A stretch of 62,083 nt of DNA from Acidimicrobiia bacterium (GTDB taxonomy: Bacteria > Actinomycetota > Acidimicrobiia > Spongiisociales > JAENVV01), in assembly GCA_041577335.1 (NCBI GenBank), contig JBFGJH010000013.1, forward strand, positions 1-62,083, in the 5' to 3' direction. Made by a program: the position numbers and the translations under genes. Every line of letters starts with the position of its first letter. Positions within the stretch are counted from its first letter, which is position 1. Below are positions 1 through 62,083 of this stretch, piece after piece. The notes beneath the pieces are model-generated. The model was not told where the DNA came from. It made no database searches and saw only the letters and a list, made by a program, of their open reading frames with translations.

Positions 1-138
1 CTGGCGCCCGACTTCGTGCCGATCTCCGAGTTGGGAGCCCATCCTGGCGCCGCACGAACAGACGCCGGTCGGGCGCGGCGGCCGTTGCCGCTGCCCTGCC
101 AAGCCGTGAAGTGCCTGAGAACCGCGGGTACACCAGTT

Positions 139-240
139 GGGGGTGCTCGAGGGGGCGGATCCCTCCGGCCCCCTCGACCCGGAGTTGCGGCGGCGTGTAC
201 GCCGCAACGACAGAACGAGTGCCGCCGAAGGGCGGCTCGA
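139..240. repeat. Multi-hairpin REP-like intergenic element
   Basis: Three consecutive inverted repeats: TCGAGGGGGC/GCCCCCTCGA (147-177), GTTGCGGCG/CGCCGCAAC (184-208), GCCGCC-GAAG-GGCGGC (221-236). Confidence 0.55.
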
Positions 241-251
241 CAAGAACTCGA

Positions 252-341
252 TCCGGGCCTGCTCGGATCGAAACGCCTCAGTCCGGGTCTGCTCGGATCG
301 AAACGCCTCAGTCCGGGTCTGCTCGGATCGAAACGCCTCAG
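252..341. repeat. 30-bp tandem repeat x3
   Basis: TCCGGG(T/C)CTGCTCGGATCGAAACGCCTCAG three times head-to-tail with no spacers; the last copy contains the stop codon of the adjacent minus-strand gene. Confidence 0.95.
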
Positions 342-1447
342 GTCGGCGGCTCAGCTCGGAGGCGCCAGGCGCCGACGATCACCGAACCCATACCTGCGAT
401 CAGGCCGATACCGATGAGGATGAGTCCGAGCGGCCGGACCAAAGAGAGCACGACCCAGAACGCGGCTCCCGCCAGAAAGTCGAGCGTCGGCGGTTGGGGT
501 CGCCGCCAGAAGAAGCGCCCGATCGAGGTCGAAGCCGGAACGAAGCCGACGAGCACCGCCAGCGCAACGGCGGCGAGATAGGCCGCTGCCACGGGCGCAA
601 CGGCCAGGAGCGCCGGAACGGTCAGGTCGGCCGACGTGACGGCAAAACTGGCGACAAACGCCCCCATCACAATCGGCGGCACGACCAGGCTCACCACACC
701 GACTCCCAGGCCAAGCCAGGGGCGTTTAGCTACCTCAGCGGCACGCTGAATGACCCTCGGCGCCAGCCATATCGCCAGCGCCCCCAGCCCCACGACGCTC
801 AGCAGCGACAGGATCGTCGCCCCGAGCAGCAGCGCCCGAACTCGAATTGGCACAGGTAGTCGCCCCAGCTCGGTAGTGAGCCCGGCGACCTGAGCGGTTT
901 CGGCGAGCTCGAGGTCGCCTCGATAGCGAAGATCTCCGCCCACGAATCCAGACACCACGATTGTCCGAGCGTTGACCTCGGCGTCAGCGCCTATCGTGCC
1001 GGCGACGCCGATCTCCGTCGCCATTTGGGCGCGCAGTTCTCGCCCAACGTCACCGGGCACTTCGAGATCCCAACCGAAACCGAGCACGTCGCGGCCCGTG
1101 CTGCCGCCGATGTGTGACCTGAGAGCAGCGACGGCGAGATCATCCCGGATCTCGCCATCCATCGTGACAGTCCCAGCGAGCACGCGCACGGAACCGAGCA
1201 CTTCACCGGTGATGTTGATTTCTTGCGCCACGGCAAGCACATCGCCTTCCACAACTCCTTCGATGGTGACGTCGTTGAAGGAGGCGGCAATGAGATCACC
1301 TTCGATGCGGCCGCGGACAATCACCCGTTCCCCCGCGGCATACAGGTCCTCGGTGATCACGTCGGATTCTCTGACGATCACCAGATCAGAAGCCGCCGCT
1401 TCTGCGGTGACGCCCCCGAGTGGAGCCGCCACCGCCATCGCGAGCAC
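338..1447 (-). CDS. Membrane protein with polymer-forming cytoskeletal (bactofilin-like) beta-helix repeats
   Basis: Repeated 'G-x-V/I-x-G-D-V/L' units followed by several TM helices; start trimmed from the 469-aa ORF to just after the nuoN stop (exact start uncertain). Confidence 0.7.
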   Translation of the reverse strand: MLAMAVAAPLGGVTAEAAASDLVIVRESDVITEDLYAAGERVIVRGRIEGDLIAASFNDVTIEGVVEGDVLAVAQEINITGEVLGSVRVLAGTVTMDGEIRDDLAVAALRSHIGGSTGRDVLGFGWDLEVPGDVGRELRAQMATEIGVAGTIGADAEVNARTIVVSGFVGGDLRYRGDLELAETAQVAGLTTELGRLPVPIRVRALLLGATILSLLSVVGLGALAIWLAPRVIQRAAEVAKRPWLGLGVGVVSLVVPPIVMGAFVASFAVTSADLTVPALLAVAPVAAAYLAAVALAVLVGFVPASTSIGRFFWRRPQPPTLDFLAGAAFWVVLSLVRPLGLILIGIGLIAGMGSVIVGAWRLRAEPPT

Positions 1448-1472
1448 GGCCAGCGCCAGTGACCGGCGTGGC

Positions 1473-2936
1473 CTAGAGCGAGGCTTCAAGAAAGTCGAGC
1501 AGCGGTCGCGCATAGATGCCCAACACGATGGTCGCCACCGAAATGATCGCCAGCATCCATCGAACCGATGGTGGAGCCTGCGGGGCGGCCTTGGGCGTGC
1601 CAGGAGTCTCGACCGGCTCACGGAAATACATGTCGACGATGACCCGAAGGTAGAAGAAGAAGGCGGCGACCGAAGCGACCAGCGCCAGGATGACGAGCCA
1701 CTCCAGACCACCGATCCAGCCCTCTCTGAACACCCCAAACTTGGCAACGAACCCGGCCGTCACCGGCATCCCGGACATGGCGAGCATCATCAATCCCAGG
1801 GTTGCAGCGAGGAGCGGCGCTCGCCGAGCCAGTCCCACATATTCCTCGCGGGCCGAGCCAGACGATCCGGGCCCTGACACCGTGGCCGCAACGGTGAAGG
1901 CCGCTACCAGCTGGATCGTGTACACGGCCAGATAGAAGGAAACTGCGTAGCGACTGGCCGGGCCGGTCGCTATTCCAATCAGGATGAATCCTGCGTGGGC
2001 AATTCCCGAATAGGCCAACATGCGTCTTATGTCGCTCTGGGCGATGGCGAGAAGTGTGCCGACGACGATCGAGATGGCGGCAATGCCGGCCAGGGGAGCC
2101 TGCCAATCGTCGAGGAACGGGCCATACGCCTCCCAAACGATTCGGGCAAGCGCCGCGAATCCGCCGATCTTGGCGGCGGCTGCCATGAACCCGACCACCC
2201 CCGCAGGTGCCCCTTGGTAGACATCAGGCGCCCAAGCGTGGAACGGGGCTGCGGTGACTTTGAACAGCAGACCTGCCGCCATCAAGCCAAGGGCGACGAG
2301 TATCACCCCGGGCTTCGTGAACACCACCGAAGCGAGCGCGCTCGGCAACGCCACCAGGAAGAGGCTCCCAGTCCCCGCGAAGAACAGGGCCACCCCGTAC
2401 AGAAAGATCGCTGACGCGAACGAGCCGAGGAGGAAATACTTCATGGCTGCCTCGTCGGCCAGGCGCCGTTCCCGGGTGATCCCTGCCAGGACGTACAAGC
2501 TGATCGATCCGATCTCGAGGCCGATGAACATCATCACCAAGTTGCCCGAAGACGCCAAGAACGAGAAGCCGATCGTCGCGATGAACATGAGGGCAAGCAT
2601 CTCTGCCCCACGTCGGCCGAGCTCGCGCAACAGCGGCCATGCCGCCACCGTGGCGAGTCCCAGCACTGCGACCAGTAGGAACCGCACCACAATGGAGAGG
2701 CCATCGAGACGGGCCATGTTGAGGAAGAATTCTTGGCCGACGAGATCCGAGCGCCATTGCGCCCAGGTGAATGCCGCTGCGCCGCCTATTCCGACGATGG
2801 CCACGGCGGCGTGCACGTCGTGGTTGTCGGGCTTCGCCACGATGTCATAGGCCAATACCACCACCGCGGCCAGCAGCAGCACGATTTCGGGGGCGATTGC
2901 CAGCCACGAGGTTGAAGCGCCGAGAGCATCGAACAT
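1473..2936 (-). CDS. nuoN: NADH-quinone oxidoreductase subunit N
   Basis: EAAMKYFLLG, FKVTAAPFHAWAPDVYQGAP, RMLAYSGIAHAG motifs; operon position. Confidence 0.97.
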   Translation of the reverse strand: MFDALGASTSWLAIAPEIVLLLAAVVVLAYDIVAKPDNHDVHAAVAIVGIGGAAAFTWAQWRSDLVGQEFFLNMARLDGLSIVVRFLLVAVLGLATVAAWPLLRELGRRGAEMLALMFIATIGFSFLASSGNLVMMFIGLEIGSISLYVLAGITRERRLADEAAMKYFLLGSFASAIFLYGVALFFAGTGSLFLVALPSALASVVFTKPGVILVALGLMAAGLLFKVTAAPFHAWAPDVYQGAPAGVVGFMAAAAKIGGFAALARIVWEAYGPFLDDWQAPLAGIAAISIVVGTLLAIAQSDIRRMLAYSGIAHAGFILIGIATGPASRYAVSFYLAVYTIQLVAAFTVAATVSGPGSSGSAREEYVGLARRAPLLAATLGLMMLAMSGMPVTAGFVAKFGVFREGWIGGLEWLVILALVASVAAFFFYLRVIVDMYFREPVETPGTPKAAPQAPPSVRWMLAIISVATIVLGIYARPLLDFLEASL

Positions 2937-2938
2937 GC

Positions 2939-4465
2939 CTATTCCCCTCCTGCCGACAGATCGAGCGCAGGAAGCTCGTAGCTCGAAGTGGCTGCCACCC
3001 GTTCCAGGACCGCGTCGGTGGATGGCGAGATCCGATCGAGCAGGATGTTGGGATACAGGCCGAGCAGAATGATGAGGACGACGAGCGGAACAAACAGCGA
3101 GATTTCCCGAAGGTTGAGGTCGGAAAGGACCTTGTTTTCCTCTTTGGTCGGCTCACCTGTGAAGACCCGTTCGTATGCCCACAGCAAATAGATGGCGGCC
3201 AGGACCACTCCTGACGCCGCGATGATCGAGTAGACCGGCAATGTTGCATACGAACCGATCAAGATCAGGAACTCGCCAACGAACCCATTGAGACCGGGAA
3301 GACCGATCGAGGCAAACGCCATGAACAAGAACAGGCCTGCGAAGATCGGCATGATCTTCGCGAGCCCTCCGAAGTCGGCGATTGCCTTGGTGTGCCTCCG
3401 CTCATAGATCATCCCGACGAGCAGGAAGAGCGCCCCGGTGGTGAGACCGTGGTTGATCATCTGGATGACGCCGCCTTCGAGACCCGCCCGGGTGAGCGCA
3501 AAGATGCCGAGAACGATGAAGCCCAGGTGGCTCACCGACGAATAGGCGACCAGCTTCTTGAGGTCCGGTTGAACGATCGCAACGACTGCTCCGTACACGA
3601 TGCCGATGACAGCGAGCGTCGCCATGATCGGTATCGCGTCGACGGTCGCCTGGGGGAACAACGGCAGGTTGAAACGGAGAAATCCGTAGGTGCCGAGTTT
3701 CAGCATCACCCCGGCCAGGATCACCGATCCAGCGGTCGGCGCCTGGACGTGTGCATCCGGCAGCCAGGTGTGGACAGGGAATATCGGCACCTTGATGGCA
3801 AAGGCAACGGCGAACCCTGCGAACAGCCAGCCTTGTGTTTGGCGCGTCAGCTCCAGATCGAGAAGATCGAGATAGTCGAATGACCACACTCCGGTTTGTT
3901 CGGCACTGAGGGCGCCCAGCGCAATGATTCCCGCCAACATGAGCGCCGATCCAAAGGCCGTGTACAGGAAGAACTTGATTGCGGCGTAGATCCGGTCCTC
4001 GGAACCCCAGATTCCGATGATGAAGTACATGGGAATCAGGATCGCCTCGAAAAAGACGAAAAAGACGATCAGGTCGAGCGACACGAACACGCCGATGAGT
4101 CCCGCCTCGAGCATCAACACCATTATCACGAACAGCTTGATGCGGTCGGTGATGGCCACCGACGCTGCCAAAGAGATGGGGATGAGGAGTGTGGTCAACA
4201 GGATCAAAGGCATGGCGATGCCATCAACGCCGACATGCCAGTTGATGCCCCATTCCGGGTACCAGGCTGCGAATTCCACAAACTGGAAATTCGCCGATGG
4301 CTCAAACTCGGCGAACAACAGGCCGGCGAGAGCGATCGGAAGCAGGCTGACGGCAACGCCGATGGGGAGGTGGAGCTCTTTACGAGCGGCCGGCACGATG
4401 GCGACCGCAGCGGCACCCACGATCGGGGTGACGATGAGGGCGGCCAGCAGTGGAAAACCCATCAC
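2939..4465 (-). CDS. nuoM: NADH-quinone oxidoreductase subunit M
   Basis: KVPIFPVHTWLPDAHVQAPT, KKLVAYSSVSHLG motifs. Confidence 0.97.
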   Translation of the reverse strand: MMGFPLLAALIVTPIVGAAAVAIVPAARKELHLPIGVAVSLLPIALAGLLFAEFEPSANFQFVEFAAWYPEWGINWHVGVDGIAMPLILLTTLLIPISLAASVAITDRIKLFVIMVLMLEAGLIGVFVSLDLIVFFVFFEAILIPMYFIIGIWGSEDRIYAAIKFFLYTAFGSALMLAGIIALGALSAEQTGVWSFDYLDLLDLELTRQTQGWLFAGFAVAFAIKVPIFPVHTWLPDAHVQAPTAGSVILAGVMLKLGTYGFLRFNLPLFPQATVDAIPIMATLAVIGIVYGAVVAIVQPDLKKLVAYSSVSHLGFIVLGIFALTRAGLEGGVIQMINHGLTTGALFLLVGMIYERRHTKAIADFGGLAKIMPIFAGLFLFMAFASIGLPGLNGFVGEFLILIGSYATLPVYSIIAASGVVLAAIYLLWAYERVFTGEPTKEENKVLSDLNLREISLFVPLVVLIILLGLYPNILLDRISPSTDAVLERVAATSSYELPALDLSAGGE

Positions 4466-6381
4466 AAGGCTCCTCTACTGAGCAGCCATATTGCCAGGCC
4501 CACTGCGGCCGCGGCCAGCGTCACCCCATACGTCCGAACGAACCCCGTCTGCAGCGGTCGCAGTGCAGTACCCAGGCGACTCGTCAGCCGGCCGACACCG
4601 TTGACGCTCCCATCAACGACCGCGTCGTCGAACCGAGCCGTCAGAAACGCAGCTCGTTTGCCCGGCAACACAATGGTTCGGCCAAACATCTGATCCACCC
4701 AGTACGCGTTCTCCCAAGCCAGGAAAGGACGTCGGGTGCGGTCGAGGAACCATTGCCGGAAGGCTCCGCCCCGGTAGTACACGAGCGTGGCAAGGCCAAT
4801 GCCAATGATGCCGGCACTGCCTGACACGGCGGCCAGGAGCACGATCAGAGCGGACGACTCCAGGTGAGCCATCTGGATGCCCTCCAATGACGGTTCCAGG
4901 AAATGCTCCAAGGCCGGGTTGATCTTCGGCATGTTCACGAATCCGGCTACGGCAGCCAGCACAGCGAGAACAACCAGTGGGAGGGTCATGGTGCGCGGGG
5001 ATTCGTGCGGCTCAACGCCCTCCTCCCAGCGCGGCTCGCCGAGAAACACCATGATGAACTGGCGAGTGATGTAGAACGCGGTGATGAGCGCAGTCACGAT
5101 GCCGACCACCCACAAGACCATGAACCAGCCACCCGACGCGAACGCCGATGCGAGAACTTCGTCCTTCGACCAGAAGCCTGATAGCGGAAACAAACCAGCG
5201 ATGGCAAGAGTGCCGACGCCCATGGTCCACGCGGTCACCGGCATTTTCTTGAGGAGCCCACCCATCTTGCGCATGTCTTGCTGGTCATGCATGCCATGGA
5301 TCACGGACCCGGCAGCGAGGAACAAGAGCGCCTTGAAGAAGGCGTGCGTCATCAGGTGGAACAAGCCGGCCACGTATCCGGTGGCTCCGACCGCGAGAAA
5401 CATGTAGCCGAGCTGACTGACCGTGGAATAGGCCAATACTTTCTTGATGTCGTTTTGGCCGATGGCGATGGTGGCGGCAACGAGCGCCGTGGCTGCTCCG
5501 ACGGTGGCAACGACCACCGACGCCGTTCCGGAGAGCTGGAAGAGCGCCGCCGTTCTGGCGATCAGGTAGACGCCGGCCGTGACCATCGTGGCCGCGTGGA
5601 TCAGAGCAGAAACCGGGGTGGGGCCTTCCATGGCGTCGGGGAGCCACACGTAGAGCGGGATCTGCGCCGACTTGCCCGCTGCTCCGACGAGGAACAGCAG
5701 ACAGATCGCCGTCGCAGTACCTGCCGTGATGATCTCGCCGGGTAGCTCGAGCACCTCGCCCATCGAGAGGGTGCCGAACGACGTGAACACGATCATGAGG
5801 CCGACGATGAACCCGAGGTCGCCGATGCGGTTCACCACGAAGGCCTTCTTTCCGGCTGCGGCCGCCGACGGCTTGGTGTACCAGAAGCTGATGAGGAGGT
5901 AGGAGCACAGTCCGACGAGCTCCCAGCCGATGAACAGCATGGCGAAGTTGTTGGCCAGCACCAACGTCAGCATCGATGCGGCAAACAGGTTGAGGTATGT
6001 GAAGAACCGGGGAAAACGTTCGTCGCCATGCATATAGCCGACCGAGTAGATGTGGATCAACATGCCAACGCCGGTGACGATCAACGTCATGAACGCCGCC
6101 AAGGGATCCCATCGCAGCTCGAACGCGGCGCCTATGGACGGCATCCAGTCCCACAACATGACGGTCGTGGGATGGTGGGCGAGCTCTCCACCCGCAAACA
6201 TGGGAATGGAGGCAACGATTGCCAACCCAAATGAACCGGCGATCGCCAACGTGGCCAACGCGCCAGATCTCGGCTCGCCGATGAACCGGCCGAAGAAGTG
6301 AAGGAAGATCGCCCCGAGCAGCGGCAACAGAATGATGAGTCCCAACAGGTTCTCGATGACGAACTCATACACCTCGTTCAC
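4462..6381 (-). CDS. nuoL: NADH-quinone oxidoreductase subunit L
   Basis: GKSAQIPLYVWLPDAMEGPTPVSALIHAATMV, HAFFKALLF motifs. Confidence 0.97.
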   Translation of the reverse strand: MNEVYEFVIENLLGLIILLPLLGAIFLHFFGRFIGEPRSGALATLAIAGSFGLAIVASIPMFAGGELAHHPTTVMLWDWMPSIGAAFELRWDPLAAFMTLIVTGVGMLIHIYSVGYMHGDERFPRFFTYLNLFAASMLTLVLANNFAMLFIGWELVGLCSYLLISFWYTKPSAAAAGKKAFVVNRIGDLGFIVGLMIVFTSFGTLSMGEVLELPGEIITAGTATAICLLFLVGAAGKSAQIPLYVWLPDAMEGPTPVSALIHAATMVTAGVYLIARTAALFQLSGTASVVVATVGAATALVAATIAIGQNDIKKVLAYSTVSQLGYMFLAVGATGYVAGLFHLMTHAFFKALLFLAAGSVIHGMHDQQDMRKMGGLLKKMPVTAWTMGVGTLAIAGLFPLSGFWSKDEVLASAFASGGWFMVLWVVGIVTALITAFYITRQFIMVFLGEPRWEEGVEPHESPRTMTLPLVVLAVLAAVAGFVNMPKINPALEHFLEPSLEGIQMAHLESSALIVLLAAVSGSAGIIGIGLATLVYYRGGAFRQWFLDRTRRPFLAWENAYWVDQMFGRTIVLPGKRAAFLTARFDDAVVDGSVNGVGRLTSRLGTALRPLQTGFVRTYGVTLAAAAVGLAIWLLSRGAL

Positions 6382-6597
6382 GGCACGCCCCTTGCGAGCG
6401 ATGCAGAGGAGCCAAAACCACCGAGCAGACCTGCGGCGAGCGCAGCCCCAGTAACGCGAGCATCAAAACCGCTTGGCAACCCTGATGACGGATAGGCGCG
6501 AGGCGCGAAACCGAGCTGGAGAATCGCGTCGCGATTCTCCAAAGGACCGTGGCAAGGCGCAGCGAGCGAAGGCAAGTGGCGTGCGGTCACGGTACCC
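6382..6597. repeat. Hairpin-containing intergenic insert between nuoK and nuoL
   Basis: 216-bp gap in an otherwise tightly packed operon; inverted repeat TGGAGAATCGCG-T-CGCGATTCTCCA (6517-6541); carries a 70-aa ORF (6378-6590) whose stop overlaps the nuoL start. Confidence 0.55.
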
Positions 6598-6906
6598 CTA
6601 TCCCTTCATCTCAGACAGGGCGTCGACATTGGCGGTGGTTCGAGTGTGGAACACGGCCACGATGATCGCCAGGCCGACAACCACTTCGGCGGCGGCCACC
6701 ACCAGCACGAAGAAGACGGCAAGCTGTCCGTCGAGCACGCCATAGGCGCGCCCGGCGGCAACGAAGGTCAGGTTCACGGCGTTCAACATCAGCTCGACCG
6801 ACATGAACATGATCAATGCGTTCCGGCGAGTCAACATGCCCACGGCGCCGATGAGAAACAACGCGGCGGCCAGCCCCATGTACCACGATGGGTCGAGATC
6901 AGGCAT
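6598..6906 (-). CDS. nuoK: NADH-quinone oxidoreductase subunit K
   Basis: [30 protein letters not shown]; start taken at MPDLD. Confidence 0.95.
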
Positions 6907-7435
6907 CTGACTTCTCCTTCCGCCGTCGGACAGGAGCAAAGAAGGCAAGAGCGATCGCGCCGATGGAGGCGACGATGAGGAGCAGCGACACCGCTTCGAA
7001 TGGCAGCGCCCACACGCTGAACAACTGCTCGGCCACCGCCGCCATCGTCCCGTTGGGAGCTTCAGCCCCCGCAGGCGCCAGAGGAGTCCACGACCATTCG
7101 TCGGCGACGACGGCAGCCACGCCGAGGCCGACGGCCGCAGCGCCGACGATGAACACCAGGGGCCGTTGAAAACGGAGGGTTTCGCTGGTGTCTTCGGCTC
7201 GATCGACCCCGATGAGCATGATGACGAACAGGAAGAGTGTCATCACCGCCCCCGCATAAACGATGACCTGGACGGCCGCCACGAGATGAGCCAGATTCAC
7301 GATGTAGAACACGGCGAGCGAGAACAACGTCGCCATCAGCCCCAATGCCGCATAGACAGGGTTCTTGGCGGTGACCATGGCGATGGCACCGGCCAGGGAC
7401 ACGGCCCCAAAAATGACGAAGAGCGCCGCTTCCAT
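6899..7435 (-). CDS. nuoJ: NADH-quinone oxidoreductase subunit J
   Basis: [29 protein letters not shown]. Confidence 0.95.
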
Positions 7436-8058
7436 CAGCTCGACTGGTCCTTCTGCGGCGGCTCAGGGGGGCGCAGCCCGACTCCCGCCGATGGTGTCCA
7501 TGCATCGATCCCGGTGTAGGCGGCTCTGCCTTGCGGTGATGTGGCCCGCATCCACCCATCGGCGTTGACGAGCTCTTGTAGGTTGGCGAGCGGATCGTTG
7601 GGGAACATGTGTGCCGGCGTGCCGTCTTCGCCCACCAACAGTTCGGTCTTCGTGTAGATGGCGTCCTCGCGGTTCGTCGTCGACATTTCGAAGAGCTGGG
7701 TCATGGTGATGGCCTCGGTCGGGCATGCTTCGACACACAATGCGCAGAAGATGCAGCGCAGCATGTTGATTTCGTACACAAACCCGTAACGCTCACCGGG
7801 GCTCACCGGCTGGTCTTCGGGGTTGTCGGCTCCTCGCACGTAGATGCACCGAGCCGGGCACGCACCGGCACAGAGCTCACACCCAATGCACTTCTCCATG
7901 CCGTCGGCATATCGGTTGAGGACATGGCGCCCGTGAAAGCGCGCCGGCTTCTCCCGAAACTCCTTGGGGTATTCCTGGGTGATCGCCCCTTTCCCGAACA
8001 CGGTGTCGATCATTCGCCGAAACGTGACCGCCATGCCCTTGGCGAAATCTGTCAGCAT
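7435..8058 (-). CDS. nuoI: NADH-quinone oxidoreductase subunit I
   Basis: Two CxxCxxCxxxCP motifs ([24 protein letters not shown]). Confidence 0.96.
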
Positions 8059-8071
8059 CGTCCTCTCCCTG

Positions 8072-9166
8072 TCATGCCCAAGGCAATCCGAATGTGCGAA
8101 CAGCGAGTACCAGCGTCGACAAGATCAACCAGGCGAGCGCCACGGGAATGAGGCGTTTCCAGCCGAGCTCCATGAGCTGGTCGTATCGCATTCGTGGCAG
8201 CGACGCTCGCAGCCAGATGTACACGAAGATGAGAACAAAGACCTTGGCGAAGAAGTAACCGATCGAAAGCAGCGTCGCCGGAATGCCATCGAGCTGGTCG
8301 AGGAAGGGCCCTCCCCAGCCACCAAGGAACAAACTGACGCCGATCGCCGACATCGTGAACATGTTGACGTATTCCGCCAGGAAGAACAGCGCGAAACGCA
8401 TGCCCGAATACTCGGTGTGAAAGCCACCCACGATCTCCTGCTCAGCTTCTACGAGGTCGAACGGAGCGCGGTTCGTTTCGGCCACGGCCGCGATCGCGAA
8501 CACGACGAACGGGATGAACAATGGAAGGATGTTCCACCGGGGAATGAAGCCTGCCCAGGTTCCTTGTTGCTGCTCGATGATCGAGACGACAGACAATGAG
8601 GCTTCTCCGCCTCCGGTGCGAGTGAGGGCCGTGTACATGGCGACCGATACGAGGGCCAAGCCCATGGCTGCCTCGTACGAGATCGCCTGAGCGGTGGCCC
8701 GAACGCCGCCCAGCAGCGGATACTTCGAGCCCGACGACCAGCCGGCCAGAACGATGCCGTAGACGGCAGTCGACGACACGGCCAGGATGAATAACAGGCC
8801 CACGTTGAGATCCATGGCATTGAGTGTGATCACCCGAAGTCCCTCCGACGTCTGCACGGTGAACGGCCGGCCAATCGGGATGACCAGGAACAGGAGGAAG
8901 GCCGTGATGACCGACAGTGCTGGAGCCAGGAGGTACGCCCCCAACTCGGCTTTCTTCGGGGTGATTTGTTCTTTGAAGAAGAGCTTGAGGCCGTCGGCCA
9001 CCGTCTGGAGGATGCCGTGCGGGCCGGCCCGCATCGGCCCGAGTCGATCTTGCATGTCGGCGACGACTTTGCGTTCGACCCACACGAGGAGAACTGTGAC
9101 GTTGAGTAGCAACCCGAAGATCGCCACGGTCTTTCCGAAGGTCAGCCAGAAGTCGAATTGATCCAT
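8072..9166 (-). CDS. nuoH: NADH-quinone oxidoreductase subunit H
   Basis: [38 protein letters not shown]. Confidence 0.97.
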
Positions 9167-11577
9167 CAGCGCACGGCCTTGACTCTGATGACCGGGTCGG
9201 TGCCGAGATGGGGGCCACCGGGCTGGTTGAACGGCACGTACAGCGTTCCCGGCGCCAATGAGTCATCGATTTGGACGGTCATCTGATGGCCGTTGATGGA
9301 TATGAGCCCGCCCTCGGCCACGCCGACGGCTACCGAGTCCTCGGTGGACAGGTAGGCGGCCACGCCAGGTGCCAGATCGTGAAGAGATAGCCCGGCCCTC
9401 ATCATCACGCCGTCGTCGTAGAGCGTGCGTGCGAGATGAAGCGTGAGCGGCGCCGATCTGGTCTCGATCTTGGCGTCAACCGGCACGTATTCGAATACCT
9501 CGGCGCCATTGAGCGGAACGACCACGCCGTCGGGCTCGTCCCAAGTGACCAGATCCCAGGTGACCCCACGGTAGGCGGGTGCCACACTGCCGATCTCTTT
9601 GGCGATCGCCTCCGCCGAAGCAAGGTGAATGGGCCGATCCATTGCGGTCGCCACGTCATCGAGAATCGACCAGTCCGCCCGAGCCTGACCGGGCCCAGGC
9701 ACGACCTGGTTGACCTTCTGCACCCTGCCCTCGAGATTGGTGACCATCCCCTCCTTCTCGGTGGCGGTCAGCGCCGGGAAAACTACGTCGGCGTGCCGGA
9801 CCGAATCGGTGACGAACAAGTCGATGGCCACCACGAACTCGGCCGCTTCGAGTGCTGCGGCTGCCGAGCCGCTGGGAACGTCGCGCACGGGATCGGCGCC
9901 GACGAGGAGCACCGATTTGATGGATCCCTCTGTGAGCCCGGTCAATATCTCGGCTGCTCCCTTGCCGGAGTGCTCAGGCACCTCCCACCCATCGAAGCCA
10001 TCGCTTCCCAGGGCTACCCGGCCGGGCAGGAGGTTGGGAGCGACACCCATGTCGAGCGCACCAAACACGTTGCCACGTCGAGCCACCGGAAGCACCGTCG
10101 CCTCGGGAAGATCGCGTGCGAAGGCGGCGACGGCTTCGGCCAGAGCCGGGCTCTCGCAGTAGCCGCTGCGTCCAACGATGGCCACCACTGGGCCCTCGTT
10201 GAGGGCGGCCCGTGCCTCGGCAAACTCCTCGAGCCCCGCCGCTAGGCGCCGAAGCACATCAGGCCCGGTGCCGGGTTGATATCCGAATTTGTGGGTAGCC
10301 CGGTCGTCGAGCCCGGTAGCTCGCGGGTGAACGACGATGAGTGTTGCTCCCAGTTCTTGCGCCGCCCGTCTAACGCGGAGGTACAGGGTCCCCAACTCCT
10401 CTTTGAGGTCGGGACCCCACACCAAGATCGTTTTGGCCCGCTCGAGGTCGGAGATTTGGCCCCGGCCGGCGACGGCGGCGAGAAACTGCGGTTCGAGACC
10501 ATCGTCCATTTGCGCGTCGAGATGGTTGGAGCCAAGTGCGACTCGCATGAACTTGGCAAGGGCATACGCATCTTCGTTGGTGCCGCGTGCGCCGCCGAGC
10601 GCCGCCACGGCGTGGCCGCCGTGCTCCTCGGTGATCGCGCCGAGGCGGTCGGCGACCTCCTGCAGGGCTTCCGACCAGGTGGCTTCGCGAAGCTCACCCT
10701 CGGCGTCGCGTAGCAACGGCGTTGTGAGCCGATCCGGACTGTTGATGTACTCGAATCCGAAGCGGCATTTGTCCGACAACCAGCCGTGATTGGTGGCGTC
10801 GTTGTCGACACCAAGGAAGCGAAGTATCTCGTTTTGGGACGCCTGGACCGTCATCGAGTCACCTGCGGTGCAATGCATGCAGGTTGAGCCGACGGCGCGA
10901 AGATCCCAAGGTCGAGCACGGAACCGGTAGGCGGTGGCGGTGAGCGCCCCGACCGGACAGATCTGGACGGTGTTGCCACTGAAATACGAGGAGAACGGCA
11001 AGTCGGGGAAGGTCCTGATCTGGGTGTTGTTGCCTCGTTCCTGGAACTCGATGAGCGGGTCACCGGAGATCTCCTCGGAGAATCGTGTGCAACGAGCGCA
11101 GAGAATGCATCGTTCCCGATCGAGGAGCACGAGATCCGAGATCGGGATGGGCTTTTCGTAATGACGCTTCTCTTCGACGAATCGACTTTCGGCGGGGCCG
11201 TGCGACATTGTCTGGTCTTGGAGAGGGCACTCTCCGCCCTTGTCACATACCGGGCAGTCAAGCGGGTGGTTGATGAGCAGAAATTCGAGGATGTCTTCTT
11301 GGGCCTTCTTGGCTACCTCGGATTGGGTGTGGACGATCATCCCGTCGCCGACGGGGGTCGTGCAGGCAGGCACGAGAGCTACTCCGCGGGGGCCTTCGAC
11401 CTCGACCAGGCACATCCGGCACATGCCAACGGGCTGCATGCGGGGATGCCAACAGAATCGGGGGATGTAGGTGCCGGTGTCCTCGGCTGCCTTGATGAGA
11501 AGCTCGCCGGGGCGCACCGAACGATCCGTCCCATCGATCGTGATCGAGATGAGCTCCGGTGCCACGTCGTCGCTCAC
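9166..11577 (-). CDS. nuoG: NADH-quinone oxidoreductase subunit G
   Basis: IPRFCWHP, CRMCLV, HPLDCPVCDKGGECPLQD, CILCARC; GTG start overlapping the nuoF stop. Confidence 0.95.
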   Translation of the reverse strand: MSDDVAPELISITIDGTDRSVRPGELLIKAAEDTGTYIPRFCWHPRMQPVGMCRMCLVEVEGPRGVALVPACTTPVGDGMIVHTQSEVAKKAQEDILEFLLINHPLDCPVCDKGGECPLQDQTMSHGPAESRFVEEKRHYEKPIPISDLVLLDRERCILCARCTRFSEEISGDPLIEFQERGNNTQIRTFPDLPFSSYFSGNTVQICPVGALTATAYRFRARPWDLRAVGSTCMHCTAGDSMTVQASQNEILRFLGVDNDATNHGWLSDKCRFGFEYINSPDRLTTPLLRDAEGELREATWSEALQEVADRLGAITEEHGGHAVAALGGARGTNEDAYALAKFMRVALGSNHLDAQMDDGLEPQFLAAVAGRGQISDLERAKTILVWGPDLKEELGTLYLRVRRAAQELGATLIVVHPRATGLDDRATHKFGYQPGTGPDVLRRLAAGLEEFAEARAALNEGPVVAIVGRSGYCESPALAEAVAAFARDLPEATVLPVARRGNVFGALDMGVAPNLLPGRVALGSDGFDGWEVPEHSGKGAAEILTGLTEGSIKSVLLVGADPVRDVPSGSAAAALEAAEFVVAIDLFVTDSVRHADVVFPALTATEKEGMVTNLEGRVQKVNQVVPGPGQARADWSILDDVATAMDRPIHLASAEAIAKEIGSVAPAYRGVTWDLVTWDEPDGVVVPLNGAEVFEYVPVDAKIETRSAPLTLHLARTLYDDGVMMRAGLSLHDLAPGVAAYLSTEDSVAVGVAEGGLISINGHQMTVQIDDSLAPGTLYVPFNQPGGPHLGTDPVIRVKAVR

Positions 11578-12887
11578 CCTTCGCCTCCGATTGTGACGGG
11601 AACCTGGTTGGCCGATCGGGCGTAAGCCTCGGCCTCGTCTCGGAAGTGTTCGAGGATCGACTTCACTGCCGAAACGGCCGATGGCCCCAGAGGGCAGATC
11701 GTGGTCTGCTTGGGAGGCCATCCGAGCCCGATCGAAATGCCATCGGAGACGTCGTGCAGAAGGTCGAGGTCGACCTCCCGGCCGCCACCATTCAGCATCC
11801 TCTGCAGGATCATGTCGAGCCAGGTCGTGCCTTCTCGGCAGGGGGTGCACTGGCCACACGATTCCTCTGCAAAGAACCGGACGAGTCGTTCCGCGGCGGC
11901 AACGACGTTGGTCGTGTGGTCCATCACGATGATCGCGCCCGAACCAAGCATCGACCCGGCCGCGGCACAATCGGCCTTGGTTATGGGATCATCGAGGTGG
12001 AGGCTAGGCACGAACCAGGGAGCCGAGGCGCCTCCCGGGATCCACGCCTTCAGGTCGTTGTCGTCGCGAATTCCACCTGCGACATCGTAGATGAGTTCGC
12101 GCCAGGTGATTCCGTGGGGAAGCTCGTAGTTGCCGGGTTTCTTCACGTGCCCCGAGACGGAGGCGAGGAACGTGCCCGTGTCTTCGCAGGCACTGAGCTC
12201 CTTGTACCACTCGGGGCCGTGGTTGATGATATGCGGCAGATTGGCGATCGTCTCGACGTTGTTGACAATGGTGGGCATCATGTAAAGGCCCTTGGCGGCG
12301 GGGAAATAGGGAGGCTTGAGCCGAGGCTCACCGCGCTTTCCCTCCAGCGAATTGAGAAGGGCGGTCTCTTCACCGCAGATGTAGGCGCCGGCTCCGAGGT
12401 GGACCGTGACTTCGAGGTCATAGTCGGTCCCGAATATGCCTTTGCCGAGCAGGCCTTCGGAGTAGGCATCATCCACGGCCTGCTGCACGCGGCGGGCCGG
12501 TTTGGGGTATTCGCCTCTGATGTAGATGAAGGCTTCGTGCACTTCGTTGGCAAACGCGGCGATGATGATGCCCTCGATGAGCTGGTGCGGGTCGCGTTCG
12601 AGAAGCTGGCGGTCTTTGAAGGTACCCGGCTCCGACTCGTCGCCGTTGACGACCAGGTAGGAGGGCCGCGGTGGGGCAAGAAACGACCACTTCATGCCGG
12701 TCGAGAACAACGCTCCTCCTCGACCGATGAGGCCCGAATCCTTCACGATTTCGACCAGCTCGTCGCGGGTTTTGGCCAAGGAGGCTTTGGCCGCCTCATA
12801 ACCACCCGAGGCGACATACCGCTGGTACGTGTGCGAATCGGAGGGATGCTCCTCCATCAGCTTGGTGATCACCTTCGGATAGCTCAC
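11574..12887 (-). CDS. nuoF: NADH-quinone oxidoreductase subunit F
   Basis: GRGGA, NGDESEPGTFKDR, GAGAYICGEETAL, ESCGQCTPCREG; GTG start overlapping the nuoE stop. Confidence 0.96.
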   Translation of the reverse strand: MSYPKVITKLMEEHPSDSHTYQRYVASGGYEAAKASLAKTRDELVEIVKDSGLIGRGGALFSTGMKWSFLAPPRPSYLVVNGDESEPGTFKDRQLLERDPHQLIEGIIIAAFANEVHEAFIYIRGEYPKPARRVQQAVDDAYSEGLLGKGIFGTDYDLEVTVHLGAGAYICGEETALLNSLEGKRGEPRLKPPYFPAAKGLYMMPTIVNNVETIANLPHIINHGPEWYKELSACEDTGTFLASVSGHVKKPGNYELPHGITWRELIYDVAGGIRDDNDLKAWIPGGASAPWFVPSLHLDDPITKADCAAAGSMLGSGAIIVMDHTTNVVAAAERLVRFFAEESCGQCTPCREGTTWLDMILQRMLNGGGREVDLDLLHDVSDGISIGLGWPPKQTTICPLGPSAVSAVKSILEHFRDEAEAYARSANQVPVTIGGEG

Positions 12888-13519
12888 GAACCTCTCCCTG
12901 GCTCGAGTGCGGGACTGTTCTCGGCTGCGGTACCAAACGGCGGAAACGCCGGGTAAGGGCCAACGGCGGCGTTGTCCTCCTTGATCGCCCAATCAAAGCT
13001 CGTCCGGCCTCCGAAGAGGGTCTGCATCTCGTCGGTGTTGATCGTCTCAGGCTTGCCGTTCCGCAGCCATTGGACCAGCTCCGTTGCCTTCTCTGCGCTC
13101 AGCCCCTCGATGAGCTCATAGTTGACCAAACAAGCCGGAGCGCCGCCACAAGCACCGATGCACTCGGCGTGTTCAACGGCGATCTCTCCGTCGGTCTCAC
13201 CGGCCGGCACTCCCGACGCCTGCTCCAAGGCCGCCAGCACGTCATCTGCCCCCATCAGGAAACACGAGATGGAGGTGCACATCGAGATGAGGTACTTGCC
13301 GATGGGCTCCTGTTTGTACATCACATAGAACGACGCCACCGATTGGACTTGGGCGGGCGTGATCCCGATGAGCTCGGCCACCGTCCGCATCCCCTCTTCT
13401 GAGAGGTAACCGTCCTCCCGCATGGCGAGGTACAGCATCGGCATCAGCGCCGATCGTCGATCGGGGTACTTGGAGATGATGGCGTCGGCGCGCTCGAGCG
13501 TCTCAGGAGACCAGGTCAC
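12884..13519 (-). CDS. nuoE: NADH-quinone oxidoreductase subunit E
   Basis: VASFY, CTSISC...CIGAC 2Fe-2S ligands; start taken at GTG (VTWSPE). Confidence 0.93.
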   Translation of the reverse strand: MTWSPETLERADAIISKYPDRRSALMPMLYLAMREDGYLSEEGMRTVAELIGITPAQVQSVASFYVMYKQEPIGKYLISMCTSISCFLMGADDVLAALEQASGVPAGETDGEIAVEHAECIGACGGAPACLVNYELIEGLSAEKATELVQWLRNGKPETINTDEMQTLFGGRTSFDWAIKEDNAAVGPYPAFPPFGTAAENSPALEPGRGS

Positions 13520-13644
13520 GGTCTGCTCCTGCGGAGCAGCATGCAGTATGCTGCTCCTTCTGAGCTCCGTGATCCGACAGGTCCGGTCGCAGTTTCGTAG
13601 GACGAAACTGCAATCCGATGACACGAATCGAAGATTCGTGTCAT
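13516..13644 (-). repeat. MIRU-like hairpin insert with a 42-codon coupling ORF between nuoD and nuoE
   Basis: Several inverted repeats (e.g. CCGATGACACGAATC-GAA-GATTCGTGTCATCGG); the ORF starts at ATGA on the nuoD stop and ends at GTGA on the nuoE start. Confidence 0.65.
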
Positions 13645-14999
13645 CGGTCGACGTCCCCCATCACCGGATCGAGACTCGCCAGAGACGCCACTGTGTCAGC
13701 AACGAGTGAGTCGGCCAGCAAGATCGGGATCGACTGGAGGTTGGCAAACGAGGGCGCCCTGGTGTGCATCCGGAGCGGTCGGCTACCACCGTCCGAGACC
13801 AGGTAGCAGCCGAGCTCGCCGCGAGGAGACTCGATGGCAACATACGTCTCGCCTTCCGGCACCTTGAAACCGTCGGTATGGATCTTGAAGTGGTGGATCA
13901 ATGCTTCCATCGACTCGTCGATTCGTTTGCGAGGTGGAGGCACCACCTTGCGGTCGTCAGTCTTGTAGTCGCCAGGCGGCATCGAGTTGGCCACCTGGCG
14001 GACAATGCGCAGAGATTCATGGATCTCGTTCACTTTGACGCGGTATCGATCGTACGAATCGCCGCGACTCCCCACGGCGACGTCGAATTCGTACTGTTCG
14101 ATGCCGGAGTAGGGCATCAGCTTGCGAAGGTCGTGGGCGTAGCCGGTGGATCGCAACGTTGGCCCGGTGATGGAGTAGGCAAGGCACTCTTCGGTGGTGA
14201 TGACGCCCACATCGCGGGTGCGGCGCAGCCAGATGGGATTCGCCTTGAGCAGGTCGTCATAGTCGGCGAGCTTGCCTGGCATGGTGTCGAGGATTTCCTC
14301 GACGTCGTCCTCCCAGTCGGGTGGGAGGTCGGCGGCCAAACCTCCCGGGCGAATGAAGTTGTGGTTCATCCGCAGCCCGGTCGTCTTCTCGAAGAATGCC
14401 AGGATCATCTCTCGCTCCCGGAACCCGTACAGCATCATGGACAGCGCCCCGACGTCCATGCCATTGGTCGCCAAGGCCACGAGATGGCTCGAGATGCGAT
14501 TCAGCTCCGTGAGGAGTATCCGCATTGCTTGGGCGCGTGGGGGGATATCGATTCCGAGTAGCTGTTCCACGGCCAGCGAAAAGCACAATTCGTTGTGCAG
14601 CGGCGCCAGGTAGTCCATGCGAGTGACGTTGGTGGGGCCCTGCATGAAAGTGAGAGTTTCGCCGGTCTTCTCCATTCCGGTGTGCAGATAGCCGATGATC
14701 GGCTTGACACGTCGCACGATTTCGCCCTCTAGCTCGAGATGGAGCCGCAACACACCGTGGGTTGACGGGTGTTGCGGGCCCATGTTGATGATCATGCGAT
14801 CGTCCTCGTCGATGTCTTCTTCGTAGAGGACGTCGTCGACAATCCGAGTTCCGAGCTGTTCCTTGAGCCGCTCTGCCGTTTCCTCGGGTCGCATGCTCTG
14901 ACGGCCTTCGGAGGTGCCTTGCACCATCCACGCCGGATCAGGTTCTTCGGTCCCGCTGACCCATACGACTTCTTCTCGCGTGTCTTTGGTGTCGGTCAT
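13641..14999 (-). CDS. nuoD: NADH-quinone oxidoreductase subunit D
   Basis: NMGPQHPSTHGVLRL, GYLHTGMEK, ESPRGELG, DPVMGDVDR. Confidence 0.96.
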   Translation of the reverse strand: MTDTKDTREEVVWVSGTEEPDPAWMVQGTSEGRQSMRPEETAERLKEQLGTRIVDDVLYEEDIDEDDRMIINMGPQHPSTHGVLRLHLELEGEIVRRVKPIIGYLHTGMEKTGETLTFMQGPTNVTRMDYLAPLHNELCFSLAVEQLLGIDIPPRAQAMRILLTELNRISSHLVALATNGMDVGALSMMLYGFREREMILAFFEKTTGLRMNHNFIRPGGLAADLPPDWEDDVEEILDTMPGKLADYDDLLKANPIWLRRTRDVGVITTEECLAYSITGPTLRSTGYAHDLRKLMPYSGIEQYEFDVAVGSRGDSYDRYRVKVNEIHESLRIVRQVANSMPPGDYKTDDRKVVPPPRKRIDESMEALIHHFKIHTDGFKVPEGETYVAIESPRGELGCYLVSDGGSRPLRMHTRAPSFANLQSIPILLADSLVADTVASLASLDPVMGDVDR

Positions 15000-15544
15000 C
15001 AGGTCACCTTGTTCGCTTCTTTGAACTGAACGGGCACGTCTCCGACGCCGAAGTCCTTGCGAAGTGGGTGTCCTTCCCACTCATCCGGCATCAAGATCCT
15101 GGTCAAGTCCGGATGGCCTTCGAATGTGATTCCGAACATGTCGTAGACCTCGCGCTCGAAGAAATTGGCGCCGGGATACACGGGAACGAGGGAGGGGATG
15201 GTCGTGTCGTCGGCGGGCACGGGGCACAGGACCCGCACGCGGAGGCTGTGAGCAATGGAGAGAAGGTTGGTGACGACCTCAAAACGGATGCGACGCACCC
15301 GGAGGTAGTCGACGGCGGTGAGGTCGGCGAGCATCTCAAATCCTGCCTCGTGCGCCGCGTGGGCGAACTCGGCCTGCCGCTCCTTGGGTAAAACTACGAC
15401 GTGTTGACCGTGCGACAGATGCCAGTGCGCATCGTCGAACGCCGCCACGAGCGCAGCGAGAATCGGCGGCTCCGGCAGCGGGCGCGGCGCGACTGCATCG
15501 ACTGAAGGCTCCACGTCGCTCGGTTCGATGGTCTCGTCAGACAC
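14999..15544 (-). CDS. nuoC: NADH-quinone oxidoreductase subunit C
   Basis: [32 protein letters not shown]. Confidence 0.96.
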
Positions 15545-16010
15545 GCGCCAGCTCCCCGCTCATGATCTTGTCATGAAGAGTCAGAATCCCGTGCATGAGC
15601 GATTGTGGTCCGGGCGGGCACCCAGGAATGTAGATGTCGACAGGCACGATCTGGTCGACACCTTGCACGAGCGCGTAGTTGTTGAACATGCCACCGGAGG
15701 AGGCACAGGCACCCATCGAGATCACCCATTTGGGCTCCGGCATCTGGTCGTATACCTGGCGGAGCACCGGCGCCATCTTCTGGGATACACGGCCGGCGAC
15801 GATCATGAGGTCGGCTTGGCGGGGCGATGCTCGGAACACCTCCATGCCGAAGCGAGCCAAATCGTAATGGGCGGTGCCGGTGGCCATCATCTCGATGGCA
15901 CAACACGCCAATCCGAAGGTGGCAGGGAACATTGATCGAGTTTGCGCCCATCGGGCAACCTTGTTGATGGACGCCGTGAGAACCCCCGGCACCTGGGGTG
16001 TGTCTGCCAT
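15537..16010 (-). CDS. nuoB: NADH-quinone oxidoreductase subunit B
   Basis: [25 protein letters not shown]. Confidence 0.97.
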
Positions 16011-16441
16011 CAGGCAGCCTCGACCGGAGACATCTCGGGCTCGATGCTGTCCTGGACACGCCGCTCACGTAGCGGAACATTCCAGTCGAGTGCGCCTCTC
16101 CCCCACACGTACAAGAGCGTTCCCATGACCAACAGAGTGAAAATGAAGATCTCGAGGACGCCTTTCCACCCGAACGACGGGTCAGGGAACACGACGGCCC
16201 ACGCAAAGAGGAAGATGATCTCGACATCGAAGATCACAAACAGCATCGCGACGAGGTAGAACTGGATCGGGAAGCGGTGCGTGGGCTCGACCTCGGGCAC
16301 GATGCCGCACTCGTAGGGTGCGAGTTTCTCCGGTGTCGGGTTCTTGGGGGACATCACCCAGGAGAGAGACAGCGCGGCGATCACAAACCCAAGCGCTAGC
16401 AGGAACATGATCGCTATCGGCAAGTACGCCGGAAGGTCCAC
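16010..16441 (-). CDS. nuoA: NADH-quinone oxidoreductase subunit A
   Basis: [24 protein letters not shown]. Confidence 0.96.
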
Positions 16442-16515
16442 CCAGAATCCTCTCTTCTTCCCTGCCAGATTAGGAAATCAGGGGCCAATCCCAAAAACGG
16501 CCGGACGGGCAGTCG

Positions 16516-16827
16516 TCAGCCTACGGTCTCGCCGCACGGGCACGGGTATTCGATTCCATTACGGCCCGGCCGCGCCTCGTGATATTGAAAGAACACCATC
16601 GTGTCGAGGGTGTCGCAATGTGCTGCAACCGCCACCGATTCCATCTCGGAACCGTTGGGGTAGAGAACCTGGCGAAGCCTTTGCGCCTCGGTTCGTATCT
16701 GATCGAGGCTGCGCCGACTGCGTGCCAGGACCGGCACGGGCGCTCGCTGCGAGCGAAGCGACTCGTGGTAGCGCCACCGTGTCAGCAACTCGTCGAGTGT
16801 CGATTCCATCACGGGATGGAGAGGCAT
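16516..16827 (-). CDS. Hypothetical protein with C-terminal CPCG
   Basis: Helical N-terminus, HC...CPCG at the end, co-oriented upstream of nuoA; start may be at MESTL. Confidence 0.5.
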   Translation of the reverse strand: MPLHPVMESTLDELLTRWRYHESLRSQRAPVPVLARSRRSLDQIRTEAQRLRQVLYPNGSEMESVAVAAHCDTLDTMVFFQYHEARPGRNGIEYPCPCGETVG

Positions 16828-17124
16828 GCCGACAAGTTACCAAGCGAGACGCCGCTCCGCCCGGGAAGACGCTCCGTGTCGCACCCATCGAATCGATGCG
16901 GCTCGAGACGACCTTGGCACGGTGGATCGACTCCCCTGCCCCATCGTCGCCATCGACCACTTCTCGGCGGCCGATCCTGCGCCATGTGGTCGAGCGTCAC
17001 CATCACCCGCCGGGGCGGCGTTCACCACCGCCGGGTCGCCGTAGCCAGGCAGCCGCAGAATCATGTGACGAGACGGGCGACCAACGAGGCCATCCGTCGG
17101 CTCAACCGGAGTCCGCGCTCGCCC

Positions 17125-18615
17125 CTAATCGCAGCCTGTGAGCGAGGCGAGCGAATCGGTGGCTGCGACGTGAGCCACCGTGGCGCTCCGCCAGCCCCAC
17201 TCGTCGCGATCCACCGAGGAGCCTGCGTCTGCAAGTACGGCAGCCAAAAGGCACGGGTTGTCGACCTGGTCGACGGAGGCGACGAGGGTGGGGATCGCAT
17301 CAGGCCCGAGGTTGGCGACGTACTCGTAGTCGAGTTCTGCTCCTTCGAGGTGGCGATCGATATTGACGGCCACGATCACGGCATCCGGGTTCACCGTCGT
17401 GAGCGCGCCGATGAACACGAGACCGGAGACCAATAGTCCCAGCGCGAACCCGGACCGATCGCGCCGCAGCACAGTGGCGAGCAAGAGCACCAGCACCACC
17501 GCCGTCCAGCCCATGAACACCGACGTATAGAAGCGAAGCTCGGTGAGGCCGAACACCTCGGTGTAGAGCCGCATACGGACAGCCGCCGACGCAACGATCA
17601 GCATCGTCAAGAGCACGAGCGATACAGCGCCAACATCGACAAGTTTGGCTTTGCTTTCGGACCTGTCCACAAACCAGTCGGCAACAGCGATCAGCACAAC
17701 CACGAGCACGGCCACTGCCACCATCTCAAAGAACCCGCGACGGGCATATTCCGAATATGTGAGGTCAACGACGTCGAGAACACTCGCCCCACCGAACAAG
17801 TATCGAACCTGCACGGCAACAAAGGCGGCGAAGAGGAGAATCACCGCAGCCAGGCCCGTGGCCACCGGCACAGCGGGTACGACCGGCCGCTGTGCCAATG
17901 CCCACCGGTCGCGAAAACCAGATCGAACGGCGCGTACGCATCCCACGGCCACGAGGGCCAGCAGCAGCGATGTCGCGAGCCGGCTCACGAACCGCGCAAC
18001 CTCCACGTCGATCGAAAACACGCGCGAGACGTACTCGGCAAAGACGGCGTCGGCCGCAACGAACAGCGCCAGGAACAACGCCAATACGGGTATGGCTGCC
18101 GCCAGACCGATGAGCGCCGGGCGAATCCGGCTGAAGCCCGAGGCCGGGCGCATGACTGCGGCGTCGTAGCGGAGAAACCTGCCAGCACCTTCAACGATCC
18201 CGGAGGCCGCGCCTCCTCCCCGCCAGACGTAGTCGGTGAGCGTCCACGACCGGAGGGGAGCCCCTTCATAGAGCCGGACACTGATGGCGATGATCACCGA
18301 ATATGCGAACAGGCTCAACGCTCCCAGTGTTGCCGATGAACGCCACGCAATCGCCAGCGCCATGAAGGCCGCAGCAGGTAGGAGCCACCGAAAGGCCACG
18401 GGATAGGTCATGTTGGCGGCTCGGCCGGCGAGAACCACGCCGACGCCGATCAACATCGCAATGGAGACACCGAGCCCAATGGGTCGCCGTAACGCCAGCA
18501 TGTCGACGCCGATGCCAACGATGAGGGCGGACCCCGCCGCAAGGAGAGGCCGAGCAAAGATTCGCCGCGATGCCGGCAAAGGCGGCGGACCGCCAAGCGT
18601 TTCGGTGACCAACAA
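17125..18615 (-). CDS. DUF4153/DUF4173-family membrane protein
   Basis: ADAVF, VQVRYLFGG, TYSEYARRGFFEM, RMRLY..FGLTELR motifs. Confidence 0.85.
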   Translation of the reverse strand: MLVTETLGGPPPLPASRRIFARPLLAAGSALIVGIGVDMLALRRPIGLGVSIAMLIGVGVVLAGRAANMTYPVAFRWLLPAAAFMALAIAWRSSATLGALSLFAYSVIIAISVRLYEGAPLRSWTLTDYVWRGGGAASGIVEGAGRFLRYDAAVMRPASGFSRIRPALIGLAAAIPVLALFLALFVAADAVFAEYVSRVFSIDVEVARFVSRLATSLLLALVAVGCVRAVRSGFRDRWALAQRPVVPAVPVATGLAAVILLFAAFVAVQVRYLFGGASVLDVVDLTYSEYARRGFFEMVAVAVLVVVLIAVADWFVDRSESKAKLVDVGAVSLVLLTMLIVASAAVRMRLYTEVFGLTELRFYTSVFMGWTAVVLVLLLATVLRRDRSGFALGLLVSGLVFIGALTTVNPDAVIVAVNIDRHLEGAELDYEYVANLGPDAIPTLVASVDQVDNPCLLAAVLADAGSSVDRDEWGWRSATVAHVAATDSLASLTGCD

Positions 18616-18701
18616 GAACTCCTGCGACGACTGGGGAATCTAACGAACGCAGCCGCACCACGGTTCCACACGATGCTACGAGCCGAAGCGGCGAGCTCCC
18701 G

Positions 18702-19265
18702 TCAGCGGGTGGCTTGCCATTCGGGGCGGAGCATGCCGAAGATCAACATGTCATACCGATGCCCATCTCTGTGGATGTTTTCGCGCTCGGTTCCCTCGTG
18801 GACGAAGCCGAGCGACCTGTACAGCTCGATCGCCCGGTCGTTGTACGAGAACACTCCTAAGGCAATGCGATGCAGATTGAGCTCGTGGAAGCCGAAACGG
18901 AGCAGCATGCCGATGGCTTCTCGGCCGTACCCCTTGCCCCAATCATCCGGATCGGAAATGCCGATCCCGAGCCAGGCAACGCCATTGGTCCATTCGATGT
19001 CGTTCAGTCCACAGAACCCAATGGTCGCGTCTTCGGCGACCGTTCGAATGACAAAGCGAAACACGTTGGGATTGGCGCGGTCCCGCTCGATGAGCTCCGT
19101 CGCTTTCTCAACGCTGAACGGAGCGACCGGCCCTGAATCCTCCAGTCGCCGGCTCCACATGCGACTGCGAGCGGAAAGATCCGGCGCGTCTGCCCCGGAC
19201 GGCGCCGCCAGCCGGATCGACTCCCCTTCCCACAGGCTTGTCAGGTCGATATCCACAGCAATCAC
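18702..19265 (-). CDS. GNAT N-acetyltransferase (RimJ/RimL-like)
   Basis: WGKGYGREA, LNLHRIALGVFSYNDRAIELYRSLGFVHEG. Confidence 0.9.
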   Translation of the reverse strand: MIAVDIDLTSLWEGESIRLAAPSGADAPDLSARSRMWSRRLEDSGPVAPFSVEKATELIERDRANPNVFRFVIRTVAEDATIGFCGLNDIEWTNGVAWLGIGISDPDDWGKGYGREAIGMLLRFGFHELNLHRIALGVFSYNDRAIELYRSLGFVHEGTERENIHRDGHRYDMLIFGMLRPEWQATR

Positions 19266-19340
19266 CCTATCGCCGGACGTGCGCCCGGTCTCCGAATTGT
19301 GAGAAGCCAGTGTCTGATCTCGGGTTGTTTCGCGTCGCAA

Positions 19341-19370
19341 TCCTCGACCCGCATGGGTGCGGGTCGAGGA
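19341..19370 (-). terminator. Probable terminator hairpin
   Basis: Perfect 13-bp stem TCCTCGACCCGCA-TGGG-TGCGGGTCGAGGA just past the lipoprotein stop. Confidence 0.6.
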
Positions 19371-19377
19371 GGCCGGA

Positions 19378-19878
19378 CTAGCTCAGGCCTTCGTTGACCA
19401 CGACTACAGTCAGGTCATCGACCAGGCTGACCGTGACAGCCTTGTCCGCTTCGCTGCTGATCCAGCTGGTGCTGCTCCACGAGCCCGTGGTCTCCGAGGT
19501 AGAGACGTCGGCCGGCCAGCTCATACCACCGATATGGTCGACCACTCGCTGGTAGTCCTCGGCCGGGTAGGTGACTTGGACGTAGAAATACGTGCTGTCG
19601 TCTTGTTCTTGGCGCCACCCGGAAACCACCTCGTACCCGTCGGCAAAGTCGAACTCGAAGCCGTCTGGCAACGCGCCGGTTCCAATTTGGAATTCGCCGT
19701 CGTCGCCGCTCACCGTGAGGCCATCGTCGTCCACGTTGAACTCGATATCCTCGCCCGCAGCCTGCTCCACCACCCCTTCTACAGCCTGCTCGAGCAGTGC
19801 CTCTTGGACGTTTCCACACGCGCCGAGCACCACCATTGCGGCTGTAAGTGCGCCAGCGATCCAGATCTTTCTGAGCAT
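19378..19878 (-). CDS. Putative lipoprotein
   Basis: Signal peptide with lipobox LGAC; acidic mature domain. Confidence 0.75.
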   Translation of the reverse strand: MLRKIWIAGALTAAMVVLGACGNVQEALLEQAVEGVVEQAAGEDIEFNVDDDGLTVSGDDGEFQIGTGALPDGFEFDFADGYEVVSGWRQEQDDSTYFYVQVTYPAEDYQRVVDHIGGMSWPADVSTSETTGSWSSTSWISSEADKAVTVSLVDDLTVVVVNEGLS

Positions 19879-19986
19879 TCGCCCCCCTTTTGTGACTACT
19901 CAGAAGATATGGGATACCGCTGAAACACCCCTGAACCCGATCAGTCGCCAGGCAAACACTCCCGCCCTCAGCCGTCGTGAATGTGG

Positions 19987-21252
19987 TCACGCCTTTGTGG
20001 GCACCCTCATTCGGTCGATGCCGGCGACTCGCACCAGGGTTTCGAGCGTGGTGTAAGCCCGCTTGCCGACACCCTTGTCCTCCTCTTCGAGGAGGTTGGC
20101 CATGACTTTCAGGACCCACTCCATCAGCGGTTTGGAGTGCAGGCCGGTATGCGCCAGGGTCCGCATCACCGAGGGGTAACCAATGGCTTTCACGAACACG
20201 CGCGCCATGCGGTAGTAGTCGCCGAAGACATCGTCCAAGTACGCCGGATAGCGCTGCAGCAGCGAAAGATCGTCGGCCGCAATGGCGTCAGCAATGAACC
20301 CGGCCGCGATCCGACCCGTCTCGTAGCCATAGGCGATTCCCTCACCGTTCCAAGGATTGATGGCGCCCATGGCGTCGCCGACGGTGACCCAACTGCTCCC
20401 GGCCCGGGGCCCCTTGGAGAAGCTCATGAGCAGCTTTCCGCCCTTCGGGTCGGTGAGCTGAGCGTCGTCGGAGAGCTCCCAATGCGCCGGTGCCGAGCGC
20501 ACATAGTCAGCCATCATCTTGGTGGTGTTGACGTCCTTCCAGTGTCGGAATGTCGACAACAGGCCCACTCCGACATTGACGGTCCCGTCGCCGAGCGGGA
20601 ACACCCACCCGTACCCGGGCATGGAGGCGCCGTTTTCGTCACGAATGTCGAGTTGGCTCTCCATGAACCCATCGTTGGACATCGGGGACTCGAAGTAGCC
20701 GCGCGCTGCCAGCCCGAGGGGGTAGTCCTTGTCGCGCACGGTTCCCATCGCTCGTCCGAACCTGCTGGTTGATCCGTCGGCGATCACGACGACCCGTCCG
20801 CCGATCTGTTCGACATCGTCTCCAACCGCGAGCTCGACGCCGGCGAGCTGACCGTCCACCATCCAGGGTGTCGCGGTCGTGCCCTGGCGGATCACCACGC
20901 CTTCCTTCTCGGCGAGGAGGGCGACGGAATGATCGAGGTCGAGGCGCCGAATCACACCTCCCCAACTCGGGTACCTGGAATGATCGGGCCACTCCATCTC
21001 GAGGTGCAGCGTGTCACCTGCATAGCTACGAAGGCCGACGATCTTGTGAAACTCTGCTGCACCGAAATCAAACCCCATCTGATCGAGCTCGTAGATCGAT
21101 CGAGGGGTGAGCCCGTCGCCGCAAGTCTTCTCACGAGGATATTCGGACTTCTCGACCATGAGAACGGTGAGGTCGCGGCGGGCCGCCCAGAAGGCTGCCG
21201 AGGCACCGGCCGGCCCCCCTCCCACAACAATGACATCAAAGGTTGTGCGCAT
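19987..21252 (-). CDS. Geranylgeranyl reductase family protein (MenJ-like menaquinone reductase)
   Basis: GGGPAG FAD motif, PREKTCGDGL, GYGWVFP, GDAMGAINPWNGEGI; position upstream of nuo as in other actinobacteria. Confidence 0.85.
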   Translation of the reverse strand: MRTTFDVIVVGGGPAGASAAFWAARRDLTVLMVEKSEYPREKTCGDGLTPRSIYELDQMGFDFGAAEFHKIVGLRSYAGDTLHLEMEWPDHSRYPSWGGVIRRLDLDHSVALLAEKEGVVIRQGTTATPWMVDGQLAGVELAVGDDVEQIGGRVVVIADGSTSRFGRAMGTVRDKDYPLGLAARGYFESPMSNDGFMESQLDIRDENGASMPGYGWVFPLGDGTVNVGVGLLSTFRHWKDVNTTKMMADYVRSAPAHWELSDDAQLTDPKGGKLLMSFSKGPRAGSSWVTVGDAMGAINPWNGEGIAYGYETGRIAAGFIADAIAADDLSLLQRYPAYLDDVFGDYYRMARVFVKAIGYPSVMRTLAHTGLHSKPLMEWVLKVMANLLEEEDKGVGKRAYTTLETLVRVAGIDRMRVPTKA

Positions 21253-21293
21253 GCTCAAATCCTACCGGGGCCGGTGCGATGTCGTGACTCGGC

Positions 21294-21920
21294 TCACCGC
21301 GCGTGGACCGAGTAATACGACAGAATCTGCAACTCGGTCGCCAGGTCGACGTTTCGCACCCTGGTAGTGGAAGGAACTCGAACGACGACCGGTGCGAAAT
21401 TCAGGATCGAGCCGACGCCGGCTGTCGTGAGCAGATCGGCGGTTTCCTGAGCCGCTGAGGCAGGAGTGGCGATGACGCCGATGGATACTCCGTTGCTTTC
21501 CACATCACCGGGAATATCAACAAGCGCCTGCACCGTCAGACCACCGAGCGGCTGCCCGATCTTGGATGGGTCGGCGTCGTAGACACCCACGACCCGATAC
21601 CCCGACGATCCAAAGCCACCGTAATTGGCGAGCGCAGATCCCAAGTTGCCGGCGCCGACGATCACCACGGGCCAATCTTCGGTGAGGCCCAGTTCCTTGC
21701 GGATCAAAAGGCAAAGTTGTTCCTTGTCGTAGCCGACGCCCCGCACACCGTGCGAGCCGAGATAGGAGAGGTCTTTGCGAACCTTGGCGGAGGTGACGCT
21801 GGCGATGTCTGCCAGGGTTTGGGAGGAAACGGTTGCCGGACGGCCAGGAAGCGACTCGAGACATTGCAGGTACACAGGTAGGCGAGCCACGGTCGCCCTC
21901 GGAATTGTGATCCTTTTCAC
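21294..21920 (-). CDS. rex: Redox-sensing transcriptional repressor Rex
   Basis: IPRATVARLPVY, VRKDLSYLG..GVRGVGY, GAGNLG, ILNFAP. Confidence 0.95.
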   Translation of the reverse strand: MKRITIPRATVARLPVYLQCLESLPGRPATVSSQTLADIASVTSAKVRKDLSYLGSHGVRGVGYDKEQLCLLIRKELGLTEDWPVVIVGAGNLGSALANYGGFGSSGYRVVGVYDADPSKIGQPLGGLTVQALVDIPGDVESNGVSIGVIATPASAAQETADLLTTAGVGSILNFAPVVVRVPSTTRVRNVDLATELQILSYYSVHAR

Positions 21921-21922
21921 AA
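21905..21922. promoter_or_regulatory. Rex operator overlapping the rex start codon
   Basis: TTGTGATCCTTTTCACAA, one mismatch to TTGTGAA-N4-TTCACAA. Confidence 0.75.
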
Positions 21923-21964
21923 GCTCACCATAGTGGCGTTGCCATGTTGAGCAGAATCAGCGAA

Positions 21965-22327
21965 TCAGGCCTCGAGCTCCCGGTTCTGTTCCGCCTCATA
22001 CCGGTTCAGCGCAACGAGGAACATGGCAAACAGAATGACGCACGCCAGCATGAACGTGAGCGGAAGGATGCGGATCTCGAACGCATTCAGACCCTCGAAG
22101 TCGGTGGGCCGAGGCCCCCGAGGCGCATACAGCACGAAGAGCAGCGAATTGAGAACGCCCCAACCGAAAACACCGGCTCCCGCAACGAGGAACCCGAGCC
22201 GCTTGCCGAGGTTCGTGGCGAGGATGAGGTACCCGGAGCCGAAGAATACGATCATCGACACCACGAACAGGAAGATGCCCGTGAACATGAGGTTCTGCGA
22301 CAGGATGTCGCGCATGAGCTCTCGCAT
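21965..22327 (-). CDS. Small 3-TM membrane protein, last gene of the Rieske/cyt b operon
   Basis: Hydrophobic helices; start overlaps the cytochrome c stop. Confidence 0.75.
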   Translation of the reverse strand: MRELMRDILSQNLMFTGIFLFVVSMIVFFGSGYLILATNLGKRLGFLVAGAGVFGWGVLNSLLFVLYAPRGPRPTDFEGLNAFEIRILPLTFMLACVILFAMFLVALNRYEAEQNRELEA

Positions 22328-23748
22328 CAGCGAAGCACCTCGCCTCTCAGGTATTGGATAACCAGGTCCAGGTCACTTTCGGATAGGACCTGTCCGAATC
22401 CGGGCATGAACCCTCGCCCGATTCCATTCACTCCGTAACCCTTGCCGACTTCGCTACCCATGCTCAGGAACTCCTTCATCTGAGCTTCGTCGAGGAACTG
22501 GACGTTGGCCCGGCCATCCCAGAGAGCCGGGCCAAGGGCGCCTGACCCAACAGGTTGAGCGAACGCGGGACCCTCGGAGTAACCCGAGGTGTGGCATCGA
22601 GCGCACTGCGACTGGAAAATGCCGACAGCGCGAGTGGCATCATCGAGATTGCCGTCGAATGTGGCGTCCGCCACCGCCTGCAAGTCGATTGCGTAGAGTC
22701 GCTCTGCCCTCGCTTCCTCCAGAAATGCGAGACCTTCTTCGGCCGTGGCCAGGATGGCGTCTTTGCGGTCGACGGTGATTTGTAAGCCGGTCAACCGGGA
22801 TTCGAGAGCCGCCACCCATGTGGAGGCCGTCTGCGAGTCGGATGCTCCGGTCGGGTCGCTGGCCGGATTGCGCGGATCCAGGACCACCGCGGCCAGCGAG
22901 GGGTCGATAGCCGCAACCTGCTCGGCCAGCGCAGCCAGTTCGGTCTCGGCCCGGTCGGTTACCCCGTCCTCATCGACATCAACACCGCCGGCGTCATCGA
23001 GGACGCTGCGAGCGCGCTCAGCCAAGGGCTGGAGCGCAGCCACCAGAGCCGGGGCTTCCTCGACGGTGCGAATCAATTCTCGCTGAGTTTCGATCTGGGC
23101 GTCAACGCTGTCATCAGCACCGGCGAGGCTGGACAGGGCAAGGTCGACAGACGTCTCGACATCGGCGACGACCTGCGACTGGGGCACCTGAATGGATCGC
23201 AGATACGCGATGACCTCGTCGATCTGCTGTTCGTTCATGGGCCCGCCACCCTCCAGGCCCCACGGTGGCATCGGAGACCCGGCCCGACCGTTCACGAGCC
23301 AGAACCGCACCTCGTCTTCGTCATAGCGATAGAAGATGTCGGTGAGATTGGGCGCGATCCACGAGACCTCCACGCCAGACCGAACATCGATATACCCGGC
23401 GACACCGCCGTTCAGAGCGGCTCCGTGACAGTCGCCGCATGCAAACTCGATGACGTGCTCGTGGCCCCGCTCCACCGCTTCGTCCGAGAACTGTTCTACA
23501 AAGCCTTCTTGGCGATCGAGTTCACCAAGCCAATAGACCGGCAGGGAGATCGCCAGGAGGCCGGAGAGAATCACAGCAACCGACAACACACGGTCGAGCC
23601 GCCTGCCCTCCAGCTCGGCGTCGGTTTTGAATGGGTCCAGATTCGGAGGTACTTCGTCTTTCGTGCGACCGCGTATGCCGGCGGCCACGAGCACGCCGAG
23701 CCACCCCAGGGCGCCGAGCGCCACGACGACGATGACGATGCTGCTCAC
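22327..23748 (-). CDS. Membrane-anchored di-heme c-type cytochrome
   Basis: CGDCH and CARCH, each with a downstream MP Met ligand; two N-terminal TM helices. Confidence 0.9.
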   Translation of the reverse strand: MSSIVIVVVALGALGWLGVLVAAGIRGRTKDEVPPNLDPFKTDAELEGRRLDRVLSVAVILSGLLAISLPVYWLGELDRQEGFVEQFSDEAVERGHEHVIEFACGDCHGAALNGGVAGYIDVRSGVEVSWIAPNLTDIFYRYDEDEVRFWLVNGRAGSPMPPWGLEGGGPMNEQQIDEVIAYLRSIQVPQSQVVADVETSVDLALSSLAGADDSVDAQIETQRELIRTVEEAPALVAALQPLAERARSVLDDAGGVDVDEDGVTDRAETELAALAEQVAAIDPSLAAVVLDPRNPASDPTGASDSQTASTWVAALESRLTGLQITVDRKDAILATAEEGLAFLEEARAERLYAIDLQAVADATFDGNLDDATRAVGIFQSQCARCHTSGYSEGPAFAQPVGSGALGPALWDGRANVQFLDEAQMKEFLSMGSEVGKGYGVNGIGRGFMPGFGQVLSESDLDLVIQYLRGEVLR

Positions 23749-23750
23749 GC

Positions 23751-24653
23751 CTACCCTTCCTCGGGAGCGCTGATGGTGATACAGCTCGGACCCAACGGGT
23801 AACTCGCGTTCTTGATCTGGGCACGTTCGGTGGCGATCACTTGACTGGTCCTGATGATGAAATCGTTGTTCTCGTCGACTTCAACGACAAACCGATCGAG
23901 GTTGCGCGGAGCCGGGCCGGACTCGTATTCGCCCAGAACGTTGTACTTCGACCCATGGCACGGGCATTCGAACCCTTGCGAATTCTGGCACCAGGGCACC
24001 CGACAACCGAGGTGCACACACCGCTGCCAGATCGCCATGAGACCCCCGGCGACTGTGGCGTTCTCTTCGAACTGGGATCCCGCTTGCTGATCGGGACCCA
24101 CCGGCACAACCCACGCCTTTGCTTCGGGAATGAACGCCGGCGTGATGGAGCCGTCCGGATTGACCACCGAAGTGAGAATCTCCGCGGCGTCGCCGGCGTC
24201 GATATCGGCACCGAAACCACCTTTGATGCGCGGCCACAGGAACCCGAGGCTGGCCAGCCCGAAGATCCCCAGCGCAGAGAAGAAGGTGCCGGCCATGGCC
24301 CGGTTCAAGAACTGGCGGCGCAAGACACCGGCTTCTTCCGGATCGATTTCGACGACGCGTCGCGCTTCGACGGCTTGGACCGGAGCGGCCACCTCAACCA
24401 CCGGCTCGGTGACGGGCTCGACCTCGAGAGTTGCCTCCTCGACGACGTCGACAGAAGTCTCGCGATGGGCGGCGGCGGTGGCGGCCGCGACGCCGGCCGG
24501 GACCCCGGCGTCGGCTGTCCGGGCGTCCTTCTCGAGGTTCTTGCGCCACTCCTCGTCTTTGGCGCTCTGGCGGAAGGCGATGCCGAACGCCGCCAGCGCT
24601 GCCAACAGAAGTGCGCCTGCCAGGAGAACGAAGATCAACTCATTCGTCGTCAT
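23751..24653 (-). CDS. Rieske 2Fe-2S subunit
   Basis: CVHLGC and CPCHGS boxes, GPAPRNL; internal twin-arginine LRRQFL. Confidence 0.95.
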   Translation of the reverse strand: MTTNELIFVLLAGALLLAALAAFGIAFRQSAKDEEWRKNLEKDARTADAGVPAGVAAATAAAHRETSVDVVEEATLEVEPVTEPVVEVAAPVQAVEARRVVEIDPEEAGVLRRQFLNRAMAGTFFSALGIFGLASLGFLWPRIKGGFGADIDAGDAAEILTSVVNPDGSITPAFIPEAKAWVVPVGPDQQAGSQFEENATVAGGLMAIWQRCVHLGCRVPWCQNSQGFECPCHGSKYNVLGEYESGPAPRNLDRFVVEVDENNDFIIRTSQVIATERAQIKNASYPLGPSCITISAPEEG

Positions 24654-25537
24654 TCGAAATCCACCCAGTCTTTGAGGTCGTCAAAGAAGATCCCGTCGGC
24701 CCACGGATACGTCCAGTTGAAGCCAGGCCCTCGAAACAGCACCCCGATGATCGTGAGAACGGCAGATCCCATGATGAAGAAGGTGTACAGAAAGATGGCG
24801 TACTTGCGGTCGGCCGGCTTGTTCGACGGATTGCGATCGACGTACGGGATCGCCATGAAACCGAGCATCCCGATGATGGTCGGGACCGTGACACCGGCGA
24901 TTTGCGGATCGAAGTACGACAGCAACTCCTGCAAACCGAGGAAATACCAGGGCGCCTTGGACGGATTTGGTGTGGCGTTGAAGTTGGCTGCTTCCAACAG
25001 CGGCGCCTGCAAGATAACCGAAAGAACAATGAGGACGGCGGTGACTGCGAGGAGCGAAGCGAACTCGGCGATCATGAGGTGGGGCCAAGTGTTGACCTTG
25101 TCGGTCGGCTCGGCCTTCACCTGCTGGATGGCCTTGGCCTTCACCACCGTCAGAAGCCGCTGGGTGCGCACTCCCTCTGGCCCAGCCTCGGATGGCACCG
25201 AGGGACGAGGTGATACCGACGTCGCAACCCGACCTCCGTTGCCTGAACCGTTCGGGGGCTCGGGAGCGGGCGACGGCGGCTCTTCGACCGCGACAGCTGC
25301 GGCGGCCGGCTCAGCGGCTGCGGCCGGCACCTCAGGTTCGGGATCGGGCACGACCACTTCGGGGGCTGGAGCGGGCTCGGGAGCGGCTTCCGGCTCAGGC
25401 GGCGTGGGTGCGGCAGCAACCGGCGTGGGCGGCGCCTCGCCACGCATCTCCGCGAGCACCTGTTCGACAGGCAGGCCGAGGGCCTTCGCCTTCGCCTCTG
25501 CCGATCGCTGTAGGAGATGTTCAGGTATATCAGCCAT
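24650..25537 (-). CDS. Cytochrome b C-terminal half (subunit IV/PetD-like) with N-terminal extension
   Basis: TPNPSKAPWYFLGLQELL (PEWY-equivalent), IPYVD; start MADIPEH. Confidence 0.88.
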   Translation of the reverse strand: MADIPEHLLQRSAEAKAKALGLPVEQVLAEMRGEAPPTPVAAAPTPPEPEAAPEPAPAPEVVVPDPEPEVPAAAAEPAAAAVAVEEPPSPAPEPPNGSGNGGRVATSVSPRPSVPSEAGPEGVRTQRLLTVVKAKAIQQVKAEPTDKVNTWPHLMIAEFASLLAVTAVLIVLSVILQAPLLEAANFNATPNPSKAPWYFLGLQELLSYFDPQIAGVTVPTIIGMLGFMAIPYVDRNPSNKPADRKYAIFLYTFFIMGSAVLTIIGVLFRGPGFNWTYPWADGIFFDDLKDWVDFE

Positions 25538-25545
25538 AGGTACTC

Positions 25546-26334
25546 CTAGAGCGGACCCGAGATTCCGCCATCCTTGCGGACCCGCCAGAAATGAACGGCC
25601 ATGAAGATGACGATGATGAATGGGAGTAACAAAACGTGCCCGACGTACCAACGCAAGATGGTGTCAGCCGACACCTCCAGGGATCCCAGCATGGCGAACT
25701 TCACTTGGTCACCAAAGACAGGCACGAAGCCGGCCATGTTCGTTCCAACCGTCACGGCCCATAGAGCTAGCTGGTCCCATGGCAACAGATAGCCGGTGAA
25801 CGACAGGAGCAAGGTCAGCAGCAGGAGAATGACGCCTACGACCCAGTTGAACTCGCGGGGCGGCTTGTACGCGCCGTGATAGAAGACGCGAGACATGTGC
25901 AGGAACACCGTCAACACCATGAAGTGGGCGCCCCAGCGGTGCATGTTGCGAACGAGTGAGCCGAATGCGACGGACGTAGACAGCTCCTGCATGTCGGCGT
26001 AGGCGGATTCGACCGTCGGCGCGTAATAGAACATCAGGAAGATCCCGGTGATCGTCAGGAGAATGAACAGGAAGAAGCTGAGGCCACCCAAGCACAATGT
26101 GTACGAAAGGCGGACACCGTGGCGCTTCACCTTGACCGGGTGCAGGTGGTAGAGCACGTTGTTCATGATGACGTATGACCGGTTCCGGGGAGAGTCGGAA
26201 TAGCCCTTCTTGAACGGAGAGCCGGGGCGGAGCACGGACTCCATGACCTGGCTCGCATGCACGCGGCTCCACGCATCAGAGGCGGCGTTCTTCGCCCGAT
26301 CCATGAGCTTCGTCTGTTCTTTGTCGTTCGCCAA
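25546..26334 (-). CDS. Cytochrome b N-terminal half (cytochrome b6-like)
   Basis: [37 protein letters not shown] heme His set. Confidence 0.93.
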
Positions 26335-26342
26335 GGGTCCCC

Positions 26343-26795
26343 CTACATCCGCAGCCCGTAGACATAACCGTTCTTGTGATCTCGTTGACCTGTGTCGACG
26401 TCCCAGGGTGCCGGCACACCTGCCTGGGTGGCTTCAGCCGAGAGTGAGCCTTCGAATTTACCGAGGGTGATGACGCCGGTGGGGCAACGATCGATACAGA
26501 GCGCGCAGCGCGTGCATTCGTTCTCATCGACCAGAAAAAAGCCCTTGGCGTCCGGGTCGGAGTGTGGGTCAGCGACTCCCTTGGCCTCTTGGATCGCATC
26601 GAGAGACAGGTAGTGAATGCACTTCCACGGACATATGTCGACGCATCCTTCGCACAGGATGCACTCGGACTGGTCGATGTGCAGAAACTGCTTTGGCTTG
26701 ACCTGAGCGATGAGGTAGTCGCCCTCGACGATGGCGAGCTGATAATCGTCTCGGATTGGAGGGGTCTCGAACCACGCGTCGCGGGCACTGGCCAT
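26343..26795 (-). CDS. 2[4Fe-4S] dicluster ferredoxin
   Basis: [12 protein letters not shown] and [12 protein letters not shown]. Confidence 0.92.
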
Positions 26796-27436
26796 CAGCG
26801 GCTGCCCTTCATGAGCGGACGGCCATACGGGGACAATTTCGGCTCCTCGACAGCTTTCGGCTCAGTCTTGCCAAAGTCCTGAACCTTGATCGCGAAGAAG
26901 ATGGCCGCACCGAGCACAGCCATGTTGTAGGTGATCGAAACGACGTCTTTGACCGCTGCAAAACTGATCGCTACGTCGTTGTTGAGCAGCAGAAACGAAA
27001 GTGAGTCCGGGAGCGAGAAGAACTCCTTTTGGGCCGTCCACGACAGCGGGCCCTGCGAGAGGTTGAGCCACTCAGAAGGAATGATCCCGAAATACAGGAC
27101 GAACTGGAACCAGGTCACGAATGCCGTGAACCCGGCACGCGCCCACGTCATCGGCTTACCGATGACCGCCAACAGAAGGACACCGACGACAATCATCTGT
27201 GAACCGGTCACCGCGACGAGTTGGCCGAGGGTCACAGAAGCCCAATGCCTGGGGATGTTGCCGAGGAACGTGTCAACCACGACATCGATCTCGACGCCGT
27301 CAACGAACTCGGTCTTGGGAAACAGGGCGTAATGGGCCCACAAGATGCCGAGCGCCAAAGCCACAGTGCCGATCGAAAGAAGAGCGAAACCGCCGATCCT
27401 TCTCTTGGAGTCGTCGAGTTGTGCCAGTCGGTTCAT
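26795..27436 (-). CDS. Membrane protein, first gene of the Rieske/cyt b operon
   Basis: About 4 TM helices; C-terminal SPYGRPL; stop overlaps the ferredoxin start. Confidence 0.75.
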   Translation of the reverse strand: MNRLAQLDDSKRRIGGFALLSIGTVALALGILWAHYALFPKTEFVDGVEIDVVVDTFLGNIPRHWASVTLGQLVAVTGSQMIVVGVLLLAVIGKPMTWARAGFTAFVTWFQFVLYFGIIPSEWLNLSQGPLSWTAQKEFFSLPDSLSFLLLNNDVAISFAAVKDVVSITYNMAVLGAAIFFAIKVQDFGKTEPKAVEEPKLSPYGRPLMKGSR

Positions 27437-27732
27437 CGTCTCGAGTCTCTCACGGGACCGCGCCCGGCCCGGCCTGCTGCTTCCGGCTTCCGGATCAGCC
27501 GCCCTGACTGGTCCGTGTCCAGGAGATTACTAGCACAATCACTCTCGAACACTGAAACCTTCGGATTGATGTCTTCGACACCGCCGAGGAGCGATCTCTG
27601 CCTCAAATCCGGTACCGTGGGTACGACCGACGGCGAGTCTCAACCCATTATGCTTTCGACGTCGTTGCGCGTGAGTGGCGCAGAGACCGACGAAGAAGAC
27701 GGCCTCGACAGCAACCAGGCAAGGAGCGCAGA

Positions 27733-29151
27733 TTGGCTGCGACATCTGAACCGACTCGACCCCTCGCCGATCTCGATTCTGCTGCGCGCAGCCACATGCT
27801 CATCGGCCTGGCATTTCTGGCGATGGCGGCAGTCTTTGGCCTGTTGGCTGCGCTGAAGCTCGCCTATCCGTCCTTCGGGGCAGCGACACCGTTCCTGTCG
27901 TACGGTCGCCTCTGGCCGATGGCGATGAACACGCTCGTGTTCGGATTCCTGACATTCTCGAATATCGCAGCCGCTTATTTCCTCATCCCGCGACTGATGG
28001 GCGCTCGGTTGCGGGGAGAACGCCTTGCCCGCCTCGCCGCCGGGCCCGGCGCAGTCATCACTGCATTGGCCATCGTCCTCGTCGGTGCGGGACTCACTCC
28101 CAACCAGGGTCGGGTGCTCGGCGAGTTCCATGTCGGCTTCGACGTCGCCCTCATTCTCTTCTATCTCGTCCCACTATTCATCTGCCTTCGCACGGTTGCG
28201 GACCGGACCGTCGAATCGATCTTCATCTCGGTGTGGTACATCCTCGGCGGGCTGCTCTGGCTCGTCGGACTCATGGTCGTCGGCCTCAACCCATGGATCG
28301 GTGGCGTCGGTTCGGCACTGCTGGGGTCCTTCTACAGCGCCGGCCTCATCGGCCTGTGGTCCGTGGGCGTTGGCATCGGTGCGGCGTATTACGTCGTGGT
28401 TCGCACGACCGACAACCCGCTCTTCTCGCGGAGCCTTGCCTTGGCGGGGTTCTGGTCGCTGGCCTTCGCCCAGGTTTGGACTGGCCCAGCATCCTTGATC
28501 TTCGGCGCTGCCGCCGAGTGGATCGAGACCATCGCAGTCGTGTTCACTCTGGGGATGATCATTCCCGCTTTGGCTGTGCTCGCCAATTTCATCGGCACCA
28601 TCCAAGGTAAATGGGCATTGGTGCGCGAGCGGTCCGATCTTCGCTTTGCAATAGTGGGCGCGGTGGTCGCGGTTTTCCTGTCACTCGTCACGAGTGCGCA
28701 AGGCTTTCGGTCAGTCGCAGTCGTAACAGGCCAAACCTCCTTCGGGCCGGCTACCCAGACGGGACTCCTCCTGGGCGTCGCTTCGTTGTATTCCGCGGCA
28801 TTCCTCTACTACGCCCTCCCCCGGGCCTTCGGGCGCACGCTCTTCTCAGAGTCGCTCGGCCGGCGCCAGCTGCAACTCACGCTGTGGGGGGTTGGTGGGC
28901 TGGTCTTGTCCATGTGGGTCGGAGGGCTGGCTGCCGGCTACACATGGCTGAGCGGCTCATACACCGGCGCCTTCGCCAGTGTCGGTGAGGGCTTCGTCAA
29001 CACGCTCAACGCCACCGGGCCTTTCCGGATCTCGGCATTCATTTTCAGCTTCGTTGTCGCTGCCGCCCAGCTCACCTTCGTTGTGAACATGTACCGCACA
29101 GTGACGAGTGGCGCGGCCGCTCCTCAAGAGGTCTTGGTGACGGCTCAATGA
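27733..29151 (+). CDS. CcoN (cbb3 oxidase subunit I)-like protein lacking His ligands
   Basis: About 12 TM helices; LSYGRL.P, FISVWY, PLFSRSL..GFW, WTGP resemble the CcoN scaffold; only 2 His in 472 aa. Confidence 0.8.
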   Translation: MAATSEPTRPLADLDSAARSHMLIGLAFLAMAAVFGLLAALKLAYPSFGAATPFLSYGRLWPMAMNTLVFGFLTFSNIAAAYFLIPRLMGARLRGERLARLAAGPGAVITALAIVLVGAGLTPNQGRVLGEFHVGFDVALILFYLVPLFICLRTVADRTVESIFISVWYILGGLLWLVGLMVVGLNPWIGGVGSALLGSFYSAGLIGLWSVGVGIGAAYYVVVRTTDNPLFSRSLALAGFWSLAFAQVWTGPASLIFGAAAEWIETIAVVFTLGMIIPALAVLANFIGTIQGKWALVRERSDLRFAIVGAVVAVFLSLVTSAQGFRSVAVVTGQTSFGPATQTGLLLGVASLYSAAFLYYALPRAFGRTLFSESLGRRQLQLTLWGVGGLVLSMWVGGLAAGYTWLSGSYTGAFASVGEGFVNTLNATGPFRISAFIFSFVVAAAQLTFVVNMYRTVTSGAAAPQEVLVTAQ

Positions 29152-29960
29152 GTGATCTCGCCGCAGCTGCTGCCGCCGTCGGTGGCCCTGAGGACCTCGT
29201 GATGCGGTCCGCCCGCGCCCGAGCCGAGGCAACCGGTGTGCCAGTCGAGGAAGTCTTGGCGGCCTGGGCAGGCGGCGGCTCTGCTCCCGCCGCGACTGCC
29301 GCGCCGGCGACTCCTGCGCCGGCAGAGGCCGAGCTCGAGGAGCAGCTCTCGCCTACACCCCCGGCCGGCGCCGTCGTCGATGAAATGCCCCGCACCGAGC
29401 CCCCTGACATGGCAACGCCGGCAACGGCTGGGCCCGTCGTCGTGGTGGACCAGCGCAAGGGCGCGGCTCCTCTGCTCACCGGGCGGACGGACCGCCCCAT
29501 GTTGTATCTCGCCGGCATCGCACTCCTCTTCATCATCGGAGCCGTTGGCGCCGTGGCGCTGCCGGCCCGCGACGCTCAGGCGGTCGCCGCCGATCAGATC
29601 CCGGGCACGACCCCGATCCTCAGCGAACTCGGCGAAGAGGGACGTCAGGTCTACATGCAGGAGGGCTGCTTCTACTGCCACACCCAGCAGGTGCGGACGG
29701 TCGTCACCGACGTCGGGCTCGGTACGGTCACCGAACCGGGAACTTCCCCTGCCTTGCCGGGCGACACGTTCGGGTATCAGCGGCTCGGGCCCGACCTCAC
29801 TCATGTGGGAAGTCGCGAGCCGACCAACGACGCGGCGTTCCTCCGCACATATCTGCGGGACCCCCTGGGCGTGGTCGACCGGAGCGACCACGCGAGCTTT
29901 GCCTACCTTTCCGATGCCGACCTCGACAGCCTCGTGCAGTACCTGATGGAGTCCCAGTGA
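29148..29960 (+). CDS. CcoO (cbb3 subunit II)-like monoheme cytochrome c
   Basis: GRQVYMQEGCFYCHTQQVR, RLGPDL..VG motifs; one TM helix. Confidence 0.88.
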   Translation: MSDLAAAAAAVGGPEDLVMRSARARAEATGVPVEEVLAAWAGGGSAPAATAAPATPAPAEAELEEQLSPTPPAGAVVDEMPRTEPPDMATPATAGPVVVVDQRKGAAPLLTGRTDRPMLYLAGIALLFIIGAVGAVALPARDAQAVAADQIPGTTPILSELGEEGRQVYMQEGCFYCHTQQVRTVVTDVGLGTVTEPGTSPALPGDTFGYQRLGPDLTHVGSREPTNDAAFLRTYLRDPLGVVDRSDHASFAYLSDADLDSLVQYLMESQ

Positions 29961-29961
29961 T

Positions 29962-31044
29962 ATGAGCGACTATCTCGCAGCAGCCGCATCCGCCGTCGGC
30001 GGGCCGGAGGATCTGGTCATGCGCTCTGCGCGTGCGAGAGCCGAAGCCGCCGGGGTACCGGTCGATGACATCTTGCGAGCCTGGGCGGGTGGCGAGGCAG
30101 CCCCGGCCGGAGCGGCCGCTCAAGCGAGTCCCGAGGCGAGTGACGAGCCAGTTCCAACCGACCCAGTCGAGGTCGCGGAGGCGCCGGCGCCCGAGCCTGA
30201 CAGCACCGAACCTTCCGGAGAACCGGTCCCGGTGGCAGCCGGCGCACCAACTCGGACGGTACAGGGGCCCCCACCCCCGGCAACGGTCACCACGAGTGAA
30301 GCAACCGAGTACGACATGGTCACCACGGTTCCATCGGTCGGCTTGAAGGAGCGCACCAATTCAATCGTGCCGGGCTGGCTGATGGCCTTCTTCGTGATCA
30401 TCCCGATCCTGGCCGTCGGTTATATCACCACCGGGTCTGGCGGCCCGCAATGCGGCGAGGCCGGCCAGCTGGCCGTCGACTTCCGCAACGAACTCGTGAA
30501 CTGCGATCTCACGGCCTATGAAGGCGCCGGCGGGCCGGGCGGCGGTGGCGCGACCAACTTCGTAGCCCTGGGCGGCGAGGTCTACGAAGCCAACTGTGCT
30601 GCCTGCCATCTGTCGAACGGCGGCGGAGGCGCAGCAGGTCCGGCTCTGAGCGGTGGGGCGGTGGTGGCGACGTTCGGGTCGTGCGCCGATCACGCAACGT
30701 GGGTGACTTTGGGAACCGCCGGTTGGACGGCCGAGATCGGAGCGACCTACGGCGACACCAACAAACCGACCGGTGGCTTTGGCAACATGCCAGGATTCGG
30801 AAGCCTGACCGAGGAGCAGATCCAGTCGGTAGCTCTCTTTGAGCGAGTGGTGTTCGGTGGTGCCAATGCCGACGAAGCTCTCGTGGATTGCGGTCTCGTG
30901 GCGACGGCCGACGGAGAAGCACCCGCCGATGGTGAGGCACCTGCGGACGGCGAAGCGCCCGCCGACGGGGAAACACCACCGGCCGAGGGCAACACACCCA
31001 CGGAAACCACCATGGCCCCGGCCGCAGCCCCTGCCACCGAATAG
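29962..31044 (+). CDS. Membrane-anchored monoheme cytochrome c
   Basis: CAACH, GPAL, NMPGF; C-terminal ADGEAP repeats. Confidence 0.85.
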   Translation: MSDYLAAAASAVGGPEDLVMRSARARAEAAGVPVDDILRAWAGGEAAPAGAAAQASPEASDEPVPTDPVEVAEAPAPEPDSTEPSGEPVPVAAGAPTRTVQGPPPPATVTTSEATEYDMVTTVPSVGLKERTNSIVPGWLMAFFVIIPILAVGYITTGSGGPQCGEAGQLAVDFRNELVNCDLTAYEGAGGPGGGGATNFVALGGEVYEANCAACHLSNGGGGAAGPALSGGAVVATFGSCADHATWVTLGTAGWTAEIGATYGDTNKPTGGFGNMPGFGSLTEEQIQSVALFERVVFGGANADEALVDCGLVATADGEAPADGEAPADGEAPADGETPPAEGNTPTETTMAPAAAPATE

Positions 31045-31354
31045 CCGCCGCCCGATCTCGCTCAGTTCGAGCTTCAAGTTGAAGGGGACAAGCATCCAGC
31101 GATGTCTCGATTCCCATTCGGCCGCTCAGAAGAACGGTACCTCGAGATAGAAGTCTCGTTGCAGGCTGACACTCGCTGGATTCCTGATGGTTCGAGAGGG
31201 CAGCTTGGGAGCGATCAGTCCTCCGCCGCCTGACCGACACCCGGCCACCAGCGGATCCAAGAGGGGAGTTGGGCGGCGCCGAGGGCGACACCGCAAAGTC
31301 GAAGCCACCCCACCGCGGGGCGCAGCTCGATCGAATCCCGATTCGACCGAGAAC

Positions 31355-31495
31355 CAACAGAGAGGGCGGACCTTGCGGTCCGCCCTCCCGTCAGACAATC
31401 CCAGCTGACATCGGGGCGGGCTGGGAGGCTTCCGATACACCATGGGTACTGAACGTGCCCAAGGCATAGGTTCGATGTCAGTGAGCTTGCCTTCT
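31355..31495 (-). ncRNA. Candidate small RNA 1
   Basis: Lies between a sigma28-type promoter and a GCAA-loop hairpin with pyrimidine tail; closing stem CTGACATCG/CGATGTCAG. Confidence 0.55.
31362..31387 (-). terminator. Terminator hairpin (copy 1)
   Basis: GAGGGCGGACC-GCAA-GGTCCGCCCTC followed by TCTGTT on the minus strand. Confidence 0.7.
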
Positions 31496-31501
31496 CCAAT
31501 C

Positions 31502-31529
31502 GTATCGGCACTGCCCCCGCATTGCTTTA
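31502..31529 (-). promoter_or_regulatory. Sigma28/WhiG-type promoter
   Basis: TAAA-N16-GCCGATAC on the minus strand with AT-rich upstream DNA. Confidence 0.65.
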
Positions 31530-31682
31530 ACCATTTTCCTTGATTTTGATAACTCTTCTAATTGCGTGAGGGCATTGGTATTCCCGGCTTACCTGGCCTC
31601 CTCGAGCGTCGGCGTGGCACGGGCCCGCACCCTGGAGTGTGGCAATCACCGAGCAGCACGCCAGACGGCATAGAATCTCGGA

Positions 31683-31775
31683 ATGCGGCCCGCGACCACC
31701 TTCGTGCTCATCGCGCTGTTGGCGATTCTCACCATCGCCGGCGCGGTCTTCCTGTTTCAGCTGCTGTCTGCTTGA
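31683..31775 (+). CDS. 30-aa single-TM small protein, probably leaderless
   Basis: MRPATTFVLIALLAILTIAGAVFLFQLLSA; TAGAAT -10 box 6 nt before the ATG; GC3-rich codons. Confidence 0.6.
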   Translation: MRPATTFVLIALLAILTIAGAVFLFQLLSA

Positions 31776-32566
31776 ACAATCACCGACCGGCCCTCGTCGA
31801 GGTGATAGCGCTGGTCGGCACGGCCTTCTCTCACGGAAACGGCGATGAGACCCTGCGAGTCCACAATGAGCATCCCCTCTCCGGCCTCGACCTCACCGTA
31901 CGCGCGGACGTACCGCAGCTCGTGGTGGGTCGGCCCCAGCCGAACCGTCACGGTGTCACCGACCGAGATACCCAGACCGGCAATGTCGTCGGGACCTATG
32001 TTGGTCTGCGCATTTCCAAAGTGGTCGACCCACCACGTCGTCCCGGACACGCTTGTGCCATCAGCCGAAGGCAAAGGAAGCATCGTCGGTGTCAGGGCGG
32101 CCGGATCGACCGTTGGGCCGACGTCCGCGATGGTGACCTGGCCGGAAGCGAGAGCCGCCGCGGCAGGGCCGAACCGGTCGCGACCGTCGAACGTACTCCC
32201 GGCGCTTGGTATCACCAAGTCGGGGTTGGAAATCACATGGGCGCCCGAGGCGCCACCGACCATGGCAACTGCTGGGGATAACAGGCCATTGTCGGGCCCG
32301 ACAAACAGACCCCAGCCTGTCTCAACCACGATTGGTCGACGCTCGGTGCCTACCCCTGGGTCGACCACCGCCAACACGACACCCTGTGGCAGGTATTGAA
32401 TTGCTCTGGTGAGCGCCAAAGCCCCGGCGCGAATATTGCCGGCGGCAATTCCGTGGGTGACATCGATGACCCGGACCTCTGGGGCGATTCTGGCTATGAC
32501 CCCATGAACCACGCCGACAAACTCGTCGTCCGTGCCAAAGTCCGAAATGAAGCTGATCGGCAACAC
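31757..32566 (-). CDS. SAM hydroxide adenosyltransferase / SAM-dependent halogenase family (DUF62)
   Basis: SDFG, IDVTH, VVDPGVGTERR, VGPDNGLL, TFDGRD, VDHFGN. Confidence 0.92.
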   Translation of the reverse strand: MLPISFISDFGTDDEFVGVVHGVIARIAPEVRVIDVTHGIAAGNIRAGALALTRAIQYLPQGVVLAVVDPGVGTERRPIVVETGWGLFVGPDNGLLSPAVAMVGGASGAHVISNPDLVIPSAGSTFDGRDRFGPAAAALASGQVTIADVGPTVDPAALTPTMLPLPSADGTSVSGTTWWVDHFGNAQTNIGPDDIAGLGISVGDTVTVRLGPTHHELRYVRAYGEVEAGEGMLIVDSQGLIAVSVREGRADQRYHLDEGRSVIVQADSS

Positions 32567-32614
32567 AATCGAGCCATCCTAGGGGCGGATGGAGGAGCCC
32601 AAGCCGTCACTACC

Positions 32615-33517
32615 ATGCCACCGATGGCCGACGCGCACCACCACCAGCAGCTCATCCAAGACCTCGTCGCCGCCCAGGGTGTTGCCGTGATCATGGGCGG
32701 CCCCGATACCGGGAAGACCACACTCGCTCGCCAGATTCTGACCGATGCCGCATCGACGGGAGTAGCCGCAGCGTACGTTGATGCCGACGTCGCCCAGTCG
32801 ACGATCGGCCCCCCTACCTGCGCGGGCCTCAAATGGGTGCACAGCCCGGCCGACTTGGACAGCTTGCACCTGGCCGACGAGCTGCGTTTCGTCGGGAGCA
32901 CCGATCCCTCGCGACTGGTGCTGCAAATGGTCATCGCCACCGCCACGCTGGTTGAAAAGGCGCGGGAACACGCCGACCTCATCGTTGTCGATACCACCGG
33001 AACCGTCTCCGGAGTGATCGGCGAAACCCTGAAATATCACAAGATCGAACTGACGCGCCCGGACCACATCGTTTGCATCCAGCGCGGCTCCGAGCTCGAG
33101 CCCATCATCGGCATGCTGCGCAGGTTCTTCTCAGCCGATGTGATCACCACGTCGGTGCACCCTGAGCTGGTTCCTGGATCGGCCGACGAACGAGAGTTCG
33201 GGCGCCGCCAGCAGCTCGCCGCTGCGCTTTCTGAGCCAATGGAGGCCTGGCGGGTCCGTCCAACCGTGTTTGCACCGACTCTTCCGGCCGGGCTGGACCT
33301 GACCCGGCTGGATCGCGTGCTGGTCGGCGTCCAAGACGGTACGGGCCGCTGCCTCGGGCTCGGTGTTCTCACCCATGATGAAGATGTGCTCCGGGTGCTC
33401 ACCAATCATGGAGAGGGCATGCAAGGCCTCCGCCTCGGCTCGGTGCGGGTTGACCTTTCAGAACACACCACCGCGCCGGTCAACTTGCGGCAAGTGATGT
33501 TCGGCGTCGAGATCTGA
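32615..33517 (+). CDS. Clp1/Grc3-like polynucleotide 5'-hydroxyl kinase
   Basis: Walker A GGPDTGKTT, DADVAQSTIGPP, VVDTTG, LKYHKIE, R..RR lid; start trimmed. Confidence 0.85.
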   Translation: MPPMADAHHHQQLIQDLVAAQGVAVIMGGPDTGKTTLARQILTDAASTGVAAAYVDADVAQSTIGPPTCAGLKWVHSPADLDSLHLADELRFVGSTDPSRLVLQMVIATATLVEKAREHADLIVVDTTGTVSGVIGETLKYHKIELTRPDHIVCIQRGSELEPIIGMLRRFFSADVITTSVHPELVPGSADEREFGRRQQLAAALSEPMEAWRVRPTVFAPTLPAGLDLTRLDRVLVGVQDGTGRCLGLGVLTHDEDVLRVLTNHGEGMQGLRLGSVRVDLSEHTTAPVNLRQVMFGVEI

Positions 33518-33591
33518 CCCGTTGTCCGGCCGTGGCGTCACTTCGGGCTCCACTCGGCGTCGCAGGCCATCGAGGGATCGGACCAGGGTGG

Positions 33592-33718
33592 AACACAAGA
33601 GAGGGCGGACCTCACGGTCCGCCCTCCTCGGCGACGCCCAACATATCGAGCCAATGCGGACAGTCCCCGCACTTCCCCGAACAAGGTATTCGCTGGTCCA
33701 ACACCTTGGGCATCGCCT
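33592..33718 (-). ncRNA. Candidate small RNA 2
   Basis: Lies between a sigmaA promoter and a GTGA-loop hairpin; 12-bp closing stem GGCGATGCCCAA/TTGGGCGTCGCC. Confidence 0.6.
33601..33626 (-). terminator. Terminator hairpin (copy 2)
   Basis: GAGGGCGGACC-GTGA-GGTCCGCCCTC followed by TCTTGTGTT; stem identical to 31362-31387. Confidence 0.7.
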
Positions 33719-33724
33719 GGTCGG

Positions 33725-33753
33725 AATGTACGAAGATCGCGGGGTGGCGTCAA
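33725..33753 (-). promoter_or_regulatory. SigmaA-type promoter
   Basis: TTGACG-N17-TACATT on the minus strand. Confidence 0.7.
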
Positions 33754-33793
33754 CCACGCTCATCCCCCCCGTCATTGACGTTTTCTCAGCTAC

Positions 33794-33889
33794 TTGTCCT
33801 CACTTCCGGCTGGCATATCGGCTTTTGGCAGGGTTATCCACCGTTTCCACAGGAATCCACAGGGGGTTGTGCACAAGCGCTGTAGACAA
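33794..33889. promoter_or_regulatory. Cluster of DnaA-box-like 9-mers
   Basis: TTGTCCTCA, TTATCCACC, GTTTCCACA, GAATCCACA, TTGTGCACA and (reverse) TTGTCTACA within 96 bp. Confidence 0.6.
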
Positions 33890-33928
33890 GTTTCTCAAGG
33901 AATCTTTTACTGCTCTCGACCGGCGAAT

Positions 33929-34321
33929 TCAGCCGCCGAGAGCTCGCAGAAGTGGCCGGAACCCGACTTCGATCTGCTCGTAGATCTCAGCCATCACAAA
34001 GCTCATTTCGGCTTCATCGAGGTTCTCGAGAGCCACCCGAGCTCGCAACACAATCCCGTTCTGCTCATCGATGCAGTAGCGGGTGCGCCACGTGTTGCGA
34101 TTCCTCACCAAGCACTGGCGCAGCAACTCGACGGGTTGGTCGCCTGCCGGCACGACGTAGGCCTCGATCCGAACCGACCGCTCACCCACATCGAACCACA
34201 CCGTGGTGAAATCGCGGATCTGTTGGCGCATTCGTACGGCCCTGCGTCCATCTACCTGCTCGGTGTAGACAACCGGGCTGTCTGGATCGTCGATCCAACG
34301 CTCCATCAGCACGCGAATCAT
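33929..34321 (-). CDS. YbjN-domain protein
   Basis: Directly downstream of mshA as in other actinobacteria; L..CL.RN, D..G.I.L.A pattern. Confidence 0.7.
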   Translation of the reverse strand: MIRVLMERWIDDPDSPVVYTEQVDGRRAVRMRQQIRDFTTVWFDVGERSVRIEAYVVPAGDQPVELLRQCLVRNRNTWRTRYCIDEQNGIVLRARVALENLDEAEMSFVMAEIYEQIEVGFRPLLRALGG

Positions 34322-34331
34322 CTCGCTCGGC

Positions 34332-35552
34332 TCAGCTGGTGATGCCGGCATAGAGCTCGAGAAGACGATTGGCGGTGATGGTCCAAGAAAACTTCTCCGC
34401 GTGAGCGATCCCAGCGTCACAAAACGATGCCCGTTTCTGCGGGTCGGCAAGCAGGTCGATCATCGCCCCGGCGTAGTCGCCAGGCTCCCAACCGTCGATG
34501 AGGACACCGCTCGTATCATCGGCGACCGCGAAGCTCAGCCCACCGATCGCTGAGGCGATAACCGGAACACCACATGCCTGCGCTTCGACAGCAACCAGGC
34601 CGAAGCTCTCGCTTCGCGAGGGCAGCAAGAGCAGATCGGCAGCCTGATAGAACGAGGCGAGCTCTCGGTGCTCGACCGGAGCCCGCCACATCACCCGGCC
34701 CTCGATCCCGAGCTCCGCGACGCGATGGTGCGCTGCCTCGTATTCCTCCTCGCCGGTCTCACCGGACGGTCCCCCGACGACGAGAAGATCGACGTCGGAG
34801 CGCTCTTGGGCAACCTTCGCGAAGGCTTCCAACGCCACATCGATCCCTTTGAGCGCTTGAATCCGCCCGACGAAGAGCACGACATCACGCATTGGGTCGA
34901 CCCCGACTGCCGTACGGCTGGCTCTCAAATCGCCCGGCTTGAACAGCTCGTGGTTGATTCCTGGCGGGTTGAGGCACAGGCGGGTGGGATCGGCCCCGTA
35001 GTGCTCGAGCAGGTCGTCGAATTCGACCGGCGTTGAGGAAATGACGCAGTCTGAGCCGCCGATAACGTCGATCTCGGCGGCGATCCGGAGGAGGGCGGCC
35101 GGCGGTTCATCGTCTCTCTTGGTGAGGTCCTTGACGCGACCGAGGGTATGGAATGAATTGGCGAGTGGGATGTCCAGCACTCGCTTCACCATCAGACCGG
35201 CCCAGCCGCTCAACCAGTAGTGACTGTGGACCAGGTCATAATTGCGGTCCTCGGACGTCGCCCATTCGATGACCTCCTCGGCAAAGTCGAAGACGTGGTC
35301 GGAGAGTTGCCGCACGGGCAAGGGAAGTGTTGGGCCCGCCTCGATTTGGACCACGCGGTAGCCCTCGACAACATCGACGATCGCTGGGCTCACTGGATCA
35401 CATCGGCGCGTGAATACGTCTACCTCGACGCCGCGCCCGGCCATCGTGCGCGCCAGCTCGTCGACATAGACGTTCATGCCGCCGGCGTTTCCGGTGCCGG
35501 GACGACTGAGCGGAGACGTGTGAAAACTCAGGTAGGCAACGCGTTTGATCAT
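34332..35552 (-). CDS. mshA: D-inositol-3-phosphate glycosyltransferase
   Basis: HTSPL..PGTGNAGGMNVY, HSHYWLSG, GRIQALKG, SESFGLVAVEAQACG. Confidence 0.92.
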   Translation of the reverse strand: MIKRVAYLSFHTSPLSRPGTGNAGGMNVYVDELARTMAGRGVEVDVFTRRCDPVSPAIVDVVEGYRVVQIEAGPTLPLPVRQLSDHVFDFAEEVIEWATSEDRNYDLVHSHYWLSGWAGLMVKRVLDIPLANSFHTLGRVKDLTKRDDEPPAALLRIAAEIDVIGGSDCVISSTPVEFDDLLEHYGADPTRLCLNPPGINHELFKPGDLRASRTAVGVDPMRDVVLFVGRIQALKGIDVALEAFAKVAQERSDVDLLVVGGPSGETGEEEYEAAHHRVAELGIEGRVMWRAPVEHRELASFYQAADLLLLPSRSESFGLVAVEAQACGVPVIASAIGGLSFAVADDTSGVLIDGWEPGDYAGAMIDLLADPQKRASFCDAGIAHAEKFSWTITANRLLELYAGITS

Positions 35553-36442
35553 ATGGTGCCCGAGACCCGATAGAGACTCCGGGGCTGCGCTCCCAGGCGG
35601 TACTTGTAGTGCTCATCTCCCTTGAGGAAGTCGAAGACCGGAGATCGTCGTTCGATGTTGAGCTCGATGAGTGAACCCAGCAGCACCACACCCGGTGATG
35701 CGTCGCCGTGAGCGGGGTCGTACGTGGAGTTGTACAGGTAGTAGCCGGTCTCGTCGTAATAGCCGAAGCCGGCGGCCATCATCGCGCCAGAGTCGTCCAC
35801 GAGAGCGTCGATCGCCCACCCCGGCAGCTCGAGAAGAGATTTGAAGTATGCCTCCATGCTGGGCGTCATGAACTGGCCCTTGGCGCCGGGCGACCGACGA
35901 TGAAGCTGAACGAACTGTTCGAACAAGCCTCCGTTCTCGGCCTCCCGTTTCAACAGGGTGGGCCCTATGACGGCTTCGTAGCGACGCCGTTTGCGACGCA
36001 TCTCGTGCCGTTCTTTCTTGCTGAGTGACGCCAGATACGCGTCGAAGGATTCGGGAAGGCGGAGGACTGCCGATGTCGTGTGCTCCTCGGCCAGGTAGGG
36101 GTGGCCCGTCGCCTCGAGCGCTGCGCAAAACAGATCCGCGGCCGTTCTTGGCAACGAGTCGAACGAAAAGGTGTCCCCCTCTCCATGGCGTCCCAACTCG
36201 TCGGCGATCAGTGCTTGAGCACCCGGGCCACGCGGAGACCGATAGTCGACGAGGTCTTCGTGCCCGGCCAGGGACAGAATCCGCCCGAGTTTCTGAAAGA
36301 CGACCATGCCCGTGGTGCTCTCGCAAACGATCATCTCGGCGCCGGGATCTCCCGCAGCCATCGTTGCCTCCAAGAACGACCGCTGGGCGAACGGGCCGAT
36401 CGAGTCTGCGACCGGAGGAAGAAAGGGATGGTCAGCCGACAT
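35549..36442 (-). CDS. GNAT family acetyltransferase (CelD/BcsL-like)
   Basis: LPESFDAYLASLSKKERHEMRRKRRR, SPGVVL, FDFLKGDEHYKYRLG. Confidence 0.85.
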   Translation of the reverse strand: MSADHPFLPPVADSIGPFAQRSFLEATMAAGDPGAEMIVCESTTGMVVFQKLGRILSLAGHEDLVDYRSPRGPGAQALIADELGRHGEGDTFSFDSLPRTAADLFCAALEATGHPYLAEEHTTSAVLRLPESFDAYLASLSKKERHEMRRKRRRYEAVIGPTLLKREAENGGLFEQFVQLHRRSPGAKGQFMTPSMEAYFKSLLELPGWAIDALVDDSGAMMAAGFGYYDETGYYLYNSTYDPAHGDASPGVVLLGSLIELNIERRSPVFDFLKGDEHYKYRLGAQPRSLYRVSGTI

Positions 36443-37379
36443 GATGCATCCGAGCGGGGTCTATCCCACCCTGAACGGTTCCGCCGCCGAGCACAGGCGG
36501 CCCGGGCTCAAGTCGTTCGGCTGCGCTGCTCACTGCCGGTCCCAACGCGCGCAGGCATCCGATGATTCCGCCCTCGAGGCCGCGATTGGACCCATCCCAC
36601 GACTTGACGCCGACGCCATGCGCGTTGCGAATCGCCACTCCGATGCACGCTTCGGCACCGATTTTGGCGGCGGCATCGATGGAGGTCGCGACTCGCGAGT
36701 CGATTCGACCATTCGCCGAGCTGAGCGAGGGATATCGATGCATGGCCGACCAGATTCTCCGAAACGGTCCCTGCTGACCCAGGCGCGCGAACGCGGCGGC
36801 GAGCCCGCGCGTCGACACCGTGAACACGGGAGCACCACAGCCATCGACTCCGATCGTCTCGGTCGCCTCCCCAGTGGCGTTCTCCCATATCGACCGGATG
36901 CGATCTTGCAGGGGGTGATCTGGATCGAGATATGTGTCCGTTGGCCACCCTGCCGTTCGGCACGCCGCCAGCATCGACGCGTGCTTCCCCGAGCAATTGT
37001 GGAAAACCCGGGTCGGAGCCGTGACCCCGCGTCGAATGGCGAGGTCACGTGCCGCGGGCGCCAGCGGCCAGGCCGGGGGCGTTTGCAGCGCTGTCTCGTC
37101 GAGCCCCGCCTCCGCCAGGATCGACCGGACATAGGCCAAGTGGACGGGAAAACCACCGTGGCTGGCACAGGCAACGGCCAGTGCCTGGTCGGTGAGACTG
37201 ATGCCGGCATCGAGCGCAGCTCGAGCTTGGAACGGCTTTGACGCGGATCGCACGAAGAAATGGCGGCGAGCATCTCCCAACTCGCCGACCACCGCCCCCG
37301 AGGGCGTCACGATGGCGGCGGAGACATGATGCTCAGCCTCGACGACTCCGTTGCGACGGACCCTGACGACCGCAGTCAA
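36432..37379 (-). CDS. Asparaginase (Rhizobium-type / Asparaginase_II family)
   Basis: RSASKPFQA, CASHGG, HNCSGKHA, DGCGAP, KIGAE. Confidence 0.9.
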   Translation of the reverse strand: MTAVVRVRRNGVVEAEHHVSAAIVTPSGAVVGELGDARRHFFVRSASKPFQARAALDAGISLTDQALAVACASHGGFPVHLAYVRSILAEAGLDETALQTPPAWPLAPAARDLAIRRGVTAPTRVFHNCSGKHASMLAACRTAGWPTDTYLDPDHPLQDRIRSIWENATGEATETIGVDGCGAPVFTVSTRGLAAAFARLGQQGPFRRIWSAMHRYPSLSSANGRIDSRVATSIDAAAKIGAEACIGVAIRNAHGVGVKSWDGSNRGLEGGIIGCLRALGPAVSSAAERLEPGPPVLGGGTVQGGIDPARMHHVG

Positions 37380-37903
37380 GACTGGGCAAGCTCGTCTTCG
37401 AGGTCTTGGCGATACCGGCCGGTGATCTGGGCGTGGAGGACATCGAAAACGTCTTGTACGCGCCGTCGGCTTTTGGAAACGTCGGCTTCCGTATCGGCCA
37501 ACGTGGTTTGGATCTCGGCGAGGTCCTCATCACTGAGATCGGCGATGCGAGTGAGGAAATCGTCCTCCAACACATCATCGATGGGGCGGCGCCGCTCATC
37601 GGGCAGCTCCGGGTAGAACTCTCCGCGCACCCGCCCCAAGTTGCCACCCGTGGTCTCACCCGCCGCGAGAATCTCGGGAAGAGCCTCGATGAGCGACCGC
37701 GTCTCGTCTCCCCGTCGACGAGACAACTCGAAGTTGAGAAGGTCCATACGCCCATGAAGCAGGCGCCGGTAGTAAGACAGCTCCGTTTCGACGTCGTTGG
37801 CGAGCTCACGACGGTGGCGGAGCTCATCCAACGGCAGGTCGATCAGGTCCTCCGTGAATTCGGGAGAGAGGATGTTGTCGATTCGTCGGCGATGTTGTTC
37901 CAA
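37376..37903 (-). CDS. rsiG: RsiG (AmfC) family c-di-GMP-binding anti-sigma factor
   Basis: Two E-x3-S-x2-R-x3-Q/H-x3-D motifs (ETELSYYRRLLHGRMD, EADVSKSRRRVQDVFD); adjacent to an asparaginase gene as in Streptomyces. Confidence 0.85.
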   Translation of the reverse strand: MEQHRRRIDNILSPEFTEDLIDLPLDELRHRRELANDVETELSYYRRLLHGRMDLLNFELSRRRGDETRSLIEALPEILAAGETTGGNLGRVRGEFYPELPDERRRPIDDVLEDDFLTRIADLSDEDLAEIQTTLADTEADVSKSRRRVQDVFDVLHAQITGRYRQDLEDELAQS

Positions 37904-37911
37904 GGCTGCTC

Positions 37912-39003
37912 CTAGCAGTTGCGAGCCAGCGTCGGGTACGGGTTCACCCATCCGCCGCCGGGCGGTTCCATTCCAAAGTGAAGATGCGGAGCACCGCCCA
38001 CCGCGTTACCGGTGGTCCCCGTGTATCCGACAACGTCACCCGTCGTGACCCTTTGACCGTTGCTGAGTCCTTGCGCATAGGCGCTGAGGTGAGCGTAATA
38101 GTAACCAACCCCGTAATCGGAATGAATCCAAAGAGCTGTGCCCCCCAGCCCACCGTTCCGCAGCTCTACGGTCCCGTCGGCGACTGCGACCTGAGGATGC
38201 CCGTTGGCCGAGAAGACGTCGGTGCCCTTGTGAGTACGCCCGCCGGAACGCGCAAAGCCCCAGTCGTTGATGAATGCGATCGGCTGGCTCATGGGACAGA
38301 TGAATCCGGGGGTCGCCTCCGGTGGCAATCCGCCGGCTGCGCCGGCAGCCCGCGCAGCGGCGGCCGCTCGCTCCCGAGCCAGCTGTTGCTGATATTCCTC
38401 TCGTACACGTGAGCACTCACTCGACAGGTCCTGATATGAGTTCGAGGCTTCGACCAGAGCTCGCTCCATGTCGGCTCGGAAGTCTTCGGCCTGGCTGCGC
38501 AGCTCGGCCAACTGATTCTGGGTGGCGACCAGCTCATCGCGGAGTTTCTGCGCATCGTTGGCGAGCGCCGTGAGCTCCGAAGCGATCGCCAGATCGTTGC
38601 CGCTGACGGCGTCGAGAAGCTCGGCTGCGACAAGGAACTGGGACACCGAATCAGTCGCCAGGATCACCTCGGTACCTGGCAATCCGCCGGCCATGTACAC
38701 CTCCACCGCCCGCTCCCTGACCGCCAGTCGCGTGTCGTGGACCTCGTCCTCTCGTTCCTCGATGAGCGCCCGGAGGCCGAGCTGTCGGTACGCCACCGCC
38801 TCCAGCTCGGAAGAAACCTCATTGAACGCGGCCGTTGCAGCATCAAATCGATCTTGAGAGCCTTCATAGATGGCGAGCGCCGCGGCGCTATCTGCGCACG
38901 CCGCTTCGACCTCATCCTCGGTAACGGAGGCAACGGGTTGCGCGATGACCCCGACGAGGAGGAATACGAGCAAGAAAAGAAGTCGTGACGATGCCGTTCG
39001 CAT
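37912..39003 (-). CDS. Coiled-coil M23 family peptidase
   Basis: Signal peptide, long coiled coil, HKGTD, YAHL, PHLHF. Confidence 0.9.
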   Translation of the reverse strand: MRTASSRLLFLLVFLLVGVIAQPVASVTEDEVEAACADSAAALAIYEGSQDRFDAATAAFNEVSSELEAVAYRQLGLRALIEEREDEVHDTRLAVRERAVEVYMAGGLPGTEVILATDSVSQFLVAAELLDAVSGNDLAIASELTALANDAQKLRDELVATQNQLAELRSQAEDFRADMERALVEASNSYQDLSSECSRVREEYQQQLARERAAAAARAAGAAGGLPPEATPGFICPMSQPIAFINDWGFARSGGRTHKGTDVFSANGHPQVAVADGTVELRNGGLGGTALWIHSDYGVGYYYAHLSAYAQGLSNGQRVTTGDVVGYTGTTGNAVGGAPHLHFGMEPPGGGWVNPYPTLARNC

Positions 39004-39093
39004 CGTTCGGCAGGGTAATCGAGCAGTGCCCGGAATGAAATGACCAAGGTCGAGTCGATGAAGCCGATTCGGGCGCCACTAGTGTCCCGGCGC

Positions 39094-39453
39094 ATGCAGA
39101 TGGCTCTGAGCATCGCGGCCGGTGGTGCCATTGGATCAGTGTTGCGGTGGTATGCCGGCCAATGGACGTCGACCAGCGTGCCGTGGGGAACCTGGGCAGT
39201 GAACATCCTCGGGTCACTGCTGCTCGGATTGGTCGTCGGCGCCTACGCCAGCCGAACGATTGACCCGGCCTGGGTGAACGGAGTAACCGTCGGATTGCTG
39301 GGAGGGTTCACGACGTTCAGCACCTTCACGCTTCAGTCGGTTGAGCTCTGGGAATCGGGACGCCCCCAATGGGCGGCCATCAACATCTTCGTATCGGTCC
39401 TGGCGGGCCTCACCGCGGCCGTCGTCGGCCTCGCAGCCGGCCGGGCGATGTAA
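39094..39453 (+). CDS. crcB: Fluoride channel Fluc/CrcB
   Basis: GGAIGSVLR, PWGTWAVNILGS, GLLGGFTTFSTF. Confidence 0.92.
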   Translation: MQMALSIAAGGAIGSVLRWYAGQWTSTSVPWGTWAVNILGSLLLGLVVGAYASRTIDPAWVNGVTVGLLGGFTTFSTFTLQSVELWESGRPQWAAINIFVSVLAGLTAAVVGLAAGRAM

Positions 39454-39511
39454 TACGCCCCGTCGAGTCGGCTGCCCGGGCGATCCGGCGTCCTGCCCGC
39501 CCCGGATGACC

Positions 39512-39991
39512 TCAGTGAGGGCGATACGCTTGCCTGCACTGATCGATCACAACCCGCGCATCGGCGGCTGGCTGCCAGCCGTGAGATGCCGTCTTCTTGT
39601 CTTCGAGGTCCTTGTACACGGTGAAGAAGTGCTCGAGTTCCTTGAGCAGATGTCCGGGAACCCCGTCGAGGTCGACGACGCCGTCCCAAAGTGGATCGCC
39701 GATGGGAACGCCGAGAACCTTGTGATCCGGGTCTCCTTGGTCTTCCATGAGGAACAAACCGATGGGGCGTATCCGCACCCGGCAGCCAGGGAACGTTGGT
39801 TCGGAAACCAAGGCAAGCGCGTCCAACGGGTCATCGTCCTCGGCGAGCGTGTCGGGTATGAACCCATAATCAGCCGGGTAGCGCGTGGCGGTAAACAGCA
39901 TGCGATCGAGGAAGATGTGCCCGGACTCGTGATCCATCTCGTATTTGTTGCGGCTCCCCTTGGGGATCTCGACGATCATCGTTACATCCAT
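39512..39991 (-). CDS. ppa: Inorganic pyrophosphatase (family I)
   Basis: EIPKGSRNKYE, YPADYGFIP, DDDPLD, FFTVYKDLE. Confidence 0.95.
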   Translation of the reverse strand: MDVTMIVEIPKGSRNKYEMDHESGHIFLDRMLFTATRYPADYGFIPDTLAEDDDPLDALALVSEPTFPGCRVRIRPIGLFLMEDQGDPDHKVLGVPIGDPLWDGVVDLDGVPGHLLKELEHFFTVYKDLEDKKTASHGWQPAADARVVIDQCRQAYRPH

Positions 39992-40005
39992 GGATCACCC
40001 TTCTC

Positions 40006-41898
40006 TCACATCGTGACTTGCGAGCCGACTTCGATGACATTCCGGGACGGTAGACCAAAATAGCCGGCCGCCGATTGCGCGTTTCGATGCATGACGGCGA
40101 ACAGCCGAATGCCGAGGCCGCGCACGCCGCGCGATTCAACGATGATCGATTCTTTGCTCAGGAAGAACGAAGCATTGGCCGGTTCGAAACCGAACTCTCT
40201 GGACACGATGGCAGCGAGGTCGTCGGGAACGCGTGGCTCTTGCATGAAGCCGTACGTGAGCGTGACCTGGACGAAGCCTTCGCCGAGCTGATGCACCGTG
40301 GCTCGGCGAGCGTGCAGAACCACCGGCGAGTGGGTGGTCCGGACAGTCACGAGGACGACCTCGTCGTGCAGCACCTCATGGTGCCGGAGGTTGGCGAGCA
40401 GCGCGGCGGGCGTGGTACCGATCTCCGACACCATATAGACGGCCGTCCCCGGCACACGAATTTGCGGGTGTACGACGATCGACTCGATGAACCGCTCCAA
40501 CGGTGCCTGGATCTTGAGGCGCCTCCACTCCAGTCCTGCTCGACCGCGCCGCCAGGTGAGCATGATCGTGAAGACGATCATGCCAACCAAGAGCGGCACC
40601 CATCCTCCCGCGACGATCTTCAACAGATTGGCCCCCAGGAACGCAGCGTCGACCACCAAAAAGACCGCAGTGAGGCTCGCCGCGGCGGGTCTGCCCCACC
40701 CCCAGCGCTCCCGCATCACGACGTAGAGAAGGACCGACGTGATGGCCATCGTCGAAGTCACGGCAATGCCATACGCCGCGGCCAGATTGCTTGATGTCTG
40801 GAATCCGACCACGAGACCGACGGACGCCACCATCAGAATCCAGTTGACCGAACGCACGTACACCTGCCCGAACTGGCTCGGCGACGTATGGTCGATGTGC
40901 ACCCTGGGCAGATACCCGAGCTGAACGGCCTGGAGGGTCAGCGAGTATGCGCCCGAGATGAGCGCCTGGGAGGCAATCACGGTCGCCAGCGTTGCCAGGA
41001 AAACCATCGGGAGCGAGGCCCACGAGGGCGCCATCCGAAAGAACGGGTTGTCGATGGCGGCCGGGTCATCGAGAACGAGCGCACCCTGGCCCAGGTAGTT
41101 GATGACCAGCGCGGGAAACACCAGCCCGAACCATGCCAGCCGGATTGGTTTGCGCCCGAAATGACCCATGTCGGCGTACAGCGCCTCGCTGCCGGTCACG
41201 ACCAGGAATATCGCCCCCAGCGTCCGGAACGCGATGCCCGGATTCGCCCCCACGAAATCGAAGGCGTGGCCAGGGTTGATCGCGCCGAGTACGTCGGGGT
41301 GGGAGGCGATCTGACCGAGGCCCAGCAAGGCGAGGGTGGTGAACCACACGATCATGACTGGGCCGAACACGGCTCCGACTCGGCTGGTGCCGAAGCGTTG
41401 AATCGAGAACAGCCCCACGAGAATGACCACTGCGATCGGAATGACGGAGCTGTCGAGAGAGGGCACCGCCACCTGAACGCCCTCGACGGCCGCGAGCACC
41501 GAGATCGCCGGCGTGATCATGCCGTCCCCGTACAGCAAGGCCGTCCCGAACAACCCGAGAGCGATGAGAGAACTGCGAACAGTGCTCACCTTGACACCTC
41601 TGGCGCCAAGGATGAGCGCCGTCAAAGCCAATATGCCGCCTTCGCCGTCGTTGTCGGCTCGCATGACATATATCAGGTACTTCACCGTGACCACCAGCAC
41701 GAGCGACCAGAAAACGAGAGAAAGCATCCCAAACACGTCTTGGCGGGTGACCGGGCCCCCCTCGGACGAGATCAGGAACGCCTCTCGAAGGGCGTACAAC
41801 GGGCTGGTGCCGATGTCGCCAAACACCACTCCGAGCGCGCCGAGTGACAACAGCGCCAACGCCCGCGATCCGCTGTCTGGGGCTTCCGCCACACCCAA
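40006..41898 (-). CDS. kup: Potassium uptake protein Kup
   Basis: GVVFGDIGTSPLYA, ADNDGEGG, GDGMITPAISVL, EALYADMGHFG. Confidence 0.95.
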   Translation of the reverse strand: MGVAEAPDSGSRALALLSLGALGVVFGDIGTSPLYALREAFLISSEGGPVTRQDVFGMLSLVFWSLVLVVTVKYLIYVMRADNDGEGGILALTALILGARGVKVSTVRSSLIALGLFGTALLYGDGMITPAISVLAAVEGVQVAVPSLDSSVIPIAVVILVGLFSIQRFGTSRVGAVFGPVMIVWFTTLALLGLGQIASHPDVLGAINPGHAFDFVGANPGIAFRTLGAIFLVVTGSEALYADMGHFGRKPIRLAWFGLVFPALVINYLGQGALVLDDPAAIDNPFFRMAPSWASLPMVFLATLATVIASQALISGAYSLTLQAVQLGYLPRVHIDHTSPSQFGQVYVRSVNWILMVASVGLVVGFQTSSNLAAAYGIAVTSTMAITSVLLYVVMRERWGWGRPAAASLTAVFLVVDAAFLGANLLKIVAGGWVPLLVGMIVFTIMLTWRRGRAGLEWRRLKIQAPLERFIESIVVHPQIRVPGTAVYMVSEIGTTPAALLANLRHHEVLHDEVVLVTVRTTHSPVVLHARRATVHQLGEGFVQVTLTYGFMQEPRVPDDLAAIVSREFGFEPANASFFLSKESIIVESRGVRGLGIRLFAVMHRNAQSAAGYFGLPSRNVIEVGSQVTM

Positions 41899-42062
41899 TC
41901 CTTCTCGAACCAGGAACTGCCTCGGGCATGGGCATGGGCACGCAAACCCGGCGACGAGATATTACCGGCCTAGAGGCAGATCGAGTGCGTGGCCCAGGTC
42001 CATCTGGAGTGGCCGGGGACAGTCGGCACGGAGGCCTCGGCTGAGAACGCTTCGCGTTCTCG

Positions 42063-43064
42063 CTAGCTCACGAGCAGCAAGATAGGGAGGAAGATCGCCG
42101 CAGCCATGACCGGACCATCGAAGTCTGACAACAACCCCGGAGGACGATCCACCAGGTACACCTCACCGGTGCGACACATGGCACCAAACCCACGACCGGC
42201 GATCAAAGCGAGGGCAACCACGGCGCCCACAAGCAAGTAGGCGAGGATCGACAGATCCCATACGAACGCGGCGACCAAGCCGGCGGCGACTGCCCCGGCT
42301 GCCCCGGCGACGTAGGGGTCGAGGTACGGAATCGCCAATCTCGAGGCGATGGTCGTTGCCAGACCGGCGACAATCACCTGGATCAGGAACACACCGACGA
42401 TCTTGGCGCCACCGTCGCCAATGCGGAGCATGACGAGGGAAGCCACGGCAAACCCCGCGAGTAGCTGAACAGTGAGTGTGACGCCCACCACGGTGAGGTC
42501 GCGCGACTCCGGCACGATCACTGCCCACGCCAGGAGTCCTATGACCGAGAAGGCGAGCACGATGCCGAAACCGCTGAATCGATCAGCGGCTCCCGGTGCT
42601 CCGAGCGCGGCGACCGCGCCGACCGTGACAGCGGCCAGCACGGGAGCAAGCTGAAGCTCGAGGCCACCTTCGCGTGTCTCTCGCCAGACATCGACGGCCC
42701 AGACTGCGGTGATACCGACCAGGGCGGCGGCAAACACAGGGGCCGACGCAAAGCTGTTGACGCCCGCCAGCACAACGGCTGCGGCCACCACCCAAATGAT
42801 GGACCGCGCCTCTTCGATCCGGGCAGCTTGACCACCGGACACCGGCGGTATCACGGCGATCTCGTCGCTCTCGGTGACTTCGTCGCTCGCCGCGGCCGGC
42901 TCACCGTTCAGCCAGACCTTGGAGTGCGCAACGCCGGTCGCAAAAGCCTCACCGAACTCGGCGTCAGCGAGTGCCAACACCTCTCCAACGGTTGCGCCAG
43001 ACAGCTCGACTGACGAGGTGCCGGCGAGCTCGCGCAGATTTGCGAATAGACGAACGTGGGCCAT
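42063..43064 (-). CDS. MoaD/ThiS ubiquitin-like domain fused to a polytopic membrane domain
   Basis: VRLFANLRELAG...DEIAVIPPVSGG followed in frame by about 8 TM helices. Confidence 0.8.
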   Translation of the reverse strand: MAHVRLFANLRELAGTSSVELSGATVGEVLALADAEFGEAFATGVAHSKVWLNGEPAAASDEVTESDEIAVIPPVSGGQAARIEEARSIIWVVAAAVVLAGVNSFASAPVFAAALVGITAVWAVDVWRETREGGLELQLAPVLAAVTVGAVAALGAPGAADRFSGFGIVLAFSVIGLLAWAVIVPESRDLTVVGVTLTVQLLAGFAVASLVMLRIGDGGAKIVGVFLIQVIVAGLATTIASRLAIPYLDPYVAGAAGAVAAGLVAAFVWDLSILAYLLVGAVVALALIAGRGFGAMCRTGEVYLVDRPPGLLSDFDGPVMAAAIFLPILLLVS

Positions 43065-43118
43065 AGGCCGCCAGGATAGTGGTTGGCCCGATAGGCGAGG
43101 GCCGGTGACCCCGCTCGC

Positions 43119-43148
43119 GAAGGAACCGCCCTCCCGGGCGGTTCCTTC
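43119..43148 (-). terminator. Terminator hairpin after flotillin
   Basis: GAAGGAACCGCCC-TCCC-GGGCGGTTCCTTC. Confidence 0.65.
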
Positions 43149-43170
43149 TCTGCGTTCGATCGGTGCGTTC

Positions 43171-44475
43171 TCAGACCGATGGCGGCGCCGGCGGCGCGAG
43201 GGCCTCCTCGGCTTTCGCTGCCACCTCTGGCTCAGCTTCAGGCGCGGCAGGAGCCTGGTTCAGCGCCGACAAAATGTTGACTCCGGTGGCATTCTCGATC
43301 TGCTCGGTGATTTTGATCACCGATGCGGGCAGCTGACTCATGATGGCCGGAAGGCCTTCCGAGCCCCCGCTGTCGATGACCGACACTCGATCGATCTTGA
43401 CGCCCTTGACGGTGTCGGTGATCTTGCTGACCAGCTCGGGCAGCATGTTGAGAACGAAGATCTTCTCCGCCTCGGGCCCAGCATCACGATATTGCTTCAC
43501 CAGCCGATTGAACACCTCGATCTGGGCGGCACCATCTTCGATGATGCTCGCCGCAAGACCCTTGGCTTCCAGCTCCGCTGCTTCCTTGCTGGCCCGTGCC
43601 GGCGTGACTACGTCGGCTTCGAGTCGCCGCCTCTGCAGCTCGATGCGTTCCGCCTCCAGCTCTTGCTCGGCCACTGCTCGGGCCTTTTCGCCGGCGACCT
43701 TGGCTTGCTCTTCCTTCACGACGGCAGTCGCTTCTAGCTCGGCCGTGCGCACACGAAGATCGTTCTCCTTCTCGACGATCGCCAAATCGGCCAAGACGCG
43801 GGCCGTCTCAGCTCTCCGCCGGGCTTCGGCCTCGTTCTCTTCGGCTTCCGCTTTTCGCTCCGCCTCTGCGACACGGGCATCCTTGATGACCGCTGCAGTC
43901 TGCCTACGACCCACCGATTCGAGGTAGCCCACTTCGTCCGTGACGTTTTGAATCTTCAGCACATCGAGATCCAACCCCAGCGTGCGGACATCGTCGTCTG
44001 CCTCATCTATGAGCGTGCTGGCGAACTTCAATCGGTCTTGATTGACCTCTTCGGGAGTGAGGGTTGCAAGAACACCGCGCAGGTTGGCTTCGAGTGTCTC
44101 CTTGGCGATCTGAGCAACGATGTCGGTGGGGCGGCCGAGAAACCGCTCGATGGCATTCTCGAGGATGCCCGATTGGCTGGAGATCTTCACGTTGGCGATC
44201 CCTTGAACGTTCAACGGGATCGTGCCCTTCGAATACGCATTGTTCACGGAAACGTCGATCGCCACGGTGCTCAGATCCATCCACTCGATCTGCTCGAATA
44301 TCGGGATGCGGTATGCACGGCCACCCCGGATGATCCGGTAGCCCTTCTCGCCCGCTCGCTTACCGGAGATCACGGCCACCTTGTTGGGCGGAACGACGAC
44401 CACCAAGTTGCTGGCAACCGCCACAACCATCACGATCAGAGCAACAACGAGGAACCCCCCGATCAAAAACCACAT
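43171..44475 (-). CDS. Flotillin/SPFH domain protein
   Basis: N-terminal TM, AIERFLG, LEANLRGVLATLTPEE, AEA-rich coiled coil. Confidence 0.92.
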   Translation of the reverse strand: MWFLIGGFLVVALIVMVVAVASNLVVVVPPNKVAVISGKRAGEKGYRIIRGGRAYRIPIFEQIEWMDLSTVAIDVSVNNAYSKGTIPLNVQGIANVKISSQSGILENAIERFLGRPTDIVAQIAKETLEANLRGVLATLTPEEVNQDRLKFASTLIDEADDDVRTLGLDLDVLKIQNVTDEVGYLESVGRRQTAAVIKDARVAEAERKAEAEENEAEARRRAETARVLADLAIVEKENDLRVRTAELEATAVVKEEQAKVAGEKARAVAEQELEAERIELQRRRLEADVVTPARASKEAAELEAKGLAASIIEDGAAQIEVFNRLVKQYRDAGPEAEKIFVLNMLPELVSKITDTVKGVKIDRVSVIDSGGSEGLPAIMSQLPASVIKITEQIENATGVNILSALNQAPAAPEAEPEVAAKAEEALAPPAPPSV

Positions 44476-44495
44476 GAGTCCGTCCTTTCTTTCCT

Positions 44496-45137
44496 TTACT
44501 CGTCTCCGTGGGCCAACTCGTCGAGGCGGGCGATGAGGGCGGTGCCCCGCTCGTCCATCTCGACAACGACGACCTGGTCTCCGGCCTCGAAGACTTCATT
44601 TTGTTTGAACGGGATAGCGGTCATCTTGACGGGTTGCCCGTCGATGAGCACTGAAACCTGACCTTTGGCACCCTCCCGAAGCGGGACGGTGACCCGGCCG
44701 GCCTGGCCTTCGAACGCGCGCCGCCCCAGCATGCTCGTGCTCGTCGACCGCTTGAGCCAGTTCGTCAGCCAACCGTTGGCGAAAGCCCCGAGGACTCCGA
44801 AAGCCAAGGCGAGGATGAACACGGCCGTGTCGGAGTCGCTGCCGATGCTGAACAGGAGGCCAGCGGCACCAAAGAAGGCCGCAAAGAATATGATCGAACG
44901 GATCGACAGCATCGAAGTGAACACGTCGCCGAACGCTCCCCCGCTGACGTCGAAGTCGCCATCGAGGTCGGCGTCCATGTCCATATCCATGTCCATATCC
45001 ATATCCATGTCCATATCCATGTCCATGTCGAAGTCGACGTCGGTATCGAGATCAAACTCGGTGTCTCCCCCAAAGAGCAGCATGATGCCGAGAAGGGGCC
45101 AGCCGACCGCCGCCGCGAAGATATAGGCATTCATCAT
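44496..45137 (-). CDS. NfeD/YqiJ-like flotillin partner
   Basis: TM helices plus C-terminal OB-fold (GRVTVP..KGQV, GDQVVVV); upstream of flotillin. Confidence 0.8.
   Translation of the reverse strand: MMNAYIFAAAVGWPLLGIMLLFGGDTEFDLDTDVDFDMDMDMDMDMDMDMDMDMDADLDGDFDVSGGAFGDVFTSMLSIRSIIFFAAFFGAAGLLFSIGSDSDTAVFILALAFGVLGAFANGWLTNWLKRSTSTSMLGRRAFEGQAGRVTVPLREGAKGQVSVLIDGQPVKMTAIPFKQNEVFEAGDQVVVVEMDERGTALIARLDELAHGDE
44974..45027. repeat. Hexanucleotide microsatellite (TCCATR)x9
   Basis: Encodes (MD)9 in the NfeD-like protein. Confidence 0.9.
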
Positions 45138-45244
45138 CTGGCTTTCCTCCTCTCAACGCCTGTTTCTCATAAACCACGGTAGCAATTCCCGGGTTCCACG
45201 ATTTCGGAATGAGCCGGTGACCCCCACCACGTCGCCAAGCTCTC

Positions 45245-45877
45245 TCAACCAGAGCCGGAGCTGCTCCGCGCCGACCGGGCAGCCATCCACAACGCATCCG
45301 CCAGCCAAACCCAGGCCGCGGCGACGAGCGGTGAGAGAACAACCAGGACACCGAGCTGCCAGAGCTGGAAAGCATCGATCTGGCCCCAGCTCGAGCCCAG
45401 TGCCGCCACGGCCGCGGCGACCGGGATGAGGCAGCGGAGCGCCACCCTCCCCACGGTGTGGGCGGGAATGGCGAGACCCCAGCCGATGGCGAGCGCCGCA
45501 ACGGCGAAGCCACTTGCGCCGAGGGCGAGCAACGCCCCGCCTACGCCGACCGCGGCAATCGTTCCCAAGACCGTCCGGGGCATGGAACGGCTGATCGTGG
45601 ACGCATAGGCAGCACCGAAGACCGCCCCGCCCAACGCGACCGGCCCGGCAACCCACGCGGCCAGCGCAACGGCCGCCCACGTGGGATCGACGACTTCCCG
45701 AGAACGGTCGAACAGCCACACGGCGCCCAGGAACAAAAAGCTGATCAGCCCGACCGCGGCAAGCAAGACGGCCCCGACGACCACACTGGCGTACGCCCAG
45801 AGAATCGCCGGCGGCAGCGATCTGGTCAGCTCCGCCATGGACAGAGGCTGAAAGAAGCCAGGCGGGCGCGGGGTCAT
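45245..45877 (-). CDS. Hypothetical membrane protein
   Basis: About 6 hydrophobic helices; ATGA overlap with the upstream methyltransferase. Confidence 0.65.
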   Translation of the reverse strand: MTPRPPGFFQPLSMAELTRSLPPAILWAYASVVVGAVLLAAVGLISFLFLGAVWLFDRSREVVDPTWAAVALAAWVAGPVALGGAVFGAAYASTISRSMPRTVLGTIAAVGVGGALLALGASGFAVAALAIGWGLAIPAHTVGRVALRCLIPVAAAVAALGSSWGQIDAFQLWQLGVLVVLSPLVAAAWVWLADALWMAARSARSSSGSG

Positions 45878-46467
45878 TGGCGACGCCAGGCTGCCCACCG
45901 ATGGCGCCCCCTCCGGCCGACCGGCCGCGTCACCTCATCGTCCTCGAGGGTCACGAACGCCGAGCCGAGAGCCACGGTGAGATCCGAAGTCGTCATCGAG
46001 AACGGAGGCCCTGTGTCCAGGTCAGAAGGGCCCACCGGAAACACGATCGATACGACTCGACCCCCCGGCCGCACCGCCCTGGTGGCCGCCATCCCATATT
46101 CGTCACGACGAGCAGGTGGGATCGCACAGAAGAAGGTGTGGTCGAACCACAGATCCACCGGCCCCCCGAAACGTAGGGAATCGCCCAGCAAGAACTCACC
46201 CCCGGAGGGGGCGAGGAGCCGGGAGACCTCAGTCGCGACAGCCGGGGCGAAGTCGGAGGCAATCACGCGCCATCCAGCGTCGGCCAGGGCAACGGCATCG
46301 TGCCCGCGACCGCACCCGGGCACATAGGCCGTTCCCACCGACCCGCATCCCAGGCCCGAATCGATTGCCAAGCGACGCCGCAACTCGGGGTGCGCCTCAC
46401 CGAGATCCCACGGCGTCCGGTCGTTGTGATAGCTGTCCGACCACGCTGTCGAATCAGACACCGTCAC
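45874..46467 (-). CDS. TPMT-like SAM-dependent methyltransferase
   Basis: TPWDLG, VPGCGRGHD, DHTFFCAIPP..R, GPPF. Confidence 0.88.
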   Translation of the reverse strand: MTVSDSTAWSDSYHNDRTPWDLGEAHPELRRRLAIDSGLGCGSVGTAYVPGCGRGHDAVALADAGWRVIASDFAPAVATEVSRLLAPSGGEFLLGDSLRFGGPVDLWFDHTFFCAIPPARRDEYGMAATRAVRPGGRVVSIVFPVGPSDLDTGPPFSMTTSDLTVALGSAFVTLEDDEVTRPVGRRGRHRWAAWRRQ

Positions 46468-47147
46468 AGATGCGACCGGAAGAACTCCAGCGTCCGCTCC
46501 CAAGCGACAGCGGAAGCCTGGGGGTTGTACGCCTCAGGCCGGCTGTCATTGAAGAAGGCGTGGTCGGTGCCCTCGTAGTAATGGAATGAAACCTCTTTTC
46601 CCAGATCCTGAAGGTGCGCCTCGAGCCTCTTTGCTCCGTCGAGGGTTGCCCACCCGTCGTTGACGGCGTAGTGGCCCAGATAGGCTGCAACGGACTGTTC
46701 ATAGTCCGGCTGGACTTGGTCCCACGGTATGGCCCCATAGAACGGAACACATGCCCGCACCTCTGGCTTCAGGGTTGCCAGCCAGAGCACCATTCCGCCT
46801 CCCATGCAGAACCCAACCGCCCCTACGCCGTCACCGGTGGTCGCGTCGAGGCCGCTGAGATAATCGACGGCTCCGGCCATGTCTTTGGATGCCGTCTCGA
46901 GTGCCATGTTCATCATCATTTTGCCGGCATCGTCGGGTTCCGACGTCGTGGCCCCGTGGTACAGGTCGGGGGCAAGCGCTACGAACCCTGCCGCGGCCAG
47001 CCGGTCAGCGACATCCTTGATGTGGGGAACGAGCCCCCACCATTCCTGAATCACAACGACGCCTGGCCCTGCACCCAACTCGGGCAATGCCAAGTAGCCC
47101 TGTGCGGCTTTCCCGTTCGAGGCGAACTCGACCATCTGTCCCATCAT
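46464..47147 (-). CDS. Dienelactone hydrolase family protein
   Basis: QEWWGL, GFCMGG, HAFFND. Confidence 0.92.
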   Translation of the reverse strand: MMGQMVEFASNGKAAQGYLALPELGAGPGVVVIQEWWGLVPHIKDVADRLAAAGFVALAPDLYHGATTSEPDDAGKMMMNMALETASKDMAGAVDYLSGLDATTGDGVGAVGFCMGGGMVLWLATLKPEVRACVPFYGAIPWDQVQPDYEQSVAAYLGHYAVNDGWATLDGAKRLEAHLQDLGKEVSFHYYEGTDHAFFNDSRPEAYNPQASAVAWERTLEFFRSHL

Positions 47148-47277
47148 GTGCTCCCTTTTCGTCCTGACCAGCGCTCTTGGTGGGGTTCCAGGTCGACTGA
47201 CACCGCCCGCTGCCCCTCGCAGGATCAAGTCAAGCACGGCTTTATGGCCTTGCCATGCGCAGGAGGCAGAATCTCGG

Positions 47278-48537
47278 TCAAACGCCCTGGGAGGGCTTAG
47301 CCCGACCTCGACCAGCAACGAGATACAGGGGCGCGCCTACCGCCATGATCAGCGCCCCCGTCGCGATGGCAGCGTTGAGCGAAGTGCCATCGGCGAGCCT
47401 TCCCAGCAACACCGATCCGAGCATGAATCCGGTCTGGCCGGTCAGGCTGTTGGCGGAGACAATGGTGGCCCGGCTGTCGGCGCTCTTGATTCCTCTATGC
47501 AAGAGGCCCTGGTGTACGGGATCAGATGCGCCGTGGATACCCATGGTCAGAACGTACAAACCGACGATGGCCGCCGGCCCACCGGCCAAAGCTATGCCGG
47601 CCACGCTCGCTGCCTGCGCAAGGCGTAGCCAGGCGCCCACGGAACCGGCGCTGCGTCGACGGGTGAGGAGCGGCACGACCGCAGCTCCCCCACCGGCGAC
47701 GAGGAATGCCCCGGCATTGGTCGGCCCGAGCACCGCTGCCGCCCGGTCGAAATCTTCGAGCACGTCTCCGAGCTTGGCCGGCGTGAGTGCCTCCACGGCC
47801 GTGAGGCCGATGCCCCACAGGAGCTCGGCGACGACGAGGGCGATCAGCACCCTGCTCGCTCGGACCGTCCGGAGAGCGGTCGCAACCAGCGCCGGGACCT
47901 TTGCCACTGCTTGCCGGAGGCCAGTGTCTCTTTTGATTCGGCTCTCTTCTCTCATCAAGGCGACGACGGCGATGACGTCCACACTGCGCAGCGCCAGCGC
48001 GGCCAGGACGGGAATCACCAGCGCGTCAATACCGGCAAGCGGATCGGTGGCGACGAGAACGCTGGCAGCAACCGATCCAAGACTCAGCACCACGCCGGTG
48101 ACCGCCCCACTTGCCGAGAATGCCGCTTCGATATCGGCATCGGGGTCCAACGCTCGAGCCGTGTCGACGTACCACGAATCGAGGGGACCGCTCTCCAAGG
48201 AGCGGTAGACGCCCTGCAGTGCAAACACGACCGCCAGCAGCGGAGGCGTGTCGGCCACGACGAGCAGGGCGAGTGCGGCCAGATCGAACCCAGCCGCCAC
48301 GAGCAGCACCCGCCGGCGGCCCACCGCATCGGCAAGGCCGCCGGTCGGCAGTTCGAGAACCAACACCACCAGGCCCTGCGCGGCGAAGACCAGCCCAAGC
48401 TGGCCAATGGACAGACCCCGCTCCAACACCACCAAGACGATCACCGGAATCAAGAAGCCGGTCGGCAGCCAGCGCAGCCCCCGCATGATGAGAAAGCGGC
48501 GCCGCACGGAGTCGACAGTGAGTGGTGCTGGTGTCAT
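47278..48537 (-). CDS. MFS transporter
   Basis: ELPTGGLADAVGRR motif A; about 12 TM helices. Confidence 0.9.
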   Translation of the reverse strand: MTPAPLTVDSVRRRFLIMRGLRWLPTGFLIPVIVLVVLERGLSIGQLGLVFAAQGLVVLVLELPTGGLADAVGRRRVLLVAAGFDLAALALLVVADTPPLLAVVFALQGVYRSLESGPLDSWYVDTARALDPDADIEAAFSASGAVTGVVLSLGSVAASVLVATDPLAGIDALVIPVLAALALRSVDVIAVVALMREESRIKRDTGLRQAVAKVPALVATALRTVRASRVLIALVVAELLWGIGLTAVEALTPAKLGDVLEDFDRAAAVLGPTNAGAFLVAGGGAAVVPLLTRRRSAGSVGAWLRLAQAASVAGIALAGGPAAIVGLYVLTMGIHGASDPVHQGLLHRGIKSADSRATIVSANSLTGQTGFMLGSVLLGRLADGTSLNAAIATGALIMAVGAPLYLVAGRGRAKPSQGV

Positions 48538-48664
48538 GCCGGTCGTTCCAAGCGCTCGACCTTATCCAACCCGGCCCGGCCATGCCCTCCACGCGTTTCC
48601 TTTCAGGCCCCTCTCTCCCGGCCCCGCCCACCGGCTCGACCAGAACACCCCCTAGAGTCGGCGC

Positions 48665-49564
48665 ATGGAAGTGCTCAGGACATCCGACGAACGATTCGCC
48701 GACTTGGACGGCTATGCCTTCCGCCCGCACTACACGACCGTATCTCCCCATGGGACACCGATTCGCGTGCACCATGTCGACGAAGGCTCGGGGCCGGTGA
48801 TCTTGTTGATGCACGGCGAGCCCTCGTGGTCGTATCTGTATCGCACCATGATTCCCCCGTTGACCGAGGCCGGGTTCCGCTGTGTGGCCCCCGATCTCGT
48901 CGGGTTTGGAAAGTCGGACAAGCCCGCCCGGACCGAGGACCACTCCTATCAGCGTCATGTCGATTGGATGGCGGCGTGGCTCGAAGCCGTCGACCTCGAG
49001 CACGTGACCCTGTTCTGCCAGGACTGGGGAGGCCTCATCGGGCTCAGGCTCGCCACGGCATTCCCACACCGTTTTGCCCGGTTGGTGGTGGCCAACACGG
49101 GCCTGCCGACCGGCGACCAGCAGATGCCGGATGCTTTTCTACGCTGGCAGGCGTTCGCGGCGACCGTTCCCAAATTTCCGATTGCCGCGATGGTGGACCG
49201 GGCGACCGTCAACGAGCTGAGCCCGGCAATCCTGGCCGGCTACGACGCCCCGTTTCCCGACGAGACGTACAAGGCCGGGCCACGCATCATGCCGTCTCTG
49301 GTCCCAACGAGGCCCGACGACCCGTCGGCAGACGCTCAACGAGAGGCCTGGCAGGTCCGGATGGCTTGGGACAAACCGGTGCTCACGACCTTCTCCGATT
49401 CGGATCCGATCACCGCCGGGGGCGATCGCGTTTTCCACAAACTGGTGCCAGGGGCATCCGGGCAACCCCACACAACGATCGCGTCGGCCGGTCATTTCCT
49501 TCAGGAAGACCAAGGCCCGGCGGTTGCACAGGTCGTGGCGGACTTCCACCGGCTGACCAGTTGA
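48665..49564 (+). CDS. Haloalkane dehalogenase
   Basis: HGEPSWSYLYR, QDWGG nucleophile motif, SDPIT, GHFLQED. Confidence 0.92.
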   Translation: MEVLRTSDERFADLDGYAFRPHYTTVSPHGTPIRVHHVDEGSGPVILLMHGEPSWSYLYRTMIPPLTEAGFRCVAPDLVGFGKSDKPARTEDHSYQRHVDWMAAWLEAVDLEHVTLFCQDWGGLIGLRLATAFPHRFARLVVANTGLPTGDQQMPDAFLRWQAFAATVPKFPIAAMVDRATVNELSPAILAGYDAPFPDETYKAGPRIMPSLVPTRPDDPSADAQREAWQVRMAWDKPVLTTFSDSDPITAGGDRVFHKLVPGASGQPHTTIASAGHFLQEDQGPAVAQVVADFHRLTS

Positions 49565-49862
49565 TCGTCGCACTTGCCGGAGCCGCATCGTGAAGAGGTT
49601 CACGACGGCAACCGTGGGCCGGTGGTCTCCCCTCCCGTACCGTTCGGTCAGAATCATCCGTCGCTCGCCGAATACTGCTTCGAGCCATACCGACATGGCT
49701 TGGGCATTACGCACCCAGCTACCTCTCATCGAACGTTAAGCGTTCGTTCATCGGGGCGCCTTAAGTTGGCAACGTCGCATCGTCACGATTGCGCACATAG
49801 GCAAAGTAGCCTCCTCCGCCACTGGACGGCGGGCCGCCAAAGGCCCGCCGTCGCCTATTAAC

Positions 49863-50711
49863 GTGCCAAACATGGATGCGCCCCAAGTCACAGGAGAACC
49901 GGCGCTCCATCGCATATGGCGTTTCTACGTGCGAGACCTGGTTCGTGATGCCGACGCCGAGTCGGCGCACTACCGAGAGGAAGCAGGCCCCGGGAAAGCC
50001 AATGCCCAGATGGTTGTCGTCCTGGTGGTTAGTGCGCTGAGCCTCACTCTCATCAACTTCTACGCGAAACGATACGGGTGGGTTCCTGGCTTCACCAGCG
50101 TCTTTGGAGCCGATGCGGACCGGGTCGCGTCGACCGTCAATGGCAGCCAGCTCACCCGGCTGGCGATCTGGACGGGAGTCCAGGTAGTCGCTTACGTCGC
50201 TTTGCCTGCCGTCGCACTGACCATTGCCTTCCGGCGCCCGATCGCCGAGTTTGGGCTCAGAGTTCGTGGCATCGGCGCCCACTGGAAGATCTACGCCACC
50301 CTCTTCGCAGTATCTGTTCCGTTCGTGGTGCTGGCGTCATTCGACGTCGGATTCCAGTCGAAGTATCCGTTCTACAGCTTGGCGCCGGGCGAGAGCTTGT
50401 GGCCGGCCATGGCGGCGTGGTGGATGATGTACGCCATCCAGTTCGTCGCGTTGGAGTTCTTCTTTCGCGGCTTCATGGTGCACGGGCTCAAATGGCGCCT
50501 CGGCTATGCGGCCATCTTCGTGATGATCGTGCCCTACAACATGATCCATTATCAGAAGCCGCTACTCGAGGCGATCGGCGCGATCATCGGCGGCTACGTG
50601 CTCGGCACTCTCTCGCTCAAGACCCGCTCGATCTGGTGGGGAGCCGGCCTTCACATTGCGGTGGCAGCCACGATGGATGCCCTGGCGCTCTATCACAAGG
50701 GCATTCTGTGA
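49863..50711 (+). CDS. CPBP (Abi/CAAX) intramembrane protease family
   Basis: EFFFRG, MIHYQKP, SIWWG..LH. Confidence 0.85.
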   Translation: MPNMDAPQVTGEPALHRIWRFYVRDLVRDADAESAHYREEAGPGKANAQMVVVLVVSALSLTLINFYAKRYGWVPGFTSVFGADADRVASTVNGSQLTRLAIWTGVQVVAYVALPAVALTIAFRRPIAEFGLRVRGIGAHWKIYATLFAVSVPFVVLASFDVGFQSKYPFYSLAPGESLWPAMAAWWMMYAIQFVALEFFFRGFMVHGLKWRLGYAAIFVMIVPYNMIHYQKPLLEAIGAIIGGYVLGTLSLKTRSIWWGAGLHIAVAATMDALALYHKGIL

Positions 50712-51427
50712 AAGAGCGAACCAAGGTCGGGATCGGGATTGAAACCGTGGCCGTTGCTTTCGGTGGGGGCGCGCTTGGCTGGGCACTCGGATCCCTGATC
50801 GGCGCCGCCGGCCTCGTCGGGGCCCTGGCCACCGCCAACGGCGCTATCGCAGGCATGACCGGGATGTACGATTGGCGGCGCCCCAACGGCTGGGGAGCAT
50901 TCGTGGCAGATTCCACCTGGGCGCTGATTGGCACCGCCATTGCCCTCATCCTCCACATCGTCCAGTTGTTCTACCGCCGCGCTCGCTACCGATTCGATCT
51001 GTCGCACCGAGCCAACCTGCACATCTATGAGGGAGGCTTCTCGATGAAGCCTGCCTATGCGTTCTCAACCGGAAACGTGATCTCGAACGCCGGAGGCAAG
51101 GCTGGCTTGGACGGCGACCGAGGGGAGCGACGCTGGACGTTCATCCAGAACCACGAGTTCCTTCATGTGTTCCAGAACAGGGTCTTCGGTCCGGCCTTTC
51201 AGCTGGCCTATGTGGGGTGGATGCTCGGAGGGGCCTTGTGGGGGTTGGTCGCCTGGGCTCGGTACCGCCGCGGCCTCGGGCGGCTCATCGAAACGGCCGC
51301 CTACTTCAACAATCCATTCGAGTATTGGGCCTATCGGCGCGACGACTACTGGCCTCCCAAGGATGCCGACGATCGGATCGTGTGGGGTGCCCGCAGAATG
51401 GCCCGCTCTCCGAGGCGCAAGACGTGA
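50708..51427 (+). CDS. Membrane protein with HExxH zincin-like motif
   Basis: GTG overlapping the CPBP stop; HEFLHVFQ and NPFEYWAY. Confidence 0.7.
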   Translation: MKERTKVGIGIETVAVAFGGGALGWALGSLIGAAGLVGALATANGAIAGMTGMYDWRRPNGWGAFVADSTWALIGTAIALILHIVQLFYRRARYRFDLSHRANLHIYEGGFSMKPAYAFSTGNVISNAGGKAGLDGDRGERRWTFIQNHEFLHVFQNRVFGPAFQLAYVGWMLGGALWGLVAWARYRRGLGRLIETAAYFNNPFEYWAYRRDDYWPPKDADDRIVWGARRMARSPRRKT

Positions 51428-51448
51428 CCTGCCTCGGTCCCTCACGCC

Positions 51449-52012
51449 TCAGTAATCGATGCCCTTTTTGGCAGCGACACCGTCATCGAAGGCGTGTCGG
51501 ACGGAGCGCATCTCGGTGACCGTGTCAGCAATCTCCATGATCGCGTCCGGGCAATCTCTCCCGGTGATGATGACGTTGACCTTCTCGGGCCGAGCCTGAA
51601 GAGAGGCCACGACCTCGTCGGTGTCGATCCACTCCCAGGTCATGGCGTAGGTGATCTCGTCGAGAATCACGAGTCGATGCTCGCCCGCTTCGATCAATCC
51701 CTTGGCCTTGGCCCACGCCTCCTGAGCAATCGCTGCCGACTCGTCGAGATTCTCCGAATCCCACGTGAACCCGTCGCCGATGCTCCACCAGTCCACGTCG
51801 AGCCGGCGGGCAACTTGCTCTTCCCCGGAATGCCAATCCCCGGACTTGAGGAACTGGACGACCGCGACCTTCCAACCCATCGCCGCGGCGCGAATCATCA
51901 CGCCCATCGCCGCAGTCGTTTTCCCTTTGCCGTCGCCCGTATTCACGAGGATCAGCGATGGGACGGCTCGGAGTTTGGTTCGCTCGATGTCCGTTGGCGG
52001 GGCTTCATTCAT
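51449..52012 (-). CDS. cobO: Cob(I)alamin adenosyltransferase
   Basis: NTGDGKGKTTAA, QFLK, ILDE, ITGR, ADTVTEM, GIDY. Confidence 0.93.
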   Translation of the reverse strand: MNEAPPTDIERTKLRAVPSLILVNTGDGKGKTTAAMGVMIRAAAMGWKVAVVQFLKSGDWHSGEEQVARRLDVDWWSIGDGFTWDSENLDESAAIAQEAWAKAKGLIEAGEHRLVILDEITYAMTWEWIDTDEVVASLQARPEKVNVIITGRDCPDAIMEIADTVTEMRSVRHAFDDGVAAKKGIDY

Positions 52013-52803
52013 GTTGGGGTCTCCTCGGCTGCCTTCGGTGGGCTGATGCGGCGTGGAACAATGTGCTGGTGGCCATCTTCGTCGGCAACCACCGAAACGT
52101 CCGCGCCGTAATGGGTGGCAACGATCTCAGGAGTGATCACGTCTGCCGCTCGGCCATGGTGGATGAGTTTGCCCCCGCTCAGCAACACGACCTGTTCCGC
52201 GATGTGCCCAGCCAGCGTGAGATCATGGGTGGTGGCGAGCACGGTGAGGCCGCGCGCTCGTCGTAGCCCATCGATCAGGGCCATGACCTCTTGCTGGCGG
52301 CCGATGTCGAGGCCGGTGGTCGGCTCGTCGAGAATCAGGATCGTCACTTGTTGGGCAACTGCCCTGGCCAATGCGACTCGTTGCGCCTCCCCTCCGGAGA
52401 GCGTGGCCACGTCGCGCATCGCCAGACCGGAGAGATCCATGACCGTCATGGCCTCGCGGACGGCAAGTAGGTCGCGATCGGATTCTCGCGAGAAGTAGCC
52501 GAGATGGGGTGTCCTGCCCAACGACACGTAGTCGACAACGGTCATCCCGGGCGGTCGCTCGGGTCGCTGCGGCACATACGCCACCGCTCGTGCGCGGCTC
52601 CGCGCCGACCTGGTCCGCCCATCGATCAAGACGTCACCGCGGTGCGGAACGAGGCCGAGGATTGCCCGCAAGAGCGTCGTCTTGCCGGCTCCGTTGGGGC
52701 CGACGATGGCGGTCGTTGTCCCGGCGTGAACGGTCAGGCTCACATTCTCGAGGATCCGCGCATGCCCGGCATCTACGGAGACCGAGCGAATCTGGAGCGA
52801 CAT
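52009..52803 (-). CDS. Cobalamin ABC transporter ATPase (BtuD-like)
   Basis: GPNGAGKTT, LSGGEAQR, LDEPT, HDL. Confidence 0.9.
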   Translation of the reverse strand: MSLQIRSVSVDAGHARILENVSLTVHAGTTTAIVGPNGAGKTTLLRAILGLVPHRGDVLIDGRTRSARSRARAVAYVPQRPERPPGMTVVDYVSLGRTPHLGYFSRESDRDLLAVREAMTVMDLSGLAMRDVATLSGGEAQRVALARAVAQQVTILILDEPTTGLDIGRQQEVMALIDGLRRARGLTVLATTHDLTLAGHIAEQVVLLSGGKLIHHGRAADVITPEIVATHYGADVSVVADEDGHQHIVPRRISPPKAAEETPT

Positions 52804-53837
52804 CAGGTGGTCCTCCCCGCGGTGCGAAGCACGAACACGAAGAAGGGCGCACCGATGAAGGCGGTGATGACACCAATGGGAAGCTCAGCCGGCTGCTGGA
52901 CAGATCGGGCCATGACGTCGGCGAGTACGAGGAATGCTCCTCCCGCGAGGATGGAGAGGGGAATCAGGCGTCGGTAGCTCGTGCCGACCACCAATCGGAG
53001 GATATGGGGAACGATGATCCCCACGAACGCAATCAGCCCCGAAACCGCGACTGCCGACGCGGTCACGAGCGTTGCGGCAGCGATGACGATGGTCCTGACC
53101 TGGTTGACGTTCACGCCGAGTGAGGTCGCTTCCTCGTCGCCGAGGGCGAGCACGTCGAGAGTTCGGCGGTAAGCCACCAGGACCGCGATGCCGACCGCCA
53201 GATAGGGCAATGCCAGCCGCACCTCGTACCATCCGGTGGTCGTCAGACGGCCCAGTATCCATGCATACACCTCGCGAAGCGCGTCGGCGTTCAACTGCTG
53301 AAGGTACGTCTGGGTAGCTGTGAGAAAGGCAGCCACCGCAACTCCGGCCAGGAGCAACGCCCCGGTCGAGCGCCCCGTTCGGAGCGAATACCCCAAGAAG
53401 TAGGCGGCGCCGACCCCCGCCAGGGCGCCGACAAAGGCCAAGAGCGGGACCAGCGATCGGTTCAGGTCGAAGACGATCCCGATGGTCGCCCCCAGGCCTG
53501 CGCCGGCAGCAACTCCGAGCAGAAACGGGTCGGCCAGCGGGTTGCGGAACACGCCCTGATAGGCCGCCCCGGACGCGGCCAGACCGCCCCCCACGAGCAT
53601 CCCGAGGACCACTCTCGGGAGCCTGATCTCCCAGAGGATCGCGGTCTGCGACTGTGACAGCCCTGGCGATGCTTCGATCCCGAGCCAGCGCTCGCCAAAT
53701 GCTCCCAAGATGTCTGGAACCGAGAGCGAGGCCGGCCCGACCGCAATTCCGATGACGACCGCCATCAGTGCAACCGCCCCGATGCCGAGGAGCCACGTGA
53801 CGGGAAGCCGGGAGGGTCGGGCGCGCACCATCCTCAT
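52803..53837 (-). CDS. Cobalamin ABC transporter permease (BtuC/FecCD)
   Basis: IRLPR, FRNPLADP, FVGIIVPH, ELPIG. Confidence 0.92.
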   Translation of the reverse strand: MRMVRARPSRLPVTWLLGIGAVALMAVVIGIAVGPASLSVPDILGAFGERWLGIEASPGLSQSQTAILWEIRLPRVVLGMLVGGGLAASGAAYQGVFRNPLADPFLLGVAAGAGLGATIGIVFDLNRSLVPLLAFVGALAGVGAAYFLGYSLRTGRSTGALLLAGVAVAAFLTATQTYLQQLNADALREVYAWILGRLTTTGWYEVRLALPYLAVGIAVLVAYRRTLDVLALGDEEATSLGVNVNQVRTIVIAAATLVTASAVAVSGLIAFVGIIVPHILRLVVGTSYRRLIPLSILAGGAFLVLADVMARSVQQPAELPIGVITAFIGAPFFVFVLRTAGRTT

Positions 53838-54841
53838 CCCGCCGACTCAGCGACGGCCGCAGCAACCTGCTCGAGGTAGTCGACGATCCGAGGGCCCCAT
53901 CGGGACGCCACATCGTCGTCGAGCTCGATGACGTTGGCTTCCGTCACTGCGGCCAGCCCACTCCATCCGGGCCGGGCAGCCACGGTCGCCACGGTTACGT
54001 CACAGCACTTGGTGTCGGCCAAGAAGACAAAATCCGGATTGGCTTCGAGAATGAATTCCTCGCTGAGCTGGGGGAAACCAAAGAACTCGCCGTCGGGATC
54101 GGCGGCGTCGGCGATGTTGGCAAGGCCGAGAAGACCGTAGATCTCGCCGATGAACGTCGACGAGGTCGCGGTGAAGTAGGTGGGGTCGAGCTCGTGGTAA
54201 TACGTTGGAGGTTGCTCGAACTCCGGCATCGTATCGACGACGGCAGCGATCCTCTCTTGGAGATCCGAGTTGAGCTCGGCCGCTCCGCCGGTGTTGCCGG
54301 TCACCAGACCGAGTTGCTCGATCTGGGCGTACACGTCGTCCAGCGTGACCGCTGAGAACTGGAACAGCACTGGCACGCCTGCGGCAGCGAGGCCGGAAGC
54401 AAGCTCGCCAGGGTCAAAAGAGGCAACCACCAGATCCGGCTTGAACTCGAGGATGGCCTCGACATTCGGCGTGAACGCGGCAAGCTCCGTCACCGGTGCC
54501 TCCGGCGGGTAGTTGGACAACGAGTCGACGGCAACGACCTGGCTCCCGGCGCCGATCGCAAAGAGCATCTCGGTAGCCGCAGGTGACAGGGAGAGGATCG
54601 ACTCGGGCCTCTCGTCGATGGTGAGATCACCGACCGGGGTGACCACGGTCACTGGATAGATCCCGCCGTCGGTGTCGTTTGATGGGGCGTCCGAGGCCAT
54701 TGAGGTGGGGGCCGCGAGCGGCTCGGTGCTCGGCGATGTCGTCGCGGCCAGGTCATCGGGAACCTGATCAGGGGAGGACGACCCGGCACCACACGCGGCG
54801 ACGATCACCAACATTGCCAGGAGTGACACGAAGCGCTTCAC
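53834..54841 (-). CDS. Cobalamin ABC transporter substrate-binding lipoprotein (BtuF-like)
   Basis: Lipobox VAAC, SLSPAATEMLFAIG, PDLV, SRWGPR; GGAGG RBS. Confidence 0.9.
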   Translation of the reverse strand: MKRFVSLLAMLVIVAACGAGSSSPDQVPDDLAATTSPSTEPLAAPTSMASDAPSNDTDGGIYPVTVVTPVGDLTIDERPESILSLSPAATEMLFAIGAGSQVVAVDSLSNYPPEAPVTELAAFTPNVEAILEFKPDLVVASFDPGELASGLAAAGVPVLFQFSAVTLDDVYAQIEQLGLVTGNTGGAAELNSDLQERIAAVVDTMPEFEQPPTYYHELDPTYFTATSSTFIGEIYGLLGLANIADAADPDGEFFGFPQLSEEFILEANPDFVFLADTKCCDVTVATVAARPGWSGLAAVTEANVIELDDDVASRWGPRIVDYLEQVAAAVAESAG

Positions 54842-54899
54842 GGTTTGCCTCCTCTCAGGGAGGAGTCCGGCCCGTGAGCAAGCCCCTCCTCCGGAGGCG

Positions 54900-54995
54900 A
54901 TCCCACCGTCACGACCAGGCGACCTGGCTGAGCCTTTCGGCATCACAGTTGCGGGACAGCGCCGGATTCGCACCGGACTTCGCTGAGCCGTGACG
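54900..54995 (-). promoter_or_regulatory. Cobalamin riboswitch
   Basis: GAAGTCCGGTGCGAATCCGGCGCTGTCCCGCAACTGTGA...AGCCAG core upstream of the btuF-like gene. Confidence 0.9.
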
Positions 54996-55097
54996 CTCGC
55001 ACGTGTGTGCGAGAGCAACAGCCAATGTAGCAGGGCCAGGGGCGGCGCCAGGCGCCGCCGCCCCAGTAGGTAGGCTCCGGTCCCGGAGGAGTGCTGC

Positions 55098-55904
55098 GTG
55101 CCTGAAACCAACCGCATTTTTGAGCGCTTGTTTGACTACGCCGGCGTATTCCCGCCGGCGAGCCACGACCCCGACGAAGCGCTCCGTCGCTATCGCTCCG
55201 CCAAGGCGGAGACCGATGGCTGGTTACTCGGTCCCTTCTTGCTCCGTGCCTCACAATCGCAAATGCTCGACCTGGACGGTGTCGAATTCGGCCTCGTCCT
55301 CGACATGGACCCCGCCGAGGTGGCGCCGATGAGCGGCGCTCCCACCCAGGTGGAGGTCGCCGTCGCAGCTCCGTCGTTCACGGCGCTGCTGCCGGTTCTC
55401 GAGCTGGCACCAGTCGTCTACGTCGAAGCAACCGCCGGCGCGGGGTTCGACGAGTTGGGGACTCTTGCCGAGGCGAGGAGAGGCGGACACGATGTCCGCG
55501 CCAAGATCCGCACCGGAGGAGCGTCCGCGGATACCTTTCCGACTCCCCGACAGACCGCCGCATTCATCGAGATGTGCGTCCGGCTGGACATTCCGTTCAA
55601 AGCCACCGCCGGTCTGCATCATCCGTTCCGACACCCCTCGACCGTAGAGGATGCGACCGAGCACGGATTCATCAACCTGCTCAGCGCCACGCGGGCAGCC
55701 GTGGCGGGAGTCGACAAGCTCGAGCCGATCCTCTCCGAGACAGACCCGACCGCCTTTGACGTTCGCCGGGCGATATGGAACGAGGTCGGGGCCAGCGTTG
55801 AAGACGACGAGGTGCGCGGGCTCGTGTGCAGCATCGGTTCTTGTAGCTTTCGAGAGCCGGCCGGCTACCTGCGGTCGCTCGGAGCATTGGAGCCCAATGC
55901 GTGA
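55098..55904 (+). CDS. Conserved hypothetical protein coupled to fahA
   Basis: DYAGVFPPA, KIRTGG, PFKATAGLHHP, HGFINL, GSCSF.EP motifs. Confidence 0.75.
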   Translation: MPETNRIFERLFDYAGVFPPASHDPDEALRRYRSAKAETDGWLLGPFLLRASQSQMLDLDGVEFGLVLDMDPAEVAPMSGAPTQVEVAVAAPSFTALLPVLELAPVVYVEATAGAGFDELGTLAEARRGGHDVRAKIRTGGASADTFPTPRQTAAFIEMCVRLDIPFKATAGLHHPFRHPSTVEDATEHGFINLLSATRAAVAGVDKLEPILSETDPTAFDVRRAIWNEVGASVEDDEVRGLVCSIGSCSFREPAGYLRSLGALEPNA

Positions 55905-57136
55905 CCTGGATCCCGACCCACGGCACCACGTTCCCTGGGCACGCGTTGCCGTATGGGGCGTTCCGGCGTAACGAGGAACGGCGACTTGGCGTCGCCATTG
56001 GCAGGCAGATCCTCGACCTCCATTCTGCCTCGGAGGATGGGCTCTTCGACCCCCAGCATGCCGCCCTCCTTCAGACCGGGCGCCTCAACGAGCTCTTGGC
56101 CGCAGGCCGGATCACTTGGAGCGCAGTTCGTGCCCGGATCCTCCAGCTGATCAACGACCACAGTAACGCCATTCAGGTCCGTCCCCACCTGCTCGACCAG
56201 GACGGCGTGGACCTCGTCTTGGCATGGGACGTTGCCGATTACGTCGACTTCTACTCGTCGCGCCAGCACGCCGAAAATCTCGGCCGTATGTTTCGTCCCG
56301 ACGCACCCCCGTTGCTCGAAAACTGGCTTTGGCTGCCGGTCGCCTACCACGGGCGAGCCGGCACCGTCGTGGTCAGCGGGACTCCAATCGTGCGCCCGGC
56401 AGGGCAAATCCGCAACCCGGCGGGGGGGGCAATCTTCGCTCCGACCGGACGCCTGGATATCGAGCTGGAACTCGGATTCGTTCTCGGGGGAACAACGCGG
56501 TTGGGTGAGACAGTGCCGACCAGCGCCGCGGCCGATCACATCTTCGGGGTTGTGCTCCTCAATGATTGGTCAGCACGCGATATTCAAGCCTGGGAGTACG
56601 TGCCGCTCGGCCCGAACTTGGGCAAGTCGTTCGCTTCATCGGTATCGGCGTGGGTGCTGCCTATCGAGGCATTGGAGGATGCTCGCGTCATGCACCCCGC
56701 TCAGACGGATCCGGTTCCGCTCCCGTACCTGGAAAGCGATCAGCCGTGGGGCCTCGACCTGGACCTGGAAGTCTGGCTGCAGCCCGCAGGTCAGCCAGAA
56801 CCGGTTCGAGTGACGGCGGTCAACGCATCCACGGGGCTCTACTGGACGGCCGAACAGCAACTCGCCCACATGACCGTCAACGGCGCCACAGTGCGATCCG
56901 GCGATTTCTTCGGCTCGGGCACGATCTCTGGCTCCTCGCCAGGGGAATTCGGAAGCTTGATCGAGATGACCTTCAATGGCACTAAACCGCTCGAGGTGGG
57001 AGAGACCGTCAGAACCTTCCTCGAAGATGGCGACCGAGTGATCCTGCGCGGAAGCGCCGGAACCGGCTCCGATCGTGTATATCTAGGCGAAGTCGATGGG
57101 ACGGTGGTCGAAGTGCTCGAATCTGGAGCGATGTGA
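55901..57136 (+). CDS. fahA: Fumarylacetoacetase
   Basis: DYVDFYSSRQHA, LPVAYHGRA, LDIELE, NDWSARDIQAWEYVPLGP, GSGTISG. Confidence 0.95.
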   Translation: MTWIPTHGTTFPGHALPYGAFRRNEERRLGVAIGRQILDLHSASEDGLFDPQHAALLQTGRLNELLAAGRITWSAVRARILQLINDHSNAIQVRPHLLDQDGVDLVLAWDVADYVDFYSSRQHAENLGRMFRPDAPPLLENWLWLPVAYHGRAGTVVVSGTPIVRPAGQIRNPAGGAIFAPTGRLDIELELGFVLGGTTRLGETVPTSAAADHIFGVVLLNDWSARDIQAWEYVPLGPNLGKSFASSVSAWVLPIEALEDARVMHPAQTDPVPLPYLESDQPWGLDLDLEVWLQPAGQPEPVRVTAVNASTGLYWTAEQQLAHMTVNGATVRSGDFFGSGTISGSSPGEFGSLIEMTFNGTKPLEVGETVRTFLEDGDRVILRGSAGTGSDRVYLGEVDGTVVEVLESGAM

Positions 57137-57215
57137 TGATCCGTACGTGGATGGCCACAACTGCCATCATTCGGATGGCGCCGCGGCGTCGCCTGAACCA
57201 AAGGGGAGGTAGCCA

Positions 57216-59876
57216 GTGACGTGGGTGTATCCGTTCAACACTGATGAGCCCGTTGACCGCGACATTCTCGGCGGTAAAGGTGCGGGACTTGTCGAGATGC
57301 GTCGAGCCGGCTTCCCGGTACCTCCGGGTTTTGTGATCAGTACAAGCGCCTGCCTGGCGTACACCGCGGCACATGGCGTGGCTCCCGAGGAACTGTGGGA
57401 TGAAGTGGCCGTCGGCATCGCCAGCCTCGAATCGGTTACCGGCAAGACCTTCGGCGGCGCAACCGATCCTCTGCTGCTGTCGGTTCGTTCAGGCGCAGCC
57501 GTCTCGATGCCCGGCATGATGGATACCGTCCTCAATCTGGGCCTGAACGACACCACGGTCGAGGCGCTCGCCAAGCAAACCGGAGACTCCGATTTTGCAT
57601 GGCAGTCGTACCGACGATTCGTTCACATGTTCGGCGAGATTGTCTTCCGCGTTCCATCCGAGCGCCTTTCCGCCGCAGTCGCGACTGCCCATGGATCGGC
57701 CGAGCCCGACGCGGCATCCGACCAGGTTGCTACCGCTCGACTCAAGATGATCATCGAGGGACATGCCAGCCGGCCCGTTCCGCAAGATCCAGTCGAGCAG
57801 CTGCATCTCGCAATCGCTGCGGTCTTCGACTCCTGGGACGGACGCCGTGCCGTCGACTATCGACGCGTTCACGGAATTTCCGACGCGCTCGGCACCGCCG
57901 TCAGCGTACAAACAATGGTGTTCGGCAACTCCGGGAAAGGGTCTGGAACGGGCGTGGCGTTCACGCGCGACCCCGGCACGGGCGAACGAAAGATGTATGG
58001 GGAGTACCTCGACAACGCTCAGGGCGAAGATGTTGTCGCTGGGATTCGCACGCCCCTATCCCTCGACGTGATGGCTACCGAGATGCCGGACGTGCATCAA
58101 CAGCTGCTTGACATCTCGGGCCGACTCGAAAGCCACTACCGAGATATGCAAGATATCGAGTTCACGGTGGAACGCGGAAAGCTGTGGATGTTGCAGACCC
58201 GCTCAGGCAAACGGTCCGCAAGAGCCGCCATCCGCATCGCGGTCGAGCTCTTCGACGAGAAGATCATCAGCCGAGAGGAAGCGGTGTTGCGAGTCACCCC
58301 CGACAGGCTCGAAGAGTTGCTCCACCCGGTTGTGCACGCGTCTACCGATGATGTTGTGCTGGCCCGCGGGCTGGCCGCGTCCCCTGGCGGCGCCTCGGGC
58401 GTGGTGGTGTTCGACGCCGACGAGGCGGTGGAGCTCGCCGAGGAGGGCAAGAAAGTCGTGCTGGTTCGTCACGAGACAAGTCCTGACGACTTCCATGGCA
58501 TGGTGGCGGCCCAAGCAATCGTCACCACCCGCGGCGGTGTGACCTCGCACGCTGCGGTGGTCGCACGCGGCATGGGGAAGAGTTGTGTGGTCGGGTGCGA
58601 AGACATCGAGGTCGACTACGCCGAACAGCTATTCCACACACCGAAAGCCGAGATCACGAAGGGCGACTGGGTCACGGTCGATGGCACTACCGGCGCTGTG
58701 TACCTCGGCGAGGTCGAGACCGTGTCACCCGAGCTCGACGACAACTACTCGACGCTCATGGGATGGGCCGACGAATTCCGCGAGCTGGCGGTCCGTGCCA
58801 ACGCTGACACCCCGGTCGATGCCGCACGGGCGCGCGAACTCGGCGCCGAAGGCATCGGCCTATGCCGCAGTGAGCACATGTTCTTTGGTGATGACCGCAC
58901 TGCAGCAATGCGGGAGATGATCATGGCCCCCAATGCCATCGCTCGCGCCGACGCACTCACGCAACTAGCCCCTCTGCAGGCAAAGGACTATGCCGGGATC
59001 TTCGAGGCAATGGACGGGTTCCCCGTAACCGTCCGCCTCCTCGATCCGCCCCTTCATGAGTTCCTCCCAGACCGCCATGAGACGATCATGGAGATCACGA
59101 ACCTCAAGCTGCGCCTCAGGAAGGCCTCCAGCCTCGAAGCTATCAACACGCTGCTCGGCCGGATCAACGAGCTCGAGACGGTGCTTGATCGGATCGAGCG
59201 TTTGTCCGAAGCCAATCCCATGCTCGGCCACCGCGGGTGCCGGCTCGGGATTGCCTACCCGGAGATCACCGAAATGCAGGCTCGCGCCATCTTCACGGCG
59301 GCCGTGCAATGCGCCGACAAGGGCATTGCAGTGTTCCCCGAGGTGATGGTCCCACTGGTCGCCTTCGAGTCCGAGTTCGTTTCGCAGTCGGCGCTGGTTC
59401 GGGAGACGGCCGAGAAGGTCTTCGCCGAACTCGGTGCGTCGGTTGACTACGCAGTCGGCACGATGATCGAATTGCCTCGCGCCGCACTGGTTGCGGGTCG
59501 AATCGCAGAGCACGCGGAATTCTTTTCGTTCGGCACCAACGACTTGACCCAGAGCACTGTCGGTCTCTCGCGCGATGACGCCGGCCGATTCTTGCCCGGT
59601 TACATCCGGCGTGGCCTCATCGATGCCGACCCCTTCAGGTCGATCGATAGAGAGGGCGTCGGCGAGCTCGTGTCGATCGGCGTCGAACGGGGCCGAAAGA
59701 CCAAACCGGACCTCAAGATCGGGGTGTGCGGAGAGCACGGTGGAGATCCGTCGTCGGTTGCGTTCTTCCATGAGATCGGCCTCGACTATGTCAGCTCGTC
59801 ACCGTTCCGCGTTCCGATCGCGCGGTTGGCCGCAGCGCACGTGTCGCTCCAATCGCGCACGAGCAGCGACGCCTGA
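57216..59876 (+). CDS. ppdK: Pyruvate, phosphate dikinase
   Basis: GGKGAGL, SVRSGA..SMPGMMDT, GGVTSHAAVVAR, FSFGTNDLTQ, CGEHGG. Confidence 0.97.
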   Translation: MTWVYPFNTDEPVDRDILGGKGAGLVEMRRAGFPVPPGFVISTSACLAYTAAHGVAPEELWDEVAVGIASLESVTGKTFGGATDPLLLSVRSGAAVSMPGMMDTVLNLGLNDTTVEALAKQTGDSDFAWQSYRRFVHMFGEIVFRVPSERLSAAVATAHGSAEPDAASDQVATARLKMIIEGHASRPVPQDPVEQLHLAIAAVFDSWDGRRAVDYRRVHGISDALGTAVSVQTMVFGNSGKGSGTGVAFTRDPGTGERKMYGEYLDNAQGEDVVAGIRTPLSLDVMATEMPDVHQQLLDISGRLESHYRDMQDIEFTVERGKLWMLQTRSGKRSARAAIRIAVELFDEKIISREEAVLRVTPDRLEELLHPVVHASTDDVVLARGLAASPGGASGVVVFDADEAVELAEEGKKVVLVRHETSPDDFHGMVAAQAIVTTRGGVTSHAAVVARGMGKSCVVGCEDIEVDYAEQLFHTPKAEITKGDWVTVDGTTGAVYLGEVETVSPELDDNYSTLMGWADEFRELAVRANADTPVDAARARELGAEGIGLCRSEHMFFGDDRTAAMREMIMAPNAIARADALTQLAPLQAKDYAGIFEAMDGFPVTVRLLDPPLHEFLPDRHETIMEITNLKLRLRKASSLEAINTLLGRINELETVLDRIERLSEANPMLGHRGCRLGIAYPEITEMQARAIFTAAVQCADKGIAVFPEVMVPLVAFESEFVSQSALVRETAEKVFAELGASVDYAVGTMIELPRAALVAGRIAEHAEFFSFGTNDLTQSTVGLSRDDAGRFLPGYIRRGLIDADPFRSIDREGVGELVSIGVERGRKTKPDLKIGVCGEHGGDPSSVAFFHEIGLDYVSSSPFRVPIARLAAAHVSLQSRTSSDA

Positions 59877-59885
59877 CCGAATCAG

Positions 59886-60359
59886 TCAGAGGCTCTGGAA
59901 CGTCGAATCGGGATTGCCGGCGAAGACGTCGGGCAGCACGGTGCGAGCTATGAGATTCATCTCGGGTCCGATTTCGTTCTGGGCGAAGTAACGCAGCGCT
60001 TCGACCTCGACGCCATCGGGCCGTAACTCGCCGCCCACGACCTCACATGAGAACACCGTCGAGACGTACGCGACTTCGTCGCCGTTGGGGTAGCTGACAA
60101 AGAAATCCTCGCCGCCATATACGCCGACGATGCGCACCGGCGCGACCACCAAACCGCATTCCTCGACGGCTTCGCGGCACACTGCTTCAGCGGGCGTCTC
60201 CCCTGGCTCGATCGCGCCCCCGACGAGGCCCCACGTGGTGCGTTCGAACTGACGGCACAAGAGCACCCTGCCCGCGTCGTCTTGCACGATTGCCGACACC
60301 GATGGGATGAGTAGCCGGCGCTGTCCGACAGCCTGGCGCATCTCCGAGATGTAGTCCAC
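59886..60359 (-). CDS. NUDIX hydrolase
   Basis: GGAIEPGETPAEAVCREAVEECG Nudix box. Confidence 0.92.
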   Translation of the reverse strand: MDYISEMRQAVGQRRLLIPSVSAIVQDDAGRVLLCRQFERTTWGLVGGAIEPGETPAEAVCREAVEECGLVVAPVRIVGVYGGEDFFVSYPNGDEVAYVSTVFSCEVVGGELRPDGVEVEALRYFAQNEIGPEMNLIARTVLPDVFAGNPDSTFQSL

Positions 60360-60389
60360 CTAGCCACGCTACTGGCTACCCCCGCGCCG

Positions 60390-61169
60390 CTAGTAGATCG
60401 AATCCGATGGGCCGGCGGTCTCGCTCCTGACAATGGCCATATCCTCTCTGAGCTTGGTGCGGAGAGAAACGAGATCGGCAACGACGGTCACCATTCGGAA
60501 CCCTTGCTGGCGGCGTTGAGGAAGCAAGCCGGCACTGGCATGGATCCCAGGCACCACTCCGTGCTTGTTACACGCCGCCACGACCGTCGCCAGTGCCTCG
60601 TTGAGAAGCGGCCCGTTCGTAGCCGGGCGCTCGCCGAGGCTGATAGCCAGGTCCGACGGCCCAACGTAGATCGAATCGATGCCCGCAACGCTCAGGATCT
60701 CGTCGAGGTTGGCCACCGCCTCGACGGTCTCGACCATCGCGACGCAGGTGATCTGGTCATTGGCCCACTCGAAGTAGTCGGCGCCCTCGATCGCCATCGC
60801 CCGCCCGGGTCCGAAGCTTCTTGCTCCGGCCGGCGGGTATCTCGTGGCAGCTACGGCTTCCTCCGCCTCTGCTCGAGTGTTGATCATCGGCACGATGACA
60901 CCCATGGCTCCGGCGTCGAGAGCCTTGCCGATCTGCTCCGAGCCCTTCCAGGGGACTCTCACCAGCGGCGTGGCTCGGCCGCGGGTGAGGGCCTGCAGCA
61001 TGGGAAGCGCTGCGTCGTAGCTCATCAGGCCATGTTGGGTGTCGATACAGACGTAGTCGAGGTCGAGCCCGGCCATGGCTTCGGCGCTCACCGAGGAGGG
61101 AATGGACAGCCAGCCGCCGAGCGCCAACGCTCCCGAGGAAAAGGACTCGCGAAACGGGTTGGGTTGCAT
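60390..61169 (-). CDS. HpcH/HpaI aldolase family protein
   Basis: IDTQHG, LVRVP, KALDAGA, MVET, YVGPSDL. Confidence 0.9.
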   Translation of the reverse strand: MQPNPFRESFSSGALALGGWLSIPSSVSAEAMAGLDLDYVCIDTQHGLMSYDAALPMLQALTRGRATPLVRVPWKGSEQIGKALDAGAMGVIVPMINTRAEAEEAVAATRYPPAGARSFGPGRAMAIEGADYFEWANDQITCVAMVETVEAVANLDEILSVAGIDSIYVGPSDLAISLGERPATNGPLLNEALATVVAACNKHGVVPGIHASAGLLPQRRQQGFRMVTVVADLVSLRTKLREDMAIVRSETAGPSDSIY

Positions 61170-61245
61170 GGCGGCATTCTGCCACTCCAGGTGACGGAGA
61201 GCCGAGCTCCCTCACCGATGGCAGAATCAGCGGCCCTCCGTGGAC

Positions 61246-61902
61246 TCATCCGTCGTCGCCTGGCGGACCTCCGCCGAGTCCTCGGCCATCACCAGGCCCG
61301 AAACCGGCGACGATGTACGAACACTCATCTTGGGCGGCCTGGAACTTGGGGTCGGAGGGATCGATATCGCCGAATGGCCCACCACCACCCTCGCCACCGG
61401 CGCCGGGGCCAAGCGCGGTGAAGTCGGGGTCTTCCATCTCTTCATAACCGTTGTCCCTCATGCACTGGGCGAAGGCCAGCAGATTGTCTTGCAGGGCGGT
61501 CTGATCGACCTCGCGGAAGCCGAGCGCAGCTCCTTCGAACTCGGCGGAGCAGGCTTCACGGGCGGCCCCAAGCGTGTCCCGATCCTCGTCCGAAACCTGG
61601 CCGGGCTCCTGCCCGCCGAAGCGACCGAACACGAGGTTTCCATCGGCGTCAACGGTCGGGTCCTCCATGTCGACGCCGTTCTCCCGCATACATTGGGCAA
61701 ACGCCAACAGAGCTTCCTCTTGAGTGAGCTCGGTCTCGGTTTCGGCGTCCTCGGCCGCCTGCCCGGCCTGGTCGTCGGCCGCAACCCCATTCGACGACTG
61801 GCCGTCAAGGCTCGCAACGCCCTCCGCTTCCGCATTTCCCGACCCACACGCCCCCAGCACCAAGAGGAGGCCGATCAGCACTGCCATGAATCGCCCGTTC
61901 AC
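61246..61902 (-). CDS. Lipoprotein with duplicated AFAQCMRxNG domain
   Basis: Lipobox LGAC; two LLAFAQCMR(E/D)NG...DP repeats. Confidence 0.8.
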   Translation of the reverse strand: MNGRFMAVLIGLLLVLGACGSGNAEAEGVASLDGQSSNGVAADDQAGQAAEDAETETELTQEEALLAFAQCMRENGVDMEDPTVDADGNLVFGRFGGQEPGQVSDEDRDTLGAAREACSAEFEGAALGFREVDQTALQDNLLAFAQCMRDNGYEEMEDPDFTALGPGAGGEGGGGPFGDIDPSDPKFQAAQDECSYIVAGFGPGDGRGLGGGPPGDDG

Positions 61903-61998
61903 ATTTCACTCTCCGAGCAACGACGAAGACATGTTCCCCAACGGACCTTGGAGGAAGCTGAGATCTGGCGTCAGGCCACGTGAGACTGTCCCAACCGC

Positions 61999-62083
61999 GG
62001 TGTCCTGGGCGGCATCCATCTGCGGCTGCCGTTTTTCGTCGCCGCCGCCCTGGCGCTGGTCAACTGGCTCTACGGCTTCTTCA
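61999..62083 (+). pseudogene. Internal fragment of a TetA/TCR-like MFS transporter
   Basis: GVLGGIHLRLPFFVAAALALVNWLYGFF resembles mid-protein TM5-6; in-frame stop at 61981-61983 upstream, no N-terminal half. Confidence 0.5.

What the first reader, a model, noticed from the sequence alone, without database searches (positions are those of the whole stretch)
24650..30100. Shared N-terminal motif links three proteins from two divergent respiratory operons
Seen: cyt b subunit IV starts IPEHLLQRSAEAKAKALGLPVEQVLAEMRG, the CcoO-like protein has GPEDLVMRSARARAEATGVPVEEVLAAWAG, and the cytochrome c has GPEDLVMRSARARAEAAGVPVDDILRAWAG. The consensus is PE-x-L-x2-RSA-x-A[RK]A-x-A-x-G[LV]PV[ED]-x-[VI]L. 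In each protein it is followed by a long Pro/Ala/Glu linker before the first TM helix. I do not recognise this as part of canonical PetD, CcoO or CcoP. Inference: a cytoplasmic tethered docking or oligomerisation tag that assembles a Rieske/cyt b-pseudo-cbb3 supercomplex, or binds a common partner such as the ferredoxin.
Basis: partly seen in the sequence, partly recalled or inferred. Interest (0 to 1): 0.82.

Follow-up and report, generated by a model that had tools for sequence, protein, structure and literature searches.

The report
Tethered docking tag on respiratory proteins
Several respiratory-chain proteins of one class of Actinobacteria carry the same small, unnamed helical tag on a floppy tether inside the cell, and where it is gained or lost points to the ferredoxin encoded beside them as its most likely, still untested, binding partner.

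Summary
The motif is real, under protein-level selection, and wider than reported. It is a ~44-residue three-helix module (AF2 pLDDT 92.6). PetD lacks helix 1; other orders keep only the core helix. A fourth copy sits on an unlinked membrane protein that is often encoded beside the aa3-type oxidase genes. The core occurs in 139 of 151 genomes of the class, in 1-7 copies per protein, with no credible match in 277 other genomes of the phylum. No Pfam, NCBIfam or PDB family covers it. The CcoN-like protein lacks all six histidine ligands, so it is not an oxidase. Two soluble carriers turned up: the 2-oxoacid:ferredoxin oxidoreductase alpha subunit (one clade, 7 genomes) and an Nfu_N-like protein (18 of 18 in one family). 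One genome keeps the operon but has lost only the ferredoxin gene; it has the weakest PetD tag of 73. Best reading: a cytoplasmic docking tag for the operon's 2x[4Fe-4S] ferredoxin, leashing it to a b6f-type complex and hooking other respiratory units to it (0.45). Some shared-partner docking role is likely (about 0.7). No binding is shown.

The parts
25439..25537 (-). Tag on PetD-like subunit IV, residues 1-33: core helix plus helix 3, no helix 1
   Evidence: strong SD-like AGGAG upstream
25172..25435 (-). 88-aa Pro/Ala/Glu linker of PetD
24650..25537 (-). Split cytochrome b subunit IV (PetD-like), APWY Qo motif
   Evidence: PF00032; NF040970 below cut-off; APWY
29148..29276 (+). Full three-helix tag on CcoO-like cytochrome c, residues 1-43
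29280..29486 (+). 69-aa Pro/Ala/Glu linker of the CcoO-like protein
29148..29960 (+). CcoO-like monohaem cytochrome c, one TM helix; start overlaps the stop of the CcoN-like gene
   Evidence: PF02433
29962..30093 (+). Full three-helix tag on monohaem cytochrome c, residues 1-44
30097..30345 (+). 83-aa Pro/Ala/Glu linker of cytochrome c
29962..31044 (+). Membrane-anchored monohaem cytochrome c
   Evidence: PF13442 and PF00034
27733..29151 (+). CcoN-like protein without its six His ligands (cannot be an oxidase; start codon uncertain)
   Evidence: PF00115; alignment to 3mk7_A
26343..26795 (-). 2x[4Fe-4S] ferredoxin, proposed partner of the tag
   Evidence: Fer4 families; conservation; lost in G126
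25546..26334 (-). Cytochrome b6-like PetB with the Cys that binds haem ci in b6f (role recalled)
26795..27436 (-). 213-aa membrane protein, first gene of the bc operon, no family
23751..24653 (-). Rieske iron-sulfur protein
   Evidence: PF00355
22327..23748 (-). Dihaem cytochrome c of the bc operon
   Evidence: two CxxCH
21965..22327 (-). 120-aa three-TM protein, last gene of the bc operon; hybrid paralogues elsewhere carry up to 7 tags

Best explanation
The module is a cytoplasmic docking tag. Its core helix most likely binds the operon's 2x[4Fe-4S] ferredoxin, free or seated on the cytoplasmic face of the b6f-type Rieske/cytochrome b complex. On PetD it would leash the ferredoxin near the haem ci side. 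On the CcoO-like protein, cytochrome c and the aa3-linked membrane protein it would act as a flexible hook, gathering the haem-less CcoN cytochrome-c module and the oxidase around ferredoxin-loaded complex III. On soluble carriers it would recruit a ferredoxin-reducing enzyme or an FeS-related adaptor. Tandem copies would add avidity. Shown: the module, its predicted fold, topology by prediction, its carriers and distribution. Inferred: that it binds anything, that the partner is the ferredoxin, and the clustering.
For: (1) In other orders only one helix is conserved (P5, L8, R11 invariant among 23 rows), with no flanking helices to bury it, which suggests a partner. (2) The tag was gained on soluble proteins linked to ferredoxin or FeS chemistry. 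One is the 2-oxoacid:ferredoxin oxidoreductase alpha subunit (Pfam POR/POR_N), in 7 of 25 f16 genomes that have the gene, one clade at 98/98. The other is an Nfu_N-like protein, in 18 of 18 f18 genomes; the same domain is fused to an FNR-like reductase in 8 of 15 f4 genomes. (3) G126 keeps the operon contiguous and mid-contig but has no ferredoxin gene. Its PetD tag scores 11.0 bits, the lowest of 73 (next 23.5, median 41.1), and the genome has no tag match at E<=0.01. (4) The 6 other tag-negative genomes tested also lack this ferredoxin. G093 and G100 have it at contig ends, so their misses are assembly gaps. (5) CcoO and cyt c tags are near-identical in DNA in 11 of 35 pairs, which suggests they are interchangeable. 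(6) Split CcoO and cyt c carry one tag each in 42 of 46 loci; where CcoO is fused to CcoN it has none and cyt c carries 2-3 in 5 of 7.
Against: No binding is demonstrated. G126 is a single case from a different family and was not in the profile, so ordinary divergence could lower its score, and a residual helix is still recognisable. The oxidoreductase, Nfu_N-like and FNR-like fusions are each one evolutionary event. The oxidoreductase gene does not co-vary with the tag: it is present in 8 of 11 tag-negative genomes. Periplasm-facing cytochromes have no electron-transfer reason to bind a ferredoxin, so the 'hook' step is ad hoc, and several tags would compete for one site. Tag and ferredoxin both track the operon, so co-occurrence cannot separate the ferredoxin from PetB or other operon subunits. 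The modules are net acidic (mean -2.8), which is not an obvious match to an acidic ferredoxin.
Confidence: 0.45

Rival explanations
1. The tags bind each other (homotypically, or the two-helix PetD form with the three-helix form), forming a sticker-and-spacer network that clusters respiratory complexes without a separate hub.
For: Up to 7 tandem copies on low-complexity tethers. Small conserved residues cover about 240 degrees of the central helix. The PetD form lacks helix 1, which could be supplied in trans. It explains all carriers without extra assumptions.
Against: In most other orders only one short helix is conserved, a poor self-oligomer. The decay in the genome that lost only the ferredoxin is not predicted. 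AF2 of a natural two-module tandem folded both modules but gave pTM 0.44, near my estimate for independent domains (about 0.4), which is inconclusive.
Confidence: 0.18
2. The tag binds another subunit on the cytoplasmic face of the respiratory chain (PetB/PetD surface, complex I, the aa3 oxidase or a membrane scaffold) rather than the ferredoxin.
For: Co-occurrence with the whole operon fits any of its subunits. PetB's cytoplasmic N-terminal region holds many invariant residues. In G050 the pseudo-cbb3 genes are interleaved with the aa3-type oxidase genes.
Against: G126 keeps PetB, PetD, Rieske and the others, yet its tag is the most decayed. Tags on soluble ferredoxin-linked proteins are less directly explained.
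Confidence: 0.17
3. The receptor is the small class-specific Nfu_N-like protein (G000:C86:9588-9899), an adaptor that can bring an FNR-like reductase to tagged complexes.
For: Present in 141 of 151 genomes, including 26 of 26 f16. Missing or only weak in all 9 genomes that lack tag and operon matches. Only weak matches in 7 of 277 genomes outside the class. Fused to the tag in f18 and to an FNR-like domain in f4.
Against: G118 (98% complete, 10 contigs) has ferredoxin and tags but no convincing match (best E 0.002 in a 1049-aa frame). G126 keeps it while the tag decays. Fusing a ligand to its own receptor would tend to block it. Five of the nine co-losses are one family.
Confidence: 0.12
4. 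The module is a degenerate ANTAR-like RNA-binding fold, or a membrane-surface or localisation signal, with no protein partner.
For: The best natural fold matches are EutV, NasR and Rv1626 at Z 4.0-4.3 (their ANTAR identity is recalled).
Against: Profile-profile probability against 21 ANTAR domains is 0.45%. No ANTAR Pfam hit in 39 members. The Z values lie in the range the tool calls uninformative. The modules are net acidic.
Confidence: 0.05

Closest known systems
Peripheral subunit-binding domain (PSBD, Pfam PF02817) of 2-oxoacid dehydrogenase E2
   Same: About 40-aa helical docking domain on Ala/Pro-rich flexible linkers that tethers partner enzymes (function recalled).
   Different: No homology found: hhalign probability 3.5%, no Pfam hit. 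PSBD sits on one scaffold subunit; this tag is spread over many client proteins, mostly membrane-bound, in up to 7 copies.
Rubisco-binding motif of the Chlamydomonas pyrenoid (Meyer et al. 2020, PMC7673724; outline and abstract read)
   Same: One short motif shared by several proteins, including ones at the membrane tubules, that binds a common hub and is proposed to hold sub-compartments together.
   Different: An analogy of design only. Unrelated system; the hub there is shown experimentally, here it is inferred; here the motif has grown into a folded three-helix domain in some orders.
APWY-clade split Rieske/cytochrome b complexes (Kao and Hunte 2014, PMC4122944; passages read)
   Same: Split cytochrome b with APWY Qo motif. 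The paper places the split cytochrome b of Ilumatobacter and three Rubrobacteridae strains in the APWY or PEWY-cyt c clade.
   Different: The passages seen do not mention a tag or a ferredoxin subunit, and state that no APWY complex had been characterised. A paralogous APWY-type operon with a flavoprotein-fused FeS domain has no tag.
cbb3-type cytochrome c oxidase CcoN/CcoO/CcoP
   Same: Homologous CcoN-like and CcoO-like subunits in the same order.
   Different: All six His ligand positions are substituted, all NCBIfam scores are below cut-off, and the profile matches start after the tag and linker.
ANTAR domain (PF03861)
   Same: Three short helices of similar spacing; Z about 4.
   Different: No sequence-profile similarity; found on respiratory proteins, not regulators.

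Membership tests
PSBD / E3_binding (PF02817) | Sequence-profile match to the family | tested here: not met
   0 of 39 members hit at E<=1; hhalign 3.5% against 12 PSBDs
PSBD / E3_binding (PF02817) | Small helical domain on Ala/Pro-rich linkers | tested here: met
PSBD / E3_binding (PF02817) | Same fold | tested here: inconclusive
   Fold searches gave no clear natural match
ANTAR (PF03861) | Sequence-profile match | tested here: not met
   (probability 0.45% against 21 domains)
ANTAR (PF03861) | Three-helix fold | tested here: inconclusive
   Z 4.0-4.3, rmsd 2.4-2.5, 45 aligned
ANTAR (PF03861) | Binds dual-hairpin RNA | not testable with these tools
   needs an in vitro assay
cbb3-type oxidase (CcoN) | Six His ligands for haem b, haem b3 and CuB | tested here: not met
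   None in the alignment to 3mk7_A; 0 of 28 orthologues have His at the aligned columns
cbb3-type oxidase (CcoN) | Homology to CcoN and CcoO with gene order N-O-cyt c | tested here: met
APWY-clade split Rieske/cytochrome b complex | Split cytochrome b with APWY Qo motif, plus Rieske protein | tested here: met
   clade definition from PMC4122944
APWY-clade split Rieske/cytochrome b complex | Placement in that clade on a cytochrome b tree | not tested
   no tree with reference sequences was built
Nfu_N (PF08712), for the soluble carrier | Pfam gathering score 27 bits | tested here: inconclusive
   1 of 9 sequences scanned passes (43.7 bits), 6 are below cut-off (14-22.5 bits), 2 have no hit; PDB 2ltm E 0.043
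Shared-motif hub systems (pyrenoid type) | Motif necessary and sufficient for binding a common hub | not testable with these tools
   needs binding and localisation experiments

The most novel reading that the evidence does not exclude
Acidimicrobiia, including streamlined ~1-Mb genomes, organise their respiratory chain from the cytoplasmic side with a transferable, multivalent address tag. The tag binds a ferredoxin hub on a b6f-type complex and so gathers complex III, a haem-less cbb3-derived cytochrome-c module, the aa3 oxidase and soluble ferredoxin-reducing enzymes into one tethered patch that feeds low-potential electrons into the quinone cycle. This would be a sticker-and-spacer respiratory assembly instead of a rigid supercomplex.
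Probability: 0.22. Interest if true: 0.9.

Novelty: new variant of a known kind. Interest (0 to 1): 0.68.

Why it matters
Known respiratory supercomplexes are held together by rigid contacts between subunits (own knowledge). A class-wide tag that evolution copies, multiplies and moves between membrane subunits and soluble enzymes would be a different way to organise a respiratory chain. It is kept in 26 of 26 of the ~1-Mb genomes sampled, so it is probably important. It also gives a handle on an uncharacterised type of complex: the passages read in PMC4122944 say no APWY-type complex had been studied. The key test needs only a 45-residue peptide and a 150-residue ferredoxin, both easy to express. 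A portable ferredoxin-recruiting tag could also be useful for wiring redox enzymes.

Tried and rejected
Complex prediction of full PetD + PetB + ferredoxin with one module as partner returned 'no answer' (score 0.00 in two runs, controls not folded); this is neither support nor evidence against. AF2 of a natural two-module tandem gave pTM 0.44, inconclusive. Pfam on 39 modules: nothing over cut-off, best E 0.018. PDB sequence search: only designed helical repeats, best E 0.0027 over 11 residues. Foldseek: no match at E<=0.001. VIA-align: best Z 5.2 to a designed toroid; PSBD was not among the 50 rows shown. ESM Atlas: no usable hit for the module; unnamed clusters only for the Nfu_N-like fusion. 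Recent DNA duplication as the cause of similarity in this window: rejected. The 8 marginal hits outside the class (E 4.6e-4 to 7e-3) lie in unrelated or apparently off-frame ORFs. Two database hits labelled Gemmatimonadales and Desulfuromonadales look like typical PetD of this class; I infer mislabelled bins, not tested. The oxidoreductase (128 of 151) and the FNR-like gene (27 of 151) do not co-vary with the tag. Fisher tests overstate because kin are not independent, and are not relied on. No sigma-70 site was found in the divergent intergenic region. An ANTAR search of the own genome rang nowhere, controls included. Paper searches that found no description of the tag: (listings only; one search found 0 papers with the core six letters). 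(Nfu_N) were seen as listings only and are not used. Most subscription journals are not in the library, and no supplements were opened.
Full report
OBSERVATION. The three segments are in the window as quoted, in two divergent operons. The CcoO and cytochrome c copies differ at 22 synonymous and 6 non-synonymous codons of 39, so selection acts on the protein. Each copy is followed by a 69-88-residue linker that is 50-67% Pro/Ala/Glu, then a TM helix. A fourth copy lies outside the window, at the N-terminus of a seven-TM protein with no family (G000:C64:15258-16391, here P4).

THE MODULE. In CcoO, cytochrome c and P4 it is about 44 residues. AF2 on a 39-row alignment gives three helices (5-12, 16-30, 34-42; pLDDT 92.6, pTM 0.69). 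The first PetD copy lacks helix 1. In other orders mostly the core helix I-P-x-H-L-L-x-R-S-x-x-A remains; it aligns to the centre of the long form at 97.7% probability. No Pfam, NCBIfam, PDB-sequence, fold or Atlas match explains it. Profile comparison gives 0.45% against ANTAR and 3.5% against PSBD. The cytoplasmic location follows from predicted topology and from the soluble carriers described below.

CONTEXT. The minus-strand operon encodes a 213-aa membrane protein, a 2x[4Fe-4S] ferredoxin, a cytochrome b6-like PetB, PetD with the APWY Qo motif, a Rieske protein, a dihaem cytochrome c and a small TM protein. The gene order was the same in 13 of 13 loci mapped across the class, where covered. 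Kao and Hunte (PMC4122944, passages read) define an APWY clade and say none of its members had been characterised. The plus-strand CcoN-like protein has no His at any of the six ligand positions of P. stutzeri CcoN (ligand roles recalled). None of 28 orthologues has His at those columns; the divergent f16 sequences have one His two positions off one site but only 1-3 His in total. It is therefore a scaffold for two cytochromes c, not an oxidase. In G050 this protein is fused to a cupredoxin through a TM stretch that by eye resembles the C-terminal half of P4, and aa3-type oxidase genes lie between it and ccoO (oxidase gene labels from recalled sequence features). P4 is next to a ctaG-like gene in 14 of 30 loci, and 28 of 30 P4 frames carry the module; the other two are short, probably cut frames.

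DISTRIBUTION. Database names of relatives are mostly Acidimicrobiia. That the window belongs to order UBA5794 and that family f16 (0.9-1.1 Mb) is Actinomarinales is my inference, helped by the title and passages of PMC12008989. The long profile hits 79 of 151 class genomes, including 37 of 39 in the own order and 26 of 26 f16. The core profile hits 138 of 151; G109 is added by the long profile, giving 139. Outside the class, 8 of 277 genomes gave marginal hits, none in a PetD or cytochrome. Of the 12 negatives, G093 and G100 have the operon broken at contig ends and G126 is discussed below. Of the other nine, seven were searched for this PetD and six for this ferredoxin; none had it. The library of 1.84 billion representatives gave 454 hits. 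Of the best 150, 66 map to this respiratory set and 84 could not be assigned, mostly fragments or frameshifted. A second search listed 120 of 1262 hits: 102 PetD, 7 cytochrome c, 4 small-TM hybrids, 7 fragments, with 2-7 copies each. The 40-of-41 relative tally and alignments A6, A8 and A9 include the unpublished genome G036; no conclusion depends on it alone.

EVOLUTIONARY BEHAVIOUR. The CcoO and cytochrome c tags are 98-100% identical in DNA in 11 of 35 pairs, consistent with gene conversion and interchangeability. In 42 of 46 loci with separate CcoO, each protein has one tag; the four exceptions include frameshifted or masked frames. In 7 of 7 loci with CcoO fused to CcoN, CcoO has none, and cytochrome c has 2-3 copies in 5 of the 7; these are mostly kin.

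SOLUBLE CARRIERS. The tag is fused to the alpha subunit of a 2-oxoacid:ferredoxin oxidoreductase in 7 of 25 f16 genomes that have the gene, at either or both ends. The seven form one clade (98/98). The same seven have Lys-Thr or Arg-Thr in place of Arg-Ser in the PetD tag; the other 18 genomes examined keep Arg-Ser. This is one event, and two of the 18 have truncated genes and one has no match. The core helix also ends a small Nfu_N-like protein in 18 of 18 f18 genomes (Pfam mostly below cut-off). That domain occurs in 141 of 151 class genomes and only weakly in 7 of 277 outside. It is fused to an FNR-like reductase in 8 of 15 f4 genomes: three read in full, five judged by coordinates.

TWO NATURAL EXPERIMENTS. 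G126 has the operon intact in mid-contig, with the first gene abutting petB and no ferredoxin. Its only weak match is in a 690-aa frame. Its PetD tag is the weakest of 73 PetD N-terminal regions (11.0 bits; next 23.5; median 41.1; a few near-duplicates remain in the set), and it still has the Nfu_N-like gene. G118 has the ferredoxin and tags on PetD and cytochrome c but no convincing Nfu_N-like gene. Both point to the ferredoxin rather than the Nfu_N-like protein. Each is a single genome.

MECHANISM. Best reading (0.45): the core helix docks on the operon's ferredoxin. PetD leashes it at the cytoplasmic face of the b6f-type complex; the cytochrome module and the aa3-linked protein hook onto it; soluble ferredoxin-related proteins are recruited by gaining the tag. 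Rivals: tag-tag association (0.18), another respiratory subunit as partner (0.17), the Nfu_N-like protein as receptor (0.12), RNA or membrane binding (0.05). Against the best reading: no binding is shown, periplasm-facing cytochromes have no redox reason to hold a ferredoxin, the tags are net acidic, and the oxidoreductase gene does not co-vary with the tag.

KNOWN AND NOVEL. It works like PSBD, or like the pyrenoid Rubisco-binding motif (PMC7673724, outline and abstract read), but no homology to PSBD was found and the pyrenoid motif is an analogy only. Seven paper searches found no description; the library lacks most subscription journals and no supplements were opened. Earlier AI notes from this scan report the same module in other genomes with the partner unknown; these are not independent evidence. 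The lines shown from them do not mention the soluble carriers or the ferredoxin-loss case. Verdict: a real, undescribed, class-wide docking-type module; new variant of a known kind; interest 0.68.

Noticed in passing
window 21905-21922 and 21294-21920(-): A near-perfect inverted repeat resembling a Rex operator (consensus recalled) overlaps the start of a rex-like gene directly downstream of the bc operon. Two matches in the window against 0.94 expected at 3 mismatches, but this one has only 1 mismatch.
   Followed up: partly
window 27733-29151(+): CcoN-like protein without any of the six His ligands, the same in 28 of 28 orthologues: a conserved pseudo-oxidase, kept even in ~1-Mb genomes.
   Followed up: yes
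L198:10093-12237(-) (G050): Pseudo-CcoN fused to extra TM helices and a cupredoxin, in one cluster with cytochrome c biogenesis-like genes and aa3-type oxidase genes, followed by ccoO and the tagged cytochrome c.
   Followed up: partly
G000:C86:9588-9899(+) (L344): Class-specific stand-alone Nfu_N-like protein, missing or weak in all 9 genomes without tag and operon matches; fused to an FNR-like domain in 8 of 15 f4 genomes.
   Followed up: partly
window 26343-26795(-): The ferredoxin has a ~14-residue insertion near its C-terminus in the own order and f16, the lineages with the three-helix tag; other orders lack it. May be shared ancestry only.
   Followed up: no
L162 (G100:C243) and L306 (G027:C10): A second, tag-less Rieske/cytochrome b operon with a long FeS-domain protein upstream that looks like a flavoprotein fusion; in G100 PetB and PetD are fused.
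   Followed up: no
P0005, P0163, P0164, P0014: Hybrid membrane proteins resembling the 120-aa operon protein, carrying 3-7 tandem tags.
   Followed up: no
window about 1476-16441(-) and 19987-21258(-): A complex I (nuo) operon that appears complete, including E, F and G-like genes, and a geranylgeranyl-reductase-like flavoprotein lie just downstream of the bc operon.
   Followed up: no
L083:3312-4253(-) (G044): A gene that looks like an SPFH/band-7 protein (label recalled) follows the bc operon in this f16 genome; in the own genome its homologue is on another contig.
   Followed up: no
G063 (L058, L107, L122, L126): Two distinct copies of the whole operon pair in one ~1.1-Mb genome; a duplication or a mixed assembly.
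   Followed up: no
L001:11474-12979(-) (G000:C64:16473-17978): An HNH-type gene (label recalled) lies next to P4 in the own genome, where P4 is not beside the oxidase genes.
   Followed up: no

Follow-up and report, generated by a model that had tools for sequence, protein, structure and literature searches.

A CcoN homologue without haem or copper ligands is conserved beside a b6-type Rieske operon in Acidimicrobiia

What remains of an oxidase subunit that no longer has the residues binding its metals, and why is it kept? This question is raised by a three-gene operon of an Acidimicrobiia bacterium. The window is the whole analysed stretch of 62,083 nucleotides (contig JBFGJH010000013.1, assembly GCA_041577335.1). 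The operon contains the following features:

27733..29151, plus strand: N*, a cofactor-less homologue of CcoN: its 12 helices fold as in CcoN, but the ligands for haem b, haem b3 and CuB are all missing
29148..29960, plus strand: O, a CcoO homologue with an N-terminal helical module, Ala/Pro linker, one membrane helix and haem c
29172..29282 (approximate bounds), plus strand: helical module of about 37 aa at the start of O, common to C3 and cytochrome b subunit IV
29962..31044, plus strand: C3, a membrane-anchored monohaem cytochrome c, not CcoP
29989..30099 (approximate bounds), plus strand: the same module of about 37 aa at the start of C3

N* is an intact frame of 472 aa with a TTG start preceded by AAGGAG, and it overlaps O by ATGA (O begins at 29148, N* ends at 29151). 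N*, O and C3 are three intact coupled frames on the plus strand, and, as the original prediction had described, a CcoO-like protein and a second c-type cytochrome follow N* with one CxxCH each. That prediction also saw a CcoN-like scaffold with only two His; the count gives exactly H21 and H133, and the whole protein aligns with P. stutzeri CcoN (3mk7_A, E 5.6e-30) and matches PF00115 (COX1 family) with 120 bits. The motifs then read by eye (GRLWPMA, FYSAG, WTGPAS and PATQT) are the motifs of this alignment, in which all six metal-ligating His are lost, as had been claimed: H60 is replaced by A64, H207 by A203, H257 by A253, H258 by S254, H345 by T341 and H347 by T343. We take H60 and H347 to be the low-spin haem b ligands of CcoN, H345 the haem b3 ligand, and H207, H257 and H258 the CuB ligands. 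All 37 intact reference proteins have His at the six positions, whereas in the query's own clade of 113 proteins His is conserved at none of them; thus, the loss is not a chance event. The equivalent of the cross-linked Tyr251 is Tyr in 36 of the 37 intact references and Q247 in N*, and Tyr is not among the common residues of the clade there. The change of H243 to Gly is common in intact relatives too (23/37) and is therefore not diagnostic. The predicted fold, a check proposed with the original prediction, keeps the CcoN architecture (pLDDT 87.7, TM 0.86 to 3MK7 and 0.86-0.88 across cbb3 structures), and N* is placed among C-family sequences in trees built without an outgroup from other families.

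O matches PF02433 above the cut-off (50.5 bits), has an intact CxxCH at 29667 and is shorter than CcoO at the C-terminus. Its distal haem ligand is His248 (29889), where CcoO has Met; such a bis-His haem would fit a high-potential wire, and with it an electron relay, poorly. Across 35 orthologues of O, 17 use Met as the distal ligand, 16 use His and the remaining two Gln. This variation rules out a bis-His O as a signature of the clade, and therefore the redox potential of O is loosely constrained. C3, a class I cytochrome c, has a single membrane helix and contains the N-terminal module, CxxCH at 30595, an invariant Met276 ligand and four further invariant Cys. Its identification as CcoP, a dihaem subunit that not every cbb3 oxidase has, was rejected: it is monohaem, CcoP matches appear only at E 0.016 or weaker, and TIGR00782 scores 22.8 bits against a cut-off of 180.

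The complex prediction for N*, O and C3 gives weak support to their association, scoring 0.50 against 0.17 for the best control and 0.11 with N* replaced, where the mark applied is reached by 116 of 157 solved pairs and 2 of 215 mismatched pairs (counts that hold roughly), and is reached at 0.60 or less by only 18 solved pairs and both mismatched ones. At least 67% of contacts agree between runs, and partner pLDDT is at least 74. Resemblance to CcoN-O-P structures may contribute to this outcome. Together with N*-O fusions in 13 of 40 fetched regions (hand-picked, from related genomes that share assembly gaps), the prediction suggests that N* may hold the cytochromes.

On the other side of the intergenic region, a second operon is transcribed divergently:

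27437..27732: intergenic region of 296 bp from which the two operons diverge
26795..27436, minus strand: conserved 213-aa membrane protein, first gene of the partner operon
26343..26795, minus strand: 2x[4Fe-4S] ferredoxin
25546..26334, minus strand: cytochrome b6-type N-terminal part with a CxGG motif, above the NCBIfam ExtP cut-off
24650..25537, minus strand: subunit IV with N-terminal module, linker and APWY Qo motif, likely start 25537
23751..24653, minus strand: Rieske [2Fe-2S] protein
22327..23748, minus strand: dihaem cytochrome c, 473 aa
21965..22327, minus strand: conserved membrane protein of 120 aa, at the end of the partner operon

A promoter scan of the 296-bp region gave no sigma-70 consensus, and no Pfam family scored above cut-off for the N-terminal module, the 213-aa protein or the 120-aa protein. 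The split cytochrome b with CxGG, the APWY motif and the Rieske protein fit an APWY-clade Rieske/b6-type complex, a clade assigned by motifs as defined in PMC4122944 and not by a cytochrome b tree. The dihaem cytochrome c is likely the electron acceptor from the Rieske protein.

The tie between N* and this operon, also part of the original prediction, is borne out in relatives. A divergent b6 operon lies beside N* in 37 of the 40 fetched regions of the order, the same hand-picked set. N* matches were found in 53 of 61 relatives; orthologous cytochrome b is present in 52 of the 53 and absent from all eight N*-negative relatives (the unpublished genome G036 enters presence/absence tallies only). 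In family f7, all four genomes (95-100% completeness) lack both together. N* tracks the b6 complex rather than caa3, because genome G047 has an A-family oxidase without N*. Three COX1 matches occur in the window's genome, two A-family and N*, with one FixO match; five 1-Mb genomes have exactly two COX1 genes, one A-family and N*. In the four 1-Mb genomes examined for this, caa3 is the sole catalytic haem-copper oxidase. A heterodimer with an intact CcoN encoded elsewhere was rejected, since the other COX1 matches of the window's genome are both A-family and there is only one FixO. The genes ccoG, ccoH and ccoS were not found in this genome (90.75% complete).

The reading that we find fairly likely as a whole is that a dead cbb3 oxidase has been kept as a cytochrome platform, relaying electrons from the b6 complex to caa3. 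On this reading, N* derives from the O2-reducing subunit of a C-family (cbb3) enzyme; the two haems, CuB, the Tyr cofactor and the proton channel disappeared, and the fold stayed. O likely sits on N* as CcoO does on CcoN, with C3 alongside, and the unit likely docks on the split-b6 Rieske complex; that N* scaffolds O and C3 together with the b6 complex is well on the probable side. Forward relay to caa3 we place only a little above even. With less certainty, electrons would pass from menaquinol through the Rieske/b6 complex and the dihaem cytochrome c to O and C3 on N*, and then to a caa3 encoded elsewhere, the dead oxidase serving as cytochrome c shuttle or supercomplex adaptor.

The N*-O-C3 unit could also serve the b6 complex as an arm with a structural or accessory role, off the caa3 path, and feed electrons in through a reverse Q cycle to the operon's ferredoxin, store them or stabilise the complex, the dihaem cytochrome c reducing caa3 directly. 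We consider this unlikely, at roughly one chance in five. APWY complexes are associated with reverse electron flow by Kao and Hunte (PMC4122944), which also speaks against a forward relay, and the partner operon encodes its own 2x[4Fe-4S] ferredoxin. The joint absence of N* with the b6 complex and not with caa3, the variable ligand of O and the cytochrome c domain already present in caa3 subunit II agree with such an arm. Against it, b6 is the single cytochrome b complex in three of four tested 1-Mb genomes and in the window's genome, where a bd oxidase was looked for and not found; the complex therefore probably runs forward. Furthermore, a complete ctaC-D-E-F-G operon lies between N* and O in G715 (one genome, sole member of its family in the sample), and the Met ligand of C3 is invariant. 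Some observations stand against the relay from the b6 complex to caa3 as well: O is absent from two loci (L029 and L222), N* is broken in G761 and follows the b6 complex and not caa3, and the caa3 insertion comes from a single genome.

The original prediction left room for either a non-catalytic scaffold or a channel. Passage of protons, ions or gas, or binding of quinone or lipid in the empty haem cavities, would suit a fold with internal cavities and the mostly small residues (Ala, Ser, Gly) at the H60, H207 and H257 positions of the clade. In CcoN, the K-like proton channel and the Ca/propionate sites presumably comprise T215, Y223, S240, Y317, R57 and E122. N* has V211 for T215, A236 for S240, A313 for Y317, W61 for R57 and also G333 for H337; E122 faces a gap in the pairwise 3mk7_A alignment, and the family alignment pairs it with V128. 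Of the residues tested, the query retains the Y223 equivalent alone (97/113 in the clade). The conserved residues of the clade are structural Gly, Pro, Trp, Arg and Tyr only, mostly common to intact CcoN, and no new polar residue reaches 80% conservation except Ser242, which is frequent in intact CcoN also. The H347 position is often filled by bulky Phe, Tyr or Trp, as if the cavity were closed. With the K-like residues gone and no new polar residue invariant, the channel half of the prediction is unsupported, and we think it improbable; the non-catalytic half stands.

An equally improbable role is that of redox sensor or assembly chaperone for the b6 complex or c-type cytochromes, N* not being a permanent subunit. 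It would agree with the cytochrome c maturation genes that separate N* from the b operon in lineages further away, and with N* evolving faster than cytochrome b6. Fusions to redox domains point instead to an electron-carrier platform, not only to CcoO but also to cupredoxin (three proteins overall, among them N* of G715), and no conserved kinase or regulator partner was seen in the regions.

An active reductase of O2, NO or another substrate, using other ligands, has very little in its favour: altered-site haem-copper families exist, PMC11214002 describing gNOR as the first of the superfamily in which one active-site His is exchanged, and five distant homologues retain only the two low-spin haem His. 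Such alternative ligands were looked for, and the alignment of the 113-protein clade holds no conserved replacement set. Its most His-rich column, at 51%, is H21, near the N-terminus and away from the metal sites; no Met or Cys column reaches 50%, nor does any Asp, Glu or Lys column at the ligand positions. The three His and Glu/Asp of the non-haem metal in NO reductases, and the haem ligands, are missing from N*, where the E323 equivalent is V319. Because the six ligands are lost and no replacement is conserved, N* is, as judged from the alignments, almost certainly non-catalytic.

A decaying cbb3 relic is just as poorly placed: broken copies occur in G761, G021 (a second copy) and G039, and dN/dS of N* is several times that of cytochrome b6, yet all 20 pairs give a ratio far below 1, full-length frames persist down to 30% identity, and 24 of the 26 streamlined genomes (0.9-1.1 Mb) retain N*. 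The NG86 values are 0.063-0.358 in 12 pairs of the order, with dS above 0.7 in nine of them, and 0.040-0.116 in eight pairs of 1-Mb genomes. Gene order is identical in all 16 fetched 1-Mb genomes as far as contigs reach. N* is under purifying selection and is not decaying; the loss of His is clade-wide, close relatives do not keep them, and synteny with the b operon holds. Of the two results that would have refuted the original prediction, neither was obtained.

Among known systems, cbb3 CcoNOP (P. stutzeri 3MK7/5DJQ; P. aeruginosa 8SMR; R. capsulatus 6XKW) shares the fold, the full-length match, the order N then O, the CcoO-type haem c domain and N-O fusions. The N* system differs in its missing haem and Cu ligands, Tyr251 and most channel residues, in a shorter and often bis-His O, and in a third subunit that is not CcoP. 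In the actinobacterial bcc-aa3 supercomplex, electrons from menaquinol reportedly reach an A-family oxidase through c-type haems bound to the membrane, with no soluble shuttle in between, like the proposed relay. We know of no pseudo-oxidase subunit in that supercomplex. Its cytochrome b is a full-length PDWY type, whereas the partner of N* is split and APWY, following PMC4122944. In the P. aeruginosa bc1-cbb3 supercomplex, CcoN, CcoO and CcoP contact complex III directly, according to PMC10556555; this may be a precedent, by analogy, for an interface able to outlive catalysis, although there the oxidase is active and complex III is bc1, in place of a split-b6 APWY complex with ferredoxin. The families cNOR, qNOR, gNOR and NOD likewise repurposed the haem-copper scaffold after active-site change, but all keep a metal centre (PMC11214002), whereas N* has none of the six His. 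No published description of a His-less CcoN was found in a literature search covering few subscription journals; supplementary classifications, such as those of PMC11214002, may bear on novelty.

In Verrucomicrobiota, operons with a cbb3 module next to the quinol-oxidising alternative complex III are treated as oxidases in PMC8498564 (citing Refojo 2010). Both systems have a cbb3-like module beside complex III; alternative complex III is unrelated, and the dead subunit has a separate origin. Comparison with 6F0K confirmed ActE and ActF of this alternative complex III, and in 37 loci the position that follows it is taken by an intact CcoN 16 times and by a His-poor one 21 times. A-family genes lie directly behind the His-poor copy in 8/21 loci and behind the intact copy in 2/16; the fetched stretch behind the other 13 His-poor copies contains none, which does not favour the relay. 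One origin for all His-less CcoN was rejected (p-AU 2e-77) and a single His-poor clade within Verrucomicrobiota was not (p-AU 0.20), in AU tests on 33 of 72 rows under LG+G4 with long branches present. Verrucomicrobiota lost the same ligands separately from the actinobacterial clade, and both sequence trees, in which starred branches force three changes, suggest several losses inside the phylum.

Dead cbb3 oxidases might then form a recurring, convergent class of respiratory adaptors, a view we hold tentatively and at somewhat less than even odds. At least two times, an oxidase bound to complex III would have lost catalysis and been kept as a standing subunit wiring complex III to an A-family oxidase in a supercomplex, in Actinomycetota with the b6-type Rieske complex and in Verrucomicrobiota with alternative complex III. 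The low-spin haem ligands would be the last to go in some lines, and the products of both operons would be held together by the helical modules that O, C3 and subunit IV carry on the cytoplasmic side.

In the haem-copper superfamily the six His are regarded as invariant, so a large conserved clade devoid of them represents a pseudo-enzyme version of a central respiratory enzyme. Because these proteins are named 'cbb3-type cytochrome c oxidase subunit I' in databases, a high-affinity oxidase that Acidimicrobiia and Verrucomicrobiota do not possess may be attributed to them in surveys; cbb3 has been reported in six Acidimicrobiales genomes (PMC8357290). Intact, partly stripped and fully stripped copies in one operon slot provide a natural series of a supercomplex that sheds its catalytic site and keeps the subunit. 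If the proposed role is true, N* would be essential to the only respiratory chain of streamlined marine actinobacteria.

The three-ORF, cbb3-like run of the original prediction (27733-31044 in the window) is borne out. Its first gene encodes N*, the 472-aa CcoN homologue without His ligands:

27733-29151, + strand: N*, Pfam COX1, 120 bits

P. stutzeri CcoN matches N* end to end (E 5.6e-30), and N* scores 139 bits against TIGR00780 ccoN, the cut-off of which is 583. All six His had been claimed as lost; in the alignment to P. stutzeri CcoN, from which the residue numbering is taken, A64, A203, A253, S254, T341 and T343 replace H60, H207, H257, H258, H345 and H347. Y251, R57, T215, S240, Y317 and H337 are likewise substituted. 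The only two His, the number given originally, are H21 and H133, neither at a metal site. Oxygen reductases in general, according to PMC11214002, contain a high-spin haem, a CuB bound by three His, and a Tyr that is cross-linked. Judged from its sequence, N* cannot build any metal centre. The fold is nevertheless predicted confidently by AlphaFold2 from a 31-sequence alignment (pLDDT 87.7, pTM 0.90), and the top structural matches of the model are cbb3 CcoN chains (TM 0.86-0.88).

The loss of the His is old and conserved across related N*, as had been proposed for checking in orthologues. N* is matched in 53 of 61 related genomes, in some as fragments. Among 36 near-full-length copies from 40 regions, 34 lack all six His and two keep one in a non-canonical context. 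The query falls in a clade of 113 proteins in a 183-row tree from a deep profile search, with rows below 370 aa left out. Most of the top conserved columns of this clade hold Gly, Pro, Trp, Arg or Tyr in common with intact CcoN; alternative ligands were sought in it, and His reaches at most 51% in every column and Met and Cys less than 50%. The dN/dS of N* (NG86) spans 0.063-0.358 in 12 pairs, and the three pairs without saturation give 0.063, 0.143 and 0.160; between the window and its congener it is 0.18. Values for O, the CcoO homologue, and the Rieske protein are similar, and those for cytochrome b6 are lower (0.006-0.086). The ligand-less N* is thus real and conserved. Frameshifts or stops are seen in N* at L114, L049, L037 and L231, reflecting sequencing error or true decay.

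The suspected link to a Rieske/cytochrome b operon is also upheld by synteny, a divergent operon being found in 37 of 40 regions; of the other three, two reach a contig edge and one has a split gene. N* and O form one ORF in 13 of the 40. The operon encodes two membrane proteins, of 213 and 120 aa, and between them a 2x[4Fe-4S] ferredoxin, split cytochrome b6 and subunit IV (with the motifs CxGG and APWY), the Rieske protein and a dihaem cytochrome c; rex and menJ follow, with nuo farther along. The orthologous cytochrome b (77-90% identity) is present in 52 of 53 N*-positive genomes and absent from all eight N*-negative ones, where the best matches reach at most 65%; part of this joint absence arises because assembly gaps are shared. 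The four genomes of family f7, 95-100% complete, lack N*, the orthologous cytochrome b and C3, a membrane-anchored monohaem cytochrome c; three have no haem-copper oxidase and the fourth, G047, retains an A-family enzyme. Matches occurred in 61 of 151 genomes drawn from the class and 29 of 401 from the phylum. Of the phylum matches, 22 lay outside the order, and 20 of these were fetched, comprising five intact and 15 His-poor CcoN, with Rieske/b genes visible beside seven of the latter. These data show that the N* gene is maintained along with the genes of its partner cytochromes and of the b6 complex.

Several further features of this neighborhood were observed. The ferredoxin (26343-26795) ranks among the most conserved genes of the b6 operon. 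The cytochrome b (25546-26334) exceeds the cut-off of the NCBIfam entry ExtP, whose name may be misleading for this protein. In distant lineages, cytochrome c maturation genes, assigned by eye from ORF starts as ccm-like or res/ccs-like, lie between N* and the b operon (L096 3548-9278, L093 10419-13760, L230 10853-14439). Palindromes resembling a Rex operator lie at 21905-21922, overlapping the rex start, and 49588-49605; they are not significant alone because two matches compare with 0.94 expected.

O retains the CcoO haem domain, and its distal ligand varies: of 35 orthologues, 17 have Met, 16 (the one in the window among them) His and two Gln. In C3, one Met and four additional Cys are invariant; its identification as CcoP was ruled out by comparison with CcoP. 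A helical module of about 37 aa on an Ala/Pro/Glu linker, flexible in O, C3 and subunit IV, recurs in this genome:

29172-29282, + strand: module at the start of O
29989-30099, + strand: module at the start of C3
about 25427-25537, - strand: module at the start of subunit IV
contig C64, 15249-16391: fourth copy, at the start of an unrelated membrane protein

Relatives carry up to five copies per protein. Of the 13 loci in which N* and O are fused, six have two to four copies in C3; in unfused loci C3 has one. Because the genomes are related, this gives no more than a hint of joint action by the modules. O is absent, with C3 directly after N*, at L222 (10680-11663) and L029 (10279-11271), where recombination between near-identical module starts, or misassembly, could be responsible. 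A complex prediction for N*, O and C3 gave 0.50 against 0.17 for the best control, with contact agreement of at least 67% and partner pLDDT of at least 74. This mark was attained by 116 of 157 solved and two of 215 mismatched pairs; at 0.60 or below, it was attained by just 18 solved pairs and both mismatches, these counts being rough, and the prediction may profit from likeness to solved cbb3 complexes. The model thus lends weak support to a complex of the three.

The deep search also revealed a second His-poor group nested within intact CcoN. Through one member of this group, five Verrucomicrobiae loci were reached, with the order actE-actF-small ORF-N*-O-cytochrome c-ctaC. A search of the Verrucomicrobiota found 75 of 251 genomes with a match and 112 matches in all, from which 40 regions were hand-picked over the score range; one was L113 again, and 44 distinct loci resulted in total. 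A cbb3 module stands behind alternative complex III genes in 37 of these, 16 with six His and Tyr and 21 His-poor; A-family genes lie downstream within the fetched stretch in two of the 16 and eight of the 21. In the remaining seven, an intact CcoN has different surroundings. Trees separate the dead subunits of the actinobacteria from those of Verrucomicrobiota, and a single origin was rejected (AU test on 33 of 72 rows, LG+G4, p 2e-77). More than one loss inside Verrucomicrobiota is suggested rather than established (AU test of a single clade, p 0.20).

The six His were counted over the 267 full rows that all searches yielded: 156 rows lack every one of them, 64 keep all six, four keep five, and 43 keep one to four. 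H347 persists in 19 of these 43, H60 in 12 and exactly the low-spin pair in five, a hint that loss can begin at the catalytic site. L095, L104, L165, P0151 and P0195 have the low-spin haem pair alone, and P0189 has it with H345; judging by these residues, such homologues are possibly haem-b electron carriers lacking the catalytic site. P0104, P0195, P0110 and P0151 are additional His-poor CcoN, scattered and belonging to neither clade; two clusters of such proteins carry the source labels Armatimonadota and a cyanobacterium. In the verrucomicrobial L192 and L193, Rieske, cytochrome b, a 7-haem cytochrome and intact CcoN-O form a single run, an active counterpart of the Rieske/b-linked cbb3.

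N* is a C-family descendant that probably works with a CcoO as C-family oxidases do, but it failed the defining tests and should not be classed as a cbb3 oxidase or NO reductase. No description of a His-less CcoN was found in the literature searched. N* is probably a platform carrying O and C3 and docked on complex III; the P. aeruginosa bc1-cbb3 structure (PMC10556555) gives a precedent. With less confidence, electrons may be relayed forward via N*-O-C3 to caa3, an A-family oxidase. The acceptor is hinted at directly by G715 (L230 1680-10719), where the order is N*, ctaC, ctaD, ctaE, ctaF, ctaG, O, C3, menJ and the whole caa3 operon lies between N* and O; it is known from this genome only, the single representative of its family in the sample. 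Its N* ends in a cupredoxin domain, a fusion shared with two further clade members, P0119 and P0080. Several points speak against this relay: the O ligand is variable, O is missing at two loci, G047 has an A-family oxidase without N*, and PMC4122944 proposes reverse running for APWY complexes.

The genome context bears on the forward relay to caa3. In the window's genome, of which 90.75% is covered, contig C72 carries an intact caa3 operon and there is one cytochrome b; another C-family gene, bd oxidase, ccoS, ccoG and ccoH were not found in it. A second A-family fragment on the 2.1-kb contig C121 (1-2109) is a paralogue or bin contamination. In f90, a family of 0.9-1.1 Mb genomes, N* occurs in 24 of 26, and the divergent cluster is retained, to contig ends, in all 16 fetched regions (GC 33-36% in four). 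Fifteen N* there are full-length without any of the six His, that of G761 being broken; N*-O-C3 is visible in 12 of the 16, and dN/dS is 0.040-0.116 (eight pairs). Five f90 genomes have N* and an A-family gene as their only two COX1 genes; three of four have one cytochrome b, the fourth a probable assembly duplicate; and the cytochrome c domains are confined to caa3, the dihaem protein, O and C3, with one small extra in three. From these counts, therefore, the b6 complex of the 1-Mb genomes probably serves as complex III in the forward direction, with caa3 as terminal oxidase.

Follow-up and report, generated by a model that had tools for sequence, protein, structure and literature searches.

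The window, the whole 62,083-nt stretch of DNA analysed here, carries two minus-strand units, A (about 33718-33592) and B (about 31495-31352). Motif scans and folds confirmed the original prediction that each possesses a promoter, a long helix closing its 5' and 3' ends and a common 11-bp stem, which is capped in both cases by a GNRA loop. Pfam matches to SAM_HAT_N/SAM_HAT_C and CLP1_P between A and B likewise agreed with the claim that the two units bracket a SAM enzyme and a Clp1-like gene. The features of the region are as follows.

31350..31389, minus strand: predicted intrinsic terminator of unit B, with a 13-bp stem, a GCAA loop and the tail UGUUGGUUCU (terminator scan)
31390..31495, minus strand: RNA body of unit B, predicted start about 31495 (fold and pairing statistics)
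About 31492-31473 with 31413-31393, minus strand: closing helix of unit B
31468-31436, minus strand: inner hairpin of unit B, with GGCACGUUC in its loop
31429-31413, minus strand: invariant 17-mer of unit B, GCCUCCCAGCCCGCCCC (17-mer search)
31502..31529, minus strand: promoter of unit B, sigma-28 (FliA/WhiG/SigD) type, TAAAG-N16-GCCGATAC (genome motif scan)
31683..31775, plus strand: conserved 30-aa single-helix membrane ORF, MRPATTFVLIALLAILTIAGAVFLFQLLSA, divergent from unit B (translation)
31757..32566, minus strand: SAM hydroxide adenosyltransferase / (R)-SAM hydrolase-like gene, between A and B (Pfam SAM_HAT_N 8e-45, SAM_HAT_C 2.8e-18)
32396..33517, plus strand: gene for a Clp1-type P-loop protein (longest ORF), convergent with unit A (Pfam CLP1_P 6.6e-27, residues 101-273)
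33590..33627, minus strand: predicted intrinsic terminator of unit A, with a 12-bp stem, a GUGA loop and the tail CUUGUGUUCC (terminator scan)
33628..33718, minus strand: RNA body of unit A, predicted start A33718 (fold and 83-sequence alignment)
33717-33706 with 33641-33630, minus strand: closing helix of unit A
33682-33667, minus strand: invariant apex 16-mer of unit A, GUUCGGGGAAGUGCGG (16-mer search)
33725..33753, minus strand: promoter of unit A, sigma-70 type, -35 TTGACG, 17-nt spacer, -10 TACATT (consensus scan)
33929..34450, minus strand: YbjN-family gene, immediately upstream of unit A (Pfam YbjN 3.5e-08)
34332-35552: GT4 glycosyltransferase gene (Pfam Glycos_transf_1 4.3e-37)

The top NCBIfam match of the SAM_HAT gene was (R)-S-adenosyl-L-methionine hydrolase, at 185 bits under a cut-off of 350. 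Because the long ORF of the Clp1 gene overlaps the SAM_HAT gene, its true start probably lies near 32615. The 30-aa membrane ORF is without a Pfam or NCBIfam match, and the YbjN and GT4 genes belong to a block of conserved synteny. From their motifs we infer that both units are transcribed; each would be a self-contained transcription unit, comprising a promoter, a structured body and an intrinsic terminator of its own.

The shared hairpin, GAGGGCGGACC-N4-GGTCCGCCCTC, lies at 31362-31387 and 33601-33626. These were the only two matches in the window at up to three mismatches, and none of 100 shuffles gave any. At up to two mismatches they are also the only two places in the assembly (3,375,592 bases in 128 contigs, 90.75% complete, so that a few copies could be unassembled); a genome-wide REP-like repeat was not borne out and the hairpin is thus no REP element. 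As had been claimed, the loops are GNRA (GCAA and GUGA on the minus strand) and are followed by pyrimidine tails (TGTTGGTTCT and CTTGTGTTCC). The terminator scan lists both sites, with 13 and 12 pairs, 4-nt loops and at least five T in eight positions. To judge by these features, the identical hairpins of A and B are intrinsic terminators. Identity between the direct copies reaches 30 nt at 93%. In a genome of the same genus (G001), A ends in ACGGCGGCC...GGCCGCCGU (locus L008) and B retains GGGCGGACC...GGUCCGCCC. Since A ends in a different hairpin in this sister species, the identity of the hairpins points to a recent local copy. The hairpin type of B would be ancestral in the genus, its copy having overwritten the terminator of A in the window's lineage only, by local duplication or gene conversion. 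Identical terminators can arise through such copying and are no sign of relatedness.

Unit A is predicted to be an RNA of about 125 nt, transcribed from a housekeeping-type promoter. This promoter is the sole sigma-70-type match of a consensus scan of positions 31000-34000, in which 0.4 were expected, and TTGAC-N17/18-TAnnnT is retained at equal distance in the aligned relatives; the start at A33718 is that predicted by the distance to the -10 element. The fold of unit A (-76.8 kcal/mol, z -6.35) was equalled by none of 200 shuffles. Across 83 non-redundant homologues, 21 consensus pairs are 94.8% paired, compared with 81.4% when shuffled and 35-49% when slid, in a MAFFT alignment that, like that of B, is noisy in the variable helices. 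Compensatory double changes in this alignment affect 14 pairs and 238 cells, a level reached by none of 500 shuffles, in a kind of test where kinship alone can let sequences beat every shuffle, structure or none. The RNA would fold as a single long, irregular hairpin with an unvarying apex, GUUCGGGGAAGUGC, in which a C-G pair closes GGGGAA; 12 contiguous apical positions are invariant in the alignment. In the middle helix the window's copy diverges more than any other, and at minimum energy it folds into a three-way junction, not the consensus rod. A strict pattern of unit A was found in 54 of 301 genomes of the class, from at least 14 families, and the 16-mer in 6 of 18 class genomes as against 1 of 233 other Actinomycetota sampled. 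Thus, unit A occurs in many Acidimicrobiia families and is almost unseen outside the class. Its core is single copy in the window's genome. The RNA probably acts through its apex, to which a protein or a second RNA would bind.

Unit B, a predicted RNA of about 140 nt, gave a fold of -72.3 kcal/mol (z -4.79), again equalled by none of 200 shuffles. A long closing helix of variable sequence would join an inner hairpin to an invariant 17-nt C-rich element, in which CUCCCA occupies a small exposed loop; its predicted unpaired probability is 0.78-0.90. The 11 pairs of the inner hairpin are 86% paired and seven of them have changed on both sides. The closing arms fall into 46 sequence types, and cognate arms pair at -29.3 kcal/mol compared with -19.9 kcal/mol for non-cognate arms. 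Both bodies are conserved and covarying, the outcome of the covariation check suggested with the original prediction. The full pattern of unit B is present in more than 120 species and the exact 17-mer in 53 of 151 genomes of the class, with no match for a reversed control. Additionally, 10 of 14 genomes from one actinobacterial family outside the class (f53) carry a 15-mer within the same architecture. The core of B is single copy in the window's genome. Its orientation switches between lineages while its position remains constant, as expected for an autonomous unit, and its homologues end in their own terminators, of differing sequence, at the equivalent place.

The promoters of the two units differ in class, as had been claimed from their sequences: motif scans assigned A to the sigma-70 type and B to the sigma-28/WhiG type. 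The motif applied to B was TAAA(G)-N15/16-GCCGATAA at the correct distance, and in the window TAAAG-N16-GCCGATAC ends 7 nt before the predicted start. Of 90 non-redundant B homologues, 65 have the motif upstream, whereas reverse-complement and shuffle controls gave none; most of the 25 remaining homologues show CCGATA at the edge of the examined stretch. The window's genome encodes a FliA/WhiG sigma factor (TIGR02479, 274.4 bits against a cut-off of 189.6), as do 70 of 81 genomes of the order at scores over the cut-off, including all those sampled from the B-bearing families f1, f4, f6 and f7. This sigma factor is also present in families f2, f10 and f12, which are without B, and the co-distribution is therefore consistent but not discriminating. 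Eleven other sigma-28-like sites were found in the genome, with ORFs for a CheA-like kinase and for an M23 peptidase among those downstream of them. Transcription of unit B would accordingly be directed by a FliA/WhiG sigma factor, tying a putative post-transcriptional regulator to it.

Neither unit was recognised as a known RNA family in the original prediction, and a scan against Rfam 15 (4227 models), run on the region at E<=10 and on each unit alone, agreed: no family reached its gathering score. The best scores were 22.3 bits for ar35 on A (gathering 45) and 16.8 bits for STnc320 on B (gathering 50), and the weak matches fell mostly on the terminator hairpins. As a candidate identity for unit A, ar35 was rejected; its match covers the full model, but the aligned identity lies mainly in the terminal hairpin. 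An SRP RNA was detected at another locus of the genome (67 bits), and unit A is therefore not the SRP RNA. The 6S model gave no match in the search for housekeeping RNAs, and in size and shape both units presumably differ from 6S RNA. A full-text literature search on small RNAs of Acidimicrobiia and on WhiG/sigma-28 sRNAs of Actinobacteria found no description of the RNAs of unit A or B. The proposal of an undescribed sRNA pair thus stands in that both units are conserved structured RNA genes, but they are not related, since their bodies share no similarity. Pairing of A with B was also considered and rejected: the duplex reached -62.1 against a mean of -58.0 for shuffled A, 59 of 300 shuffles were as good, and the invariant blocks offer by eye at most five consecutive G-C pairs.

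Within the window's order, B / SAM_HAT / Clp1 / A is a highly conserved arrangement, which lends some appeal to the suggestion that A and B serve the enclosed Clp1-like RNA kinase (and the SAM enzyme) as substrates or partners within one functional module. Among 80 loci around B, SAM_HAT was present in 76, Clp1 in 68 and the 12-mer of A in 48, and the B core lies within 5 kb of a SAM_HAT match in 49 of 53 class genomes (compared by hand). However, the link to Clp1 found no support when other lineages were considered, as A and B persist where no Clp1 gene was found and where proC takes its place. At eight of eight loci from other orders A adjoins proC and SAM_HAT without a Clp1 homologue, B being present at six; CLP1_P was not found in any of four such genomes, although the window's genome matched as a positive control, and a protein query found nothing in five of five genomes. 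SAM_HAT is encoded in 145 of 151 genomes compared with 53 of 151 for B and so does not need B, while this near-universality renders the co-distribution of the two uninformative. Furthermore, B of the family outside the class has neither SAM_HAT nor Clp1 nearby. Since gene order is conserved throughout the block from GT4 to proC/SAM_HAT, adjacency alone says little, and a module of this kind is very improbable; the enzyme genes between A and B owe their position to that conserved order and are not demonstrated partners. Even less credence is given to the idea that the 2.2-kb SAM_HAT-Clp1 segment was imported by a mobile or repeated element whose ends are the hairpins (REP, MITE or attachment-site repeats), the RNAs being incidental. 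The two 30-nt copies are indeed direct and lie 2239 nt apart, but there are just two in the genome, the enclosed genes and both RNA bodies occupy the same place in dozens of species with differing hairpins, and the sister species is without the repeat at A, so that we regard such an origin as scarcely credible.

One or both units might alternatively be cis-acting leaders (riboswitch or attenuator), B gating the 30-aa membrane ORF by its terminator and A gating proC or another downstream gene. A hydrophobic M[RK]P... ORF of 24-45 aa does lie within 450 nt of the B core at 80 of 146 distinct loci, mostly on the same strand after the terminator of B. In at least 18 of 29 loci from other orders, proC follows unit A at a distance of 18-130 nt, two cases being confirmed as P5C reductase, and in some genomes other genes begin right after A. 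In the window, however, neither unit has a downstream gene to regulate, since B and the small ORF diverge and A heads into the 3' end of a gene that converges on it. The genes downstream of A vary (proC, a PEP-mutase-family gene, unknown genes or none), and in the other orders a TAnnnT hexamer precedes the start of proC by 7-10 nt, a sign that proC may have a leaderless promoter of its own. In family f53, the gene that follows B is another one, encoding a xylose-isomerase-like TIM barrel, and no Rfam riboswitch was matched; we consider leaders of this kind unlikely, although across the B family a cis role may exist. That the units encode small proteins, such as a 34-aa Cys-rich product of A, can be given almost no weight. 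Unit A does contain an ORF of 34 codons, which opens at ATG 33711 and closes at a TGA within the hairpin loop; ORFs of 98 and 113 aa also cross unit B. Yet, in line with the assertion that neither unit holds a convincing ORF, the ATG of A is missing in aligned relatives (GCAAGG compared with GCGATG in the window) and the ORFs through unit B are not conserved. Moreover, the substitutions are compensatory in the helices rather than codon-periodic, and the invariant blocks are fixed at every position.

We conclude with reasonable confidence that A and B are independent, vertically inherited sRNA genes of different families, that B is probably a pairing sRNA resembling 6C and that the hairpins are terminators. 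By analogy, B is most likely a base-pairing sRNA under WhiG/FliA control. It would act in trans, with its anti-Shine-Dalgarno-like CUCCCA loop pairing to G-rich ribosome-binding sites, and would form the post-transcriptional arm of the WhiG/FliA regulon. In a genome-wide search with the core and its flanks for perfect complements of at least 11 nt, the longest to the core were of 12-13 nt and none lay at a plausible ribosome-binding site. The 17-nt element, invariant across the class, exceeds the usual need of a seed and hints at another partner for B. A doubtful extension of this hint is that B, rather than an ordinary seed-pairing sRNA, would be a novel RNA of housekeeping type, widely conserved among early-branching Actinomycetota (at least two classes), under WhiG/FliA control and kept invariant in every letter of GCCUCCCAGCCCGCCCC by docking on an equally invariant partner, with A as a second such RNA. 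The partner of B may then be the ribosome (B being a mimic or competitor of the anti-Shine-Dalgarno end of 16S rRNA), RNA polymerase or a protein that binds C-rich RNA; A, with its invariant G-rich apex, may be kept at the same chromosomal block as B.

Soil, freshwater and marine samples are rich in Acidimicrobiia, a class that is mostly uncultured, and a full-text search found no described regulatory RNA for the class. As single-copy, strongly conserved and covarying RNA genes, A and B provide testable entry points. Both motifs are suited to covariance models for annotation, which would prevent the misreading of their hairpins and of spurious ORFs.

The 6C RNA is composed of two hairpins with C-rich loops. 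Unit B resembles 6C (Rfam RF01066) as a stand-alone, actinobacterial, terminator-ended RNA in which a C-rich hairpin loop is exposed, a feature that is predicted for B. It differs in presenting one small C-rich loop within a multiloop closed by a 20-25-bp helix in place of two C-rich hairpins: a single GC-closed CUCCCA loop is followed by the partly paired CCCGCCCC, and the other hairpin loop is GCACGUUC. The 17-nt invariant block is a further difference from 6C. In M. tuberculosis, 6C (B11) is reported to use its C-rich loops to bind several mRNAs without the help of RNA chaperones (PMC6486639). Whereas the promoter of B is of the sigma-28 type, that of C. glutamicum 6C is described in an excerpt of PMC5014011 as SigA/SigB-dependent. 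The 6C covariance model (cut-off 47 bits) gave no match on unit B at E<=10 within 201 bases; its best score genome-wide, 23.9 bits, was at another locus, and because the C. glutamicum control likewise fell under the cut-off this is weak evidence. Unit A, for its part, is like Rfam ar35 (RF02346) a stem-rich sRNA with a GC-rich terminator at its end, but ar35 is an alphaproteobacterial family of which unit A is not a member.

The E. coli sRNAs UhpU, MotR, FliX and FlgO are Hfq-dependent. With a pair of sRNAs from C. jejuni (excerpt of PMC11187230) they share the FliA-type control predicted for B, and an excerpt of PMC10578931 describes the E. coli sRNAs as sigma-28-dependent and UTR-derived. 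Unit B differs from both sets in being a stand-alone gene of a Gram-positive phylum without sequence likeness to them, its sigma dependence being read from the motif. Among work on Streptomyces sRNAs, an excerpt of PMC2602773 mentions whiG. An sRNA controlled by a FliA-type sigma factor presumably tunes the regulon of that factor after transcription. The sigma-28-type control of B would thus extend the idea of sigma-28-dependent sRNAs from the Proteobacteria to the Gram-positive actinobacteria.

The window belongs to a metagenome-assembled genome of 3.38 Mb and 63% G+C, in which a divergent gene pair (SAM_HAT-like and Clp1-type) is flanked by two putative small RNA genes on the minus strand, unit A (about 33718-33592) and unit B (about 31495-31352).

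33753-33725, minus strand: unit A promoter, TTGACG-17-TACATT, the sole sigma-70-type match in 3 kb
33627-33600, minus strand: unit A terminal hairpin with T-rich tail
32396-33517, plus strand: Clp1-type P-loop protein gene (ORF)
31757-32566, minus strand: SAM hydroxide adenosyltransferase / (R)-SAM-hydrolase-like gene
31529-31502, minus strand: unit B promoter, TAAAG-N16-GCCGATAC, sigma-28 type
31389-31360, minus strand: unit B terminal hairpin with T-rich tail

The original prediction described these units and their matching hairpins accurately: the promoters, the folds and the copies of the 11-bp stem were all recovered. The predicted body folds reach -76.8 kcal/mol for unit A (z -6.35) and -72.3 kcal/mol for unit B (z -4.79). 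Covariation in relatives had been named as a check on the prediction, and both conservation and covariation of the body were found for A and for B.

BLAST and pattern searches placed the unit A body at the same site in relatives, with a YbjN-family gene upstream of it. The 83 non-redundant copies aligned with MAFFT (A1) include those of the window and of G001, a genome of the same genus, which were re-added by hand after exclusion by the fold filter and carry the most divergent middle helix. The RNAalifold consensus is one long hairpin of 21 pairs, with compensatory changes in 14. Consensus pairing held in 94.8% of cells, compared with 81.4% after shuffling and 35-49% with the partner slid, and both-side changes occurred in 238 cells, a count reached by 0 of 500 shuffles; shuffle tests are inflated by relatedness, and stronger evidence comes from the slid-partner controls and from the variety of distinct pair types. 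Within the basal helix, G-C, C-G, A-U and G-U were all seen at single pairs (at one: G-C 37, C-G 31, A-U 6, G-U 6, U-G 2). The apex comprises 12 contiguous invariant positions, GGGGAAGUGCGG, and is predicted to form CCG-U-U-C-[GGGGAA]-G-U-G-CGG, in which a short stem carries a U-U mismatch and GGGGAA is closed by a C-G pair. The ATG of a 34-codon ORF in the window's unit A is absent from relatives. By these comparisons, unit A is a predicted RNA that is conserved and covaries, under evident selection for its rod shape and apex. A protein seems its likeliest partner; predicted pairing between A and B was no better than in shuffled controls.

A strict unit A pattern was present in 54 of the 301 class genomes sampled, spanning at least 14 families, and the apex 16-mer was found in 6/18 class genomes versus 1/233 other Actinomycetota. 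In other orders (loci L187-L200), the unit A family has a further hairpin on its 5' side, the loop of which is a conserved CCGACGGG(U); the window's order lacks this hairpin. In those orders, proC lies 18-130 nt downstream of the A hairpin at 18 or more of 29 loci (Pfam confirms two); elsewhere, the gene behind unit A is a different one or there is none. TAnnnT hexamers (TACCCT, TACGCT, TAGCCT) stand 7-10 nt ahead of the proC start at L184-L211, a spacing that suggests that proC is transcribed as a leaderless mRNA from a promoter overlapping the 3' side of the A gene.

Unit B was traced by the pattern GGCACGTTC-N(8-36)-GCCTCCCAGCCCGCCCC, with more than 120 species genomes among the matches listed. 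In the class sample the full pattern occurred in 45/301 genomes and was limited to four families within the window's order (f1 6/7, f4 32/35, f6 3/3, f7 3/3). The 17-mer alone had a broader spread, occurring in 53 of the 151 class genomes searched, from about 16 families and nearly always once per genome, and its reversed control gave no match. Outside the class, a 15-mer was single-copy in 10 of the 14 genomes of one family, f53 (a tally that includes two unpublished genomes, G355 and G466); in the remaining families, scattered matches were about as frequent as control matches. Eight f53 loci and six from other orders share the same build: a sigma-28-like promoter, a long closing helix, an inner hairpin, then GA-GCCUCCCAGCCCGCCCC-AAG and a terminator.

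The inner hairpin of B (alignment A2, 90 sequences, 11 pairs) was 86% paired, compared with 25-46% when slid, with both-side changes at 7 pairs. As the closing arms could not be reliably aligned, their pairing was computed directly: cognate 5' and 3' arms averaged -29.3 kcal/mol (88 sequences, 46 arm types), compared with -19.9 kcal/mol for 6394 dissimilar non-cognate combinations. CUCCCA of the invariant block has a predicted unpaired probability of 0.78-0.90, against an RNA mean of 0.36, in a loop predicted to be closed by two G-C pairs. Rows L015 (G036) and L188 (G309) of A1 and L051 (G036) of A2 come from unpublished genomes, which, like G355 and G466, may be published only if their depositors agree; the conclusions do not rest solely on such rows.

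T[AC]AA[AG]-N13-18-(G/N)NCGA(T/A) was located upstream of 65 of the 90 B homologues and in neither reverse-complement nor shuffled controls (0 each); in most of the 25 homologues without a match, CCGATA stands at the extreme edge of the excised stretch. A FliA/WhiG-family sigma factor is encoded in the window genome (274 bits, cut-off 189.6), and 70/81 genomes of the window's order hold one over the cut-off. On this evidence, unit B is a predicted RNA that is conserved and covaries, and its promoter is of sigma-28 type. Sigma-28-like promoter motifs (TCAAG-N15/16-GCCGATAA) have 12 sites in the window genome, that of B and 11 others with the same motif, which include:

C10:55609-55636, plus strand: sigma-28-like motif site
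C7:59273-59300, minus strand: sigma-28-like motif site
Nine further sigma-28-like motif sites

Among the ORFs downstream are those of a CheA-like kinase (Hpt-HATPase-CheW-receiver), an M23 peptidase, a further histidine kinase and an enzyme resembling KAS III, and the sites offer a first, motif-based sketch of a WhiG/FliA regulon.

Loci around B in the window's order read FixO / cytochrome c / B / SAM_HAT / Clp1 / A / YbjN / GT4. Among 80 such loci, counted by hand and several of them ending at contig ends, SAM_HAT was present in 76, Clp1 in 68 and the A 12-mer in 48; the orientation of B varies between lineages and its position is constant. At eight other-order loci from seven other families, selected via the A motif, the arrangement is GT4 / YbjN / A / proC / SAM_HAT / B. 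The original prediction had suggested a possible link of the RNAs to the enclosed Clp1-like kinase. This link is unsupported, because at these eight loci SAM_HAT was found in 8/8, B in 6/8 and Clp1 in 0/8; the CLP1_P family was not found in 4/4 other-order genomes searched (the window genome matched as positive control), a Clp1 protein query found no match in 5/5, and the context of B in f53 differs again. At the f53 loci (L245-L252), B has a divergent AMP-binding (acyl-CoA-synthetase-like) gene on one side and, downstream, a xylose-isomerase-like TIM-barrel gene; the 6.5 kb fetched contained no SAM_HAT match. AMP-binding-like ORFs also flank B at Acidimicrobiia loci L224, L225 and L228, which hints at an older neighbourhood in common. 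SAM_HAT is present in 145/151 class genomes and so is independent of B. In 49 of 53 genomes compared by hand, the B core was no more than 5 kb from SAM_HAT, an adjacency best read as stable gene order.

In the region 32396-32615, the longest Clp1-like ORF and the start of the divergent SAM_HAT gene overlap over about 170 nt. Since the Pfam domain of this ORF begins at residue 101, its true start is probably near 32615, so that two divergent promoters would have to share about 50 nt. A conserved 30-aa single-helix membrane ORF (31683-31775, plus strand; MRPATTFVLIALLAILTIAGAVFLFQLLSA) overlaps the SAM_HAT 3' end by 19 nt and has no match in Pfam or NCBIfam. At 80/146 loci, an ORF of this kind (M[RK]P...) is found no more than 450 nt from the B core, usually directly past B's terminator. 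Because the 30-aa ORF adjoins cbb3-type oxidase genes, it could be an unannotated small subunit. The adjacent FixO-like (29148-29960, plus strand) and cytochrome c (29962-31044, plus strand) genes encode a near-identical N-terminal segment of about 45 aa (…AAAAVGGPEDLVMRSARARAEA.GVPV…L.AWAGG…), followed by differing haem domains.

The terminal hairpins of A and B have a common stem, GAGGGCGGACC/GGTCCGCCCTC, and differ solely in the GNRA loop (GUGA in A, GCAA in B); counted together with the flanks, 30 nt are 93% identical. Only two copies exist in the assembly with up to two mismatches allowed, which disposes of a genome-wide REP-like repeat. All B homologues close with a GC-rich hairpin and a T-tract, of varying sequence. 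In G001, the hairpin at the end of unit B is GGGCGGACC-CUCG-GGUCCGCCC, of the same type as in the window, and that of unit A is ACGGCGGCC-UCU-GGCCGCCGU. On the simplest reading, the B terminator is ancestral in the genus and would have replaced that of A in the window lineage by local copying or gene conversion, accounting for 30 nt common to two unrelated RNAs.

Both units are probably genuine, independent sRNA genes. For B, we tentatively favour a trans-acting role, in which the terminator-ended RNA would offer a C-rich loop resembling an anti-Shine-Dalgarno sequence; a target search yielded no convincing target, and the invariant block exceeds the seed length needed, both of which count against this mechanism. 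Alternatively, the B family may act in cis on the following membrane ORF, which is conserved behind B in most genomes; however, the window's B points away from this ORF, and such action would not apply there.

No Rfam model reached threshold for A or B, in line with the original prediction, which recognised neither as a known family, and our literature search found no description of either RNA. Identification of A as SRP RNA was rejected, as was membership of B in the 6C family, whose model it did not match. Judged by sequence comparison, A and B are probably two new bacterial sRNAs, of which B stands out more, for its sigma-28 wiring, its spread past one class and its 17 invariant letters. 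The 6C RNA of M. tuberculosis is reported to act through a C-rich loop (PMC6486639), and B has a like anatomy, with a C-rich loop and a terminator end. Its sigma-28-type promoter, in turn, parallels those reported for sigma-28-dependent sRNAs of E. coli and C. jejuni (PMC10578931, PMC11187230).
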